The position numbers and the translations under genes were made by a program. A stretch of DNA of 64,000 nucleotides, taken from positions 868,001 through 932,000 of the forward strand of contig CP142726.1 in the NCBI GenBank assembly GCA_036630325.1, written 5' to 3'. The stretch is from Vairimorpha necatrix (lineage: Eukaryota). Shown here piece after piece: positions 1 through 64,000 of this stretch (its first letter is position 1; each line of letters starts with the position of its first letter). The notes under the pieces are model-generated. The model made no database searches. It had not been told where the DNA came from and saw only the letters and a program-made list of their open reading frames with translations.

Positions 1-72
1 ACTATTTTGATAATGATTTTTATGGCGTCTCAAATAAAAACTTAAATAATAATGCGAATGAAAGCTTCTAAC

Positions 73-269
73 ACAGACAAGAGTTTTTAAAATGACTTTG
101 AAAAGTCTAACTGTGTTAAGCAGACATAGGCTTAATATAGATCACCTAGGGCTATTCGAAAACTTTATGGACTCTTATTAAAAGAACCTGGTGCTGGTAC
201 CAAGGAAGTGATTTATATTGTGGCTAGAACAATTACAGGTTCATATCTAAATAAACTAAATTTATTTTT
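73..269 (+). mobile_element. Degenerate 3' fragment of RLE-type non-LTR retrotransposon
   Basis: 73-143 (cagacaagagtttttaaaatgactttgaaaagtctaactgtg...) aligns with 62270-62341 of the LINE copy at 61797-62487. Ends in a T-rich tail abutting the Dicer stop; the right boundary is approximate. Confidence 0.65.
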
Positions 270-3200
270 TCAACACTCAAAAGTATTTACAATCATAAAT
301 TTCAACATCACAGAAAAAAATTGCTTAGTCTTTTCAAGATCAAAGTCGGAATCCAAGACGACTGCTCCTATTAGAGACTCAAATATGTCACTATAACATT
401 TACTAATCTTACTCTTCTTATCTCTAGTATCTTCATGTAATCCTGTAAGCGCTAGATCAAAAAGCCCTTCATTCAATAAAATTCTCGCAAATGTGTTATT
501 GTTTACAAGACCTTTTCTATAAGTGTGTAGTGCTTCAGGATCAGCTTCGGGATATTTATAAAAAATATAATCTGATACATTTAAATCTAAAAAGCAGTCT
601 CCTATCAATTCAAGTTTCTGGAATCTTTCAGATCCAAACATGTTATCTTTAAACGATGGATGTATCATCGCCTTCTCTAAATAACCTTTATTTTTGAATT
701 TGTAATTTATTTTTTCTTCGATCATTTGCACATTTTGATATGGCAAAATACCTTCGTACTCACAGAGTAAATAAATACTTTCCTTAGTTTCCGACATTTT
801 GCGATAACTTAGTGTTTTGGTATGTCTGTCTAAAATGCCCAATTTCTTGATAAAATCAAATGCTTTGTCAAATCCTAATTCTATGTAATGAGCTCCAATC
901 ATGGACTCTACAATGTCAGCTAACACTTTATTTCCTAATTCATACAATGAATCTTTTGTGTGTTTGATACTAAAATTTTTTACAAAGTTTGCTTGATTAC
1001 TATTCGTAAACACAAACTCTGCGCCTAGGTTTTGCACTAAAGAATGATCTTCTAATTCACTCAGAATAGCAGGCGGCTGGAATAAATGCTCTGAATATTT
1101 GTTAAATGTGAAATATTCTGACAACCCAATCTTCTTCGCAATTCTATACAAATTATCATTACAAACTATATAATCTTTAGTAGTTACAAGTTTATTGAGA
1201 TTGTAACCACATTCTATAAACAAATATTTACTCACAGCATATTTTAAAACTGAGTCTCCGATAAACTCAAGTCTCTCGTAGCCCAAATCGAACTCCCCAT
1301 CATAAACACCTCTTTGTGTAAAGGAAATCGCTAAATTCTCAAGAGAAACTTCCAAATTCATCTTTTCTTTCAATTCGTGGACCAGAGCCATAGTTTCGAA
1401 AACATTAAAAAATTTTACAAATTTTTTATAATCATTTTTTATATTTTTGCTTATAGCAGAGACATGAAATATTTCACCAGAGTTTAACTCGTAGGTGCTT
1501 CCTTTTTTTGCTGAGTAAATAGACGCACCAAAAATAATGTTTGTGTCGTCGATCTGTTTCTCTAATTCTAGTCCATATTTTTCATTAAAATATTCCAGAA
1601 AGGTAGTTTCAGGAGATGGCGGATTTCCATTTACACTTCGTATTCTTTTACAAATGGTTCCGATTTCATCTGTCAATTTCTTTTCACTTTCATTTACATA
1701 TTCGTAAAATTGTTTATTAATCGGATTAAACAACAAGAAAGAACTTAGAATATTTTTGTCTTTTACTTCATAAACTGATCCAAAGAAGAATTTGTTACAC
1801 ATCAAATTCATGTAGTCAAAATCAATATTTCCTGATTTTATAGGTATGACATAATAGGCATATTTTCTATATGACTCTGGTGGAAAAGTTTTTCTTCGGA
1901 AATTTATACTAAAAAAAAATATTTGAAAATTCAATATAACTTTTTTTTCGTTCTCTGTAAAATTAACTTCTTTTAAATAATTTATCTCTGTTTCTTTGTA
2001 AGATACTGTATTTCTAAATGATTTCCCCGTACAAATCCCAATATTACTTTTATTGAAAATATATACGCTCATAGTGTCAGTAAATTTGGATAAAGCACGC
2101 GGCTGTTTTCTAAGTACCTCATTAATATTGAGAACAGATACATTTTCTTCGTCAAAACAAATACTGTGTTCTTTAAAAAATCGATCTTCAAATTCATATG
2201 CTTCTTTTTGAGCATTTATCAGTTGTTTGGCCTCTTCTAAATCTTGGAAATCGATATTATAAATTTTTTTGATATTTTCTATATAAACTTGATTTTCGTC
2301 AATAAATTTTTGTTTTACGGGTAGGAAATTTGCATCCAAAAATCCCGCCTCGTACATCTTTATTAAAAATTTATAGCACACATCTTTGTACGCATCTTTT
2401 TTTAAACTAAAATTGTCTGATTGAATTTTTTTAGAAAAAAAATCGCCATCGACCATTTTAGGTAATTCGAGGCAACAGTAAAATTTATTTTCTTGCGCGG
2501 CACTGTAAAAAGACTTATAAACGCGCAAATCTTTTAAAAGAAGAAAATTATCATAGAATAATCTATTAATCATGTACATTACATGTTCTGAAAATATGAC
2601 AGCATAATCAAGAGCCAGTGTAGGTACAGGATATTTATTAGGCGACGTCGTGCAATATTCAAGCCGTTTCTTATGTGCGTATTTATGAAATATGGTCAAT
2701 TCTTTATTCTTACAAATTTCATCTACCACTAGATTAGGAAAATCTCCTTCTTTTTTAATAATTATAACATTTTTAAACTTATGAACATCTTCGTCGTCAG
2801 CTTCTTCAATCAAAATAAGTGACGCATCGGGGTCAATATCATTAGCGGACATTTCATTATAATTATAAACATTATCCAGCTCGCATTTAAAATCGCCTTT
2901 TATAAATATTGGTCCCATGTTTTTTATACCTTTTATAATCTCTAGCATCTGTCGATGTTCTAATAATTTCTTTGCTTTTTCTTTGTCTTCTTGTTCAATT
3001 GCAATGTTTTTTGTTTTGTTAAAATTGATACATTTATTTAAAAGAACTGTAGCTTCGTCAAGATCTTCCTTTTCTAATTTCTCTAATTTTTTCATAAGTG
3101 CAAGATAAACAGGATTCTGAACTTTTTTCACTGTACTTTTTAATATTCTCCTGCACTTAGCATACGACACAATCTCATCTGTCAATGTCAAATCCAATGT

Positions 3201-3707
3201 CAAGCATTTTATATTGTTTTTTTGTGTATTAATTTTATTAGACTGCGTAGACTGGAAGTAAATTGGCAGGTCTATGTTTTTATCATCTGTGAATACAATA
3301 CAACTAGGTTTAGTCAAATCATAAAGTTTTCCATCAATATAAAACAACCTAAATGCGTGTGTCAATTCTGATTTAATTTCACAATTTATTATGACTATAT
3401 CATAATCGTAAACGTTTAGAAGCCCTTGCCACGATAAAAGAATAAATTTCGACGGATGACAAATTAATTGCTTAGTTTCTTTTATTCTCAAAAGCATTTC
3501 TCCGAATTTATATTTAAAATCTTGCGCAAAGTACTTGTCGTCTGTAATGACAATATATCTTTCATTTTCCGCCATTAACTTTTTCATTTCTTCTATGTTT
3601 ATATTATTGTTAGCATTTTTAGAGATGATTGAATTCAATTTCATACTAATTTTTGGGGTATAATTTTCTTTTATATTTTTTGGCGCTAAAAACTGTAAAA
3701 GTTTCAT
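270..3707 (-). CDS. DCR1: Dicer-like RNase III (1145 aa)
   Basis: Two RNase III signatures (YERLEFIGDSVLK...LADIVESMIGA; FQKLELIGDCFLD...SDIFESLIGAV), PAZ-like segment (TFLEYFNEKYGLEL) and DUF283-like segment (KKDAYKDVCYKFLIKMYEAGFLDANFLP). Confidence 0.93.
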   Translation of the reverse strand: MKLLQFLAPKNIKENYTPKISMKLNSIISKNANNNINIEEMKKLMAENERYIVITDDKYFAQDFKYKFGEMLLRIKETKQLICHPSKFILLSWQGLLNVYDYDIVIINCEIKSELTHAFRLFYIDGKLYDLTKPSCIVFTDDKNIDLPIYFQSTQSNKINTQKNNIKCLTLDLTLTDEIVSYAKCRRILKSTVKKVQNPVYLALMKKLEKLEKEDLDEATVLLNKCINFNKTKNIAIEQEDKEKAKKLLEHRQMLEIIKGIKNMGPIFIKGDFKCELDNVYNYNEMSANDIDPDASLILIEEADDEDVHKFKNVIIIKKEGDFPNLVVDEICKNKELTIFHKYAHKKRLEYCTTSPNKYPVPTLALDYAVIFSEHVMYMINRLFYDNFLLLKDLRVYKSFYSAAQENKFYCCLELPKMVDGDFFSKKIQSDNFSLKKDAYKDVCYKFLIKMYEAGFLDANFLPVKQKFIDENQVYIENIKKIYNIDFQDLEEAKQLINAQKEAYEFEDRFFKEHSICFDEENVSVLNINEVLRKQPRALSKFTDTMSVYIFNKSNIGICTGKSFRNTVSYKETEINYLKEVNFTENEKKVILNFQIFFFSINFRRKTFPPESYRKYAYYVIPIKSGNIDFDYMNLMCNKFFFGSVYEVKDKNILSSFLLFNPINKQFYEYVNESEKKLTDEIGTICKRIRSVNGNPPSPETTFLEYFNEKYGLELEKQIDDTNIIFGASIYSAKKGSTYELNSGEIFHVSAISKNIKNDYKKFVKFFNVFETMALVHELKEKMNLEVSLENLAISFTQRGVYDGEFDLGYERLEFIGDSVLKYAVSKYLFIECGYNLNKLVTTKDYIVCNDNLYRIAKKIGLSEYFTFNKYSEHLFQPPAILSELEDHSLVQNLGAEFVFTNSNQANFVKNFSIKHTKDSLYELGNKVLADIVESMIGAHYIELGFDKAFDFIKKLGILDRHTKTLSYRKMSETKESIYLLCEYEGILPYQNVQMIEEKINYKFKNKGYLEKAMIHPSFKDNMFGSERFQKLELIGDCFLDLNVSDYIFYKYPEADPEALHTYRKGLVNNNTFARILLNEGLFDLALTGLHEDTRDKKSKISKCYSDIFESLIGAVVLDSDFDLEKTKQFFSVMLKFMIVNTFEC

Positions 3708-3774
3708 CTAAAAATATAATTGGTTGTTTGAAAGCGCCCAAAAATAAAGCCGTTATTTTATTTTTTTACCCTCA

Positions 3775-4077
3775 AAAAATAAAATTCAATAAGTTGTGGA
3801 GAAAAAAATACTTACACTTATAAAAAATAAACGAGTGTAATATTTGTAAGGAACGGCCTTATTTATTCAAAACAGATAAGAAAATTTTTTCATAAGAAAA
3901 CACTTGCGGGGATTAAATAAATGATTAGCAAGGAATCATAATGTCAAGGTTCAAAATATAAAACAACTATCATTTATCTGTTTTGAATAAATATGGCCGT
4001 TCCTTACAAATATTACACTCGTTTATTTTTTATAAGTGTAAGTATTTCTTCTCCACAACTTATTGGATTTTATTTTT
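3775..4077. repeat. Long inverted repeat (arms 3775-3879 and 3974-4077, ~94-nt spacer)
   Basis: Arms are reverse complements over ~105 bp with about 4 differences. Confidence 0.95.
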
Positions 4078-4147
4078 CGGGGCGTATATAACTAAATGCA
4101 CGAAATTATTTTTTAGTCGCTTTTGCTCTTAAAAATTACAAAAAAAT

Positions 4148-7100
4148 GGCTAATATCAGCATCTGTGTAAAAAAACTGGGGGGTCAAAATTTTTAAAAAA
4201 TTGCCCTTTTTTTTAAAAAACGAAGGGAATGATGAGTAATGAAGAAATTGAAGATTTTTATATATCTTTAACAAATTAGAAATACAATCAGAAATGTATA
4301 AAATGTGGTTGGGATACAGCTATTGTATCAAATGAAACTGCTTACTTGAGGTGTAAGTCTTCAAGTTGTAAACACAGATTTTCAATTTGGAAAAATTCTT
4401 TTTTTGAAAACACTAGACTAGAACATTTACTGATGTTGCAAATAGTAAATTTTTGGATATTAGAATTAAAGTAATTCTTATATCAAAGATTTTGGGATGT
4501 AATGTACAAAATGTAAGTTACACCCTAGATAAATTATATAAATTAAAAATTTATGATAAGTATTTGAACAAGCTGAAGCAGATAGGCGGACAAGATATCA
4601 TTGTAGAAATAGATGAAAGTAAAATTGGCAAAAATAAGCATCATAGGGGAAGATTAGTTAAGGGGTTTGGTGTTTCGGTATGGTGGAACGAACCGAACCA
4701 AAGAAGATTGTATTCGTAATTATAAAGAAAAGAGACAGAATAACATTATTTCCAACTAGCGTATGCTTTCCCGTTTTAAAAACGGGATCTAAATGTTTTG
4801 TTTGATAATATGTCCCGCCTAGGTGAATTTTGGTGAGTTCCCATTTTAGGACGATTGAATTTAATAGGATGAAGACATCGTTTTCAAAAATACTTTTTAG
4901 TTTCATAGAAGGAGTAAAGTTAAGTTAAAAACACTTATGAGTCTCATTGAAATAATTCTGGGAATTTCTAAGCTCAATTTTTTTACTTATATTCAACTTT
5001 TTCTTTATTTAATATTATTGTGAATTTTTTCTAGAAGGGTTAAATAAATTCTAAAAAACGATTCTGAAGATATTTTGGAACTGAGTTTTTTAAAAATAAT
5101 AAATAGAATAAAAATGCATTAATATTTAGTATACGCACTTACAATTATCAAATTTAAGCATTGAGTTTAAATTTAATATTACAGTAACATAATAAGCTGT
5201 AATAAGAAGTTTAAAGTTTACAAAATCATAAAAAAGAGGGGTAAAAAATTAAATAAAATTCTTTTATATATATGACTAGCGTATGCTTTCCCGTTTTGAA
5301 AACGGGAACGAAATGTTTAGTTTTTTAATATGTATTTCCCCTTTTAATGTTATTAAGTTTCCATTTTGGGATGAATTTGAAAAGGAGGAAACATGATTTT
5401 GGAAAATACTTTTTAGTAACATATAAGGAGTAAAGTTGAGCTAAAAACATTTAATAATTATAATGAGATAATTTTGTGAACTTTTAAGCTCAAATTTTGA
5501 CGCTTATATTTAAAATCTTTATTGTTAATTATTTTTGCAATTTTTCCTAGAAGGGTTAAATAAATTCTAAAAAACGCTTCTGACGATATTTTGAAACTGA
5601 GTTTTACAAAAATATGAATCAAAATACAAATGTATTAACATACAACTTACGCACTTATGATAGTCAAAATCCTTCATTGAGTTTATATTTGATATTACAA
5701 TGATACAATAAGCTTTAATAAGAAGTTTGGATTTTACAAAATCATAAAAAAGAGGGGTAAAAAATTAAATAAAATTCTTTTATATATATGATGATGACTA
5801 GCGTATGCTTTCCCGTTTTGAAAACGGGAATTGTATGTTTTGTTTAAATTTGTCCCTCTTCGGTAAATTTTGCTATATTCTAATTTAGGATAATGAATTT
5901 AAAAAGGAGAAAACATGATTTTTAAAAATACTTTTTAGCAACATATAAGAAGTACTGTTGTTTTAAAACATTCAATAATCTCAATGAGATAATTTTAGGA
6001 ACTTCTAAGCTCAAGTTTCGACACTTTTATTCAACTTTTTTTTTTGTACATGTTTTGTGAATTTTTCGTGGAAGGGTTAAATAAATTCTAAAAAACGATT
6101 CGGACGATATTTTAAAACTGAGTTTATCAAAAAAATACAATCAAAATTAAAAAGTATTAACTAATAACATACACACTTAGAATAGTCAAACTAAATCAAT
6201 AAATTTATATTTGATATTGCAAACACACAAAAAGTATGAAATATGTAGTCTGGACATTTCAAACTGACAAAAAATAGGGGTAAAAAATTAAATAAAATTC
6301 TTTTATATATATGATGATGACTAGCGTTTGCTTTCCCGTTTTGGAAAACGGGATTGATATATTGTTCATGGCATTTATTTCTACTTTATTTTTAAGTTTC
6401 CATTTTGGGAAAAATAAATTTGAAAAGGAAAAAACATGAATTTACAAAATACTTTTTAGTAACATATAAGGAGTAAAGTTGAGCTAAAAACATTTAATAA
6501 TCTCAATATGATAATTTTGGGAACTTCTAAGCTCAAGTTTTGACACTTATATTCAACTTTTTCTTTGGTTAATGTTTTTGTGAATTTTTTCGTGGAAGGG
6601 TTAAATAAATTCTAAAAAACGATTCTGACGATATTTTGGAACTGAGTTTTACAAAAATAATAAATAGAATTAAAAAGTATTATCTAATAACATACACACT
6701 TAGAATAGTCAAATTAAAGCAATAAATCTATATTTGATATTTAAATAACATATAAAGCCTAAAATATATAGTTTAGAAATTTCAAAACCACAAAAAAGAG
6801 GGGTAAAAAATTAAATAAAATTCTTTTATATATATAATGATCATGTTTAAGCATGTAAATTTGGAATCCGTCTGGCATTCGAATATGTGGAGGGCGTATG
6901 CAACGTTAAAAAATCATTATGCGGACCATAGGACTTTGAATCACAGTTAAACTTTTAGAGACAGAGAGACAGGTGTGCATACAAACACCATAGAAGGGAA
7001 TTGGAGGTCTTTAAAAGCTCTTATACCTAATAGGTGTAGGACTTATGAACTTGCTGAATGCATTTAGTTCTATATATGATTAAAAGAAATGAGAACAAAG

Positions 7101-7301
7101 ACATCTTCAAAGCATTATTAAAATTATGTTTTTGATATATTTTATTTATTTTAAAGTTAATTTTCATTCATTTTTATATCTTAATTATATTTTATTTTTT
7201 TTCTGAAGTTTTATCTTCCCTTCGTTTTTTAAAAAAAAGGGCAATTTTTTAAAAATTTTGACCCCCCCCCCAGTTTTTTTACACAGATGCTGATTTTAGC
7301 C
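4148..7301 (+). mobile_element. Merlin (IS1595-like) DNA transposon, transposase disrupted and interrupted by a Helitron array
   Basis: ~80-bp TIRs (GGCTAATATCAGCATCTGTGTAAAAAAACTGGGG... / ...TTACACAGATGCTGATTTTAGCC) and 9-bp TSD caaaaaaat (4139-4147, 7302-7310). Transposase motifs IVEIDESK..K.K.HRGR and NHS.TFRDRETGVHTNTIEGNW. Confidence 0.93.
4756..6840 (-). mobile_element. Tandem array of four non-autonomous Helitrons (4756-5275, 5276-5797, 5798-6320, 6321-6840)
   Basis: On the minus strand each unit starts 5'-TCA, ends CTAG-3', and has a CCCGTTTT..AAAACGGG hairpin ~10 nt before CTAG. Inserted between host A4755 and T6841 with no TSD. Confidence 0.9.
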
Positions 7302-8565
7302 CAAAAAAATATTATGGAAAAGAAGAGAATACTTGTCAGGTGTATTATTTAATATTTATGCAATTTTTGTATGATTAAAGATTTGTTCTTGGTAGTTTAC
7401 ATTTTTCATTATAGAATTCAAATTATTCTATCTTTTTTATATGAAGATAAAAATTTTATATTTAAAATTGCATGCACTCTTTTATATAAACATTAAAAAT
7501 GCGATTTTTTAAGTTTAATAATCAAATCTCACAACTTATATACGTAATAAAGGTTTATATATATATCTTTGTATCCTGCTTTTAGCACAAATTACAACTT
7601 GGCCTAATTTGGAGCAAGAATAAAATAACAATAATTTTTTTTTATACAAAAAAGAAGAGTTGGGATATCGGCCGAGAAAATAAAGAAAAACGGAATATGC
7701 CGAAGTATATTTCATATGCGTTACTTGTTGCATAAAAAACTTGTTAGACATCCTATCAAATTTATAATGAATATATATTGTGATGTTGTAAAATAAGCTT
7801 TATGAAAAGATTATTTTTAAAACATTAATTTGCATCCCCAAACGAGCAAATTTGAGGTCCGATCATGCTTTCACACATGCTTTAGTTGAGAATTGTTCTT
7901 ACATTAGAAATTATTTATAGTAAGTCTTATTCTATACCTTTGATTTATTTGTAAAATTATTTAGTCTTATATATTTTACAAATTAAAAATGACGCTTGAA
8001 CCAAGTGCTTTAAAGGTTGTGTTAATACATAACCAATTTTGTATGCATACAATCCCTAAAAGGAAATTGTAACTAATAAGTGTTTCATCTACTCAAATAT
8101 TAAGTTTTTTCTATTTCAATAAAGTAATCATTAAAGTTGTGTGCTTTCCGTTATTTAAAGGAAACTACAGGTAGATAAAAGCAACCTTAAAGTTGAAGTA
8201 ACGCAGGTTTATTTTCACGCTATTGTACATAAAAGAGCTACTTGGGGTATAAAAAGATTGTGATTGGTGCATTCTGAGATGCAACCTTTCAAGCCTAATA
8301 TTGAAATTATATGAAGCAGAGCAAAGAAGTTTTGTGTACCTTTCTCATCGGACCATTTAACCACTGATCGAAACTTGTAAAAACTTGTAATCGCGGTCTA
8401 TAAGGCGAGGATTGAAGACGTGGAAAGTAAGTAGGAATATACAAAAGGCAGATGTCATAAATACCTTGATCCAGAACGATAATATTTATCTCTATTGCAT
8501 TAGCCGAGTCTGTCAAATTTAGCCGCCGTACTATCACATTGCAACCGAAAGGGAGGTTTATTTAA

Positions 8566-9216
8566 TTTGCAAGAAAGGAGAGGGAACCCTTACATAGTAC
8601 CAGGAGGACTTGTTAATTCTTATTCAATTGGTACTTTAGATTCTTACTCACTAATCCCACTACATATAATTTACCGGCGCAGCAAGCTTTGCTGTATTCA
8701 TTGGACCTAGGCACCAGGAACCCTCTCTTATACTATATTTCAGGTCTAGTCAGAGTGACATCACAGCGGATATACACGGACATGGTTATCTATAGCCCGA
8801 GAAGGAACATCATCATTACTCAAAGCTTTACACAAGTATCCGTATCTCATACACGACTTATTGTTCCCGTGACATCACCACCCGGCATTTTTTAAGACGC
8901 TGCGTTGATCACTATTCTCCCACAAGTTTTGGTCGCCATATCACAAGAATCTGAAGCGCAGGGCCGACGAGACCTTTAATCGCTCTACTTCCAGTCTCTT
9001 AGTTGATTCCAGGATCATACACTGGAGTGCACCACCGAAGCGTTCCAACTATGGCGTACCCAGCAGATACTTTAATGTATCAATATGTCACTACGGGGGA
9101 TACTGTTTTCGGCCATAAGGTGCGTTCATACACTAGATGCTAATCTCCTTCTGGCTATGCGCACACAAGTTTCATTGAATTAACTTGGTATTTATCGCGA
9201 ATATTTTTCATCATCT
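8566..9216 (-). mobile_element. Diverged SINE-family copy lacking the tRNA head
   Basis: Colinear with 50322-50980; shares the blocks ttgcaag, gattcttactcactaa, catggttatctata.cccgag and cactagatgctaat. Confidence 0.8.
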
Positions 9217-9345
9217 GAGTTGTTCAAACTACAACATAAAAAGAAAACTTCTATGCTGATTTTTGATTACAGTCATGACCAAAGATGAGCTCTGTCTACG
9301 GCTGCCCACACGCCTAGAGCTGTAAATTGAAAAAATTCTCTTGGC

Positions 9346-9505
9346 GACAAAGTCCAATGGATACGGCGGAGGTTGCTGCACTAGCAAATTATATGTAGGG
9401 TTTTTAATGAGTAAGAATCTCGCAGTATCAGTAAGATGAGGATCGCAGTTTACAGTCCATCATGTTTTTGTGGAAGGTTTCTTGGTTTCTCTTAATACAA
9501 GAGAA
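9346..9505 (+). mobile_element. 3' fragment of SINE family (part of the inverted duplication)
   Basis: gtccaatggatacggcggag...tgagtaagaatctcgcagta matches the SINE 3' portion and the reverse complement of 40863-41021. Confidence 0.75.
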
Positions 9506-10179
9506 AGCCAAATTTTATTTTTTAGTTATTACATTTTTATTCTCTCTGAATATTTTTTGCTTATATTTTTCAAGTACGACTCTCTTGTGTATGAGAATTT
9601 GGCATTCTGTATTCATGCAAATACCAGAATATTTATAGTTTTTTAAGGTTAACCTTATTTAATAAACAAACTATTTTTTACAAACATCCTTATACAACTA
9701 GAAAATAAATTTTGGAAATATAAAGTTCCTTCAAACAGCTATCCCGTGGTCCTTAAATTCCTCTGGACAAGAGAATACCATTCTATAAGTATTCTGCCGC
9801 TTCCTTCTATTATGAATTTATAAGAAAATATTGTACAATATTTTCACGCTTATAAACATAAAGGAAAACATGCCCGGGGGCTTGAAGCATAATAAAAAGC
9901 TTAGCTTAAAACATTCTTCATGGTCTGTTGAAATCCAAGAGATCAAATAAAGTAAGATTTTATTAAAATCTTGAGCATTTTTTTTAGAATTATGACTTTT
10001 TATTATTTTACATAGTTTTGTCATATTTTCATATTAAAACATAACCTTATCATCTGTTTATACATGTCTACTAATCTAAAAAAGTCTGAGACATTTTCTC
10101 ATTAATTTTATTTCCATACACAATACGTCTATATTTTTTCACTCCTCTCTTTGTTTTTCTATATCCCCCTTTGATTCCA

Positions 10180-11397
10180 ATGGTCTTTTTCTTGAAAAAT
10201 TGGTTTTCTGATTCAATAACCAAGCTTCTAAGAAATGACACAATGGATAAATCTCATCAAAATGTCCAAATTGTTGATATAATCTTATCAAAACACAAAT
10301 CTGATCTTATTCTAAGAGATAAAGATTTCTTTATAAGAGCTCAAATTACCAATTCTAAGATTAATTTACATAAAGGAACGTGTATAAATATAAAAGATTA
10401 TTATATTGAATATAGAAATAAAGAGTTTATTTTGTTTATTGAAGATTGTGTAGATTTGGGCAGTTTATCTGACGTACCAAGTTATATTGAAAATATTAAT
10501 ACTAAATATAAAATAGAGTTGAGCAGCCCTTTGTACGCAGATTTTACGTACGATGAGTTGTTTGTAGATAGACAATATAAATTTGTATCTTTAGAAACAA
10601 ATAAGCATATAGAAAATAAAGAAGATGATTTTGAGTCGAGTAATATTTTCACAGACAGTATAATTCTTAATACATCAGTAATAAATAATATGAATGAAGA
10701 TACAACAGGCATTCGTGACATAATGGGCACTAAAATAGAGGACAAACATATAATAGTCGATAATTCAGTTAATTATGATATAAATAGTTCATTTGATTCT
10801 AATTGCACAAATGACGATAGATCAAATAAAAATGATACACCAGGAATTGTATATAAAAAATCTTGTTCTAAGTTCAATCCATACACTAGAATTGTCAACT
10901 CTTTGAAACATATTCCTAAAAATAATAAAATTATCAAATCTACAGACATAAATAAATACCAAATAGAAAATATCCTTAAACTATACTATTTAAAATTTAA
11001 TTTGATAAGTAAAATCTTTATTAATTTATATTATTCAGAATTAGAAAGAGTTATAAATGAATACAAGAAACATTATATCACTAATTTGCAAAATGAAAAA
11101 TTTAATAGATTAGAAGATCGCAGATCTTCCAAAAAATTTAGAAGCAAGTCGACCAAGCGCAAAATACGAAAGAGAATTTCCGAGTTTTATATTAGAAAAT
11201 ATTCCCACACAATACAGAATATTAAAAATCTCTTCGTAAAAAATGATGTTTACAAATACACAGAAAACAGTAAAATCAAGTATTTTGATATTTACCCAGA
11301 TCGCCTAATAAAACACGCTAAAATAGAAATTGATGAATTTAATTTTTTGAATGCGAAAGATGAAATTATGTTTGACATTAATTATGAAATAAATTAA
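10180..11397 (+). CDS. Hypothetical protein with N-terminal TPP1/Est3-like OB fold, copy 1
   Basis: ORF track 10171-11397; first ATG at 10180. N-terminal pattern WF...QIVDII...LILRD..FIRAQIT...G.CI.IKDY...EFILFIED resembles the TPP1/Est3 OB fold. Confidence 0.6.
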   Translation: MVFFLKNWFSDSITKLLRNDTMDKSHQNVQIVDIILSKHKSDLILRDKDFFIRAQITNSKINLHKGTCINIKDYYIEYRNKEFILFIEDCVDLGSLSDVPSYIENINTKYKIELSSPLYADFTYDELFVDRQYKFVSLETNKHIENKEDDFESSNIFTDSIILNTSVINNMNEDTTGIRDIMGTKIEDKHIIVDNSVNYDINSSFDSNCTNDDRSNKNDTPGIVYKKSCSKFNPYTRIVNSLKHIPKNNKIIKSTDINKYQIENILKLYYLKFNLISKIFINLYYSELERVINEYKKHYITNLQNEKFNRLEDRRSSKKFRSKSTKRKIRKRISEFYIRKYSHTIQNIKNLFVKNDVYKYTENSKIKYFDIYPDRLIKHAKIEIDEFNFLNAKDEIMFDINYEIN

Positions 11398-11453
11398 ATA
11401 TTTACTGTTTATATAAAGAATTAAGCTTCTTACAGTTCGTTTTTTGTTCTTAT

Positions 11454-11714
11454 TTATCTTTTATAATATTGTCCCTTTTGCATATTACAATATTCTTTCC
11501 ATGTGGTTTCATTGAATCCATAATTAAAATAATCTGTTATGTCTTCCCCTGGTTTATTCCATGGCTTCTCGTCTAATTTTGTAATATCAAATTCAAACAA
11601 ATTCTTCTCGTCTTCAAGTGCTTCTTTGTTGTTTTTATCAATTACTAACTCAAGTTCATTTGAATCTTCTGAACTGTGGTAGTTCTCGTTTATAACAAAA
11701 TCTCTATTGTCCAT
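11454..11714 (-). CDS. FIP1: Pre-mRNA polyadenylation factor Fip1 (miniaturised, ~86 aa)
   Basis: Fip1 motif [38 protein letters not shown] at 11714 preceded by taccccaaa. Confidence 0.92.
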
Positions 11715-11819
11715 TTTGGGGGTAGAAACAATCAAACTTCTTATTATTAAATTTCGAAATTTATATAAATTTGATTGGTCAATTTTTCTACCATACAAAT
11801 TTTAACTTATAAATTTTAT

Positions 11820-13682
11820 TTAGCATCTCTCAAAATTCTTGTATAAATCTTTAAGACATTTCACTATGGTAAATGTCTTCAATACTTCTTTGGTACATTT
11901 CAAATCTTTTTTTAATACATTAAATACGCTTCTATTAATTTCTACATTCTTATAAATTTCTCCCAATTTGTAAAATATTTCTCTAAATACTTCTTCTTCG
12001 GTTTGGTTTTTAATATCAAATTCTTTCCACTTGTCTTCTTCACCTATGAAATCCCCAATTACGGGGACTCTTACTATCAAATTATTCTTAATTTCTATAC
12101 TGAAATATTCTTTGAGCATTTTAATAAATCCGGAATTGATTGTTTTGCACTTAAAAGAACAAGACTTGCTTTTTAAATTACCAAAATTATAAAGAAAATA
12201 ATGGTAAATTAAAACAGGAATTAAATCTAATAAATTACATTTCATTAGATATTGGTTATATTGGACCAATAAAAGTGGATCAGGTAGATTTACTACCCCG
12301 CAGAAGACTATGTCTTTTATAAATGATTGATCTATTTCTATTATTTCACTTTTTAAATTTTGGATGCTCAATAATTTGTACTCTAAAAATTTAGAACATG
12401 GCGAATGTTCATAAATTCTAGAATAAATGTTTATTAAGGAATCTTCATAATTTCTTTCTTTTATTGAAAATTCGGTTTCTTCCTTTTGATCTTTTACAGA
12501 ATAAATGCAATCCTCTAGATTTGAAGATTCTTTATAAATTATTTCTCTATTTATTGTATACCCAGTGTCAATATTCCTTTTATAGACACTTTTTGTCTCA
12601 TTAAGTCCTTCATCTAATATTTTATCTATCACTTCTACGATTAAATCTTCATACTCAATAAGTACCTCTTTTTTACTCGGGTGAACATTCACATCGATGT
12701 GCTTCACTGGTATTCGCAATTCTAAATAAAGAAAAGGATGTCTTCCTTTTGGTAAAATATTGTGATATTTCTTAGAAACTTGTGATTTAATATTCTGATT
12801 GGTGACAAGTCTGTTATTAATAAATAAAATGAAAGTATAAGTCCTGAAATTTATCATTGATGATGAGAAAATTAAAGTGATAAACTTGTTGGAAAATTGT
12901 CTAAGAGACGAAATTTTGTAAATTTTAGAGATTTGGTCTGATTTGAAACTTGTAAGGAAATCGTCGCATTTTTCATATGAAATTTGGTCTGATTTCTTGA
13001 ACTCTACGAGTTCATCATAAAAATCAAATGAGTCTTCTTCATTAGTGTGTGAATCTTCTTCATTAATGTGTGAATTGTCTTTTAAAATATTATTCTCAAT
13101 TATTTTATCATTGTAAAAATAATTTATATCATTAAACTGGAATCTTATATGACTATTTTTTATAGAAAACATATTTACCAGTTCATTTAAACTTCTAAAA
13201 ACTGACAACTTTTTATAAAAACATTTCTCCCGTATTTTATTATTAAAAAACAAATTTTTAATGATAACAGAAGTCCCATTATTCATAGATATTGGTATTA
13301 CTTCATCTTCTTTGAAATTTCTTATAAATCCAAGTTCATTATTCTTTGTCTTAGATTTAATAGTCAAATTAGATACACATCTTATGGAAGCGAGTGCTTC
13401 ACCTCGAAATCCATAAAAATGTGCGCCGTAAGTCGATGTCTCGAATTTGGAAGTGTGGTGTGGCAAAGCGAGATTTTGGAAATCTGACTCTTCGATTCCA
13501 CAACCATTATCGTGAACTTCAAGATTAAGATTATCTTTAGTAACTACGACTGATATTTGTGTAGATCCTGCGTCTATAGAATTTTCCAGTAATTCTTTTA
13601 AGACATTGTATGGACTTACAATTACTTCACCAGCGCAAATTCGTTTTTGTATTTCTGGCGACAATTTGACGATTTTGTGCAT
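11820..13682 (-). CDS. MLH1: DNA mismatch repair protein MLH1
   Basis: ICAGEVI, KELLENSIDAGST, DNGCGI, YGFRGEALASI, DVNVHPSKKEV and the diagnostic C-terminal FERC. Confidence 0.97.
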   Translation of the reverse strand: MHKIVKLSPEIQKRICAGEVIVSPYNVLKELLENSIDAGSTQISVVVTKDNLNLEVHDNGCGIEESDFQNLALPHHTSKFETSTYGAHFYGFRGEALASIRCVSNLTIKSKTKNNELGFIRNFKEDEVIPISMNNGTSVIIKNLFFNNKIREKCFYKKLSVFRSLNELVNMFSIKNSHIRFQFNDINYFYNDKIIENNILKDNSHINEEDSHTNEEDSFDFYDELVEFKKSDQISYEKCDDFLTSFKSDQISKIYKISSLRQFSNKFITLIFSSSMINFRTYTFILFINNRLVTNQNIKSQVSKKYHNILPKGRHPFLYLELRIPVKHIDVNVHPSKKEVLIEYEDLIVEVIDKILDEGLNETKSVYKRNIDTGYTINREIIYKESSNLEDCIYSVKDQKEETEFSIKERNYEDSLINIYSRIYEHSPCSKFLEYKLLSIQNLKSEIIEIDQSFIKDIVFCGVVNLPDPLLLVQYNQYLMKCNLLDLIPVLIYHYFLYNFGNLKSKSCSFKCKTINSGFIKMLKEYFSIEIKNNLIVRVPVIGDFIGEEDKWKEFDIKNQTEEEVFREIFYKLGEIYKNVEINRSVFNVLKKDLKCTKEVLKTFTIVKCLKDLYKNFERC

Positions 13683-13789
13683 GGGGCTGAAAGCAATTGA
13701 AAAGTTGACAAATTTATAATTGGAAAAAAAAATAAAGTACTTATATTAAAATAAACAAAAATGAAGCGCTTAAGTTAATTTACAACTTT

Positions 13790-14060
13790 GTGCAGAGTTC
13801 GAATCTTAATAGCGCAAATATAATAAAAAATCTTTGAGCGAATTCAGTGATTTGTAAAAAATATAGTAGCAGGGTTTAGCGTAAATCCATATGACGTCTG
13901 CTATGAGTTGTAGATTGTCTGCATTGTTGTAAAGGAAAACAACAGCTCTGGATTGTCGTGATAAATTGGGCCGTGGCTGTAAAGGCATTTGTAACACATA
14001 TTTGTAAGCCTTTTCTAATAAATTACATCTCAGTCCTAAAGTATAACGCAACATGTTTGT
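13790..14060 (-). mobile_element. Degenerate mariner-like transposase fragment
   Basis: RPNLSRQSRAVVFLYNNA and CYYIFYKSLNSL resemble mariner RP.L..R..VVFLHDNA and DYHLFRSLQNSL. No TIRs identified. Confidence 0.4.
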
Positions 14061-14683
14061 GGGACTCTTGCAGCTTTGTTAGATGACGAAGTCCCCTAAG
14101 TGAAGCCGACGCAAGTCCCATATACTATAATTGTCCTAGTAACCCTTGCCTGGTAGCAATTTAACAGATGTTGACCCTGTATGTAAAATATTTGGGCAAT
14201 TAGATTCATTTCTACTTCATGTAGGCCTGATGTGGTACGCTAACGCTGATCATATTTGAATGTTATGATTAGAGTTTTGGATGTTTTTTTTCGAATGAAA
14301 TCAACTAGAAAAAAATATGAGAATAGCTAGAAATTAGAATAACAATATGATGTAACATTATCATTAAAAAACTACTGTATCTTCAGTACTATAATTCAAA
14401 CATAATTTTAATACAATAAACTATTTAATTTATAACAAAATAAAACCTTGGCGGAAACCATCGAATAACGACACAAAATAACGTGTATTTCTTATGATTC
14501 TTAATAAAAAAAAATGATACAAACAATTTTTTAATTTCATTGTCTTTGATAAGGTTATATAAAACAGGCAAAAACATCAATGTCGTTAAATTTATCTATA
14601 GTTTTATGAACAATATCTTAAATAGTAAACCATTCCAACTGAACAATAAATATTTTAATTGGTGTATAATATATGTAGTCTAT

Positions 14684-14930
14684 ATTTCTAGTTTAACAAA
14701 GATAGGTTCCGCGTTAGCGTCTTCTGCTTTAAATAGCCTTTAGCCTCAAAGAACCTTTCCACGTCGGTTTGTCTGCTTTCCTTCAGTGGTCGAAAGAACT
14801 CCTTTAAGTGTCTTCTTCTGGATGTACGCTTATACCTTCTTAGGGATTTCAAGTCTTGTGGTATATGGTTTGTGGAACTTGGTCACTATACCGATTCAAG
14901 TGATTACGTAGAACATTATTTTTTTTATAA
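14684..14930 (-). mobile_element. RLE-type LINE 3' fragment
   Basis: Reverse complement aligns with 31800-32040 (tacgtaatcacttg...gacttgaaatccctaagaaggt...aacgcggaacctatc). Confidence 0.75.
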
Positions 14931-15534
14931 AACCATATATTAAGGCCAGTTTGAAAGGCACCGAACTACATGAACTTATCGTGCAACTGAACTATTTCAT
15001 AATAAATATACGTAAAGCATGAGTTTTTATAAAACTAGCTGTTTCTTATGCTACAAATTTATTTTGAGATTGGATTGTCCTAAAAAACTTGTAGCTGCGT
15101 ACTAAAAACAATAAATGAGAAATTGGCTGAAAAACATGTAAAAATATTAAAGTAGCAACATCACATGTTTTTTTTCAATATACACCATTTCCTTTTCTAA
15201 AGTATTCACTTAAGATAAAAAATTGTCAACTCAAATTGTTCTTATTATTGTTTTTTAAAAAAGAAAACAATGAAAATAATAACAAGTTTTCATGAATCAT
15301 ATAATGATACGTATGCTATTCTCAATGTATATTGAAAAAATCGAGTCTTCTATGAAAACATGTTCGATTATCATGCAATCAATATTAAAAAATTTCAAAA
15401 TTTAATTTTATCAATAAACAGATATTCAAAAATCAAATACAAAAAAATTGAATTTAAGAATAATTTTGATGTAATGACGGTATAAATAAAGCTTTTTTTC
15501 GATCATTTAACATTTCAATATAATTATCTGAGAA

Positions 15535-15615
15535 AATCATTTCATCTTTATTAATATCATGATTTTATAAATCCTTCATCTTTATTAATATAATGATTTT
15601 ATAAATCATTCATTT
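15535..15615. repeat. Short tandem repeat, ~34-bp unit x ~2.3
   Basis: aaatc.ttcatctttattaatat.atgattttat repeated. Confidence 0.7.
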
Positions 15616-16003
15616 AATATTAAAAAGTAATGATTAAAATATTAATATAGATCACATATCTATATTTTATAAAATTCAGAAACTAACATCAACTAAAATA
15701 TATAATAATGACATCAAATGATGTTCTAAACTTATCTATTTCTATGTTTTTGTTTGTTGATTGATATTGAGTTGTATTGTTGATAACAAAATATTAATAA
15801 GAACTATAAATCAGATAGATAAAAAACAAAGCTCATTTGTTTGATTGCAAATTTTTCATTTGTGGACGTTTATTTCTATATAAATACAATAGTACATCAA
15901 AAGTACGAAAACATTTTAGACAATCTAATGCAAAACACTTCTTTTAAACTAATATTGTTTTATTATAAAAACTATATAATCAATTTAAAATCTAAATTTT
16001 TTC

Positions 16004-17215
16004 GGCGCTACTTCATTTTCTTGCCCCCCCCTAGAAAAAAAAATTATTTAGAAGAAATTTTATTTATTCAAACCTACAAAGTTCTAAAAATTTTATATAA
16101 GCACACCTATGATCATCATTATTAGAATGATTGATATTTCTTTTTTTTCAAAGCAAATTCTTTTAGAAATAAATTAATCCTATGCCTTTAAAGCCCACTT
16201 CTCGATCTATATTTATTCTTCAAAAGGACCACAAATATTCTATATTATTTGTGTGGTCTCCTTCTGCATTTATAAATCCAAGCGAATGATTTACTATGTA
16301 ATGTTCACTCCCAAAATTTTCAGAGGCTGATGGGTATGAAGGGTATCCATCAGTAATTATAATAGAGCCACGTTTTACTCTGCGTCTAAAAAAGTCTTCA
16401 ATAGTACTAGATTGTCGATTAGGTAGCAATTCAAGAACAAATTCTCCACAATTACCTTCTACTATGCCGCCCATAATCCATTGAATTCCAGGCATGGAAT
16501 CCAAAGTTGAAGAAGGATTAGATACAATTAACCCGTTGCATATGGCGGTTTCATCATATTGTACACGAACAGAAGTTCCTCCAATTTGGTAGCTATCATC
16601 GCTTTTAAAAGCAATAATTTCCATCACTGTATCCTTGATTTTGATATATATATTTTCACATATTTTGCAAAGATCTATTGCTTGGTAAGTAATATAATTA
16701 AATACCCAGCAATAGAATGCTCAAAAAATTTTGTGAAATGGAACGCTTATCCCTTTAAACATCGTACCATTTTTAAGTGAGTTCTTCGAACTACGCTTTT
16801 TATTAACACAATGATAAGCTTTACCGTCAATGTAGCCGGAACATCCACTATTGCTCATAAGAACAGTTCGTTCTGATCTCGAACAATGTCTGCAAGCAAT
16901 CGATCTTTTTAGAAGACCATTATCTAAAAAGATTATCAATTGCTGCTTCATTGTTCCTAAAGCACGACCCTCGCAGATATTTAGCTCTCGAATACCCTCT
17001 GCAGATTCCACATTAAAGGGTTAAAAAATTAAAAATTTTTAACCCCTTACTGAGGAATCTGCAGGAGGCATTTAAAAATTCTCAAATCGACAAAAAATAC
17101 CTTAACCTCATTTTCTTGCCCCCCCTCAAAAAAATGTTTATTTTTGAAAAATAACACGATTTTGTATCTTTTTTTTGATGTTTTTTTAGGGGGGGCAATA
17201 AAATATAGTAGCGCC
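16004..17215 (-). mobile_element. Merlin DNA transposon, frameshifted transposase
   Basis: TIRs GGCGCTACTTCATTTTCTTGCCCCCCC / GGGGGGCAATAAAATATAGTAGCGCC. Motifs VQYDET, IITDGYPSY, VNHSLGF...HTNNIE..W. No matching TSD seen. Confidence 0.88.
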
Positions 17216-18064
17216 AGCCTGGAAATCTGAAGACTAAAATTTCCGTCGTTATTACTATTTCCTTAGAAGGTACTGTTTTAAGGGGAATGGCCATTTTAAA
17301 AGGCCTTAAAAAACCACCAAAATGCTTTGTGCCAAATAATCTTTTTGTAGCTACATCAGAATCAGGGAACATGGATCAAAATCTGATGTTGTTATGGATT
17401 CGTGCATGTTTAAACAAATATGAGCTATTTGAAAATAGAAAAAAAAAACTTCTTATTCTTGACACCTATAAATCTCACTATACTGAAAAAGTTATGGAAA
17501 GTTTTGCTAATAATAACATTGAAACCGTTTTAATTCCTTCAAAACTACGTCTTATTTACAACCATTGGATGTTTTGATAAATTCTTCATTTAAGGCCGAA
17601 TTTAAATTGAAAATGGAAGGAATGGCTTGCAAACGGGTCAAAGAAATATACAAATAAAGATTATAGGCGTAGACCGAGCTGGGAATATATTTTGAATTCA
17701 ATAGCGGATGCATTAAAAAAAATAACTCCTGAAATGGCTTCTAAGACTTTTAGATTGTGTGGAACAGATTCAATTTTTCATGAAAACAATACTTTTAATT
17801 TAAACAATAAACTTCAAAATGTTCTTAATTGTGCTGAAATTGAAGACGAAGGCCTAGACTGTGAAAATTTATTTGAAGATTTTATAGAAATTTAAATGTC
17901 TTTGTAATAAAGGGTTCAATTTTTCTAATATAATTTTTTTACCATTTGGCTGGGGGGAGGATCGCTTATATGGGTGGATCCCTTATACTAGTATAATAAT
18001 TTCTTTTTAAAAAGTCGCAAAATTCGACTTTTGGAGTGGATCTCTTAACCCGGAAACCCCGGTA
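17216..18064 (+). mobile_element. pogo/Tigger-like DDE transposase 3' half, pseudogenised
   Basis: KKLLILDTYKSH, LIPSK then (frameshifted) TTSYLQPLDV; candidate terminus ...ggaaaccccggTA at 18064. Confidence 0.8.
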
Positions 18065-19965
18065 CCTTTTAGGTGCTTCGTTATTTTTTTGCGCCCTGAA
18101 AACACTGGAAACTGAGACGGCCTTTATGTTTTAATTTAGTGTGGGCTGCGCTTTAGTGAATGAATACAGAATAATAAAAAAATTGTGTATATATATTCGG
18201 GGATTAGAAAAAAAGTATTACCAAAAAAATCCGTTTGATACTCTATTTTAGTTCTTTCCCCACACTTAAACCTGTGGCGGTCTATGTACGAATTGTCCAA
18301 AGTTAATGCCATTATCAGGACAATTCGTAATTTTTATGGTAGGTTTTAGCAGATTCACATCAAGTAGCCAGATAATGTCTCATGTGGGTCTTGAAAGATT
18401 TTTGACCTACTGTCAAGTGGCCCCAGGCATACCATAAGGATAAAAAATTTTGGATAAAATTATTTAAAAAGCGTAGAAGTTTAAAACTCAAGAATGCTAT
18501 TTGAATAAAATTTGAACATTTCTGTAAAACTTCGACTTTCGGTATATGATTTACAAAAACATTTCCCCATTTTACGGCCTGTGCCGGATTCAGTACAAAA
18601 AATAGGAAAAGTCCGGGGTTTGAAACTTGCACCTAATTTGTATACTATTTTAATATTAAAATAAATTATAATTTTATTAATTACTACCTAAATTTATACG
18701 ACTATAAGCTCTAAAAATGGTTGTTCTGTATTTTTATGATATTTGTGAAAATCGATCGTTTTCTTATAAAAATTTATATGAGGTTGTCTATGAACATAAA
18801 AAATGACTCATTAATTATTAAATATGAGATTATATATAACAATTGTAGAATCTATTTTTTATAAAAACGTCAGAAATGTATGGTTTTGTAAATGAGTCTC
18901 TCTATAGATGAGAGAGTGGCGTTTATTAAATATAAATACACGAATTCAAAAACTAACATTTTGGATTCCTTTATAAAAAAAAGTTGGTCCGAAAAAGTTA
19001 AACATAGTAAAAAAGAACCATGTAATGTGTACTACGAAAATAAATCAAAAAATATATATAAATAAAAAAGTCTATTTGAATTAAGATGATACATCTAAAT
19101 GTTCAAATAAATCATTTTTCCATTTTTTTACGATAAATGTGTCGGTCATTTTTTACCTTTTAAAGTTTTTTTTCACGGGATATTTTATATTTTGGTCAAC
19201 TTTTTCAGATTAATAAATTTTTAAACATAATTTTGTTTATAAATGTTGAAATAAAAATATATCGAAATATTTTTATTTCTAATTTACAGATTTAGTAAAT
19301 ATTCGCCAAACAAATTGTTCACAATTATTGCAAATTGATATCTAAAAATTAATCTTTAAAAATATTTTGATTTCTGTAAAATCAATTTTATATAATATCC
19401 TTTTCGATTAAATCATTGTTAATAGATTTACCTGAACTATCTAAAATTATTTTCACAAATAATGATATTTAATACATTTAAATTTTAAAAAGCTAAAGTT
19501 ATTTTCCAAACCAATTATATTTGATTAGAATCGATATCATTGTAATTTTTGTGATAAAATATGGTACAAATACAAAGTGAACCCTTAGCAATTATGGTTA
19601 TATCGTAAGATTTTTTAGAGCAATTTAAATGCAATTAAAATTATCTTTAGTTAATTATTATACGATACCTGCATTAAAAGCTTAATTTTAAAATATTTTT
19701 ATCTTTATTTTTTACTTTGCTTTAATAAAAGTTATATATTTATATATGAACTAAACAAACAAAATTTATAATAAATTTCTACAGAATTTTATATTAATAA
19801 GTTTGTTTTTATATAGGATTTTTTAAAAATTGATTAGAATGATGAAACCAATATTAAATTAAAAAATTCAAACCAACAAAAAAACTATTTTATGATGAGA
19901 TACACTTCAAATGATTAATTAAATTCGGTTTTCTATAAATTAAAGTTTATTTAACACCCCACTAA

Positions 19966-21195
19966 ATGTTTTGGGGGCTTCTTATAGTTTTTCTACATAT
20001 CCACAAGTACAAAGCTAATCCTCTACTCGAAGAAAAAACCGAGGAAACCGAGCTATGTAAAAAACACCTGTCAATTAATGATTATACTTTTAAGGGAGAT
20101 TACTATAATGACGAGAAATTTAAACGAATATCAAAGATAATATTTTATACTGTTTTAGGTAAAATAAAATTTCCATTAGATAAACATTATCATTATTTTT
20201 CCAGGGATACCGATGTAAATTATAAGATCTCCTTCAAAGACCTTAAATATGCCGAATATATGAATTTTATAATGAACCGCGCAGATGATGCTTTAAATCT
20301 TGATGATAGTAGTCAAGAAGACGAAAAACATTATAAAGCTCAAGCAATTAGAGATTTATTAGCCGGTCTCGCAAGTTATACTAAAGGATTTATGCATGCC
20401 TTGGTCTGTATTAATTATAGGGATAATGAAATTGATGTTGAAACAATTAAACTTTTTCTTGATAAATATTTAAAGATAACACAGAATACTGAGGAAAAAA
20501 CTCTTAGTTTGGCGAAGTTCAATTTAGAAAAAAATAACTTTTTTAATGATTTAAATGAAAGTGTTAACATAGGAAAAACTGACGATGTTAGTACCCGAGA
20601 AGCCGACCTAATTACCAGACGAAGAAACAAACGCGGAGCAAAATTATTAAATGAAAGTGCCGAAATGCTGGACAATGACAACAATAACACCAAATTGAAT
20701 AATACTTCCATTCAAGACAGTAGCAGCGATGACAATAAGAAAAATTTCATTGGTTGCCAAGAAACTAATGATGCTTTTCAATCAAATACTAATATCAACA
20801 TTCAGTTAAATAATATTATTACTCAAGGCAATAATCCACAAGATAATAATATTAACAAGCGAAACGATAGTAACAATGAAACTGAAGAAATGTATGACGA
20901 TGGACAAGAAAATAAACATATCAACATTCCAGCGGATCTATCTATTGACATTGAAGCAGATCGAAATAATATCACAAGAAATAATAATTTTATCAGTCAA
21001 GACAATAGTAGCAGTATTGCGTCAGATTCCACAGACATGTTTAAAGAACTTACCTCACTCATGCAACATAAACCCCTTATTACCACTCATGATAATGTTA
21101 ATAATCTAGGCATGACAACTTATTATAGTCCAAATTATCTGTCGGGGGCTTGCTTATTGCACATTTTGTTTCGTAATTCTTTAGGTTTAAATTAA
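19966..21195 (+). CDS. Putative secreted/surface Asn-rich protein, paralog of 26704-27990
   Basis: Hydrophobic N-terminus, conserved ~190-aa domain, N/D-rich linker, hydrophobic C-terminus; CCCC motif before the ATG. Confidence 0.85.
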   Translation: MFWGLLIVFLHIHKYKANPLLEEKTEETELCKKHLSINDYTFKGDYYNDEKFKRISKIIFYTVLGKIKFPLDKHYHYFSRDTDVNYKISFKDLKYAEYMNFIMNRADDALNLDDSSQEDEKHYKAQAIRDLLAGLASYTKGFMHALVCINYRDNEIDVETIKLFLDKYLKITQNTEEKTLSLAKFNLEKNNFFNDLNESVNIGKTDDVSTREADLITRRRNKRGAKLLNESAEMLDNDNNNTKLNNTSIQDSSSDDNKKNFIGCQETNDAFQSNTNINIQLNNIITQGNNPQDNNINKRNDSNNETEEMYDDGQENKHINIPADLSIDIEADRNNITRNNNFISQDNSSSIASDSTDMFKELTSLMQHKPLITTHDNVNNLGMTTYYSPNYLSGACLLHILFRNSLGLN

Positions 21196-21478
21196 AAATG
21201 TATGATTAAAAAAAAATAATGTAATACGTAAATAATATTTTGTCTATTTTTTAAGTATTTAATATTACATAAAACCATTTTATGTTTTTCGGAGTTTTAT
21301 AGATTAGACCAATTTTTTTTCGAGTCATTTTAGTTATTAAATATTATTCTAAAAAATTAAATAGTAAAAGGGGAGCAAACAAAGTTCAAAAATTACTAAC
21401 ACCTACAAATACTAAGAATACAAAAAAAAACATATTCTTTGTTTAATATAATTTCATCTCGGCGAGATTAAATAAATT

Positions 21479-22602
21479 GAGCTTCTCATAGCCCAGGGAT
21501 CAAATGCAGAGCTCGTGATTGGGCATCGCTTGGTTTATTTTTTCAAGGGCATCAAAAAGGTTCTACTTTTACGATAAAATTTAAACAACTAACTATGAAA
21601 ATAGATTCGATACCTTATTATTGATTCATTGAAACTTTTGCAAGTCCAACCATAAGAGGATTGTCATCTGGATTAGGAACGCGTCTTTAGGCCAAAACAA
21701 TATCATTCTACTGCTGACTTATCGAAACATAAAATTATCTGTTGGTACGGCCGATTTGTAGCCAATTTTGCTTCATTCTGGTGTGGATTTTAAGAGTCAA
21801 CTAAGCGACGAAACAAGAAGTGCAGTGAAAGGCCCGTATTTTCTATCTTACAGATTCTATAACACAGAATACGATTTTGTGGCGACTAGTGGTCAATAGA
21901 GTCCAATAAAATGCCGGCGAAAGAGTGACAGTGTACAGTACCGCATGTGACTACAGACGATTGTTAAGTAATATGAGCTAGTACGGTAATGTCTTTTCCC
22001 GGAGTATGAAAAACATGTCCATTAATTATACCCTCTTTGAGGTTACTCGAAACGCGATTTGAGGTTTTATTGAAAATAATATCCGGAAGCCGATGTTAAC
22101 GGAACGTGAGCTTGCTCTACCGATAAGTTAAGTAAAGGATGTTTTAGTATGTGGCGTGTTTACCGGGAAGCTTGCCTGTGGCAAGGAAGTATTCAATGAT
22201 GCTACGGTTTGGGAAGCCGTAAACCCCGGAGTTAAAAGAGTTAGAGTGAAAGGGTTGTTTATTGTTATGAAAAGAGTTTTGTTTATCTGATTTGTAGAAG
22301 GAAGAGTGTTTGTTTGCGTTCTGATGTTGTACCATGTTGTTCATGGAATTTCTCTATTTATATACATGGTAACCAATAGAGAAGAAATAAGATTTGGCTG
22401 ACCAATAATAGTCGACCATAACTGATCGTTCCAAAGAAGCATCAGCGTTTAAGTATTTATTGGTTTTTAACAATCATGTGGTATGATTCATTATACCACA
22501 GTATGTAAGCTCAAAAAATTTCCGTATGTATGAATTAACCCCAAATTTAATCTGTCCTTCTGCAAAGCTTCTCCTCCTCTCTTACTTGCAAAGAAAAAAA
22601 AT
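21479..22602 (+). mobile_element. Old full-length SINE copy carrying a ~350-bp insertion
   Basis: Degenerate tRNA head (tagcccag...attgggca...ggttt...agggcatcaaaa), colinear body, 3' end cttacttgcaaagaaaaaaaa, 11-bp TSD ttaaataaatt (21468-21478) / ttaaacaaatt (22603-22613). Confidence 0.75.
22150..22500 (-). mobile_element. Solo-LTR-like insertion inside a SINE copy
   Basis: TGTGG...CCACA termini, overlapping direct repeat agtatgt at both junctions, TATATAAA and AATAAA on the minus strand; removing it restores SINE colinearity. Confidence 0.55.
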
Positions 22603-22999
22603 TTAAACAAATTCTAAGAATTAAGTGTGCAAAAAATCTTTTGTTTTATGGTCATTATTTTGTAAAAAATGTTTTTTAGGGAGATTTATGGATAAAATTC
22701 TTTTATTTTATAAAGTAAATGGTAAAAAAGAGCAAAAATAAAATACAAAACATTAATTAATACGTCAGAAGGTTCATATTCAAATATTTGCCTTTCAATT
22801 TCAGAATCAATTTTCATTGACAACTTTTAAAATTGTTTATGTTTGCAATCAAATTTGACAGAATTTTATACGATCGGCATTTTTGACATAAATTTAGCTG
22901 TAATTGTTTGATTAAAATTTTATTTTTGTTAAAATATCAATGTTTTTCCTTTTTTATTTTATATAGTTTATATTTACTTTTGTGCACCGTCTAATACCT

Positions 23000-23290
23000 A
23001 TTTTTTTCTTTGCAAGTAAGATGTAGGGCGAAACCTTACGTGGGGATAAGAAAGATTAGAAAGGGGGTTTCTCAATTGGTAATGCGATATTCTTACTCAC
23101 TAAAACCCTCTTCATTTATTGGTAGTGCTGCAAGCTTCGCCGTGGCCATTGGACTTTGGCACCATGGGAATTTGTTTACTTTATAACTCAAATCGCGCCC
23201 AGAGTGGTCTCTTAGCAGATATACTAAAAGTGTATTATCTTCTATACCCCGAGGGGAAACATCATCGTACTAACTCAAAGGTTTTTACGA
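23000..23290 (-). mobile_element. 5'-truncated SINE copy
   Basis: ttttttctttgcaagtaag...ttcttactcactaaaa...catcatcgtactaactcaaagg matches 50314-50590. Confidence 0.8.
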
Positions 23291-24722
23291 GCCAGAAAAA
23301 CGGGCTTATGTTTATTTTAGCCTTGATCTTCAAATGTAAAAAAGTTATTAAACGAATTCAGAAGTGTAATTTCGCAAAATTTAACGATTCTGTACTCAAT
23401 CATATTAAAGATAAGACTGAAGATTTTATTGATCTTTATGAAGTTTTATATTAAACTAATTTTATTTGTGCCTATATGGTGAAAAATTCTTTAAGATAAT
23501 TTTATGCAACTAGCAGAATGAAATTACTACACAAAACATTCAAATAATATAAGATTGAGATCGTCATTAGACTAATACTGCGTGATCCTTTCAAAACTCA
23601 CATTATCTAGTTTGGCCGTGAAGAAAGCACAGCTGTATTCGGCATAAATTCACGCCTGAATTATAATTATACTCTATTTAAAACAGCGTAAAAATTCCAT
23701 ATCAGATATAATTATCATGCATTGTTTGAGTATTCCGACAAAACATTATTTTTATCAAATTTTTTTTTGCTATCATCTGTACCTCACACAGCCTCCTTGC
23801 CTCATAATTTCAGCCAGCAACCATGTTATTAGTTGTGTTTGCTAATACGTTTCACAAGTGAAGTGTAGCATGTTCGAATACTTTAGCACCACATGCGATG
23901 GACGATCCCATAATATTAGATTTCTGCAAAAATCCAAAAAGTCCTCAGAAAATGTACCAAAAAGAATTCATATAAGACATGTAGTATTTTTTACATACTT
24001 TGAATAAGATGGAATGCAAAAGATTTTAGACCTAAAATATTTTCTTTCTGCGATATATTCTACATTTGCTGAAAAAATTTAAAAATCATCTTTGTGGTAT
24101 TATAAATACCACAAAATATTTATTTTTATTTTATCAATTTTCCCTTTTTGGAAAATAGACCATTCGACCGGTCTATTTCAAAAATCGAATATTTATTTCT
24201 TTTTTGCCCTGACCCCCACCGGATCATGAAACAAACTAACGATCATTACCCTTGGGAACATAGACCAAGGAAGGGCTACCAAGCCAGGGATCAGTATCCC
24301 GTAACAGATGCCCAACGAGGCTTATTTAATAACAATAAAATCATTAATTACATCGAACTATATTTATCCAGAGGTAGCTCCTCTGGACTACGTCAATCTT
24401 AACTATTCACATGTATTTTTCATTTTAAAAAGGTCAAAGAAATTTCAGTAAAATATTTTAAGGCATTACGCAAAAATCGACCCGGGTTTTTATATTATTA
24501 ACGTAAAGCTTACAACATCTAAGCAACAAGCCCGCCTTGTTTCAAAATCTCGAAGACCACAAAAACGAACAATCAAAATTGAAAAGCTCATATAAAGTGA
24601 CTAAAAGCGATAAAATCTTGAAGATTCTGGAGTGATTTTGCTTTTAAAAGTAATTAAATGAGATACAAGAGTATAGTATTTTATCAGACAACATTTTTCA
24701 AAAACTATAGTTAGAAATTAAG

Positions 24723-25095
24723 TTTTTTTTTTCTTGCAAGTAAGAGGTAGGTAGAAACCTTACATAGGGGCCAGAGGGATTTGGGGGTGATCCTCATCCA
24801 ACTGGTACTGTGAGATTCTTACTCACTAAAACTTCTTCCATACAACTTGCCGGTGCAGCAAGCTCCGCCGTATCCATTGGACTTTGGCTCCAGGAGAACA
24901 CTTTCCATTTATACCTCAAATCGCGTCCAAGTGAACTCACAGCGGATATACTTAACGGGCATGGTTATCTATAACCCGAGGAGAGACATCATCGTACTGA
25001 CTCAAAGGTCCCTACAATCATCTGTATTGTACACACGTTTCCTTACACGACCACATCCCCAGCCCGGCGTTTTTATTGGGCTGCGTTGACCACCA
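24723..25095 (-). mobile_element. 5'-truncated young SINE copy
   Basis: Highly similar to 50314-50675, with poly(A) tail (T run 24723-24732). Confidence 0.9.
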
Positions 25096-26703
25096 GGAAA
25101 TTAATTGCTCTATGAAAATATAATTAAAAAGCGCGATAGGCCGAGACGAGAAAAAAAAAAATGAATATCGTTCCCCAATTAAAGTACTATTAAACCTCAA
25201 AAATGATTTTTTCGATATATTTTCATAGAAAACTTTAATATTTTAGGTTGCAAATGCTTACTTCGCAAATCAGGAAACTAAAGAAACTTTTTTAATACAA
25301 ATAGCTGTAACAAAAGAAGGTTAGCACTATATAAATGCGGGAAAGAAATGAGACAGAAAAATTTAACATCAATATAATAAAAAAATATAACATACTTTGT
25401 AATATTCGTGTGAATACAAAAAAACTTCTTATTATTTTTTTGAATGTACTATATAAATACGGCTTTAGACTCTAAGAAAACGGTTGTTGCGTTTTTTTTG
25501 TAATTTTAAGGACACAAAGCATCTTTTAACTATTTGTATATTGTTTATAAAAATTAACAAAGATAAATAAACGATTTTTATGCGATTTTATACAATCTGA
25601 TTATGATAAAATATTATTTTCGTTTGAAATAAAATGAACGAGGTTATGCCAGAAATAATACTACTTATCAGGCTGTATACTTAAAACTTTCTTAGATAAT
25701 ATAAAGATCATAAATAAGCATGTCATAACCGCAATTTTTAACAAAATGTGATTTTAGTTCAAAAATCAAATAATGCGTAAACGGCATGAACAAATTGCAT
25801 AGACAACATGAATATAATAAATATAAAGTATCAGGATCTGAAAAGTGCTAACCATGTATTTTAACAAATATTATGCATAATTTATTTATTTACAACTTTC
25901 TTAACGTTTTTTTTTTTTTTTTTTTGGGGGGGGGGGGGGGGTGTTAGTTCAAATTTATTTATATGCATTAGTGATTGGTTTTCGTTCTAACTGAAATATA
26001 CACCAAAACCTTTTTTTTAGTGAAAAAAAAACCATTTCATTTAGATCCGTTCCGTTCCTAATTTAAATGATTTTATAAAAACATTTATCAGAATTAAATA
26101 TCTTTTGTATGTTGTAAATTGTTTTTTAAGTCTTTAATTTCATTTTAACACTATGAAATATTGAAATTTACACTTTATATATTATTTTTTGCTCTATAAT
26201 GAATAAATAATATTTGTGATTTTTCAAAAGAAAATAAACAATTTGATTTGATCAGAAGTAAAATCACTGCAAGAATTAAATTATTTATACATTTACTAGA
26301 TAGAAAAGAATCATGGGACCAAAATCACATTATTATTTTTACATTACTGAAAGTAGATAATCAATTAAGATTATCTTAACTATTTGTATTGTGTAATACC
26401 TATAAATAACATTAGATTATGTTTTTTAAATTTCATCAATTTTTTCTTTCATTGTATTTCCCAAAATAATATATTTATTTTAAGAATTGAGAACAGAATT
26501 TAGAATAATATAAAAATGAAACATTTGACTTTTAATTTGCTATTTTAATATATTAATATACCATATTGATAAAAAAATAATGAAAAAAAGAGATTCACAT
26601 TTTAAAATAGACATATTGAGAGGTTTATACGGGAAATCAAAAAAAACTCCTAATTTAAAAAACCCATTTTTTCAAAAATAAAAGTTTATCTAGTACCCAT
26701 AAA

Positions 26704-27990
26704 ATGATTTGGATTCCTCCAATAGTTTTTATGCTTATCGCAAAGTCTATGGCCAAGCCTCCGATTAAAGGAAAAATTGAAACAGATGAGGATTGTAAAA
26801 AACAACTCTCGATGTACAATTATACTTTTACAAAAGATTATTATGAAACCGAGAAATTTAAAATAATAACAAAAGTAGTATTTAAAGCTCTTTTAGATGA
26901 AATAAAATTTCCTTTAGATGAACAGTACCATTATTTTTCGAGAGATAAAGATGTAAAGTATAAAATTATCCGACATGACTTAAAATATATCAATTATATG
27001 TATTACATAATGTACCCCGCCGAAAGCTCATCAGATCTTGACGATGATAGTCAAGAATATCATGTTGAATTTTATAAAGCGCAAGCAATTAAGGATTTGG
27101 TGATTGGTATGGCATTTTTTACAAAAAAATTATTGCATACCTTAGTCTGTATTAATTATAGAGACAAAGAAATGTATGTTAATATAATTAGATATTTTTT
27201 TGATAAGTTTGTAAAGATAAAACAGAATGAAGAGGAAAAAATTCTTAGTTTTGAAAAGTTCAATTTCGATATAAATAATTTTTTTAATGATTTAAATAAA
27301 AATGTTAATATGGGAGTTCCTGAAGATATCAATACTCAAGAATACGACAAACTTTCCGCCCCAATAAAAAATAATATAATGCTAGAAGACAAAGGTACTA
27401 CCAGTTCGGCTAATGAAAGCAATAAAATACATGATAATCGCAACGAAAGCGTCCAAGTGGATAATGTAACCATACAGTACAATAGTGGCAATGACATTGA
27501 AGAACTTTTTGTTGATGGCCGAGAAAATAGTAGCAATATTGAAAAAGAAAACAATGCCATCATACAATCAAATATGAGCATTAGCACCGAATTAAAGACT
27601 TTAAAATCTCATTACAATAATAGTATACATACTCAAGATAATTATGTAAACTTGCAAGAAAATAATGCTAATGACGTGAACGAAAATCCTATCGATGATC
27701 GAGAAATTGAAAGTACTATCCTACCAGCAAATGAAAATATCTACATGCAAAGCAATCATATCAATATCATTCAAGATAATAATATTATCAGCCAAATAAA
27801 TACTAGCAGCTTTACACCCGATAATACGACTATGTTAGAAGAACTTACCTTATTCATGCAAGATAACTCCTTTATTACAATTCATGATAGTGTTAGCAAT
27901 TTGGGATTTCCAACATATAATAGTCCAAATTATCTTTCGAGTGTTTGTATATTGCCCATTTTATTTCATAATACTTTAGGCTTAAATTAA
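26704..27990 (+). CDS. Putative secreted/surface Asn-rich protein, paralog of 19966-21195
   Basis: Signal-peptide-like MIWIPPIVFMLIAKSMA; shared motifs IKFPLD..YHYFSRD.DV.YKI, YKAQAI.DL, LVCINYRD, SPNYLS..C.L.ILF.N.LGLN. Confidence 0.85.
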   Translation: MIWIPPIVFMLIAKSMAKPPIKGKIETDEDCKKQLSMYNYTFTKDYYETEKFKIITKVVFKALLDEIKFPLDEQYHYFSRDKDVKYKIIRHDLKYINYMYYIMYPAESSSDLDDDSQEYHVEFYKAQAIKDLVIGMAFFTKKLLHTLVCINYRDKEMYVNIIRYFFDKFVKIKQNEEEKILSFEKFNFDINNFFNDLNKNVNMGVPEDINTQEYDKLSAPIKNNIMLEDKGTTSSANESNKIHDNRNESVQVDNVTIQYNSGNDIEELFVDGRENSSNIEKENNAIIQSNMSISTELKTLKSHYNNSIHTQDNYVNLQENNANDVNENPIDDREIESTILPANENIYMQSNHINIIQDNNIISQINTSSFTPDNTTMLEELTLFMQDNSFITIHDSVSNLGFPTYNSPNYLSSVCILPILFHNTLGLN

Positions 27991-28324
27991 AAATGTTATT
28001 ATTATCTAGTCAAATAATGTAATACGTTATATTCTTTTTTCTGTATTAAAAAATTACAAATAATAACATTCTTGATTCTTCAAATGAAATTTTACAAAAA
28101 AATTGAATTAAGATGAAATTTTGCAAAATACTAAAAAACAATCAAAAAAACATGAAATGCTTAATTTTCATCGACCAAAGAGAAAGTTTTATTTTATAAA
28201 TTTGACTGAATACCTTTTCGACGTGGAAATTTTATATTTTAGCTTAATATATTATTGAAAAGGACAATATTGCTTATCAAGAACAGTTTCTTAACATTTT
28301 AAATATTGTAGATTTGGAGAATTG

Positions 28325-30009
28325 CGGTAACCGTAAATTCGCCTACAGGCGAATATACGGTTTTCTTTCAAAAATAAACATTTGCTCGTTTTTTCGCCAA
28401 AAAAACTTGATTGGTATAAAAAAAATTAAAGATCGAAATGCTTTATTATAATTTTAATTAAAAAATCATTTGTTATTTATTAAGCATTTATAAGAAAAAT
28501 AAGTTTATTCAATTTACCTATTCGCATTTAAAGTTCACGTGTTGCAATAATGCATTCATGTACTGTTCACGAGAATAATGTTTATAATTCTTTACGATTA
28601 TTCTAATTTTATCCTCCGCTTTTTGTGTTTTTTTAGATTCAAATAATCCTTTTTTATAACGTTTTAGATTATATAATTCAATTTCTCCACAATCGAGTAT
28701 TCTTGAAATAAAAAGAGCGATATTTGTATTTCTTGTCTCAACCTCTTGTTGATGGTTCTATTCTAGCTTTCTGCATTATTAGAAGTCCGAGGAATTTCAT
28801 TTTTTACCCTATCAAATACATTCCAAAAATTTATATTGGCGACAGCTCTCCTCTCATCATCTTCTCTTGTTACATTGGAAATTAAGTAATTATTTTCAAA
28901 GTATAGGTGAAAGTTAGCTGTGGTTGTAGTTGAATTATCTTGTATAAATTTCTTAATATCTTCATAAAACCGAAACATCTCGTATTGGCACAAAAGCTAA
29001 TCTAAGAATTCTTTTGAATACTAGATTATAGTTAGAATCATTTTTAAACTTTTCTATATCCCCCATTGCTCCGACTCTTTTACAGGCTGCCTGCCCAAGT
29101 TGAAGCAAGCATCCATTCCAGTTTGCTTCAGGGAGAGACATTCGTAATGCATTGAACAATCCTCTCTCAAAATCAGTCACAAAGTTCTCAACATTCATAG
29201 TAACTAATTCCTTACATTTATCGGAAACTCTAGAATATGGCCTTTCACTTTTTCCCTTGAGTAAAATATAAATGTATGGAAAAGTTTGGCCAAATTTATG
29301 TTCATGAAAGACGACAATTTGGTAAAACCCTTGAGGAGAAGATTTAAACGTTCCATCGACTACGAACGTAACTATTTTTTCAATCATACTTTTTTTAATT
29401 TAGTAAAAAACATTATAAATCTATCATTATTCTGCATACCACTATCAAACCTAAGGAAACGATTTTTTTTAATCTACTTGCAAGACTCGGGTATATACAT
29501 GATGCAAGCAGTTATAAATCGAGTCTTGAATTTCTTGTTCGTTTGATTGTATCCTTAAATATTCTATTGAAGGCATTTTAGTAATATCTAAGCTGGTTGA
29601 CAATGCTGTGAGTTGTTTTTTATAATTTCCAGGGTGTTTCATTGCTTGTAGCAACTTGTTCTTCCATTTTTTAATAGTTCTTTTAAACGTGCATTTCGAA
29701 GGTACTAGTTCATGTGAATAAATAACTTTTTTAACGATTTCGTTTTGTTCGTTCATTGTAATGGCTCCCCTGCAAGACCTATTACTGTATCTCCATCGTC
29801 TAGTGCCGTCCTTATTAAAGTCAAAAGTGTATATCTGATCTTAATAGATAAAATTTTGTCCTCCACATTGACCTTTAAAATTTTAAAGTTGTCGTTCATT
29901 TTTAAGGGTGATTTTTGGCAAAAAAGGAAAAAATTTTGGCGGAAAACAACCATTATTATTTTTGGCGAAAAAACGTAAATTCGCCTGTAGGCAAATGTAC
30001 GGGTACACG
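28325..30009 (-). mobile_element. Mutator-like (MULE) transposon, fragmented transposase
   Basis: VDGTFK..P.GFYQ, VTDFERGL.NA, GC..QLGQA, PRTSNNAES. ~40-bp palindromic TIRs and TSD gagaattg (28317-28324) / gagaatcg (30010-30017). Confidence 0.92.
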
Positions 30010-31699
30010 GAGAATCGTTCTAATTGTTTATGTTTCTTACGAGGGTTTGCATTTTTTAGCCACCCTTTGAATTTTTATAGTCCAAATCTTGCATTTTTTC
30101 ATTCTTTTTTTTGAAAAATAAATTCCAAAAAACAAAAATTTGATATTTAATAAAACTTTTATAGAATTATGTGTAAAATAATGTGTAAAGTAATGATATT
30201 AGATAAATTAATGTCTCTTTTTTGCCATTTGAAGCTATCTTGACATATTTTTGCAAAGCTATCACACGATAAGCTAAAGTAATTGTTTAGAACTTGTTCT
30301 AGATCCATTTCCATTGTATAATTTGATTTAAGTATAGTACAGTTTCTCGATTTCACCATAAAAAAAACTTCAAAAAGATTTAGCTGTGGTGAATAAGAGG
30401 TTAAAAATATAAAAAATGTCTAATTTTCTTAGCTTACCTAGAACCTCATTTAAATGGCGAAATATAGCATTAAACATGATTTTTGAGGATTTGATCGAAA
30501 AAAAATCTATAAGATACCTTTCAAAAAAACTTTAGGTAAAGATAAAATTGTGTGGGCATCGTTCCATTTTGTATGCAATATGACTCGATTTAGGAATCTC
30601 GCAAAGACAACTTAGATTTTTGCTTTAATTTGCGGGGACTGTTTATATGCTTTTTTTTTCTATATTCAAATCTTTAATAACTTGTAGTATAGGCATATAA
30701 TGTAGCTTAAAAAAATCAGATTTTCTCTGAATAGCCCGATTTTTCCTTAGAATATAGCTCTTTAAAAAATTTTATCATGTAAATTATGTTCTTCTGATTT
30801 AGAGATAGTCTTTTTATTTTTATACTAAAATAAAGGAACTTTCTCGAAATAGTCGACTCCGACGTTAAAAAATTTGCTTTTGTATTGAGTTATTCTGTTA
30901 TTTCCCCCAAGAACCAAGTCGTTTATCAGTGCAAATATGATTTATAATATAAGATATTTATTTTGGTAATAATATTAAGGAGGTAAAATTTCAGAAAGGT
31001 TTATTGCACTTTTAAAAAATCAGAAACTTTCACTACATTTTTCCTATGTTTTTCTATACTACTCTATTTAAGGAACTTACGTAGAAAAAATATATTTTAT
31101 GGTCATGTTTACGGTTTTGTATTTGTCTATCAGGAAACTTTAAGCCATCCGGGTAACTTTTGTTTTCGCTTTACGGACATTTATGGAATTTTAAAAGCAG
31201 CCATTGTAAAAAACGTTGGACTAAAAAAATGCAAACTTATGTAATTTTATGAGAGGACAATCTCACTAATATATTTAAGAAATTTTAAAATTTTGTAAAA
31301 AAATAATCAAAAACCAAAAAGAAAAAAATAACAATAAAATATCATCTTTAGATTTAGAATGTTCTAATTCAATTGGTAAATTCCAAACATCGCACTTTTT
31401 ATAAAATTAATATATTTTGATTTTTTAATATTTTTGTAATATTTCCATTTTTGTTTTGCCATTTTAATTTTATATTTGATTTATTATTCTCAATTTCTAT
31501 AGCAGATTTAAAGCTATGTTTAACCTGGTTGTGGGATTTCAAACTCTTTTTAATAATAAATTATTACGCATCAATTCATTATTAGTACTAGGCATATCAA
31601 ATATCTTTTGTTGTTATAATAACAACAATTTTAAATCATATGCTTAATTTTTCATGTTCTCAGCATTATACATTTATTTAAATATTTTTATAACTATTT

Positions 31700-32080
31700 G
31701 CAGGTGTCACATCACAAGAGAATCTACAGCAAGTAGAAAACGATAAGTTAAGAAAGTATGATGTCCTTGCGAACGAACTGGGCCTAATATATGGTTTTAA
31801 AACAGAAATAATTCCCTACGTAATCACTTGGGACGGTATAGTGACTAAGTTTCACAAATCTTATACCACAAGACTTGAAATCCCTAAGAAGGTAGAAGCG
31901 TACATCCAGATGATCACGCTAAAGAAGACGCTAGAAAGCATTTCTCTGGACTACCGAAGGAGAGGAGATGAAGACGAGAAGCCACCTACAAGCAGGAGAC
32001 GCCAACGCGGAACCTATCCTTGTTAAACTATAAATATAAACTACAATAAGCATACCCTAATTAAACGAATTATTAACTAT
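31700..32080 (+). mobile_element. RLE-type LINE 3' fragment
   Basis: Encodes QVENDKLRKYDVLANELG...IIPYVITWDGIVTKFH...EAYIQ..TLKKTLES, homologous to the 61797-62432 protein. Confidence 0.85.
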
Positions 32081-33179
32081 TTGCTGCCTTTTATTCGGAA
32101 GTATCAATAAGTAAAAGTATTAATGACACAACATTAGAAATAACACATAAAGTGGACAGAAAACCAAATATAAAAACTAAGAGTCATCATTGACCAAATT
32201 TAACAGATATGTCCAAAGTTACATTTTTATTAGACCGGCGTGCAATTATTCTATCTTCATTACTAAAATAATTATCAAATTGTCCAAATCCGGTCACAGG
32301 TCTTGTCATTAATGATTTATTGTAAATGTACTAAATGTTGTAAAGATATTTTATTAAATATAATCTTTATACAAAAAGCGCTCCTCTTAATATTTTCTAT
32401 TCTTGGAGACGTGCCTCTATTAATTAATGAAGCATTTAGGTACCTCAAAAAAAATTCCATTTTAATTTTTCTGCTTGTAAGACTATCTAGTTTATATCTT
32501 TATTCAAAATTTTTTTTTTATATTCATGTTTGATTGATTTATGATACATATATAATTTTTTAGTTATCAATACTTATGTCTTGTAAGTCTATAAAATAAC
32601 AAGACCAATTTATATTAATTATAGATCATACTTTTATATATTAAAAATCTTGAATATAGCTTTATAAGGTTGAACTTGATTTCGATGGCATCATTTCTTA
32701 TCTTTTAGGATTCTATCATCTTCCATATTAGATTTGATTTTTTTTTTACGTTTATCCAAAATTTTGTATTATAAAAAATTTAAACTGTCTTTTGATGTCT
32801 ATAAAAAGTAAAAAAATATAATACATTAATTACATAATATAGTGTTCTTTAACACTATGTTATCATAGATTTTCGATTTTAGTTTTGGTGTTTTTTGCTG
32901 ACTCCACATTTTGCTTCATTAAAAAGGTTAATTTTTTAACGGTTTCGAGCTTTTCCACGAACCACAGTCTTCAATCTCAGTAGTAAAATCAGCATATTTT
33001 AAGATATATCCTCTGAAATATATTCTTTAAAAAAAATGTAAAAATTTTTTATTAATAATGAAAAAAAGTGGTATATTGAAAGATTATAATAAATTGTTAT
33101 AAACACTTAAAAACTATAATTAAAATGTCAAATAACATGATATGTATTGTAAATGGTTTAAGAATATTAGAAAAATACT

Positions 33180-33491
33180 TTAATCTTGTTTAATTGTCTT
33201 CCAGAATGCAGCTAAAATTGGGTTGACCTTCTTTCCGTGTACATGTTCATGTATGACTTTCTTGAGGTGTCTCATTCTTCCAGTTCCGAGTGCATTTCGT
33301 CTTCTTGCTTTGATAGATCCAGGAGTCTCATTTTGGGCTGAGGATAAGCGCATGATGCACACTTTCTGAGTTGTTTATGATAAGACATTTTGCCACATCT
33401 TTTACATAAAGTGTGATTTCTCTTGTTCTTTTTACCAAAACTAGCAGTTCCTTTACTCTAAAATTATTTAATGAACATTTTCACTTACCAT
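33180..33491 (-). CDS. RPL37: 60S ribosomal protein L37; ATG exon + 31-nt intron; apparent 1-nt deletion near 33325
   Basis: Spliced [45 protein letters not shown], continuing in another frame as [21 protein letters not shown]. Confidence 0.93.
33458..33488 (-). other. Spliceosomal intron (31 nt) directly after the start codon
   Basis: GTAAGTGAAAATGTTCATTAAATAATTTTAG: GTAAGT donor, TAAT branch-like motif next to the TAG acceptor. Confidence 0.92.
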
Positions 33492-33642
33492 TTGTGGGGT
33501 AAAAAAATATAAGAAAAATAAAGAAGAAGAATGAAAATTTACAAATGCATTTAAACTGATTATTGAAAATTTATACAACAATATAAACTGATTAATATAA
33601 AATTTAGTGCTATAAAATGAAGTTAAAATGATTATAAATTTT

Positions 33643-36600
33643 TTAATCTTGAAATTCTAAAATAAGTGTTTTTTCAAGTAAATCAACATCTATCACTTGA
33701 TTGTTCGTATCTTGTAAATTATAAAATTCGGCCCCAGATTTGAAAAATCTCAAAATGTCCTCTAAATTTATATTTTTCTGTGTGAAAAATAATTTTCTCT
33801 TTTCTTGATTTTTCTGAGTAAAAAATAAATGTCTTGTGTCTTGATTTTCTAAATTTTTACTAATTTCGAGATCAACAGGGGACAACTTTTTATATAAAAT
33901 TGTAAAAAGAGGATACGCTCTTAATTGCTTATTAGTGTCATTTATTTCTTGATTTTTTTCCTCCAATTTTTCATCTCTAAAACTTGTTCCAATACAAAAA
34001 TTTTTAAACTCAAAAGTCTCACACGAATTTACCAAAAATATCAAATCCATCAATTTACAAATTTCTAAATATTCAAAATTCTCAACTATCTTGTTTTGAT
34101 TTAAAAATGTCAAAATCTCCGTAAAAATAACAGGAAAAAGTGGTAACAATTTGCTATGATGAATCTTTACACAAATAATCTTTATCAAAAACCATATTTG
34201 TTTTCTAACTTTCGTACTATTATGTTGTATAAAATTAACTATCAATTCTATCATTTTTGGTATAAACCCTAAAAACTTATTGAAGTCATTACTAAATATT
34301 AAAAAAGCTATTCTTTTTAATACATTACATTTTATATTAATATCTGATACTTGTGATACAAAAAAACTTGATTCTAATTTATAAATCAAATCATCCATTA
34401 TATTTAATTCTATATTAATTAATTGTTTATAAATATATGATTTCTTATTGATTTCATATAAAAAGAAATCTTTAGTATCTAAATAATCTAATAAAAAGTT
34501 TTTCATGTTTTTTACTGTAATTGTTGGGTTTTCTAATAAAATTAATAATTTGTCTATTAATTTGTAAAATTTTTTCAATAAATTAAAAAAATATGATAGA
34601 AAAGTTAATAAAGCGGATCTTATCTTTGATGTATATTGTAATTTACATAAAAAATCTAGTAATAACATGATTTCTGATTCGTTTAAGTCATTTTTTTGCA
34701 TACAGGAAATTGTCTGATAAATCGTACTTAATAATTGACTATGTTCATCTAATAATAAAGAATAAGTTCTTAGTAAATATAATAAAGTATAAAAATCCGA
34801 AAATGATCTATAATTTGTAATTTGGTACAGAGTCATTTTAAATTTGGAGTGAATTTCTAATAGCTCGTCTTCTGTTAGAATGGAATCAAAATCCATTAGA
34901 AATTTGAAAGTTTTGTCTTGATTTATAGCGTAAGAAGACAGTATTCCAGAATACAGTCTTTCTCTAAATGATAAATTAGAAATATATTTACTAGAGAATT
35001 TTGAATTTATCAAATATTCTATAAAATATCCTGAGAATGTATTAAATAGTGATATAGATAATTCGTCTATGTTTTGTATCTTTTGGCGACGTGTGTACAC
35101 GTCGTCACTTTCTTCAAAGTTTGTTTCATAAAAAAATATAAATTTTTTTATCATAGATTTCGTAATTTGCGCCCAATTAAAATTCGTATAATTTAGATCT
35201 AACATCTTATTAATAATTAGATTATAAATTGTAAATGAATATTTCCCATCTTTTACATTTTCCAATAAATTAGGGAATATTATTATTTTATGTTTAGTAT
35301 CTAAATTAAATATAAAATTTAGCAGATCATCAAAATAGAAACATTCTTCATATAATATTTCGGAATATGAATTAAGTATTTGTGAGTCATCTTTGAGTTC
35401 TAAAAGATCTCCTGTTGGTAAAATCAAAGCTGGATCATTTTTATATTTTCTACACAAGTTTATGACAGATTCAAAGTTTACTTTGGCTATGTCGAATTTA
35501 TTTATTATTTCTGCCTTTATTAGATATTGTATTATTTTTATGGCTCTTATCTTTAAATTTCTATGATGTAATTTTTTACGGCAAGATTTGTTTGATTTGT
35601 CTTTTTCGCCTGAATTTTCATTTATTTCTTCATCAATTATTTCTTCATTTATAATTTCAATATTATTTAACTCGTCTTTTTCATTTGATTCTTCGTTAAT
35701 GTCTTCTTGATCTACCTGGTCTTTTATAATTTCGTCTTCTCCTCTAAGATATATTGTTATTAATATATCAAATACTATATTTTTATATGTTACATTTTCT
35801 TCATTCCATAATTCGTTTATTTTGGTTCTAAATATCTCCGAATTTTCTACTATATTTTTAATTATCTTTAAAATTCCTTTTGAGTTTTTGTCTTCTTTAT
35901 ATTTATTTACAATATATTGAAATATTTCTTTAAAATTGTATATTGATTTTATAAGGCTTTTTAGTTGGGGATCTTGACTTGGTGTTTTACAGTTTACGAT
36001 ATAAAATATGTTGTAAAAGTGGCCTTGTTGATTATTTAGTATTAATTTTAAGAATGTTATTATGTTCTGGTCGTATATTTTCTTAATGAGAAGCCTCTCG
36101 TATTTTCTATTGAATATTTTATTATATTCGTAAATCAATGTGCTTACAGTTTTCTTATTATCAAATTCTACTAGTTTTTTATCTAATAAGCTTTCATTAT
36201 TGAATTTTTCATTACCATCTGTTACATTTTCATGACTTTTTTTTACATTTTCTTGACTATTTACAAATCTATACCACAATTCTCTAAATAATATTTTACT
36301 ATTCACACCACTTGACTCGTCAAATATTCCCATGCTTTCTTTGATTACTTTCGTCGATTTATTAATCATCCAGTTATAATATTCTTGCCTAAAATGCCTT
36401 ATTTTATTGAACTCGTAGAAGTCCAGGCATATTTTATAATTCTCTTCGTCAATATATTTGATTATAAATTTCCCTATACACGACGCGCAGCTCGGGTGTA
36501 TTTTTTGTAAAATTTTTATATTTTCTTTAGTGTAAAACTCGTCTATTAAGTCGAAAAAGTTTTCTGGAATATTTAATATTTGGTCTTTAAGTATCATTTT

Positions 36601-38184
36601 CTTTATATTTTTATTAAGAAATTCGTATTTGTCATCTTTGTCTATTTGAGTGTAATTGTTCAATATGAAAGATGTTAGAAAAGGTAGATGAGTGTTTAAG
36701 ACTGTGTCATCGTAGACATTGTAATTTTCTAAGCAGAAGTTTATGACTTTCATGACACTAGATACGCTATTAATTATAGACAAAGTAGAACTATAAGATT
36801 CCTCTTTAATGTTTGATAGTGCCTTCTTGAGCTCTAAATATAATATTTTCCATAGCCTGTCTAGATCTGTCGTGACAAAATGTCTGCTCAAGTCTATGAC
36901 GTCTTGTTGGGTCATTACTTTCGATCTTTCTAAAATCGGAAAGCCTGGCCTGCCTTTTTCTTTGTAATCTTTAGTGTAAACTAAGACTTCAAAGAGGAGA
37001 CCCTCTAGGATCTTCTCTGTCAATTTATTCTTGTCTGACAGAGTAATGAAGATTTTAAAAAAGGATTGAGTAGTAGAAGGATTTCTAAGAATCCTCAAAA
37101 GAGTCTTATTTATTATTTTGTCTAACCTACCCAATTTCGTCTTTTCTGATTTTTTAATTATTTTTGTATCTTCCTCGATTTTATTTATAATTTGTTTATC
37201 TTCCATTTTCGCTTCTATAATTTCATCTATTATATTATTTGCATTCATTTCTTCTTTGTCGATTACATTGTCTTCATCTTTTAGGTCATCTAATACTTCT
37301 TTAAATTCTTCATCTAGAGCAGCTTCGTCTAACTCATCTTCTTTAAATTCTTCTTCTTCGTTTGTACTAAGATATTGAAATATTCGCTTGTTTAAACTTT
37401 GTTCTCTTTTTGTGAATATCTGAAACATTCCTTCTAATATTTCACAGTTCATTTCACTACTTAAATTTTTACTAGGGAACATATACAAGATCAAATTCAA
37501 TGTATTCCTCAATATCAACAAATCTTCACTTCTCAATCCTTCTTTTAAGGCTCTGATTACTAAAATCTTATCGAACACCATCTCTTCGTAATTTAAAGGC
37601 TCGTTCATTAAAAACAATATAACTGATAATCTATATTCGACATTCTGGAGAAAGATCTGCCACATGGAAATATAAAAGACCTTTTTGTCTATTAAATCCT
37701 TGTACTTGCTTAATAAATCAAGTCCAATTTTGTAATATTCGCCGTCTGTGTCTATAGACGGCAAAATGCCGTACAAAACATTAATAGTAAAAGACTCTAT
37801 TTTTACACCTAAAGGAATAATAAATTTATCTAGTAAACTAAGATAAGAGCTAAGAACTAAGACTCGGGAATTTATACCAAAATTAAAGAGGCCCAGTGTG
37901 TACACGCCGAAATTACTAATAAAGTCATCTTCAGAGATAGTAGAAAATATTATAGAATAAGTCTCTAAGGCCTTGAGATGGACTCCAGCAGGAAGAAGAG
38001 GGTTTAAACATTGATTAAGTCTTTTTGATAAATATTCTAGCTTAGGAATAAATGGTAAGGAATATGTCTCAATAGTAGTGTCTATAGAAGTGAGAAGAGA
38101 AATGAAATCGGGCCATTCTTTGGCATTTTTAAAATAGTCAAGTTTCCTTGTAATTTCAAGTGTGTATTTCTCCTTAAGCGACAT
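33643..38184 (-). CDS. DOP1: Dopey/DOP1 family membrane-trafficking protein
   Basis: Dopey N-terminal motifs EWPDFISLL, LSKRLNQCLNPLLPAGVHLKALETYSIIF; C-terminal LKRIAFLIFS and LFPVIFTEI. Confidence 0.93.
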   Translation of the reverse strand: MSLKEKYTLEITRKLDYFKNAKEWPDFISLLTSIDTTIETYSLPFIPKLEYLSKRLNQCLNPLLPAGVHLKALETYSIIFSTISEDDFISNFGVYTLGLFNFGINSRVLVLSSYLSLLDKFIIPLGVKIESFTINVLYGILPSIDTDGEYYKIGLDLLSKYKDLIDKKVFYISMWQIFLQNVEYRLSVILFLMNEPLNYEEMVFDKILVIRALKEGLRSEDLLILRNTLNLILYMFPSKNLSSEMNCEILEGMFQIFTKREQSLNKRIFQYLSTNEEEEFKEDELDEAALDEEFKEVLDDLKDEDNVIDKEEMNANNIIDEIIEAKMEDKQIINKIEEDTKIIKKSEKTKLGRLDKIINKTLLRILRNPSTTQSFFKIFITLSDKNKLTEKILEGLLFEVLVYTKDYKEKGRPGFPILERSKVMTQQDVIDLSRHFVTTDLDRLWKILYLELKKALSNIKEESYSSTLSIINSVSSVMKVINFCLENYNVYDDTVLNTHLPFLTSFILNNYTQIDKDDKYEFLNKNIKKMILKDQILNIPENFFDLIDEFYTKENIKILQKIHPSCASCIGKFIIKYIDEENYKICLDFYEFNKIRHFRQEYYNWMINKSTKVIKESMGIFDESSGVNSKILFRELWYRFVNSQENVKKSHENVTDGNEKFNNESLLDKKLVEFDNKKTVSTLIYEYNKIFNRKYERLLIKKIYDQNIITFLKLILNNQQGHFYNIFYIVNCKTPSQDPQLKSLIKSIYNFKEIFQYIVNKYKEDKNSKGILKIIKNIVENSEIFRTKINELWNEENVTYKNIVFDILITIYLRGEDEIIKDQVDQEDINEESNEKDELNNIEIINEEIIDEEINENSGEKDKSNKSCRKKLHHRNLKIRAIKIIQYLIKAEIINKFDIAKVNFESVINLCRKYKNDPALILPTGDLLELKDDSQILNSYSEILYEECFYFDDLLNFIFNLDTKHKIIIFPNLLENVKDGKYSFTIYNLIINKMLDLNYTNFNWAQITKSMIKKFIFFYETNFEESDDVYTRRQKIQNIDELSISLFNTFSGYFIEYLINSKFSSKYISNLSFRERLYSGILSSYAINQDKTFKFLMDFDSILTEDELLEIHSKFKMTLYQITNYRSFSDFYTLLYLLRTYSLLLDEHSQLLSTIYQTISCMQKNDLNESEIMLLLDFLCKLQYTSKIRSALLTFLSYFFNLLKKFYKLIDKLLILLENPTITVKNMKNFLLDYLDTKDFFLYEINKKSYIYKQLINIELNIMDDLIYKLESSFFVSQVSDINIKCNVLKRIAFLIFSNDFNKFLGFIPKMIELIVNFIQHNSTKVRKQIWFLIKIICVKIHHSKLLPLFPVIFTEILTFLNQNKIVENFEYLEICKLMDLIFLVNSCETFEFKNFCIGTSFRDEKLEEKNQEINDTNKQLRAYPLFTILYKKLSPVDLEISKNLENQDTRHLFFTQKNQEKRKLFFTQKNINLEDILRFFKSGAEFYNLQDTNNQVIDVDLLEKTLILEFQD

Positions 38185-38956
38185 GGGGGTAAAGTTAAAA
38201 AGAAAATATATTCTACGTTCAAATATGTTTTATATGTAAAATAATTTAATTTTATTTGTTTGAAGTGCTTTGGTATTAGTTAATATACATGAAAATAAGC
38301 CTCTATTCTGCCATTTACAGGTAATGTAGGCTTCGACACAAGCTTAGATGCGCACAGAAACACCACCTGGCTAGAAGATTTGTTTTGATGGGTCTATTGA
38401 GAGATAAAGAAAATGAATGACTTTTGACAAGGCGTCATCACAGGCCACTTATGTAAGAAACCCATATAACTTGTTTGATTGGTTACTGATTCTCAGATGT
38501 CAAATATCGCCAGTGTTGTACATTTACAATTACAAACAAAAACACCTTCGAGTAGATAAAACTCAGGAACTTAATACACTCAAATAAATTAAACTATTAA
38601 AACATAGGAAAAAATTACTTGTCAGATTAAAGTCAGTCTCTCAGAAACTATTTGTTTGCATTCTTACTTCTTTCTTATTTACTTCCGTGTTCATTTTCCG
38701 GCGACTAAGCAGTTTCATTTTGAGTTTTTTATATCTTGAAAATTTAATTTGCTATTCACCTCTGGCTCGTGTTCATATTGTTTCTGGAAATCAAGTACAT
38801 ATTACTTCGCAATTTTATAATTTAGGCTTGTAATTATTAGAAAAAATTGTATGGGCTTTAAAGACTCGTACTTACATTTATTTTCTGTTTTCAAGTTGTC
38901 AAATTAAAAATTTTATATTGATTGATGATAACTTTATTGTGTGCAGCAATATATGA

Positions 38957-41021
38957 TATAAACAGTAAATATTTAATTTATTTCATAATTAATGTCAAAC
39001 ATAATTTCATCTTTCGCATTCAGAAAATTAAATTCATCAATTTCTATTTTGGCGTGTTTTATTAGGCGATCTGGGTAAATATCAAAATACTTAATTTTAC
39101 TGTTTTCTGTGTATTTGTAAACATCATTTTTTACGAAGAGATTTTTAATATTCTGTATTGTGTCAGAATATTTTCTAGTGTAAAACTCGGAAATTCTCTT
39201 TCTTATTTTTCGCTTGGTCGACTTGCTTCTAAATTTCTTGGAAGATCTGCGATCTTCTAATCTATTAAATTTTTCATTTTGTAAATTAGTGATATAATAT
39301 TGCCTGTATTTTGTTATAACTCTTTCTAATTCTGAATAATATAAATTAATAAAGAATTTGCTTATCAAATTATACTTTAAATAGTATAGTTTAAGAATAT
39401 TTTCTATTTGGTATTTATTTATGTCTGTAGATTTGATAATTTTATTATTTTTAGGAATATGTTTCAAAGAGGTGACAATTCTAGTGTATGGATTGAACTT
39501 AGAACAGGATTTTTTATATACAATTCCTGGTGTATCATTTTTATTTGATCTATCGTCATTTGTGCAATTAGAATAAATTAAGCTATATTCATCATAATTA
39601 ACTGAATTATCGGCTACTATATGTTTATTTTCCATTTTAGCGCCCATTATATCACGAATGCCTGTTGTATCTTCATTCATATTATTTATTACTGATGTAT
39701 TTAGAATTATACTGTCTGTGAAAATATTACTCGACTCAAAATCATCTTCTTTATTTTCTATATGCTTATTTGTTTCTAAAGATACAAATTTATATTGTAT
39801 ATCTACAAACAACTCATCGTACGTAAAATCTGCGTACAAAGGGCTGCTCAACTCTATTTTATATTTAGTATTAATATTTTCAATATAACTTGGTACGTCG
39901 GATAAACTGCCCAAATCTACACAATCTTCAATAAACAAAATAAACTCTTTGTTTCTATATTCAATATAATAATCTTTTATATTTATACACATTCCTTTGT
40001 GCAAATTAATCTTAGAATTAGTAATTTGAGCTCTAATAAAGAAATCTTTATCTCTTAGAATAAGATCAGATTTGTGTTTTGATAAGATTATATCAACAAT
40101 TTGGACATTTTGATGAGATTTATCCATTGTGTCATTTCTTAGAAGCTTGGTTATTGAATCAGAAAACCAATTTTTCAAGAAAAAGACCATTGGGATTATA
40201 GGGGGATATAGAAAAACAAAGAGAGGAGTAAAATAATATAGACGCATTGTGTAAGCAAATAAAATATGGAGAGAAAATGACTCAGACTTTTTTAGATTAG
40301 TAGACATGTATAAACTGATGATAAGGTTATGTTTTAATAGGAAAATACGATAAAACTATGTAAAATAATAAAAAGTCATAATTTAAAAAAAATGCTCATT
40401 ATTTTTATAAAATCTTACTTTATGTGATCTTTTGGATTTCCAACAGACCATGAAGAATGTTTTAAGCTAAGCTTTTTATTATGCTCTAAGCCCCCGGGCA
40501 TGTTTTCCTTTATGTTTATAGGCGAGAAAATATTGTACAATATTTCCTTCAAAATTCATAATAGAAGGAAGCGGCGGAATACTTATAGAATGGTATATCT
40601 CGTCCAGAGGAAACTAAGGATCAATAAAGGGTTATTTCTTGACACTTGCTATTTCAAATTTTTTTTTCCTATTTGCTTAAGAATGTTTGTAAAAAATAGT
40701 TTGTTTGTTAAATAAGGTTAACCTTAAAAAACTATAAATATTCTGGTATTTGCATGAATACAGAATGCCAAATTCTTATACACAAGAGAGTCGTACATGA
40801 AAAATATAAGCAAAAAATATATAGAGAATAAAAATGTAATAACTATAAAATAAAATTTGACTTTCTCTTGTATTAAGAGAAAGGAAGAAACCTTACATAA
40901 AGATCTGATGGACTTGTTTTGCGATCCTCATCTTTCTGATACTGCGAGATTCTTACTCATTAAAAACCCTCCATATAATTTGCTAGTGCAGCAACCTGCG
41001 CCGTATCCATTGAACTTTGTC
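38957..41021 (-). repeat. ~2.07-kb segmental duplication, copy 2
   Basis: Reverse complement of 9346-11414. Confidence 0.95.
38973..40190 (-). CDS. Hypothetical protein with N-terminal TPP1/Est3-like OB fold, copy 2
   Basis: Near-identical to 10180-11397. ATG at 40190 is preceded by atccca (CCC motif); the upstream in-frame extension to 40307 is not open in copy 1. Confidence 0.6.
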   Translation of the reverse strand: MVFFLKNWFSDSITKLLRNDTMDKSHQNVQIVDIILSKHKSDLILRDKDFFIRAQITNSKINLHKGMCINIKDYYIEYRNKEFILFIEDCVDLGSLSDVPSYIENINTKYKIELSSPLYADFTYDELFVDIQYKFVSLETNKHIENKEDDFESSNIFTDSIILNTSVINNMNEDTTGIRDIMGAKMENKHIVADNSVNYDEYSLIYSNCTNDDRSNKNDTPGIVYKKSCSKFNPYTRIVTSLKHIPKNNKIIKSTDINKYQIENILKLYYLKYNLISKFFINLYYSELERVITKYRQYYITNLQNEKFNRLEDRRSSKKFRSKSTKRKIRKRISEFYTRKYSDTIQNIKNLFVKNDVYKYTENSKIKYFDIYPDRLIKHAKIEIDEFNFLNAKDEIMFDINYEIN

Positions 41022-41370
41022 TTAGAGGAATCGGTTATTATCTTTATTCTTATCTCTGTCCATAGTATACGAGCAAATATTTTATCGCACACGTTTTAAC
41101 AACGGGAGCCGGGACATCATCGTACTAACTCAAAGGTGCCTGCCATCATCTACATCTTACATACATTCCTTATGCCGCCACGTCCCAAGTCCTTATTTTA
41201 AAGGCCGTGTCAACGACATAATCTGACGACAATTATGACCAGAGTGTCGCAGAATTATATTGGAAAAGGTCCACGAACCCTCTTTCCTCCACTTCGTCTG
41301 GTCTCTAGATTTAGCAAAATGATCCTTCATCGAGCGTATCCATCTCGAACCTTTTCTATCCATACAGTTG
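40863..41370 (-). mobile_element. Diverged 5'-truncated SINE copy
   Basis: gatcctcatc..., gattcttactca, ccgtatccattg, catcatcgtactaactcaaagg colinear with 50320-50800. Confidence 0.75.
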
Positions 41371-41547
41371 TTTACGTACAATGGCGTGTAATTACCTACA
41401 TTATATATGACTTTAAAGTGCGTTTTTACGTTATACATGAAACTACTGTGGCTATACGCCTACATGTTATAGTACAACCTAATGATTGGCGTGAGCACAT
41501 TTTTATACTTGGAAATAATAAATCTTAGCAAAAAACAAATTTAGTTT

Positions 41548-42118
41548 AGTGCATGACCGTTTAGAACCCGCATTGGAAATTTGAAAAAGGGAGAATAAAA
41601 AAAGAGACTTGCCGATTTATTTAAATAATAAAAGAATATGATTTATACATAGAATTTTCATCATTTAATGAGCTCAAAATAAATAAAAGGTACTCATAGT
41701 GTTCGTCCTGGTTTATTTTATCTCTAGACAGAATGTCTCTCTTAGAAAAAGCCAAATTCATCAATTTGTTTAGTATCGTATCGATGATCGTTTGAGTTTA
41801 TAAAATTGATGAAGTGATGATTGTTTTATGATTTGTCTTAATGGGCAGCATAGCTTTCCATTGATAGTGGGACAATAGAACTAGGTAATACATTATCTTG
41901 TATTACTTTAAGAAAAATAGCCGCATTTCCTTTGGCCTTAGAACAAGTAAGGCATAAGCTGGTTCTGCATTATAAAATTTTTTTGAAAGAAACATTATTT
42001 TATTTCCATATTCAAAAAGATACGTCTGTTTTAACAAATTTTGTTATTACCAATTTTGCCATTTTCTCATAAAGAGTTCTTTTAAATTTTCAATTCGCGT
42101 TCGTAACGGTCATGCACC
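41548..42118. mobile_element. Non-autonomous TIR element (probably Merlin-type MITE)
   Basis: ~38-bp imperfect TIRs (gtgcatgaccgtt...) and perfect 8-bp TSD tttagttt (41540-41547, 42119-42126). Confidence 0.8.
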
Positions 42119-42537
42119 TTTAGTTTTCGGCAAAAATTTACCCTGAATATTGCATGTTTTAATACTACGTGTTCGACCTTAAGCTACTTGGCCTTTTACA
42201 AAAATATATAACAGAATTGTGGACCATGGTTTGACATTTAGAGATATTGGAAAGGCTTGACCAAATACAAATTAAGAAAATTGTAGTTCATAAAATCTCT
42301 AAAACTAAAAGGTCTTTAAGATTTACACATTTAGAAATTATTTAACTCTCAATATGATTAGGAAGACGCCCAAAGTTAATTTAAAGTTATTAATAAATTG
42401 AGTTCAAAGTTATTTTTTAAACATAAATATTGCGTCATTAAAAATAAGCATTAGTTTTTACAATTTTATGAAGTTTCCATTGATTTAAAGATAAAATTTT
42501 TTTATTTTTTTATTCCTAGGGCTTTTACACTAATACT

Positions 42538-43593
42538 GGTTAAGTTCTCGACTTAACCCCCCCCCCCACTCCTAAAAAATAAAAAAATTATTCCACAATT
42601 GTAAAATCTATTTCAGGAATAATATCATATGCTAAAATACTAAAATTACCTATTTCAAAAAATTCTACAATTTATCTAATAGATTTTCACGATATATTAA
42701 TTTGAATCTATTAATGTAAATCTTTCTTACAAGATTCATAATAGTACCATGACTAGTTCCGCTTTTTCTTAGTTCTCTTTAGAGAATCGACCACATTCCC
42801 TCTATAGTCTGAGTATGCGCACCAGTTATATTATCAACAAAATTTTGGCTGTGATTCACAGTCAAATGTAGATACTCATATTCTACACAGATTGTTTGAA
42901 TATCACCATAGCCGCGCCAACAATCTGTCACAATTGTGGTCCCCGGAGCAATTTTTCTTGTGATTAATTTAACAAGAGTAGCTCTTGTTCTATTTTCTAC
43001 GATTTTAAAGAAAAAAGAATTCGCATCTCCTCTCACAACGCCTCCAACTGCCCATACTTGATATTGAAGAACCCTCCCCGCATGGTTTTTACTTTTTACA
43101 AGTAAAGTTTCATCAATTTCAACAATACAACCGACGCTGCCAATCGTTTGATTGTTTATATATGTTGAATAGCAGACGTACACGGCGTTATTAAAACGCG
43201 TAAACCATCTTGATCCCGTACATTTACCTATATCAAGTTCTAACGTTGCGGCCAAATTACTTGAACCTTTACCCATGCGCAAAGCAATGCAAAAAGATCC
43301 TCAATAGGCAATTTTGAGTTCTTAAAAACGCTTTGTTTCATTATGGTTCCTTTGTTAGAACATTTTGTACCATCACGTCTTAAATAACAACGATAGTTTT
43401 CAGTGTTGGTCCGATTTTGAGTCATTGGTATATTGCATTTATTGCACATAGGGACCCTCAAAATGTTTTTTTGCAATTAAAAATTGCATTAACTCATTTT
43501 TTTTATAGATGAGTTTTCTGAATTCTTTAATTCTAATTATGGGTCAAATTATTTATTTTTTTTAGGGGGGGGGGGTAAGTCGAGAACTTAACC
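42538..43593 (-). mobile_element. Merlin DNA transposon, frameshifted transposase
   Basis: TIRs GGTTAAGTTCTCGACTTA(A)CCCCCCC; VEIDETLL.K.K.HAGR, IVTDCWRGY, TVNHSQNFVD..TGAHTQTIEGMW. Confidence 0.92.
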
Positions 43594-44149
43594 AATAATT
43601 ATATATGGCATACAGAGCGTAAGAAAATGAAGTTTTCAACCCCAAAATTGAATTTTCAATACTGTTTTTTAAGCTATACCTAAGCTTATACCAATCAATC
43701 TACAAATTCTCTGAGATTTATAGCAACATTTAATTGTGCTTTATGGAAAATTTGTATCCATGGCCAACGTATTGTTTCATTTAGGTTAGGCAAAGAAAGA
43801 TTTATGATCTATTTCCCCGTGTCCAGGCCTGTAATAAGGGTAAAATTTTTTTTTAAAATTATCAAATAGTTAAGATTTTATGACTAAAAAAATATTAAGG
43901 CGAATAAATTAAACCAAATATTAAAAATACCTTAATGAGCTTTATTAAGCGCAAATATATTTCTTTATTTCACGGCTCGAGTCCAAATTCAAAACGTATA
44001 AAAATATAGAATGACCGGGCTCTGAATGTTGCGCCTCAAATTAATTCATATCAAATAGTGAGTTAATATTAAAAAACAAGTAAGCAGAATAAATGCTAAA
44101 ATATATACGCAATATAAAATATAAAAGAAGAAATTTATTTTAAATTCTT

Positions 44150-46677
44150 TTAATATTGATAAACATACTCCCCTATTTGTTCTCCCACTTGATTTTCATA
44201 AGTTCCATAGCATTTTACAAATAAAATTGAGTTGTCGGTTCTCTTTAGTAATATTTGCGTCAGTGCACTTATAAAATGAGTCTGTACCAATCTTTTCATC
44301 AATCTTGCTCCGTACACAGATGAATGCGCTTTTACTACTATTTCCTCGGCCACTGCTTGACTTATTACGAATTTCATATTCTTTTCTTCTAGTCTCAAGT
44401 TGAGTTCATTGATTTGATATTCAAGAATCTTACTGAGGCAATTAAAATCTAACTGGTTGAAATAAATGACATTATCAATTCTGTTGACAAAAGGCGGCCC
44501 AAATCTCTGTAATACTATTCCTTCTAGTTCTGATCTTTCCTTTTCTCCTATACTAGGACTATTCATTATGACATGTTGACCGAGATTAGAAGTCATAATT
44601 ATTACACAATTCCTGTAATCCACGACCACCCCCTTGCCGTCTGTAATTCGTCCCTCGTCAAGTAGTTGATACAAAACATTGAGCACAGACTGGTGGGCCA
44701 AATCTACCTCGTCCAAAAGGATGACATTGTAAGGCTTCCTTCTTATGGGCTCAGTAAGTGTGCCCCCTTCATTGTACCCGACATACCCAGCAGAGGCACC
44801 TATTAATTTAGTCACTGATAGTTCATTTCCATAGTCACTCATGTCGAGAACTACCATGTTCTTCTCATCATCAAATAATTCAGAGGCCACTGCCTTGGCC
44901 AACTCAGTTTTTCCTACACCACTAGGCCCTAAAAGTAAAAATGCCCCAATGGGCTTGTCTTTCCTTGCAAGGCCCACTCGCGACTGAAGAATTGAAGACA
45001 CAATGGCATTGACTGCTTCATCTTGCCCAAATATTCTCTTTTTAATTCTAGTAGACATTTCTAATAATCTTTCATTCTCCTTCATAGTCAACCTCTTGAC
45101 CGGTATTCCTGTCCAATTGCTTATCTTCTCTGCTATGTGGTGTGTCTCAATTATTTCTACTCCTGTCAATTTCTTAATTTCTTCTTCTAATACTGGGATC
45201 ACATTCGTCTTCAAATCATAGGCCAAATATGACTGCCTGTCTCTTTCGGCTTGGATTAGTTTCAATTTTGTATCTTCTAATTTTTTACGTAATTCTTTTG
45301 CCTGGATTATGTCTTTTTTCTCATTTAGATAATTTTCCTCTAAAGGTATCATAGATTCTTTAATACCTTCTATCTTCTTTTGAACCTCTTCTAGTTTTTT
45401 ATATATAATTTCTTTATCTTGTGTATTTTTGAGATCCATTTCTAAACTCGTCTTTTCTAATTCAAGTGACCAAATTTTATTTTTTGCCTCTAAAATTTCT
45501 TTGGGTTGACTTTCTAGAGAAATTACGGCGCTCGCACATGCACTGTCAATTAAATCTATGGCTATGTCCGGCAGTCTTCTATTCGGAATGTACTGCTTAG
45601 AAGATTTCGCAGCGTAAACTAAGGCATTGTCACTTATTTTCACCCCATGGTGTAATTCCATTCTTTCTCTAATTCCTCTTAACATTGTAATTGAATCTTC
45701 TATTGATGGCTCTCGTACAGGGACTTGTACAAACCTCCTTTCGAAGGCGGGATCTGATTCTAATATTTTCTATACTCGTCTTCTGTAGTAGCTCCTATAC
45801 ATTTGATAGACCCATTTGCCAGTCCTGGTTTCAACATGTTGGCCGCATCCATGGCACTGTCTGAAGTCTTTCCTGCTCCCAATACAATATGTATCTCATC
45901 AATAAACAAAATTACGCCCGGTGTGCTCTCTGCTTCTTTTATGAGATCCTTCAATCTTTGTTCAAAATCCCCTCTGTGGCAAGCACCCGCCACCATTCCG
46001 CCTACGTCGACATTGTAAATCTTAGCATTTTTTAGCCCTGGAGCTTCTCCATTTGCAATTCTCTGTGCTATGCCATTTACTATAGCTGTCTTACCTACAC
46101 CTGGTTTACCAACCATAATCGCATTACTCTTCGTCTTCTTACAAAGTATTTCTATAATTTCTCTTATTTCTTGTTCTCTACCAATTACAGGATCAAAAAT
46201 ATTTTGTCTAGCTTGGTCGACCATATCAACTGCGAATTTTGACATAATATTTTCTGTATCATCAGCGTTGACATTGTCCATCTTTTTATCGCCCCTAAAG
46301 TTTTTTATCTTTTTTATTATTTCCTCTGTATTGCTAAGATAACTTTTTATATGGTCAAGATTTAGAATATTGATCAAAATCGAGTCAACAGAAACAAATT
46401 CATCATTAGTTTTGAATACTTGTGACAATTTATAAGACATTTGTGGCTCTACTGGTTGGCCTGCTTTCCCGAATGTATTGATTTTATTGATTATTTTGTC
46501 AGTCCAGATATTTGTTTCCTCTTTTGATAAGACCTTTCTTAGGATCGAATTCGAATTTTCTAGTAAGACATTTAGTAAATGTTCTGGTTCTAGTTGAGTG
46601 TTTTTATTAAGTTGTGCTTTTGCAATTGTTTCTTCAATAAGTTCTCTTGCTTTGTTTGTGAATTTTGGATTTGTCAT
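44150..46677 (-). CDS. clpB: Hsp104/ClpB family disaggregase; apparent 1-nt deletion near 45761 splits it into two ORFs
   Basis: NBD1 GKPGVGKT/LFIDEIH; after the frameshift ESDPAFERRF, RRLPDIAIDLID; NBD2 GPSGVGKTE, GYVGY, LLDEVD, GAR. Confidence 0.93.
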
Positions 46678-46714
46678 GAGGTTAAATTTTTGAGTCTTTT
46701 TATAGTTTTATTTT

Positions 46715-46803
46715 TTCTAGAAAATTCTAGAAAAAAATATTTGCAGTTTCGAAAATTCTAGAAAAAAAATATGTCTCAATTTTATGGATAGAAAATTCAA
46801 GAA
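46715..46803. promoter_or_regulatory. Three heat-shock elements upstream of Hsp104/ClpB
   Basis: TTCtaGAAaaTTCtaGAA (46715-46732), GAAaaTTCtaGAA (46751-46763), GAAaaTTCaaGAA (46791-46803): alternating nGAAn units 38-126 bp from the ATG. Confidence 0.85.
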
Positions 46804-47454
46804 AAATTTATTTATGGAAAATTAAGATTGTGTCTAAAATTAATTTAAAGCTTTTTAATTTAAATTTATTAAATCTGGGCATTATTTATTTTTCTTGTAT
46901 TAATTTTTAAATTAATACATGATTGTGTCTATCAAAAGTTAGTTTTAAGTAAACTGACAGTATATATTTTATAAGTTATATCTTACTTTCAGAAAATTAA
47001 ATATGATTAATTTTAAATTAGTTTAAAATTTAAGATAGTAGGCTTTAATTTGTTTGTAAATATTATAATTGAAGTACCTTACATTTATTAAATCTATATA
47101 TTATTAATTATTTTTAGAACTAAACAATTTGCTTTTTGACGCTGATTTCTGTTTTGACCACCCACGGACTCTGCAGGCTTTCATTAAAAGTCTTCTTTAG
47201 TGCCATGGTATAACATGTTATCCATATAAAAGATACATTTTTATGATTAATTTGCCTTTCTTGCAAATGTCTTTAAAATTTAGGCACTGGTAGTTAAAAT
47301 TGTAAGTGCCTGGAAATTCCTAGACAACAAGTTTAAATTTTAAAAGGGATTCAGATTAGTGTTCAAAGCATTGTGTTGATACATAAAGAATCGTGCTAGA
47401 TACCAAATGAGCGACATAAAGTTTTATGTTACTAAGATGTGTTGGAACTTTTCA

Positions 47455-48090
47455 AATGATGAAATATTCTTATAGAAATTTATACGATGATTTACAAAAA
47501 AATTGAGTTTGGGCACTAGGAGACTTACAACTAGTTGCAAATGTACCATATGGTCAGTAAAGATATAAGTTGGATTCGAGCCACTTTACATATAGTACTA
47601 AATTGGTTCTAAAAAGCCCTTGATTGATGCGCTCTAAGACATGATCTATCAAGCTAAAACAAGGAACTAGCATATTAAAACCAAGTTGCTTCGTACTCCT
47701 TATTCTACAGGATTCAGAAACATGCTGATAGAAATTTGTGGGGCTGGTTCCGACACAATCTTTAATGTAAGGGTTGTGTAAGGAGGCGTGTGCAAGATAA
47801 GGATAATTGTAGGGACCTTTGAGCTAGTACGATGATGTCTATTCTATGATTAATAAAACTTTGCGGTAATAATATTTGTTGTAAGTTCGATCGGAGACTT
47901 GAGATATTCATGGAAAAATATTATAATAACACCAAAGTTCAATAATTAAGGCAAAACTTGTTGCACGGCAAGTTTTAGGGAGGATATTTTAGTGAGTAAG
48001 AATCACACAGTACCAGTTGTATAAGAACACAGTAATGTGTCTTTTAGTCCCCACGTGAAACTGCTTCCTTTTTCGTATTTATAAAAAAAT
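47455..48090 (+). mobile_element. Diverged SINE copy
   Basis: ttgtagggacctttgagctagtacgatgatgtct and ttagtgagtaagaatcacacagtaccagttg match the SINE body; 5' boundary approximate. Confidence 0.7.
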
Positions 48091-49295
48091 TTCAAAACCA
48101 AGAAATTTGAGTAAAAAGACTTGAAGTTTGATATATTGTCGCATATATTAGACTTAGATCTTGTAATAAATCCTAAGTATAACGAACAAATATTCTTGTA
48201 TTTTTGTATTCGTCAACCAACATAAAAACGCTACGGCAATATAAGTTTATGTAAGATAATTATTAGACCATTTGGTGCTAAAAAGTAAGGAATTATACAT
48301 AAGACCACACTTAGGAGAGGTGTAGAAAGCCAGTAAAATTCCGAAACTTCGCATGAGGCATTAGGAGCTCAAAAGTTTATATTCAAATTGCCTATTTGAT
48401 AACATGTCTGTTTCATAATTTGGTCTAGACATGCTTCATGTTATCGCCCTATATTATAATTTAATTTCGGATAACAAGTTGAAACTAATTAAATCTTTAA
48501 ATATGTTTGTTTAAATAATTATCAAAGTAGAAGTTTTCTTATTTTAAGTTTGTGTAGATAAAATATAGAACAATGAGAATTAACTCAAGATTTCTGATCA
48601 ATGTGTGTCTCTTGTCGTGATAATTCACGGAAAATGCTTGCTTACTATTTCTTAATAATATCTTAAGGATAAAGCCACGGCTTAACTTCTTTTTATTTTT
48701 AAATTAATTGTATTTATAAAGTTATAAATAGATTATATAACTACAGATAAATATAAATTCTTAAAGCACGCTGCTCAAATAAAATTTTTGAATTTAACAT
48801 ACAAGCTAATAAAATTTGTACACCTACCTATGGAAACAGTATTTGTCGTCGATCTTGGAGTATACACATAATATTGGAATATTTATATTTGACAATACAA
48901 CAATTGAACTTATAAATCTGTGATATGTACGTTATAATAGAAGAATTATATCAAAATCTGGGACTAGTTGTTAAGGTAAAAGGCTAATAAAAATTTTTAG
49001 GCACTTAATTTTCCGCAGAATATCATAAAAGAACGAAATAGCCCACCTATCGAATTTGAAATTTATATAACCTGATTTCAAGTAATGCCATTAAAAATGC
49101 CTACCTAATAATAAATCAAAAAGGGGTTATTTCGGCTTCTCTATGTAGTCTTTTTTTCAAGATTTTTTGGTATAAATTGATAGTTTGTTATTGGCCTAAA
49201 TTAAATTATTCCTTATGAGAAGATTTATTGTTGGCATATGTTATTTAACTACATCATTGTAAAAAAAAATATAAAATTTACATTGACGAATTAAA

Positions 49296-49676
49296 TTAGA
49301 AAAAAAAACATAAATACGACTTGCTTGCAAATCATGTGGCTTCTCTCAATAAATATAAGCCGAAATATATCTTTATGTAATGACTTAGGATGGAATAGTA
49401 ACTAATTTTCTTCGCGCGCATACCAAAGAGCTCCAATTAGAACCCAGAACTGAAGTATAAATACAAACAAGAGTTCTTAAAATGACTTTTTAAAGCCTAA
49501 CTATGTCGGTCAGATATGGGCTTGATACTGTTCAAAGGGGGGTATATGAGAGTCAAATATGTGAATTTCAGGAGGAACTCCGGGATCTGTCAGAAGAGAC
49601 TGTAAGCGTATAATATTAAAAGTAATTAGTAAGTAAGATAATATAATATACCCAAAAAAGTAATTTTATTTTTTTA
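49296..49676 (+). mobile_element. RLE-type LINE 3' fragment
   Basis: aaacataaatacgacttgcttgcaaatcatgtggcttctct...gagactgtaagcgtat aligns with 62108-62480. Confidence 0.88.
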
Positions 49677-49707
49677 CATTCACGAATTTTATTTTTGATA
49701 AATACAA

Positions 49708-50199
49708 ATGTCAAATGCCCCTTTCATGGTGTCGTCCTTCTTAGAAAATATAAACACTCAAGAAATAAAAATAAGAGTCTTTTTTAAACATAAAATAGAA
49801 AATTTCGGATTTCTTGTAAGTGAAACATATAAAGACATAGAAGCCGGAACTAAGGTCGATGTTCCACTGTACATTGCTCAATTTCTAATAGAAAATAATC
49901 ATTGCACACTTGTCAATCCAATCCTTTCAGAGGAAACTGAAAACGATTTGAAAGCCAACTCGTCAATAATTAATCTGAATTCTCTATACAAAGAATTTTA
50001 CAAATTTATTGTAAATTTCAAATCTAATGATTTTGTTCTAAATATTATGTTTTCGAGGTATACTATACTTTATAAATTGATACTTAAAGAACAACTTGAT
50101 GAAGATGACGTATTTATGTTAGACAATAGTGAAAAAAAAATTATAAAGATGGCAAGGAAAAAATATTTAATGTACAGGGAATATTTTATAAAAAGTTGA
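49708..50199 (+). CDS. PSF3: GINS complex subunit Psf3
   Basis: F...IENFGFL......I..GTKVDVPLYIA, DLKANSSIINL......FY and LDNSEK match the Psf3 pattern. The start may be ATG 49726, after a CCCC motif. Confidence 0.72.
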   Translation: MSNAPFMVSSFLENINTQEIKIRVFFKHKIENFGFLVSETYKDIEAGTKVDVPLYIAQFLIENNHCTLVNPILSEETENDLKANSSIINLNSLYKEFYKFIVNFKSNDFVLNIMFSRYTILYKLILKEQLDEDDVFMLDNSEKKIIKMARKKYLMYREYFIKS

Positions 50200-50313
50200 A
50201 ACAATAAAAAAAATTTACTATTGTTCAAATTTTTATAATCAAAAAATTTTAAATTTAACTATATCTTTTATACAAATATGTAGGTGAATTTCAATTTTAA
50301 CTCTATTTTTAAG

Positions 50314-51079
50314 TTTTTTTTCTTGCAAGTAAAGGTAGAAAAACCTTAAATAGGGACCAATTTGGGTGTGATCCTCATCAACTGGTACTGTGAGATTCTT
50401 ACTCACTAAAACTTCCTCCATACTACTTGCCGGCGCAGCAAGCTCCGCCGTATCCATTGGACTTTAGCACCAGGAGAACACTTTCCATTTATGCCTCAAA
50501 TCGCGTCCAGAGTGACCTCACAGCGGATATACTTAACGGGCATGGTTATCTATAACCCGAGAAGAGACATCATCGTTCTGACTCAAAGGTCCCTACAATC
50601 ATCTGTATTGCACACACGGCTCCTTTCACGACCACATCACCAGCCTGGCATTTTTATTGGGCTGCGTTGACCACTAGTCTCTTACTAGTTTCGGCCACCG
50701 TGTTACAGAAACTTGCAGGATAGGGTCCACGAGACCTTCTATTGCCCTACTTCATCTAGTCTCCTAGTTAGCTCTATAATCCCACTCTATAGTGCGCCAG
50801 CCATGGGCCCAACTAGGCCATACCTATTTGATATTTTTATGTATCATTAAGTCATTACAAGGGTGATACTGTTTTTTTTTTGAGGTGCGTTTTTACACTA
50901 GATGCTAATCCCCTTGTGGCTGGACACACACAAGTTTCATTGAATCAACTTATAATTTCTCGTGGACATTTTCATCATCCGCATCATACAAAACAGGAAC
51001 AATTTTGGCGCCCCTGGGAATCGAACCCAGCCATTGCTCAATGGAAACATCGCCTTCTACCACTGGGCTAAGGGCGCCC
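50314..51079 (-). mobile_element. Full-length tRNA-derived SINE (766 bp)
   Basis: tRNA-like head, ~690-nt body, A8 tail and exact 13-bp TSD ctctatttttaag (50301-50313, 51080-51092). Confidence 0.92.
51006..51078 (-). other. tRNA-like SINE head with Pol III A and B boxes
   Basis: GGCGCCC/GGGCGCC acceptor stem, TAGCCCAGTGG A box, CTGGG-TTCGATT-CCCAG T arm; non-canonical anticodon arm. Confidence 0.85.
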
Positions 51080-51244
51080 CTCTATTTTTAAGGAGAAAGG
51101 GAGAACTTCGATGTAGAACTTTCAATAACATATGCTAAAAAAATACTTTTAAGGTCTAATTCGACTACTTATTCTAATATATATATATATATAACAAATA
51201 AAATTTTTTAAATTTTTTATATTTCTAATATAATAGTGTTATTA

Positions 51245-51383
51245 GTATGTATAATAATCGAAATAGGAATAACCTCCCAGGATAATTTACAGAAAGTAGA
51301 ACAGGAAAAACTAGAAAGTACGATATCTTAGCAAATGAATTGGGCCTAATGTACAAATTCAAAGTTCAAATAATATCATACGT
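51245..51383 (+). mobile_element. RLE-type LINE fragment, left part (continues after the hAT at 57207)
   Basis: IIEIGITSQDNLQKVEQEKLEKYDILANELGLMYKFKVQII.YV. Confidence 0.8.
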
Positions 51384-52789
51384 CGGGGGTCGGCAACCTT
51401 TTTGAAATAAAGTTCGGAATGGGTAATTTCAAAATCTTAAAACGAAAAACGGGCTTAAGCTCAAGAAAATATTTTAGAAAATATAAATAAATGCTCTGGA
51501 AATTTTTTAAAAAAAAAACATTTTGTAGCGAAAAATACGATTATGTTTTTTTTCAGTATTTTTTCAAAGATAGACATCATCAACAAGTATAAATTTTTTT
51601 ATATTAAAACGAAAATTATAATTAAATTTTTCTTACAAGAGTTTTCTTGAGTGATTAAAAGAATTGATAAAAATAATTTTAATGGTTTTATATAGATTTA
51701 ATAGATATTGTTTTGACAAGAATGAGAAGCAACTTTCTTCATAATTACTACGAAAAGAGGTTTAAATTTTGTTTTCGATTAAATCTCGAAGAAATAACAA
51801 AAATTAACTACGTGTAGAGAAATACTAAGAAACAATACTTTTTAATGAGAAACTTGATTTTGCATGTCATCTGCAATTTGTCATAATTAATGATATAAGA
51901 TGAATTGGCAGCTCTTAAACTGTTATCTAAATGTTTGTTTGTAAGTTGTGTTCGAAATTTTAATTTTAAATACGTCATATTCGAAAAAGAGCTTCACGAT
52001 TATATGTGGTTTCACAATATGAAAATATTTTGAGTTGCACTATTTCTTAAAATGGAAAAACTATTATCTGAAACCAATTTCAAAAGTCCTTGTCTAAATA
52101 ATGAGATTTTAAAACTATATCATTCTTCAAATTAATAATTTCAATTTCTAAGTCGTCCATGTTAACTATATGAAAAAAATTAGAAATTTTTACTGGTAAA
52201 TCAGAATCAAAAACATTAAAAGGATTAACAAAAAATGGAATTAATTCCTCTAATGATCGAAAATCATGAAATTTTTTAAAAAACTCAATCAATAATAAAT
52301 CTATTGCGCCTATGTACGTTGTAGGATCGAATTCATGAATACTTAAATTTATTTTTTCAATTATTAACTTAGTATTTTGAAAATGAGATAAGGATTTCTT
52401 CATCAAATGTATTTTAAAAAGTTCTAACTTATTTGCAAAAGAATTAATTAAGCTTATCATATCTGCAATATGTGAATTCTTTTGTTGTAATTTTAAATTT
52501 AGTTCATTAAATTTCATTGTGATATCCGCTAAAAATCCAAGATCTAATAGCCAACTTTTGTTTTCTAATTCTATATAAGTTTCATTTCTCATTGCAATAA
52601 ATTCCTTTAGTTGAGGTAAAAGCTTAATAAAGCGTTCAAGAACTTTGCCTCGGCTAAGCCACCTTACTTCTGTATACAGAACTAAATCTTTTAAATCTGC
52701 GTTTTCTTCCTCCATAAGCAGCTTAAACGGCCTATTTTGAGTTGCTTTGGCTCTTATCGAATTTATAATTTTAGTAACAATTAATAAAA

Positions 52790-55700
52790 TGTGTTTATTT
52801 TCCATAATAAGGAGAAAAAATAATAAGGATATATAACATCCCCCCTCCAAGACGGTAGTCTCATACTAGAACTCATTAATCCCAAGCAGACCTTTTAAAT
52901 CATAATGCCGCTTTTTCACGATCCTACCATTTTCCAAACTAACTAAGTACGAGTCACCTCCGCAAACTTCCTTGATAACACCATATCCTAAAAACCTTCC
53001 TTTCTCATACTTACTACAACCCGATAAGTTCTCTTTCTTCGCTACCCTAACTCTCTGACCTTTATAGAATTTCTCTCTTTTGCGAGCCACAAACCTCCTA
53101 CTATAAAATCCTTCAGGTCCATTCTCGATCATAACATGGCCCGTTTCGTCTCTTGAGGCCTCAAACGGTGTACATCTCAACCCTTCATGATAGCTGTTAT
53201 TATAACGCCATATACATCTATTAACCTTGGCTTCAAAATCCACAGCATCATCTTTCAATATTCCTTCTCTTATGGTTCCTATTACCCTTTCCACTCTTCC
53301 ATTACTTCTATGACTTTCTACGCTTACTTTCCTATGTAATACATTTTCCTCTGAACACCAATTCCTCATATATTCATTACTAAATTCTTTACCGTTGTCA
53401 GTAATTATTTCTACCGGTTTCATTCCTGATCCACACAACTGTTTTAAAAATCCTACAACCGAGCTTCCGCGTTTGTCCTCTATTACTTTTCCCCAAACGA
53501 TCCTAGTATAATAATCAATCACGACCAACACATATTTCCCTAAATCTCTAAACTCAATCAAATCCAAAGCAACCTTTTCCAAATAAAATCTTGAACTAAC
53601 AAAATCACAACCACCACTCTTTTTCCTATTATGTATTTGGCAAACTTCACACTTCTTTAAAACATCCTCGATATCCTTCTTCATACCCGGCCAATAAAAT
53701 TCAAACTTCATTGCATAGTACACTGGTCCTAAACTTCTATGTCCCAAATTTTCATGAGCATTGACAATTAAACCTTCACGCAATTCTTTCTTTGGAATCT
53801 CCGCTTCTCTACCAGAGTCAAATACCCAAATTTCCTTTCCATCAACAACTTTAACATGCTTGTCCCATTTACCCTGTGCCTGTTTAATACTTCTCTCCTT
53901 ATTCATTAGCGTTTTCTCATTTTCATGTACCCTACTCAGTGCATCTGCTACAACCATGGTACTAGGCTCTATATATTCAATGCTAAAGTCGAACTCTTGA
54001 ATCTTTTCAATCCACCTGTTAATTCTATTATTGTTAAATGCTGGTTTATTTCTAATCTCGATCAATGCCTTATGATCAGTTTCTACCCTAAATCTTCTTC
54101 CGCGTAGTTCATATTCAAACTTTTTAATTCCCCAAAAGACTGCATACATCTCCTTCTCACTGATTCCATATCTCTTTTCCGTAGGCGTAAACTTTTTTGA
54201 TGCCCACTGTACTGGTACCCAATTACCTTGATCATCTTCCTGCATTAAAACAGCACCCATTCCAACATTACTCGCATCCGTGCGTAACAAAAATTCCTTA
54301 TTATAATTAACAATTGCTAAACCTTTTAAATCCCTAATCACTTCCCTTAAACTAATATATTCTTTTTCCATTTCTTCTGTCCATTTCCAATTACTTCCTC
54401 GTCCTTTAAGAGAATCCGTCAACGCCAATGTACGTTTTGCATAATTATCAATATGATTTCTAAACCATCCAGCCAGCCCAAGAAACTTCCTAACATCTGA
54501 TACACACTCCGGTTTGGGAAATTCTAACGCTTCATTTTGCTTTATTTCAGATGGCAGTATCTCCTTGCCATTAACTGTTACTCCTAACAACATCACCTCT
54601 CGTTTACATAATTGAACCTTAGCCAAATTAATTTTCATATTATTCTCCTCTAATATATCCACAGCCTCTTTCAACAATTTGTCGTGACCCTCTCTTGTCT
54701 TACTATGAATCACAATATCGTCCATATAAATTTCGATTCCCTTACCAATAAATTTTTCAAAAATCCCATTCATTATTCTTTGTAATATCTGCGGTGAGTT
54801 TTTAAACCCCATGACCATCGAATTCCACTCGTATACCTTTTTATTAAACTCAAAAGCCGTCTTAAACCTATCCTTCTCTTCAATCTCAATACTATAAAAC
54901 CCCTCCTTTAGATCTATCACGGTAAAAAATTCAGATCCCTGTGTACTTCTAATAACATCTCTTATCCTAGTTAACTCATAAGGGTCCTTCTCTACAATGT
55001 CATTAAGAGCAATTAAATTACTTACTAATCTTATATCACCATTCGGTTTCTCAATCGCTCTAATGGGATTTCTCCAGTCAGATGTCGACCTTCTAATTAT
55101 CTTTCTTCTTTCCAAACTATTAATATAATCTTCCGTCTTCTTCAACAAAGCCTGAGCTATAGCCTGCCCTTTTTTAACAACTTTCTTGCCTTCTTGAGTC
55201 TTGATAATACATTTTTCAACCTTACAAAAACTAATATCTTCATCCTCTCTTCCTCCTACCCGTGAAATAATCTCCTCTAAATACGCGATGCCTCTTACAT
55301 CCCTTCTCAACAGAACTCTCTTATTATTGTCCCTTTTGCTATAATCTTGTATATCCCCTAAATTTTTCTTCTTACGTTTCCCACCATCAACATTATAATA
55401 ATCACATTTGTCCGAATTGGAATCGTCATCACATTTACCCTCTAAGTCTAATTGCACTTTACATTTACCAACATAATTAAAACTACTTTTATTTCTTCTG
55501 TCTTCAGAATCTCGCCTCATTCCCCTACAAAATCTAACACTATGGCCTAACTTCCCACAATTGTAGCAACGCATATTCTTTTTATTTTCCTCACGAGACA
55601 ACTTATTCTTCTCCTCAAATTTAGCCCATAACGCTAGGGACAACTCTTCAAATTCTTTTTTTCTCACTTGTTCCTTTTCCTCCTGAATAGCTAGCAACTC

Positions 55701-55973
55701 TAATTTTTCCTCAATTTCCTTCCAACTACCCTCTTGCGAGATCCTCTCAACAATAAAATTTCTCAATAAAATAGAACCTCTCCTAAAAATTTCTAACTTA
55801 AATCCACACTCATCAATTTTCTCTAAAAACAACTCATAAACAATCCTTTTAACCTCTTTTAATAATATTCTAGCCTCTTGGCCACGGTCCTCCTTTGTAG
55901 ACCCATTTTCTGGTATCGCCCCCATGTGTTTATTTTCCATAATAAGGAGAAAAAATAATAAGGATATATAACA
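52790..55973 (-). mobile_element. Complete Ty3/Gypsy LTR retrotransposon with 49-bp LTRs
   Basis: Identical TG...CA repeats 55925-55973 and 52790-52838; 5-bp TSD taaaa; PBS TGGGGGCGATACCAG abutting the 5' LTR; PPT GGAGGGGGGA abutting the 3' LTR. Confidence 0.95.
52866..55940 (-). CDS. Gypsy single-ORF polyprotein (short Gag with CCHC knuckle, RT, RNase H, integrase)
   Basis: CYNCGKLGHSVRFC; IDLKEGFY, YMDDIVI; TDAS, EKE, TDHKAL, ADALSR; H...H...CEVC, LDL/TDNGKEF/NGRVER. Start is ATG 55940 (inside the LTR) or ATG 55925. Confidence 0.93.
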   Translation of the reverse strand: MENKHMGAIPENGSTKEDRGQEARILLKEVKRIVYELFLEKIDECGFKLEIFRRGSILLRNFIVERISQEGSWKEIEEKLELLAIQEEKEQVRKKEFEELSLALWAKFEEKNKLSREENKKNMRCYNCGKLGHSVRFCRGMRRDSEDRRNKSSFNYVGKCKVQLDLEGKCDDDSNSDKCDYYNVDGGKRKKKNLGDIQDYSKRDNNKRVLLRRDVRGIAYLEEIISRVGGREDEDISFCKVEKCIIKTQEGKKVVKKGQAIAQALLKKTEDYINSLERRKIIRRSTSDWRNPIRAIEKPNGDIRLVSNLIALNDIVEKDPYELTRIRDVIRSTQGSEFFTVIDLKEGFYSIEIEEKDRFKTAFEFNKKVYEWNSMVMGFKNSPQILQRIMNGIFEKFIGKGIEIYMDDIVIHSKTREGHDKLLKEAVDILEENNMKINLAKVQLCKREVMLLGVTVNGKEILPSEIKQNEALEFPKPECVSDVRKFLGLAGWFRNHIDNYAKRTLALTDSLKGRGSNWKWTEEMEKEYISLREVIRDLKGLAIVNYNKEFLLRTDASNVGMGAVLMQEDDQGNWVPVQWASKKFTPTEKRYGISEKEMYAVFWGIKKFEYELRGRRFRVETDHKALIEIRNKPAFNNNRINRWIEKIQEFDFSIEYIEPSTMVVADALSRVHENEKTLMNKERSIKQAQGKWDKHVKVVDGKEIWVFDSGREAEIPKKELREGLIVNAHENLGHRSLGPVYYAMKFEFYWPGMKKDIEDVLKKCEVCQIHNRKKSGGCDFVSSRFYLEKVALDLIEFRDLGKYVLVVIDYYTRIVWGKVIEDKRGSSVVGFLKQLCGSGMKPVEIITDNGKEFSNEYMRNWCSEENVLHRKVSVESHRSNGRVERVIGTIREGILKDDAVDFEAKVNRCIWRYNNSYHEGLRCTPFEASRDETGHVMIENGPEGFYSRRFVARKREKFYKGQRVRVAKKENLSGCSKYEKGRFLGYGVIKEVCGGDSYLVSLENGRIVKKRHYDLKGLLGINEF

Positions 55974-57206
55974 TAAAATATGATTAAAATTAACACTTTT
56001 TGAAAATAAAACTTGTTGATGAATTATACAGTGATATGAAATATACTTTGGAAACAAAGAATCTTTTCTACATAAACCAATAAATCCGTTTTCTTTTCCG
56101 ACCATTGCTCGTGCACCATCAGTAGTAATAGAAGAAAGTTTTTGAAGTGGTATATTTTTATCGACAATAAATTTTTATAATAAAGAAAAAATGTCTTTTC
56201 CCGTTGTACGAGCAGTTAAATGTAGAATTTTCAAAAATCTCTCTTTAGTTGAAAAGTCATTAAATACCATTTTTATAGAAACAATATGTTGTGCTGTGTC
56301 AACTACATCGGTAGATTCAATAAGCTGAAAAGAGAAATACATACAATTTCTTAAGTCTTTACCTAATTTTGATTCTAAATTATTAGCAATTAATTCTATT
56401 ATTCTTGATTCAGTTCTAGCTGATAACTGCAACATATTAATAGCTTTTAAAATTTCTGTCTTGTTTTCAAAATCTTCATAAAGAGAATCCGCCGCTGTTA
56501 TCATGGCCTCTTTTATAATTTCTGCATCAGTAAAGGGGGTTTTCTCAGCCAACAGATGTGCAACTTTTATTGAAGCTACAGTGCCCGCCTTCGAAAGCTC
56601 TTTTGGCTTTGTAAAATATCTCTGCTGTTTTACAATTGCTGATTTAGAAGATATCAACTTACTTTTTCGCAGTTCGGAATTCAGTGGGTATTCAATATTT
56701 ATATTTTCATGCAAACCATTAAAGTGTCGTTCTAAGTTACTTTTTTGCATATTGCAAAGCTTTTGTTGCACAATAAACAAATACACTTACCTTTAAATTC
56801 TATAAAGAAAAAATCTTCTTCCCATGAATTATTAAATTGATAATTTCTTTTTTTTGAAGGTTCCATATAAGGGGCAAAAAAATTTTGTAATAAATTTTTA
56901 AAATTTATTGAATGTTGCATTAGCATGTTTTATGGCATAATTATTGTCAAAATAAATTCTAAAGAACTTTATAATTGAAATAAACAATTTTATTGTTATA
57001 ATCATCAAATGTAAGAAAATTTTTGTTGAAAGGTCTTTTTGCTTAACGGAAAGTACATCAACTCCTTATAATGTACTCCCAATATTTAGCATTAAAAATG
57101 TAATTGACCAAATTTATTTTAAAAAAATAAAATATTAAATTTTTAAAATTTCTTCTTAATGTGAAAAATGAAAACGGGCGCTTCGTTGCCGACCCCCGCC
57201 ATACGT

Positions 57207-57400
57207 CATGGCATGAGATTGAATTGTGACAAAATACCACAGCAATTATATTAATGCCATCGGCATATCGACTAGTACCGAAGCTTACATCTAAATGAGA
57301 GCTATAAATAAGACACTAAAGAGCATCCCCTTTATACACCAGCAGGGACTCGGCACAGAAGGAGGACCTGGAACCAAGAACATAGTAGATGTAGCTAGGC
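57207..57400 (+). mobile_element. RLE-type LINE fragment, right part
   Basis: Continues as IVTKYH...TEAYI...KTLKSI, homologous to IVTNFH...TEAYIQ...MTLESL. Confidence 0.7.
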
Positions 57401-58912
57401 AGTGGTGTGGCCATATATAGTGCGCGGCAGTGGAGGTAAATTGAATGAAATAAAATTGAAAATAGCAGCAATAAATTAATTATATATGTATATATAATTG
57501 TACTTTTATTATTTATGTTCCTGTATGCTTATTAATTGATATTTAGCTATTTTTAGACATGTTTGCATACATTTTATGATGTTTATAATAGTTTTTTTAC
57601 TTAATTAGTATTTAAGTAATACCGCAGCATTTTTATTGTTTTTTGTAAACATTTTTTTACATTTAAATCATAAATTTAATGAATAATTGTTTATATTAGT
57701 GTTTAAATAGCGAGATTTTATCCTTTTTATAGTATATTTTTACTACATATAGCGCTATAGCGGTAATTTTATTAATTCAAAATTTATATGCAGATTAACT
57801 ATGACTTCTGTTTATTAAACATAATATTGTATTATAACCAGAAGTCTTGAATAAAAGAATAAAAAAAATTTAAAGATTGAAACAATAAAGGGAAAGCGAT
57901 GATCATAGTGTAATGCGTTACTTTATTTTAACTTGATATTTTTTGTTTTTTCTTCTTCATATTCTTATTGCTTCGACAATCATATTTTCATCTAAAACAT
58001 AGATAAAGCTAAAAATTAATACAACAAAAAATATTGAGGTTTATAACATCACAAATATATACATTGTATGTAATATCGTTCTTATAATAATTTTTAGTAT
58101 CTGTTCAATATGCTTTAAGGTCGTATAAAAACATCAAATATTCACATAGTAACATTATTAGTCATATCTGTTGTAATTTAAGTGTTTATGGTATATATCG
58201 TAGAAAGACGTGTATAAAATGGGTTTATCCATAGAGTAATACAGAACATTGTTTGTTCGCTTCTAGTATGTACACAAGATAAATTAAAAAAAATATGATT
58301 AGATTGAAAAAAGACCATGTGTAATAAAAGTTGGATCTTCCATTAAAATTATGCTAAATATATAAGCAATAAAAATTTTATTTGTTCAATTTTTTCCCCA
58401 CAGCAGTAAAACACCTAATAAATTTGTCGATGTCCTTTAAACAACAAAAGAGACATTTAGCTATTGTTTCCAAACATATTCTTTGGATGTTAATTTATCA
58501 ACTAAAATATTTGAGCAACTAAAAACGCAATACATGAATGAAGGCGGAATCAATAAATGTACGTAAAGTGAAGAAGCCATTTATAAATACATCTATCCTC
58601 ATAGTATTTTTTATCATATACATAATATCATCAGTTTGAAGATACATTTTTGTTTTGCAATAAAAAAATTTTCATTGAAATGTCAATTTGCAAATATTTT
58701 GAACATTTGAAATATTATTTATATGCCAAGAATGAAAAAAAGAAAAAAATTATCTAAAGAACAAAACAGTAATAAAATGTAACGATATTTGACGGTTAAA
58801 ACACTCAAAGGTACGAGTCATCCCAATTAAAAACAATAAAATTCTTCAAGCTTAACTTCCCCCCCCCCTAGGATATTGACGTGTATTCGAGGGACATGGT
58901 CATTTTTGCAGT

Positions 58913-59642
58913 TGTTGAGAATACATATTTAATAAATTTAACCCTCAACTTACAATTATCTTTTACATGGTGGAGAATAAAAAATGATTAAGCCCAACAT
59001 AAACAAAAGAAGAGGTTGTAGGTTCCGTCGAGGCATGAGACGTAAAAATGCAGTATAGGTTAGAATGGGATGGTTGGTTGTCTAACGTAAGAGAAGGGGA
59101 TGGCTTGCATCAGCCGAGGGGCCCGGGTAGGTAAAGACGTTGAAAAGCTAGAAGAAACAGTATTTACTGTATTAAGATCTGACATAAGAGATGTCCAGAT
59201 TGAGTGTAGTGTTAATACCACTTTTCACTTTAAAGCTATCGTGGCATGATAGCAGAACCACCAGTGTTCAAAATTCAGAGAGATTTAAAAGGAGAAGAAA
59301 TCAAAAAGAAATTGTGTTGTAGCTGAATATTGAAATAGAAGGATAAAATCCGGTTCCACTATTGGGGAGACATGTGTAAAGGAAAATCCCATGCCCATAG
59401 ACTTTATGTATTAAAACAGGAAAAGAAAGTGCTGTTAAGGACAACAAGAAGGGATAGTAAGACGCGAAAGAGTAAAGCGCAGTCCATGGCCAGTTTACAT
59501 AAAAAACGCTCTTTTATTTTGAGAGCCAAGTAGTAGGCGTATGAAGTGTACTGATAATTACATCACGCAGTTTTAAATCAGCGCGGGGATGTTGAGAATA
59601 TATATTTAATAAAGAACCTCCTTACTTAAAATATCTTTAACA
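58913..59642 (+). mobile_element. Non-autonomous LTR element (730 bp) with ~54-bp LTRs
   Basis: Diverged TG...CA repeats 58913-58967 and 59590-59642; PBS TGGTGGAGAAT (complementary to a tRNA-Ala type 3' end); purine run gcgggga before the 3' LTR; degenerate TSD gcagt/atagt. Confidence 0.75.
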
Positions 59643-60024
59643 ATAGTAAAACTTTAAATAGTTTTTTATGCAATTATTTGATTATATTTGTGAGTATCGT
59701 TATTATATTAATTTAATGATTTTCTTCATATTTTCGCGTGCTTTTTCTGCAAACTTTCTTTTATACTTTATTTTTAATTTATTATTCGAGTCAACACTAA
59801 ACACAAATATTAACGTAAATACGAATGTAGAAACTTTCGTTTTTTATTTATGTGACTCGTCTTGACAGGCTACTTAAAATGTTTGAATTGTCTTTAAACA
59901 TACATGACAGATGATGTTTATGACGTCTGTATGTGATGTAGTAATGTAGATCACAGATATAAAATTTTATATAGACTTTAATTTTTTTTTTACTATTTAA
60001 ATAATTTTTTTTTCTACCCTTTTA

Positions 60025-61254
60025 ATGAATGCAATAATTTTTTATTTTGGATTGTCTACATTTATAGCTACTATAATAACGACTAAAATCAATCAGAAAA
60101 TATTATTAAACAAGATCAAGGATATTAATAGTGCCAAAAACTGCTATTTGTTTGAATCGCAAATTCATGATTCTGATCTTTCACTTGATGAAGTTCAATA
60201 TATTGGACATACTATATGGAGAGAATTAACTAATAAAAAGGAGTTTAGAAAAACTTTGAAAACAAACAATTTAGATGGTATTTTTAATGATAAAAAAGAA
60301 TATTATTTCAATAAGTACATAAATAAACTATTGATTGGTTTTAATTTAAAAAGTGAAGGCACTAAGACACCAGAACTAATAAAAGATGAAAATGGTTTTA
60401 TTGAACAAACAGTTTTCATGACACAAGATATCTTAAGATCTTTAAATTTATGCTATAAAGATACCATTAGTAAAGCAAAATCATTTAAAGATATCATTCA
60501 TAAAATTTTTGAAAAAAATTTGTGTCTCAAACATTACGGCAAAGACAAGTTACCAGGAGTTTTTCATAGACATTGTGGAGATTTTGCGGAACATTATATT
60601 AATTGTAAGGTGTACGATAGTCTTTATATGAAACAATGGTTTGAAAAGCACCGAGAGTTTTTATCACCTAGAAGATGTATTGAAAATAATATAGATTCTG
60701 ATAATGGGAATACTAAATTTACTACATATAGTGAAGATACACTAGATAGCCATACTACCACTACCACCCAAAATCCTGGCAATTGGACTAATACTAATAA
60801 AAATAACAAACGTAAGGTTAAAAGTACTACTCAATCCAATATTACAAATTCGGACGACAGTATTAATACCTCTACTCCCACTAATTTTAACTCAAATACT
60901 GATACTACTATTACTACTAATAGTGATAATATTTTGAATACCAATATGACGAATACTTCTGATTTATTAACTAGCCAAAATATAAATTATGATTTGTTGA
61001 ATGCACATAATAGTGGGAATGCAACTAATAACACTATTGCTCATGTTGATTTTGGGAATAATAACTTAGGATTTAATACAAACAATGGTATATTATCGGG
61101 TAATGGTTCTTATATGATTGGAAGCTTTATTATATTTATAGTGATGCTTATAATCGGAAGCATTAGTTTTATATTTTATCGAAGAAAAAAAAATTCCGCT
61201 AAATATAGTTTAATAAAACTAGAAAAAAATATAAGGCGCGCAGAATTTCCATAA
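60025..61254 (+). CDS. Putative type I membrane surface protein
   Basis: N-terminal hydrophobic segment, Cys-containing ectodomain, S/T/N-rich stalk, TM YMIGSFIIFIVMLIIGSISFIFY, stop-transfer RRKK, tail with YSLI. Confidence 0.85.
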   Translation: MNAIIFYFGLSTFIATIITTKINQKILLNKIKDINSAKNCYLFESQIHDSDLSLDEVQYIGHTIWRELTNKKEFRKTLKTNNLDGIFNDKKEYYFNKYINKLLIGFNLKSEGTKTPELIKDENGFIEQTVFMTQDILRSLNLCYKDTISKAKSFKDIIHKIFEKNLCLKHYGKDKLPGVFHRHCGDFAEHYINCKVYDSLYMKQWFEKHREFLSPRRCIENNIDSDNGNTKFTTYSEDTLDSHTTTTTQNPGNWTNTNKNNKRKVKSTTQSNITNSDDSINTSTPTNFNSNTDTTITTNSDNILNTNMTNTSDLLTSQNINYDLLNAHNSGNATNNTIAHVDFGNNNLGFNTNNGILSGNGSYMIGSFIIFIVMLIIGSISFIFYRRKKNSAKYSLIKLEKNIRRAEFP

Positions 61255-61534
61255 ATAAATGGTTTAATTATTTATTTTGGAATATTTTCTTTTTAGAATT
61301 TACATTTATGATTAAAGTTTTAGTAAGATTTTTTCAATTATCAACATCAACATATTTAATTGATCTAAATATTATTTTTTATATCTTAATATTATGAATA
61401 ATAAGTTTTTTTTGAATTTATTTTTTACGGTATATTTCTTTTAGAAAAATAGATAATATTAAAGAGCTCATAAATTATAACGCATATTACATGTGATTTG
61501 ATATGCTTTATTTTTAAATAATGGTGTTCATTTA

Positions 61535-61796
61535 TGTTTTCATGGAATAGTACCTAACTTTCAACGTACCCATATCAAAGAAACCGTAGAATTCGGAACG
61601 GAAGCATTTATAGGACAAATGTCCTTAAAATGATTTTATAAAGTCCAACTATGTCAATCCTGCATGGGCTTGATACTGATCAGGAAGGGATATATGAAAA
61701 CTAATATGAGAATTTCAGAAGAAATTGAGAGTGTATCTTGTGAAAAGTAATAAGTAATCTATTATAACCAAATAAATTTATTACTATTATTTTTTT
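61535..61796 (+). mobile_element. Older RLE-type LINE 3' fragment directly upstream of a younger copy
   Basis: Aligns with 62185-62487, including gtatcttgtgaaaagtaat and the ttactattattttt end. Confidence 0.8.
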
Positions 61797-62487
61797 ATGG
61801 CCACACAATGTGATCGTATGCTTTCACATGATTACATGAGACGGCACAATGAGGCACTGCGATGCATCCACCTGCAGTTGTGTAAGACGTATGGTCTATC
61901 CCATGCCAAAAGAATTAGAAATCATTCAGTCCAGGAATGTGTAGCTAATGAGTATGTTGAGATACGAGTTGACAGTAGGATACATCCAAGTATTAAAATA
62001 AAGTATAACAAGCCTGATATACTAATTGTAGACAAGTTGAGGAAAGAAGTGATCGTTGTAGAAGTTGGAATCACAAGTTTTAACAACTTCCATGCAGTAG
62101 AAACAGAAAAGAAACATAAATACGACTTGCTCGCAAATCATGTGGCTTCTCTCTACAAATACAAGCCGAAAATTATTCCTTATGTTATGACGTGGGATGG
62201 AATAGTAACTAATTTTCACCGTACGCATATCAAAGTGCTCAGATTAGAACCCAGAACGGAAGCATATATACAGTCAAGAGTCCTTAAAATGACTTTAGAA
62301 AGCCTAACTATGTCAGCCAGACATGGGCTTGATACAGATCAGGAAGGGGTCTTCGAGAGCCCAATGAGTGAATCTCAGAAGGAACTCCTGGAACTGCCAG
62401 ATGAGACTGTAAGCGTATCTTGTGAAAAGTAATTAATAAGCCGAATATTATACCCGAATAAATTATATAGTTTACTATTATTTTTTC
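61797..62487 (+). mobile_element. 5'-truncated non-LTR retrotransposon with restriction-like endonuclease (ORF 61797-62432)
   Basis: ATQC..M..HDY.RRHN (end of zinc knuckle + RH motif), NKPDILIVD...VEV, K..KY..LA: PD-(D/E)xK RLE domain. Confidence 0.9.
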
Positions 62488-64000
62488 CTATAGAATTATT
62501 TTCGAATACACAAATGTATTCAAATTTTACAATAGGTGAAATTCGGTAAAGGTTTATTACATAGGTTTAGGATGAATGTCATACTAAAGAAACGGGGACG
62601 GTTTATGTGATTAATTATACTTAAACGCAGAAGGTTTCTCTAATAATGATCTTTCGCTGTGTAATTACTTATCATTTTAGTATGAAAAACTAAAGGGTAG
62701 ATGAGCAAATACCGGAGAGACGAGACGATAGATGAATTCTTAAGAAACAGCAACACAATGACGCTATCATGTAGTTATTATGTGCCATAAAAAATTTTCC
62801 CACTAACTCGATTCACAAAAGTAAAATTTATTGAAGGTAAACTTAAAAAAAATCTTACTAAAATATAACTAACGTATAGTTAATTATGGGTGTAATGTAT
62901 AATAAAAGATTAATTATTTAGTCTTATATTAAACTTATTATACGTGAAAAATATCAATCAGTCATTTTTTTTCGTTAAAGTTGTATGGGGAAAACTCTCT
63001 CAACGTATAAAAGAAAATTTGAAAAAATAATAGCCATTAAAAAGAGAAATCAAAATAAATAAATTTATTGTAAATTATCATTCTTGAATAAATATCAAGA
63101 TGCAATTCCATTAAGAAATTTCAAACAGTCTTTATTTTTTGATATTTATATTTTTAGCATTTTTCCTTCCTTTTGGTATTATGTTTGTATATTTTAAAAA
63201 AATTCGAGTTCTTAAACACAATTAAAGTATAGTTGAATTTGAATTTAGTGGTTTAAATTATCTTTTTATTAAACCCCCCCCCCTTTGCTCCATTATTTGT
63301 GAATGCATGTCAAGTATTATTCTATATTTCATATAACTATAACGATAAAGTTTTTATTAACTTATTTGTCATATAATAGATGAGAGGGGGGGGTTCACAT
63401 GTATAGGTACTATAATCACGACATAGAATTTAATTATTTATTTAAATAAAAAATTTCTTATTTCTTCACAAATTAATATTAAACAAAGCAAAAATTTATG
63501 TAAAATCTATAATCCTATCATACTTGCATAATTATAAAATTTCAGATGATTTAATTTTTCTAAATCTGAATGTGAACAATGAAACACGTAAAATCTTATT
63601 TTGGTGTCTTAAAAACATTATTTAATGTTTATGTAGCGCCAACTCTCCGTTTATTATCATATTATACTTTTTTTTAAATATTCGTACGACTGAATATAAT
63701 TTAAAAGCTTCTACATATGTTTATATTTGATTATTTGGTGAATAAAATAAGTAAAAGGAATAAAAATATATTTATCTATATTAATTTTACAAAAAGTTGG
63801 ATTAAGGAATAAAAAGAAGAAAAAATGTCCCATTGATTGCAAAGACTTCCTTGTTGTTGGTGTGGTTTATATTTTTATCGGACCTGCATGCTATTATTCT
63901 TTCTTTGGTACTATAATATTATTTTTATGTACAATAAAGACCGGATCTTGCAATTAATAACTTATTGACCCTACAAAAGTATTAGAACAACATAAATTTA

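What the first reader, a model, noticed from the sequence alone, without database searches (positions are those of the whole stretch)
50301..51092. Full-length tRNA-derived SINE with an unusually long body
Seen: tRNA cloverleaf-like head with A and B boxes, ~690 nt of relatively GC-rich non-coding body, TTGCAAG+A8 tail, and an exact 13-bp TSD. Known: this is the signature of a Pol III-transcribed SINE inserted by target-primed reverse transcription; most SINEs are shorter. The 3' end does not resemble the 3' end of the RLE LINE fragments in this window, so the mobilising partner is not evident. To my knowledge SINEs are little characterised in microsporidia.
Basis: partly seen in the sequence, partly recalled or inferred. 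Interest (0 to 1): 0.8.

Follow-up and report, generated by a model that had tools for sequence, protein, structure and literature searches.

The report
tRNA-headed SINE-like retroposon family
A 766-base mobile element that starts with a tRNA look-alike and ends in a run of A's sits between exact 13-base target duplications and belongs to a repeat family filling about 7% of this window; it is an ordinary kind of element (a SINE) that seems not to have been described for this group of organisms.

Summary
On the minus strand, 50314-51079 is a 766-bp unit. It has a 74-nt tRNA-like head with perfect A and B boxes, a 676-nt non-coding body (element 45% GC, window 29%), a CTTGCAAG+A8 end, and exact 13-bp target-site duplications abutting both ends.

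It belongs to a family. The window holds seven further loci, with two more fragments, together about 7.2% of the window. One is a 5'-truncated copy with its own exact 8-bp duplication. Two older copies keep decayed heads.

Contigs of two related public runs pile up on the element, head included. One contig appears to join the flanks across an empty site, but only 28 letters lie on its short side.

Best reading: a tRNA-derived SINE spread by a LINE's target-primed reverse transcription, and recently active. Pol III transcription and the LINE partner are inferred.

A length of 766 bp is normal for reported fungal SINEs (472-900 bp). My searches found no characterised microsporidian SINE, only a "SINE 0.18%" table row for Nosema bombycis. 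The taxon of the window was not verified. Verdict: new member of a known kind.

The parts
50301..50313 (.). Target-site duplication, copy next to the A tail (CTCTATTTTTAAG on the + strand)
   Evidence: Exact 13-mer, identical to 51080-51092
50314..50321 (-). A8 tail
   Evidence: Read directly
50322..50329 (-). Terminal motif CTTGCAAG. CTTGCAA is shared by copies c24, c23, c08 and c21.
50330..51005 (-). Non-coding body. It includes the near-invariant block AGTGAGTAAGAAT about 90 nt from the 3' end.
   Evidence: No reverse transcriptase or endonuclease family among the 67 frames, which include the element's 8 frames of 50 aa or more. Rfam found nothing there. Block conservation.
51006..51079 (-). 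tRNA-like head. A box 51060-51070, B box 51017-51027. Anticodon-loop reading UC-CAU-UG.
   Evidence: ARAGORN; Rfam tRNA 27.7 bits against gathering 29; box coordinates
51080..51092 (.). Target-site duplication, copy next to the head
24723..25096 (-). Copy c24. 5'-truncated at about position 401 of the reference, 92.6% identical to c50, A10 tail. Exact 8-bp duplication GAAATTAA (+ strand) at 24714-24721 and 25097-25104.
8558..9315 (-). Copy c08. 72% identical to c50. Its upstream 100 nt is homologous to the head and linker of c21.
   Evidence: c08 against c21: 1 of 1500 null segments reach the score; c50 against c08: 44 of 1500
21479..22601 (+). Copy c21. Old copy (64% identical) with a decayed head. 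The body runs to 22148; the family's 3' end resumes at 22530-22601 after about 380 nt of unrelated sequence. Flanks are ATTAAATAAATT and TTTAAACAAATT (10 of 12 alike).
23002..23291 (-). Copy c23. 5'-truncated near reference position 480-490, A-rich tail, no clear duplication.
23553..23818 (-). Weak internal fragment of the family
   Evidence: nhmmer E 6.3e-9
40877..41503 (-). Copy c41. Old copy (58% identical). No significant head.
47455..48070 (+). Copy c47. Old copy (59% identical). Head not detected in the local test; my anchored test failed for this copy.
9308..9487 (+). 3' fragment of the family. It lies at the edge of a 2-kb inverted segmental duplication (9346-11414 against 41021-38956, 93.5%), so it is largely a duplicate of the 3' end of c41 and not an independent insertion.

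Best explanation
A tRNA-derived, non-autonomous non-LTR retroposon (a SINE) of 766 bp, and one of the younger members of a family that is abundant in this genome region.

Proposed cycle:
- The A and B boxes in the tRNA-like head recruit RNA polymerase III. This step is inferred.
- The transcript runs through the 676-nt body to the encoded A-rich end. This step is inferred.
- A LINE-encoded reverse transcriptase and endonuclease, not present in this window, nicks an AT-rich target and copies the RNA by target-primed reverse transcription. The step is inferred, but the resulting hallmarks are shown: an A tail, target-site duplications of variable length (13 and 8 bp), and 5'-truncated copies.
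- After insertion the copies drift towards the genome's AT richness. GC falls from 45-47% in the two most similar copies to 34-40% in the most diverged ones. This is shown as a trend.
For: 1. Anatomy and an exact 13-bp duplication that encloses head, body and tail.
2. A family of seven further loci plus two fragments, 4,611 bp or 7.2% of the window.
3. Copy c24 is 5'-truncated and 92.6% identical over 363 nt. It has an A10 tail and an exact 8-bp duplication abutting both ends.
4. The head belongs to the family. The c21 head aligns with the c50 head (0 of 3000 null segments reach the score). The 100 nt upstream of the body are alike in c08 and c21 (1 of 1500) and in c50 and c21 (1 of 1500).
5. 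Two related public runs give flank contigs 95-99% identical to the window. 281 and 322 contigs were laid on the 3.4-kb stretch. Summed depth over the element, head bin included, is 170-530 in X1 against 0-79 for its flank bins. In X2 it is 3,100-142,000. X2's adjacent flank bins read 28-54 and most others 90-490, though three bins at the ends of the stretch, which may hold other repeats, reach 3,300-6,000. Seven X1 contigs leave the stretch at 51075, the 5' edge of the head, into unlike sequence (agreement 0.54).
6. One X2 contig (depth 165, like single-copy neighbours) joins 50313 to 51107, with 13 other letters in place of the 14 nt that follow the second duplication. This is the pattern of an empty site with a single copy of the target.
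7. There is no coding capacity. Rfam gives only the tRNA-like match.
8. The T4 run 14 nt after the head is private to this copy. All 5 X1 contigs and all 4 X2 contigs there read C at 50993.
Against: - No transcription evidence of any kind.
- No LINE coding remnant in the window. No element in it shares the 3' 90 nt except family members.
- A T4 run at reference positions 669-672 is kept in most copies, and a T5 run at 737-741 occurs in this copy. Either could stop Pol III before the 3' end if this organism terminates at T4-T5.
- T runs are not depleted relative to shuffles: 3 observed, 2.4 expected.
- 766 nt is long for a Pol III transcript.
- The head scores below Rfam's tRNA gathering score. 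It was not compared with the organism's own tRNAs.
- The empty-site contig has only 28 letters on its short side, under the tool's own 31-letter rule.
- Copies c41 and c47 show no significant head.
- In c21 an exact 13-mer AAAATTTAAACAA lies at 21576 and at 22598. It would frame a headless unit and competes with the 10-of-12 duplication around the headed unit.
Confidence: 0.8

Rival explanations
1. A non-autonomous LINE derivative transcribed by Pol II or by read-through. The body and tail do the work, and the tRNA-like head is a passenger or an RNA-processing or stability module, not the promoter.
For: - Length of 766 nt, with a conserved internal T4 run.
- 5'-truncated and apparently headless copies are common: c23, c24, c41, c47.
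- T runs are not depleted.
Against: - The A and B boxes are letter-perfect in the young copy while the anticodon arm is degenerate. This is the pattern expected if the promoter function is what is kept.
- The head sits exactly at the 5' end inside the duplication.
- The T4 run next to the head is absent from the other copies seen.
Confidence: 0.12
2. A one-off chimeric retrocopy. A reverse transcriptase copying the 3' part of another RNA (a LINE or the headless repeat) switched template onto a tRNA, giving a single tRNA-plus-repeat fusion.
For: The structure of a small RNA at the 5' end, a partial element, an A tail and a duplication is what template switching gives (recalled from L1 and U6 or tRNA chimeras).
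Against: - The same head at the same junction is seen in c21, and probably in c08.
- The head bin is multi-copy in X1 and X2, and seven X1 contigs end at the head's 5' edge with different flanks.
- The head is not a canonical tRNA: 27.7 bits against 29, with C before and U after the anticodon.
Confidence: 0.04
3. A genuine tRNA gene that happens to lie beside a repeat, or a repeat that targets tRNA genes.
For: ARAGORN calls a tRNA. tRNA-gene targeting by retroelements is known in compact genomes (PMC5006619, search listing only).
Against: - The duplication encloses tRNA and repeat together.
- The apparent empty site lacks both.
- The score is below Rfam's gathering threshold and the anticodon loop is non-canonical.
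- The head region is multi-copy.
Confidence: 0.02
4. A solo LTR of a tRNA-bearing non-autonomous LTR element (Cassandra, Helenus or Ajax type), or a DNA transposon or MITE.
For: tRNA-like sequences occur in LTRs of such elements (PMC10886601, abstract in search listing). A Ty3/gypsy pol lies 1.8 kb away.
Against: - The 13-bp and 8-bp duplications, the A tails and the 5' truncations do not fit integrase or transposase insertion (recalled: 4-6 bp for LTR elements).
- There are no terminal inverted repeats or LTR-type ends.
- The element has no similarity to the gypsy region.
Confidence: 0.02

Closest known systems
Fungal tRNA-derived SINEs: MgSINE (472 bp, Magnaporthe), Foxy (Fusarium oxysporum), AfuSINE2 (Aspergillus fumigatus). 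Known to me from passages and the abstract of PMC5063351.
   Same: tRNA-related 5' head with A and B boxes, an unrelated body, short direct target duplications (4-14 bp reported for AfuSINE2), and low to moderate copy number in small genomes.
   Different: The present body is GC-rich in an AT-rich genome. The head still passes ARAGORN as a cloverleaf, whereas AfuSINE2 heads reportedly do not fold as cloverleaves.
Long fungal 'SINEs': mgsr1 (800 bp), Egr1 (700 bp), EGH24/egh1 (900 bp). Passage of PMC5063351.
   Same: Size class of 700-900 bp, non-coding, dispersed.
   Different: Whether these meet the SINEBase criteria is unclear. [quoted passage not shown] The present element has a clear tRNA-like head.
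'SINE' row (28,669 bp, 0.18%) and 'LINE Dong-R4' row (1.04%) in the repeat table of the Nosema bombycis genome paper. PMC3614468, Table 2 passage.
   Same: If the window comes from that clade, this family may be what was counted there or under 'Unknown' (14%). Dong/R4-type or other LINEs would be candidate partners.
   Different: That paper gives no description of any SINE in the passages seen. The taxon of the window was not verified. Its supplements could not be seen.

Membership tests
SINE (SINEBase working criteria, PMC3531059 'Definitions' passages) | Short (<1 kb), interspersed, non-tandem repeat | tested here: met
   766 bp. Eight dispersed loci plus two fragments in 64 kb. It exceeds the looser '<700 bp' wording of the same paper.
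SINE (SINEBase working criteria) | [quoted passage not shown] | not testable with these tools
   No genome is held. The only indications are 7.2% of this window and 281 and 322 contigs laid from two related runs, with summed depth far above most flank bins. The tool warns that depth is not copy number.
SINE (SINEBase working criteria) | At least 60% identity to a tRNA species over at least 60 nt | tested here: inconclusive
   No tRNA set of the organism is available, and the window holds no other tRNA. Proxies: an ARAGORN call, and a full-length match to the Rfam tRNA model, positions 1-71 of 71, at 27.7 bits against gathering 29.
SINE (general definition) | [quoted passage not shown] | not testable with these tools
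   A and B boxes are intact. SINEBase itself calls boxes an indication, not a proof.
SINE (general definition) | Non-autonomous, with no reverse transcriptase or endonuclease of its own | tested here: met
   The element's 8 frames of 50 aa or more were among the 67 scanned. Only three weak unrelated families were hit (best E 0.0057) and none is a reverse transcriptase or endonuclease. The call does not say which members hit.
SINE (general definition) | Retroposition by a partner LINE: A-rich or repeat tail, target-site duplications, 3' end shared with a LINE | tested here: inconclusive
   The hallmarks are met: A8 and A10 tails, 13- and 8-bp duplications, 5' truncation. No partner LINE and no shared 3' end were found in the window.
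Functional tRNA gene | Canonical cloverleaf reaching the family threshold, with U before and a purine after the anticodon | tested here: not met
   27.7 bits is below gathering 29, with non-standard pairs flagged in the D and anticodon stems. The loop reads UC-CAU-UG. The U33 and purine-37 rule is recalled.
tRNA-bearing LTR elements (Cassandra, Helenus, Ajax) | The unit is an LTR: paired around an internal region, short (4-6 bp) duplications, no A tail | tested here: not met
   13- and 8-bp duplications, A tails and 5' truncations. No paired arrangement in the window.

The most novel reading that the evidence does not exclude
This is the first characterised, recently active tRNA-derived SINE family of a microsporidian. 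Its GC-rich 766-bp unit makes up a sizeable part of the 'unknown' repeats of expanded Nosema-type genomes. It would be mobilised either by a restriction-like-endonuclease LINE of the Dong/R4 type, which would be an unusual SINE partner, or after horizontal acquisition from the insect host.
Probability: 0.25. Interest if true: 0.55.

Novelty: new member of a known kind. Interest (0 to 1): 0.4.

Why it matters
Microsporidia are models of genome reduction, yet some lineages have expanded genomes full of transposons, many of them shared with their hosts. A defined SINE family with fresh insertions would have three uses:
- It gives a marker system for strain and species typing, through presence or absence of insertions such as the one suggested at this locus.
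- It offers a handle on Pol III promoter and terminator rules in these organisms.
- It points to an active LINE machinery.

It would also let 'unknown' repeats in these genomes be re-annotated. None of this changes what is known about how SINEs work.

Tried and rejected
- Own genome: none held.
- RNA evidence: no RNA holder listed. All four runs laid were contigs, so expression could not be examined.
- X1 has no cover across the insertion junctions, so nothing can be said for that run. X3 and X4 held next to nothing.
- Public collections. Two conserved-motif patterns gave 0 hits in viral contigs and 0 in genome contigs. They gave 1 hit in metagenome contigs, L001. That is a GC-rich contig unlike the element apart from the two short motifs, with no tRNA, and I read it as a chance match.
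- LINE remnants. Pfam was run on 10 large ORFs, 20 mid-size frames, 150 non-genic frames of 50 aa or more, and 150 plus 59 frames of 36-49 aa together with the element's 8 frames. The only reverse transcriptase is the Ty3/gypsy pol. Fragments broken into shorter frames would be missed.
- T-run depletion on the sense strand as a Pol III signature: not significant, 3 observed against 2.4 in shuffles. A runs outnumber T runs 11 to 4 in the three least decayed copies, but A content is also higher.
- A conserved 3' stem-loop. The last 107 nt fold no better than shuffles (z 0.12). The GTGAG...CTCAC hairpin shows no convincing compensatory changes in 6 copies.
- The MFE fold of the head is a long hairpin, not a cloverleaf. 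This is uninformative.
- Protein Atlas on the unexplained 409-aa ORF: no usable hit.
- Literature. Searches found no description of a microsporidian SINE. Parisot 2014 (PMC4202319) has no occurrence of 'SINE' or 'SINEs' in its main text, nor has PMC7313128. PMC11585130 reports 0 SINEs for Microsporidia sp. MB. PMC13702014 only lists SINE as a repeat category. Repbase, Dfam and SINEBase could not be queried. Supplements are closed and may hold repeat libraries that include this family.

Full report
WHAT IS THERE

The feature lies on the minus strand. Read 5' to 3' in its own sense, it has four parts.
- A 74-nt tRNA-like head (51079 down to 51006).
- A 676-nt body (51005 down to 50330).
- The motif CTTGCAAG (50329-50322).
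- A run of eight A's (50321-50314).

The 13-mer CTCTATTTTTAAG (+ strand) abuts both ends, at 50301-50313 and 51080-51092.

ARAGORN finds one tRNA in the whole window, tRNA-Met(CAT) at 51006-51078(-). Rfam reports nothing at gathering thresholds. With relaxed thresholds the tRNA model matches over its full length at 27.7 bits, just under the gathering score of 29, with non-standard pairs in the D and anticodon stems. The anticodon loop reads UC-CAU-UG. The bases beside the anticodon are therefore C and U, not the usual U and purine (that rule is recalled).

By contrast, the Pol III box sequences are letter-perfect: TAGCCCAGTGG at 51060-51070 and GGTTCGATTCC at 51017-51027. The element is 44.9% GC in a window of 29.1%.

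IS THE DUPLICATION MORE THAN CHANCE?

Exact 13-mer direct pairs 300-1500 nt apart are not rare in this AT-rich window. There are 63 runs, 23 of them outside a tandem array at 4755-6841, and 4-20 pairs in each of 20 block-wise shuffles. So a 13-mer pair by itself proves little. The point is that this pair abuts exactly the first base of the head and the last A of the tail. From the observed density of such pairs I estimate that coincidence at about 1e-5 or less.

IT IS A FAMILY

BLAST and an nhmmer profile built from the copies find seven more loci and two fragments.
- c24: 24723-25096(-)
- c08: 8558 to about 9315(-)
- c21: 21479-22148 and 22530-22601(+)
- c23: 23002-23291(-)
- c41: 40877-41503(-)
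- c47: 47455-48070(+)
- Fragments at 23553-23818(-) and 9308-9487(+)

Together they cover 4,611 bp, 7.2% of the window. The 9308-9487 fragment lies at the edge of a 2-kb inverted segmental duplication (9346-11414 against 41021-38956, 93.5%). It largely duplicates the 3' end of c41, so it is not an independent insertion.

Identities to c50 run from 92.6% (c24) through 72% (c08, c23) and 64% (c21) to 58-59% (c41, c47). GC falls along the same series: 47%, 42%, 41%, 38%, 40%, 34%. This fits decay towards the genome's composition after insertion.

All copies that reach the 3' end stop at (C)TTGCAA(G/A) followed by an A-rich run.

RETROPOSITION HALLMARKS

c24 begins at about position 401 of the reference and carries an A10 tail. 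It is flanked by an exact 8-bp duplication (GAAATTAA on the + strand, 24714-24721 and 25097-25104) that abuts both ends. c23 is also 5'-truncated.

5' truncation, A tails and target duplications of variable length (13 and 8 bp) are the signature of target-primed reverse transcription by a LINE-type enzyme. This is established knowledge of non-LTR retrotransposition. These features do not fit integrase or transposase insertion.

IS THE HEAD PART OF THE MOBILE UNIT?

For c50 the answer is yes. The duplication encloses it.

In c21 a decayed head lies at the same place. Local alignment with the c50 head runs from the A box to beyond the 3' end of the tRNA, scoring 37, and 0 of 3000 random window segments reach that score.

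A second test aligned the 100 nt upstream of the conserved start of the body.
- c08 against c21: 1 of 1500 null segments reach the score.
- c50 against c21: 1 of 1500.
- c50 against c08: 44 of 1500.
- c41 shows nothing significant.
- My anchor for c47 failed, so that row is void.

One ambiguity remains in c21. The flanks of the headed unit match in 10 of 12 positions. But an exact 13-mer, AAAATTTAAACAA, also occurs at 21576 (between head and body) and at 22598 (after the tail). Because c08 and contigs of run X2 carry the homologous TTTGAAYAACTCA at that internal place, I read the internal copy as element sequence and the match as chance. A headless insertion is not excluded.

EVIDENCE FROM OTHER SAMPLES

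No whole genome is held for this window. Two public runs hold parts of 49500-52900 (shares 0.33 and 0.22). Their flank contigs are about 95-99% identical to the window, so they are related but not the same sequence (table 8).

281 (X1) and 322 (X2) contigs were laid on the stretch. The summed contig depth over the element, head bin included, compares with the flanks as follows.
- X1: 170-530 over the element, 0-79 in flank bins.
- X2: 3,100-142,000 over the element. The adjacent flank bins read 28-54 and most others 90-490.
- Three X2 bins at the ends of the stretch reach 3,300-6,000 and probably hold other repeats.

The tool warns that depth is not a copy number. I use it only as a sign of a multi-copy family.

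Seven X1 contigs leave the stretch at 51075, the 5' edge of the head, into mutually unlike sequence (agreement 0.54). This is what headed copies at different loci would give.

One X2 contig (depth 165, like neighbouring single-copy contigs) joins 50313 directly to 51107. It has 13 other letters where the window has the 14 nt that follow the second duplication. That amounts to one copy of the target and no element, the picture of an empty site. Only 28 letters lie on its short side, under the tool's own 31-letter rule. I count this as suggestive, not as proof.

POL III ISSUES

The sense strand of c50 has three T runs.
- T4 at positions 87-90. This one is private to c50: all 5 X1 and all 4 X2 contigs covering 50993 read C there.
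- T4 at positions 669-672. This one is kept in most copies.
- T5 at positions 737-741. This one is broken in c24 and in other contigs.

Whether T4 stops Pol III in this organism is unknown to me. T runs are not significantly depleted: 3 observed against 2.4 in shuffles. Pol III transcription therefore rests on the preserved boxes and the position of the head, and remains an inference.

THE PARTNER

No element in the window other than family members shares the 3' 90 nt. I scanned 387 stop-free frames against Pfam.
- 10 large ORFs.
- 20 mid-size frames.
- 150 non-genic frames of 50 aa or more.
- 209 frames of 36-49 aa plus the element's own 8 frames.

The only reverse transcriptase is a Ty3/gypsy pol at 52866-56105(-). 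The other transposon hits are MULE, IS1595/Merlin-like and DDE_1 fragments. The gypsy element is not a candidate mobiliser, given the duplication lengths and the A tails.

RIVALS

- A real tRNA gene beside a repeat, or tRNA-gene targeting, is contradicted by three things: the duplication, the apparent empty site that lacks both parts, and the multi-copy head.
- A one-off template-switch chimera is contradicted by the headed copies c21 (and probably c08) and by the X1 contigs.
- An LTR or DNA-transposon reading fails on the ends, the tails and the duplications.
- The serious rival is that the head is not the promoter and the unit is a Pol II or read-through non-autonomous LINE derivative. I give this about 0.12.

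COMPARISON WITH WHAT IS KNOWN

By SINEBase's working criteria (PMC3531059, 'Definitions' passages):
- The element is short (<1 kb) and interspersed. Met.
- Copy number of at least 100 cannot be tested.
- At least 60% identity to a tRNA could be tested only by proxy.
- Boxes are 'an indication, not a proof'.

Its length is above the '<700 bp' of the general wording. It sits within the range quoted for fungal elements called SINEs: MgSINE 472 bp, nrs1 500 bp, Egr1 700 bp, mgsr1 800 bp, EGH24 900 bp (PMC5063351, introduction passage). So 'unusually long' does not hold in that company.

For microsporidia, I found the following.
- A 'SINE 0.18%' row and 'LINE Dong-R4 1.04%' in Table 2 of the Nosema bombycis genome paper (PMC3614468, passage).
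- No occurrence of 'SINE' in two transposon surveys (PMC4202319; PMC7313128).
- Zero SINEs reported for Microsporidia sp. MB (PMC11585130).
- A repeat-category mention only in PMC13702014.

I could not query Repbase, Dfam or SINEBase, and supplements were closed. The family may therefore already sit in an unpublished or supplementary repeat library.

The window's gene content (Dicer, Mlh1, Dopey, Hsp104, and Merlin, MULE and gypsy elements) is compatible with an expanded Nosema-type genome. The taxon was not verified here.

VERDICT

This is a real, well-delimited, recently inserted member of a tRNA-headed SINE-like family: a new member of a known kind. Interest is moderate. It would be useful for annotation, strain markers and Pol III and LINE biology in these genomes, but it is not surprising mechanistically.

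Noticed in passing
window 4755-6841: Tandem array of about four units of roughly 520 bp, 78-80% identical to each other. Rfam gives weak snoR09-like matches inside it at 5225-5300 and 5741-5822, both far below gathering.
   Followed up: no
window 9346-11414 and 38956-41021: Inverted segmental duplication of about 2.07 kb at 93.5% identity. It carries paralogous ORFs with no Pfam family: 10180-11397 (405 aa) and 38973-40307 (444 aa), 94.6% identical in protein.
   Followed up: partly
window 52789-52839 and 55924-55974: Exact 51-nt direct repeat spaced 3135 nt apart. One copy lies at the junction of ORF 52080-52865 with the Ty3/gypsy pol ORF and the other inside that pol ORF. An X1 contig 'goes back 112' from 52900 to 52789. 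Possible rearrangement or assembly issue.
   Followed up: no
window 44150-46677 (-): An Hsp104/ClpB-type AAA+ chaperone is split into two adjacent ORFs, 45760-46677 and 44150-45685. This may be a frameshift, a pseudogene or a sequencing error.
   Followed up: no
window 19966-21195 and 26704-27990 (+): Two paralogous ORFs of 409 and 428 aa, 45.6% identical, with no Pfam family. The DNA is 68% alike over 1.4 kb. An Atlas search gave nothing usable.
   Followed up: partly
window 16220-16720(-), 42779-43300(-), 17212-17577(+), 28962-29399(-): Fragments of DNA transposons: two IS1595/Merlin-like DDE, one DDE_1 (pogo/Tc1-like) and one MULE.
   Followed up: no
window 49301-49633 and 62107-62440: Another dispersed repeat pair of 334 bp at 83.5% identity, unrelated to the SINE family.
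   Followed up: no
window, non-genic frames of 50 aa or more (positions not resolved): One frame hits Fip1 (E 1.3e-21) and one hits Ribosomal_L37e (E 4.5e-20). These are small genes that my ORF list of 120 aa or more had missed.
   Followed up: no
window 50314-50321 / 24722-24732: In the two copies with clean duplications, the A tail is followed by CTTAA in the element's sense. The c21 flank starts with TTTAA. This may be a target preference or just AT-rich background; n = 3.
   Followed up: no

What the first reader, a model, noticed from the sequence alone, without database searches (positions are those of the whole stretch)
52790..55973. Intact minimal Gypsy retrotransposon with 49-bp LTRs and no leader
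Seen: two identical 49-nt repeats (minus strand TGTTATATATCCTTATTATTTTTTCTCCTTATTATGGAAAATAAACACA), a 5-bp TSD, a PBS touching the 5' LTR, a PPT touching the 3' LTR, and one uninterrupted ORF. The ORF fills almost the whole 3184 bp, with the stop 27 nt from the 3' LTR. The LTR packs a TATA-like run, a T-run+CTCC like the host CCC motif, an in-frame ATG and AATAAA. A second ATG is formed by the last A of the LTR plus TG of the PBS. Known: LTRs are normally hundreds of bp and carry U3-R-U5 plus a leader for priming and packaging. Inference: a recently active, extremely streamlined LTR retroelement whose PBS lies in coding sequence and whose strand transfer must rely on a very short R.
Basis: partly seen in the sequence, partly recalled or inferred. 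Interest (0 to 1): 0.88.

Follow-up and report, generated by a model that had tools for sequence, protein, structure and literature searches.

The report
Compact Gypsy retrotransposon with 49-bp LTRs
This is a real, apparently intact jumping gene of the Ty3/gypsy type whose terminal repeats are only 49 bases long, and its relatives in microsporidian parasites are built the same way, so it shows how small a working retrovirus-like element can be.

Summary
Two identical 49-nt TG..CA repeats (52790-52838 and 55925-55973, minus strand) carry a 5-bp TTTTA target duplication. A TGG-initiated primer site touches the 5' repeat and a G-rich polypurine tract touches the 3' repeat. One 1024-aa ORF starts at an ATG inside the 5' repeat.

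The ORF encodes a short helical Gag-like domain, a CCHC knuckle, RT, RNase H and integrase. Its best solved match is Ty3.

The short LTR is not a one-off. Contigs from public runs break at exactly these ends, hold the element at several-fold the flank depth, and show another flank. A paralogue of the hAT transposon host lacks the insert. Relatives have LTRs of 39, 58, 75 and about 175 nt, always ending ..ACA|TGG so that the primer site is translated.

The LTRs carry the host-type T-run/CCC motif just before the ATG. This implies a compact promoter and an R region of about 20 nt or less; that part is inferred, with no RNA data.

No text I could read gives LTR lengths for microsporidian Gypsy elements. 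I score it as a new variant of a known kind.

The parts
55974..55978 (-). 5' copy of the target-site duplication (TTTTA on the minus strand)
   Evidence: chance of a 5-bp match about 0.0022
55925..55973 (-). 5' LTR, 49 nt, TGT...ACA. TATATAT is at LTR positions 4-10, the T-run plus CTCC at 19-28, ATG at 34-36 and AATAAA at 40-45.
   Evidence: the motif reading rests
55946..55955 (-). T-run plus CTCC inside the 5' LTR, 5 nt upstream of the ATG. It resembles the host T-run/CCC core-promoter motif. Function is inferred.
   Evidence: 6 of 13 long window ORFs have a C3-5 run 0-10 nt before the ATG. Sister LTR variants carry CCCCC at this place (loose ends). The motif is described in PMC2803860 and PMC11592040.
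55912..55924 (-). Primer-binding site TGGGGGCGATACC, directly after the LTR and inside the ORF (codons 6-10, M-G-A-I-P). Its TG completes the second ATG.
   Evidence: The N-terminal pattern M-x(3-8)-M-A/G or M-A/G appears in 31 of the 76 relatives printed. The tRNA identity was not tested.
52866..55940 (-). Single gag-pol ORF, 1024 codons plus TAG stop
55575..55880 (-). Gag-like helical domain (aa 21-122: three short helices and one 50-residue helix)
   Evidence: AlphaFold2 block pLDDT 73-89. No Pfam hit at E<=10. Atlas neighbours are gag/zf-CCHC clusters at 0.85-0.90, a lead only.
55527..55568 (-). CCHC zinc knuckle (aa 125-138)
   Evidence: Pfam zf-CCHC E 0.0036, below cut-off. C125, C128, H133 and C138 are invariant in 16 sequences.
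55296..55520 (-). Variable, predicted-disordered linker (aa 141-215) where a protease would normally lie
   Evidence: pLDDT below 50. No invariant column between C138 and C244. No Pfam hit at E<=10.
54573..55055 (-). Reverse transcriptase (aa 296-456, YMDD at 405-408)
   Evidence: RVT_1 E 8.3e-32; Ty3 RT 4ol8 E 1.6e-56; Foldseek
53991..54383 (-). RNase H (aa 520-650)
   Evidence: RT_RNaseH E 1.1e-32 and RT_RNaseH_2 E 4.2e-27; D555, E597 and D622 invariant
53331..53792 (-). Integrase: H2C2 zinc domain (aa 717-772) and DDE core (aa 792-870)
   Evidence: Integrase_H2C2 E 3e-13 and rve E 4.8e-10; H729, H734, C764, C767, D793, D848 and E884 invariant
52839..52865 (-). 27-nt 3' untranslated stretch: conserved GAGACTACCGTCTT motif, then the polypurine tract GGAGGGGGGA abutting the 3' LTR
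   Evidence: The same motif precedes the LTR in L003, L004 and L006. In some relatives it is translated as ETPS..GGDV.
52790..52838 (-). 3' LTR, identical to the 5' LTR
52785..52789 (-). 3' copy of the target-site duplication (TTTTA)
55979..56786 (-). Upstream part of the interrupted host sequence, a decayed hAT/GTF2IRD2-like transposase gene
   Evidence: by continuity with the downstream part
52080..52784 (-). Downstream part of the interrupted hAT/GTF2IRD2-like transposase gene
   Evidence: 58 relatives at E<=0.001; the best is 69% identical, and relatives carry DUF4371 and hAT dimerisation domains

Best explanation
The feature is a complete, probably still mobile Ty3/gypsy-type LTR retrotransposon of 3184 bp, nested in a hAT DNA transposon of an AT-rich genome. 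The genome is microsporidian-like, judged from the best named relatives. The element belongs to a clade of single-ORF, protease-less elements in which the LTR has shrunk to a few tens of bases.

Shown here:
- 49-nt LTRs with TGT..ACA ends and a 5-bp TSD.
- A PBS and a PPT that abut the LTRs.
- One ORF encoding a helical Gag-like domain, a CCHC knuckle, RT, RNase H and integrase, with all catalytic residues in place.
- The same LTR ends in other copies.
- LTRs of 39 to about 175 nt in relatives.

Inferred mechanism:
- The 49 nt hold the two integrase end-sites and a host-type core promoter (AT-rich stretch, T-run, C-rich motif).
- Five bases after that motif comes the start codon. Microsporidian 5' UTRs are only a few nt long, so transcription should start around LTR position 29-33.
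- The RNA then begins almost at the ATG, there is no leader, and the PBS is read as codons 6-10.
- A cellular tRNA primes minus-strand synthesis. It is possibly tRNA-Pro, since the site reads TGGGGGC.
- The strong-stop DNA is about 20 nt or less. It transfers to the matching stretch of the 3' LTR, whose AATAAA would direct cleavage at or just past the LTR end.
- The PPT primes the plus strand, and integrase makes the 5-bp duplication.
- With no protease, the Gag-Pol protein would work uncleaved or be cut by a host enzyme in the disordered linker.
For: Structure of this copy:
- Domains are, and invariant catalytic residues.
- The best solved match is Ty3 Gag-Pol 7q5b at E 6.6e-58. Query residues 273-671 align with Ty3 residues 616-1009, so about 340 N-terminal residues fewer precede RT.

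Other copies, from public runs:
- X1 has a 3165-nt contig, which equals the 3135-nt period plus 30. Its depth is 59.3, against 3-17.6 for the flank contigs.
- Those flank contigs stop at 52788/52789 and start at 55973.
- An X15 contig leaves the 3' LTR into 125 nt of unlike flank.
- Two X3 contigs join 52784>55975 and 52785>55976, skipping 3190 nt. An exact empty site would skip 3189.
- LTR variants in X1, X2 and X3 have the same length class.
- 20 rows from 13 studies hold the stretch or part of it.

Constraint: 12 synonymous and 11 non-synonymous changes among the 23 ORF variants shown.

Family:
- Of the 13 loci examined, 4 have an LTR pair. L003 has 39 nt with 1 mismatch and TSD TTATA. L012 has 58/58, L022 has 75/75, and L018 has 176/172 nt with 164 of 176 columns identical.
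- In all four the LTR ends ACA and is followed directly by TGG, and the ORF opens in the LTR.
- The proteins show the resulting N-terminus in 31 of 76 printed.

Promoter reading:
- 6 of 13 long ORFs of the window have a C3-5 run 0-10 nt before the ATG, against 5.2 CCC per kb overall.
- RACE in E. cuniculi gave 5' UTRs under 7 nt and a CCC motif before the start codon (PMC2803860, abstract and passages).
- A T-run plus CCC motif is linked to expression in Nosema (PMC11592040, passages).

No protease:
- None of the first 79 rows carries a protease Pfam family.
- No Pfam hit at E<=10 for aa 130-260.
- aa 141-215 have pLDDT under 50.
Against: - No transcript data exist here. No RNA holder is on record and all runs laid were contigs. 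The start site, the poly(A) site and the length of R are therefore inferred.
- The window LTR has CTCC, not CCC.
- The primer tRNA was not found. The window holds only a tRNA-Met, and the 3 pattern hits in G001/G002 are not tRNAs.
- Three of the four relatives with LTR pairs (L012, L022, L018) show no clean TSD. They sit on short metagenome contigs that may be chimeric, their organism is not known, and they are only about a third identical in protein.
- Two identical 49-mers give little dating power.
- A secondary source says that nearly all N. bombycis Nbr elements encode a protease (PMC2474625 passage on Xu et al. 2006). Either those are another clade, or a divergent protease escapes my three tests.
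- Transposition without a protease is not shown.
Confidence: 0.8

Rival explanations
1. The element is structurally complete but not autonomous. Having lost its protease, it depends on a protease, or on whole particles, supplied in trans by other Gypsy families in the same genome.
For: No protease by Pfam, conservation or fold. More distant Gypsy relatives with protease families exist in the databases (from row P0080 on). PMC2474625 reports, citing Xu 2006, that Nbr elements encode a protease.
Against: The whole clade lacks a protease: the first 79 rows, with named members from Nosema, Vairimorpha and Enteropsectra. It still keeps long intact ORFs with invariant catalytic residues. This argues that the protease-less state is old and workable. 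The 64-kb window holds no other retroelement.
Confidence: 0.2
2. The LTR has no promoter of its own. The element is transcribed by read-through from neighbouring genes, so R is effectively the whole LTR or absent, and the T-run/CTCC/ATG layout is a coincidence of AT-rich sequence.
For: The window LTR has CTCC rather than CCC. Transcription overrun is common in microsporidia (PMC2803860). In this copy the upstream hAT frame runs open into the LTR and polyprotein (ORF 52866..56105).
Against: A C-run followed within 0-12 nt by an in-frame ATG recurs in the LTRs of L003, L004, L006, L012, L018 and L022, and in sister LTR variants from runs. This holds although the LTR sequences are otherwise unalike (49% mean column identity).
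Confidence: 0.1
3. The 49-nt repeats are stumps of once longer LTRs, or an assembly artefact, and do not represent the working element.
For: The usual LTR size is hundreds of bp (general knowledge).
Against: The PBS and PPT abut the 49-mers and a 5-bp TSD lies directly outside them. Independent run contigs break at the same ends, and the collapsed cycle equals internal part plus one 49-nt LTR. Relatives have 39-75-nt LTRs.
Confidence: 0.03

Closest known systems
Microsporidian single-polyprotein Ty3/gypsy groups (Parisot et al. 2014, PMC4202319; Nbr1-8 of Nosema bombycis, Xu et al. 2006, not held)
   Same: One gag-pol ORF. The closest named proteins are from Nosema granulosis (80% identity), Vairimorpha necatrix, V. 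apis and Enteropsectra breve. The host genome is AT-rich with CCC start motifs.
   Different: The readable text gives no LTR lengths; figure 1A and the supplements could not be seen. A secondary source says Nbr elements have a protease, and this clade shows none. I did not place the element in Parisot's three groups.
Ty3 of Saccharomyces cerevisiae (type member of Ty3/gypsy)
   Same: RT-RNase H-integrase order and the best solved match (7q5b E 6.6e-58, 4ol8 E 1.6e-56). TG..CA ends, 5-bp TSD, tRNA-type PBS and a CCHC nucleocapsid.
   Different: Ty3 has LTRs of about 340 bp, separate GAG3/POL3 frames, a two-domain capsid and a protease (recalled). In this element RT starts about 340 residues earlier in the polyprotein, and the LTR is 49 bp.
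Ty1 (Ty1/copia) of yeast
   Same: The Gag ORF opens inside the 5' LTR, so the PBS lies in coding sequence (recalled, not checked here).
   Different: A different superfamily, with integrase before RT. It has a 334-bp LTR, a 5' UTR of about 50 nt and a protease (recalled).
Retroviruses with very short R (MMTV, about 15 nt) or with the poly(A) signal in U3 (RSV, HTLV-1)
   Same: They show that strand transfer can work with R of about 15 nt. They also show that AAUAAA placed upstream of the start site avoids 5' polyadenylation. The layout AATAAATAACCC in L003 and L012 looks like this.
   Different: All of this is recalled, not tested. Their LTRs are still hundreds of bp and they have long leaders.
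TRIMs (terminal-repeat retrotransposons in miniature)
   Same: Very short terminal repeats and small overall size.
   Different: TRIMs are non-coding and non-autonomous, with LTRs of about 100-250 bp (recalled). This element encodes Gag-like, RT, RNase H and integrase domains.

Membership tests
LTR retrotransposon (structural definition) | Two direct terminal repeats with TG..CA ends | tested here: met
   49/49 identical, TGT...ACA
LTR retrotransposon (structural definition) | Target-site duplication of 4-6 bp directly outside the repeats | tested here: met
   TTTTA on both sides; chance about 0.0022
LTR retrotransposon (structural definition) | PBS next to the 5' LTR, complementary to a tRNA 3' end | tested here: inconclusive
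   TGG... starts at the first base after the LTR. No matching tRNA could be looked up: only tRNA-Met is in the window, no genome is held, and the pattern hits in G001/G002 are not tRNAs.
LTR retrotransposon (structural definition) | Polypurine tract next to the 3' LTR | tested here: met
   GGAGGGGGGA ends at the base before the LTR; conserved in L003, L004 and L006
LTR retrotransposon (structural definition) | LTR with U3-R-U5 function (promoter, start site, poly(A) site) | not testable with these tools
   No RNA reads. There is only motif evidence.
Ty3/gypsy (Metaviridae) | Pol domain order RT - RNase H - integrase | tested here: met
   Pfam positions 296-456, 520-650, 717-870
Ty3/gypsy (Metaviridae) | RT closest to Ty3/gypsy RTs | tested here: met
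   Ty3 Gag-Pol E 6.6e-58 is the best of 27 PDB sequences. The Foldseek top hits are CaMV, Ty3 and MLV RTs. No tree was built.
Ty3/gypsy (Metaviridae) | Aspartic protease between Gag and RT | tested here: not met
   No Pfam hit even at E<=10. No conserved column between C138 and C244. aa 141-215 are predicted disordered. None of the first 79 relatives has a protease family.
Ty3/gypsy (Metaviridae) | Gag with capsid and CCHC nucleocapsid | tested here: inconclusive
   The CCHC knuckle is present. The N-terminal 100 residues are helical but match no gag Pfam family. Atlas neighbours are gag-like at 0.85-0.90 only. The domain was not folded or searched alone.
Microsporidian single-polyprotein Ty3/gypsy groups (Parisot 2014) | Single gag-pol ORF; members found only in microsporidia | tested here: met
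   One ORF. The closest named relatives are all microsporidian. Placement in groups 1-3 was not tested, because the reference sequences are in closed supplements.
TRIM / non-autonomous short-LTR elements | No coding capacity | tested here: not met
   A 1024-aa ORF with RT, RNase H and integrase

The most novel reading that the evidence does not exclude
This clade may be the smallest self-sufficient LTR retrotransposon design so far. Its LTR of 39-49 bp is little more than two integrase end-sites around a borrowed host core promoter and the start codon. Its R region is about 20 nt or less, it has no leader, its primer site is translated, and its Gag-Pol protein works without any retroviral protease. 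If so, most of what is thought necessary in an LTR and a leader is dispensable. Standard LTR finders would also miss a whole class of elements, since their default minimum LTR is about 100 bp (recalled).
Probability: 0.35. Interest if true: 0.8.

Novelty: new variant of a known kind. Interest (0 to 1): 0.62.

Why it matters
LTRs are taught as units of hundreds of bases that must hold a promoter, R, U5 and both integrase sites, followed by a leader for priming and packaging. Here a coding Ty3/gypsy element does with 49 bases and a relative with 39. It has no leader and no detectable protease, and the design is conserved across several microsporidian genera.

This has three consequences:
- It sets a much lower bound on what reverse transcription, strand transfer and integration need, and it makes that bound testable by RACE and by a marked-element assay.
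- It shows a mobile element copying the extreme promoter economy of its host.
- Annotation pipelines with a 100-bp LTR minimum would call such copies 'polyprotein genes' rather than retrotransposons. That is how the named database relatives are labelled.

Tried and rejected
Tools and data that were not available:
- No whole genome is held for the window, so there is no genome-wide copy count, solo-LTR count or tRNA set.

Expression:
- No RNA holder is listed among the runs, and all four runs laid were contigs. Nothing can be said on transcript ends or expression.

Searches for related DNA:
- The viral-contig scan found no relative.
- The metagenome and genome scans gave only 9 loci, most of them truncated or decayed.
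- L001/L002 are rearranged copies and L004 lacks its 5' end. Neither gave an LTR pair.
- Of the 13 loci examined, 7 showed no pair. Two (L016, L020) showed only identical locus or contig ends, which I take as assembly overlaps.

Primer tRNA:
- The window has only a tRNA-Met.
- The 10-nt complement of the PBS hit 3 places in G002, none in a tRNA.
- Self-priming of the Tf1 type was rejected by eye: the LTR holds no complement of the PBS.

Gag region:
- A search with the first 240 aa against 1.84 billion representatives gave only 35 weak hits, none at E<=1e-30. The Gag part evolves too fast to size the clade this way.
- I did not fold the N-terminal domain alone.

Contig lengths:
- I considered estimating LTR length in relatives from Logan contig length minus ORF length. 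I dropped it because contig rotation and partial ORFs make the sums ambiguous.

Literature (all 10 searches used):
- 'microsporidia' with 'short LTRs' returned 0 papers.
- 'Nosema bombycis' with 'Nbr' and 'retrotransposon' returned 0 papers.
- The short-LTR phrase searches found only plant, mosquito and retrovirus papers.
- Xu et al. 2006 is not held.
- In the passages searched for LTR terms, PMC4202319, PMC3614468, PMC13174016 and PMC2474625 state no LTR length, and PMC10759460 and PMC7313128 do not contain the term LTR.

In-frame fusion:
- The hAT frame is fused in frame to the LTR on both sides. I considered whether this is meaningful and put it down to chance: 49+5 = 54 and 3184+5 = 3189 are multiples of three, whereas L003's 39+5 is not.
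Full report
WHAT IS THERE. On the minus strand of the window lies a 3184-bp unit (52790-55973) bounded by two identical 49-nt repeats (TGTTATAT...AAACACA).
- The repeat finder reports them as a 51-nt perfect pair spaced 3135 nt. One extra base on each side is identical by chance.
- The 49-mer occurs twice and only twice in the window even with 3 mismatches allowed, and none of 100 shuffles gave two matches.
- Directly outside the repeats the flanks read TTTTA on both sides. A 5-bp match has a chance of about 0.0022 at this composition.
- The base after the 5' repeat starts TGGGGGCGATACC. The ten bases before the 3' repeat are GGAGGGGGGA.
- A single ORF of 1024 codons runs from an ATG at positions 34-36 of the 5' repeat to a TAG 27 nt before the 3' repeat.

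WHAT THE ORF ENCODES. Pfam finds RVT_1 (aa 296-456), two RNase H models (520-650), the integrase H2C2 zinc domain (717-772) and the integrase core (792-870). A CCHC knuckle at 124-138 scores just under the cut-off.
- The best solved relative is the Ty3 Gag-Pol polyprotein (7q5b, E 6.6e-58) and Ty3 RT (4ol8, E 1.6e-56). Query residues 273-671 align with Ty3 residues 616-1009, so RT starts about 340 residues earlier than in Ty3.
- The Foldseek top hits for the predicted structure are caulimovirus, Ty3 and gammaretrovirus RTs.
- In alignments of 16 and 34 family members the catalytic residues are invariant: the DD of YMDD, the RNase H D-E-D, the integrase HHCC and DDE.
- The AlphaFold2 model (34-sequence alignment, mean pLDDT 79) has confident helices at aa 21-122, the knuckle, a stretch at aa 141-215 with pLDDT below 50, and a confident RT from about aa 220.

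NO PROTEASE. Where Ty3/gypsy elements carry an aspartic protease, this element has a variable linker.
- No Pfam family hits aa 130-260 even at E<=10.
- No alignment column between C138 and C244 is conserved.
- The stretch is predicted disordered.
- None of the first 79 database relatives carries a protease family. The first that does is row P0080.
It qualifies the word 'intact'. A secondary source states that nearly all Nosema bombycis Nbr elements encode a protease (PMC2474625, passage citing Xu et al. 2006). I could not read the primary paper, so those may be a different clade.

IS THE 49-NT LTR THE REAL LTR? No genome is held for the window, so I used public runs instead.
- Twenty rows from 13 studies hold the stretch or part of it. 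I laid the contigs of four of these runs.
- In X1 one contig of 3165 nt covers 52816-55974. 3165 equals the 3135-nt repeat period plus 30, which is what a k=31 graph gives when it collapses 'internal part plus one LTR' into a cycle.
- That contig's depth is 59.3, against 3-17.6 for the flank contigs. The flank contigs stop at 52788/52789 and start at 55973, exactly at the outer LTR ends. So the element is present in several copies with these same ends.
- An X15 contig runs from the element through the 3' LTR to 52783 and then into 125 nt unlike the window. That is a copy at another site.
- Two X3 contigs join 52784 to 55975 and 52785 to 55976, skipping 3190 nt. An exact empty site would skip 3189. 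These are paralogous copies of the host hAT transposon without the insert.
- Loose ends in X1, X2 and X3 show sister LTR variants of the same length class. One carries ACCCCC where the window has CTCC.
- Among the 23 ORF variants listed in that output, 12 are synonymous and 11 are not. This points to purifying selection. A further 105 variants were not shown.

RELATIVES. The protein search returned 810 relatives at E<=0.001 among the 8000 candidates scored.
- The closest named ones are from Nosema granulosis (80% identity over 77% of the query), Vairimorpha necatrix (58%), Enteropsectra breve (48%) and Vairimorpha apis. One unnamed protein is 98% identical.
- Most are about 1000 aa and sit on contigs of 3.0-3.3 kb.
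- By my count 31 of the 76 N-termini printed read M-x(3-8)-M-A/G or start M-A/G. This is the protein trace of '...ACA|TGG': LTR end plus primer site inside the ORF.
- Several C-termini read ...ETPS..GGDV. That is the translated form of the conserved GAGACTCCGTCT motif, the polypurine tract and the A|TGTT start of the LTR.

At the DNA level, the scans gave 9 loci and two MAG bins gave 30 more. I examined 13 of these loci for LTR pairs, and 4 have one:
- L003, about 50% identical in protein and decayed, has 39-nt LTRs with 1 mismatch. It has TSD TTATA, the PBS TGGCACCCAGTC abutting one LTR and the PPT AAGGCGGGGA abutting the other.
- L012 has 58/58-nt LTRs.
- L022 has 75/75-nt LTRs.
- L018 has 176/172-nt LTRs, with 164 of 176 columns identical.
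The last three are only about a third identical to the window protein. They have no clean TSD and lie on short metagenome contigs of unknown organism, so they weigh less. L004 and L006 show only a 3' end, with the same motif-PPT-TGTT order. Short LTRs, an ATG in the LTR and a translated primer site are therefore traits of the clade, not an accident of this copy.

HOW IT PROBABLY WORKS. This part is inferred.
- In the window's own genes, 6 of 13 long ORFs have a run of 3-5 C within 0-10 nt before the ATG, often after a T-run. CCC occurs 5.2 times per kb overall.
- This is the microsporidian start motif. RACE in E. cuniculi found 5' UTRs under 7 nt and a CCC-like motif just before the start codon (PMC2803860, abstract and passages). 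A T-run plus CCC(C) motif is associated with expression across Nosema (PMC11592040, passages).
- The LTRs of the clade carry this layout. The window has TTTTTTCTCC-TTATT-ATG, L004 TTTTTACCC-ATG, L022 TTTTTAACCC-ATG, L003 and L012 AATAAATAACCC followed by ATG 10-19 nt on, and sister variants CCCCC-ATTATG.
- I read the LTR as two integrase end-sites around a host-type core promoter. Transcription would start a few bases before the ATG, near LTR position 29-33.
- That leaves at most about 20 nt of R plus U5. There is no leader, and the primer site is read as codons 6-10.
- Minus-strand strong-stop DNA would be about 20 nt. It would transfer to the 3' LTR with the help of the CCHC protein.
- The AATAAA at positions 40-45 would place cleavage at or just beyond the LTR end. 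The signal lies about 20 nt before the cleavage site (background statement in PMC2803860).
- In L003, L004 and L012 the AATAAA lies upstream of the C-run. Only the 3' copy would then be transcribed, as in retroviruses with the signal in U3 (recalled).
- The primer is possibly tRNA-Pro, because eukaryotic tRNA-Pro ends ...CCCCCA (recalled). I could not test this.
- Without a protease the polyprotein must act uncleaved, be cut by a host enzyme in the disordered linker, or borrow a protease in trans.

COMPARISON WITH WHAT IS KNOWN.
- The element is a Ty3/gypsy member by domain order and RT similarity. It fits the microsporidian single-polyprotein groups of Parisot et al. 2014 (PMC4202319; passages and section 13 read).
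- A primer site inside gag is known from Ty1 (recalled).
- R regions of about 15 nt are known from MMTV (recalled).
- Short terminal repeats are known from the non-coding TRIMs (recalled).
- What I could not find in print is a coding LTR retrotransposon with LTRs of 39-49 bp, or any LTR length for microsporidian Gypsy elements.
- Xu et al. 2006 is not held, figure 1A of Parisot et al. is not held, and supplements are closed. Any of these, or Repbase, may already record such lengths.

VERDICT. I add that the element has no protease and that the design is clade-wide. The promoter, R and processing steps are inferred. I rate it a new variant of a known kind, interest 0.62.

Noticed in passing
window 52080-52784 and 55979-56786 (minus strand): The retrotransposon sits inside a decayed hAT/GTF2IRD2-like transposase gene. 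The best named relative, 69% identical, is annotated in a spider genome. Full-length relatives are about 614 aa, on 2.1-2.7-kb contigs. Run contigs show about 90%-identical paralogues, so this hAT is itself a repeat family.
   Followed up: partly
window 52080-52805 and 52866-56105 (minus strand): The hAT reading frame runs open into the 5' LTR and polyprotein (1079-aa ORF). The ATG of the 3' LTR opens a 241-aa ORF into the downstream hAT part. LTR plus TSD is 54 nt and element plus TSD is 3189 nt, both multiples of three. I take this as chance.
   Followed up: partly
window 270-3707 (minus strand): A 1145-aa ORF with two RNase III domains and a Dicer dimerisation domain. This is a Dicer-like gene, so the genome probably keeps RNAi, which is relevant to transposon control.
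   Followed up: no
window 51006-51078 (minus strand): The only tRNA gene in the window (tRNA-Met, CAT) lies 1.7 kb from the 3' end of the element. It is not the primer candidate, and I drew no targeting inference from it.
   Followed up: no
window 10180-11397 (+) and 38973-40307 (-); 19966-21195 (+) and 26704-27990 (+): Two pairs of paralogous ORFs without Pfam hits: 94.6% identity over 405 aa, and 45.6% over 428 aa. They may be further repeats or an expanded gene family.
   Followed up: partly
L001 50-430 and L002 1092-1470: In two metagenome contigs a relative's gag-pol follows, in the same open frame, a fragment of an RNase H domain of another copy. This is a nested or rearranged insertion that I did not resolve.
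   Followed up: partly
G001 and G002 (MAG bins behind L006 and L008): Two bins labelled Clostridium and Turicibacter hold 50 and 16 matches to this eukaryotic retroelement polyprotein. This suggests AT-rich eukaryotic repeat contigs were binned into bacterial MAGs.
   Followed up: no
L018 188-194 versus 3969-3975: The two LTRs of L018 differ in a 4-nt patch just before the in-LTR ATG. The 5' copy reads GGAGGGATG and the 3' copy GGGCCCATG. This is a GGG/CCC swap at the place of the start motif.
   Followed up: no
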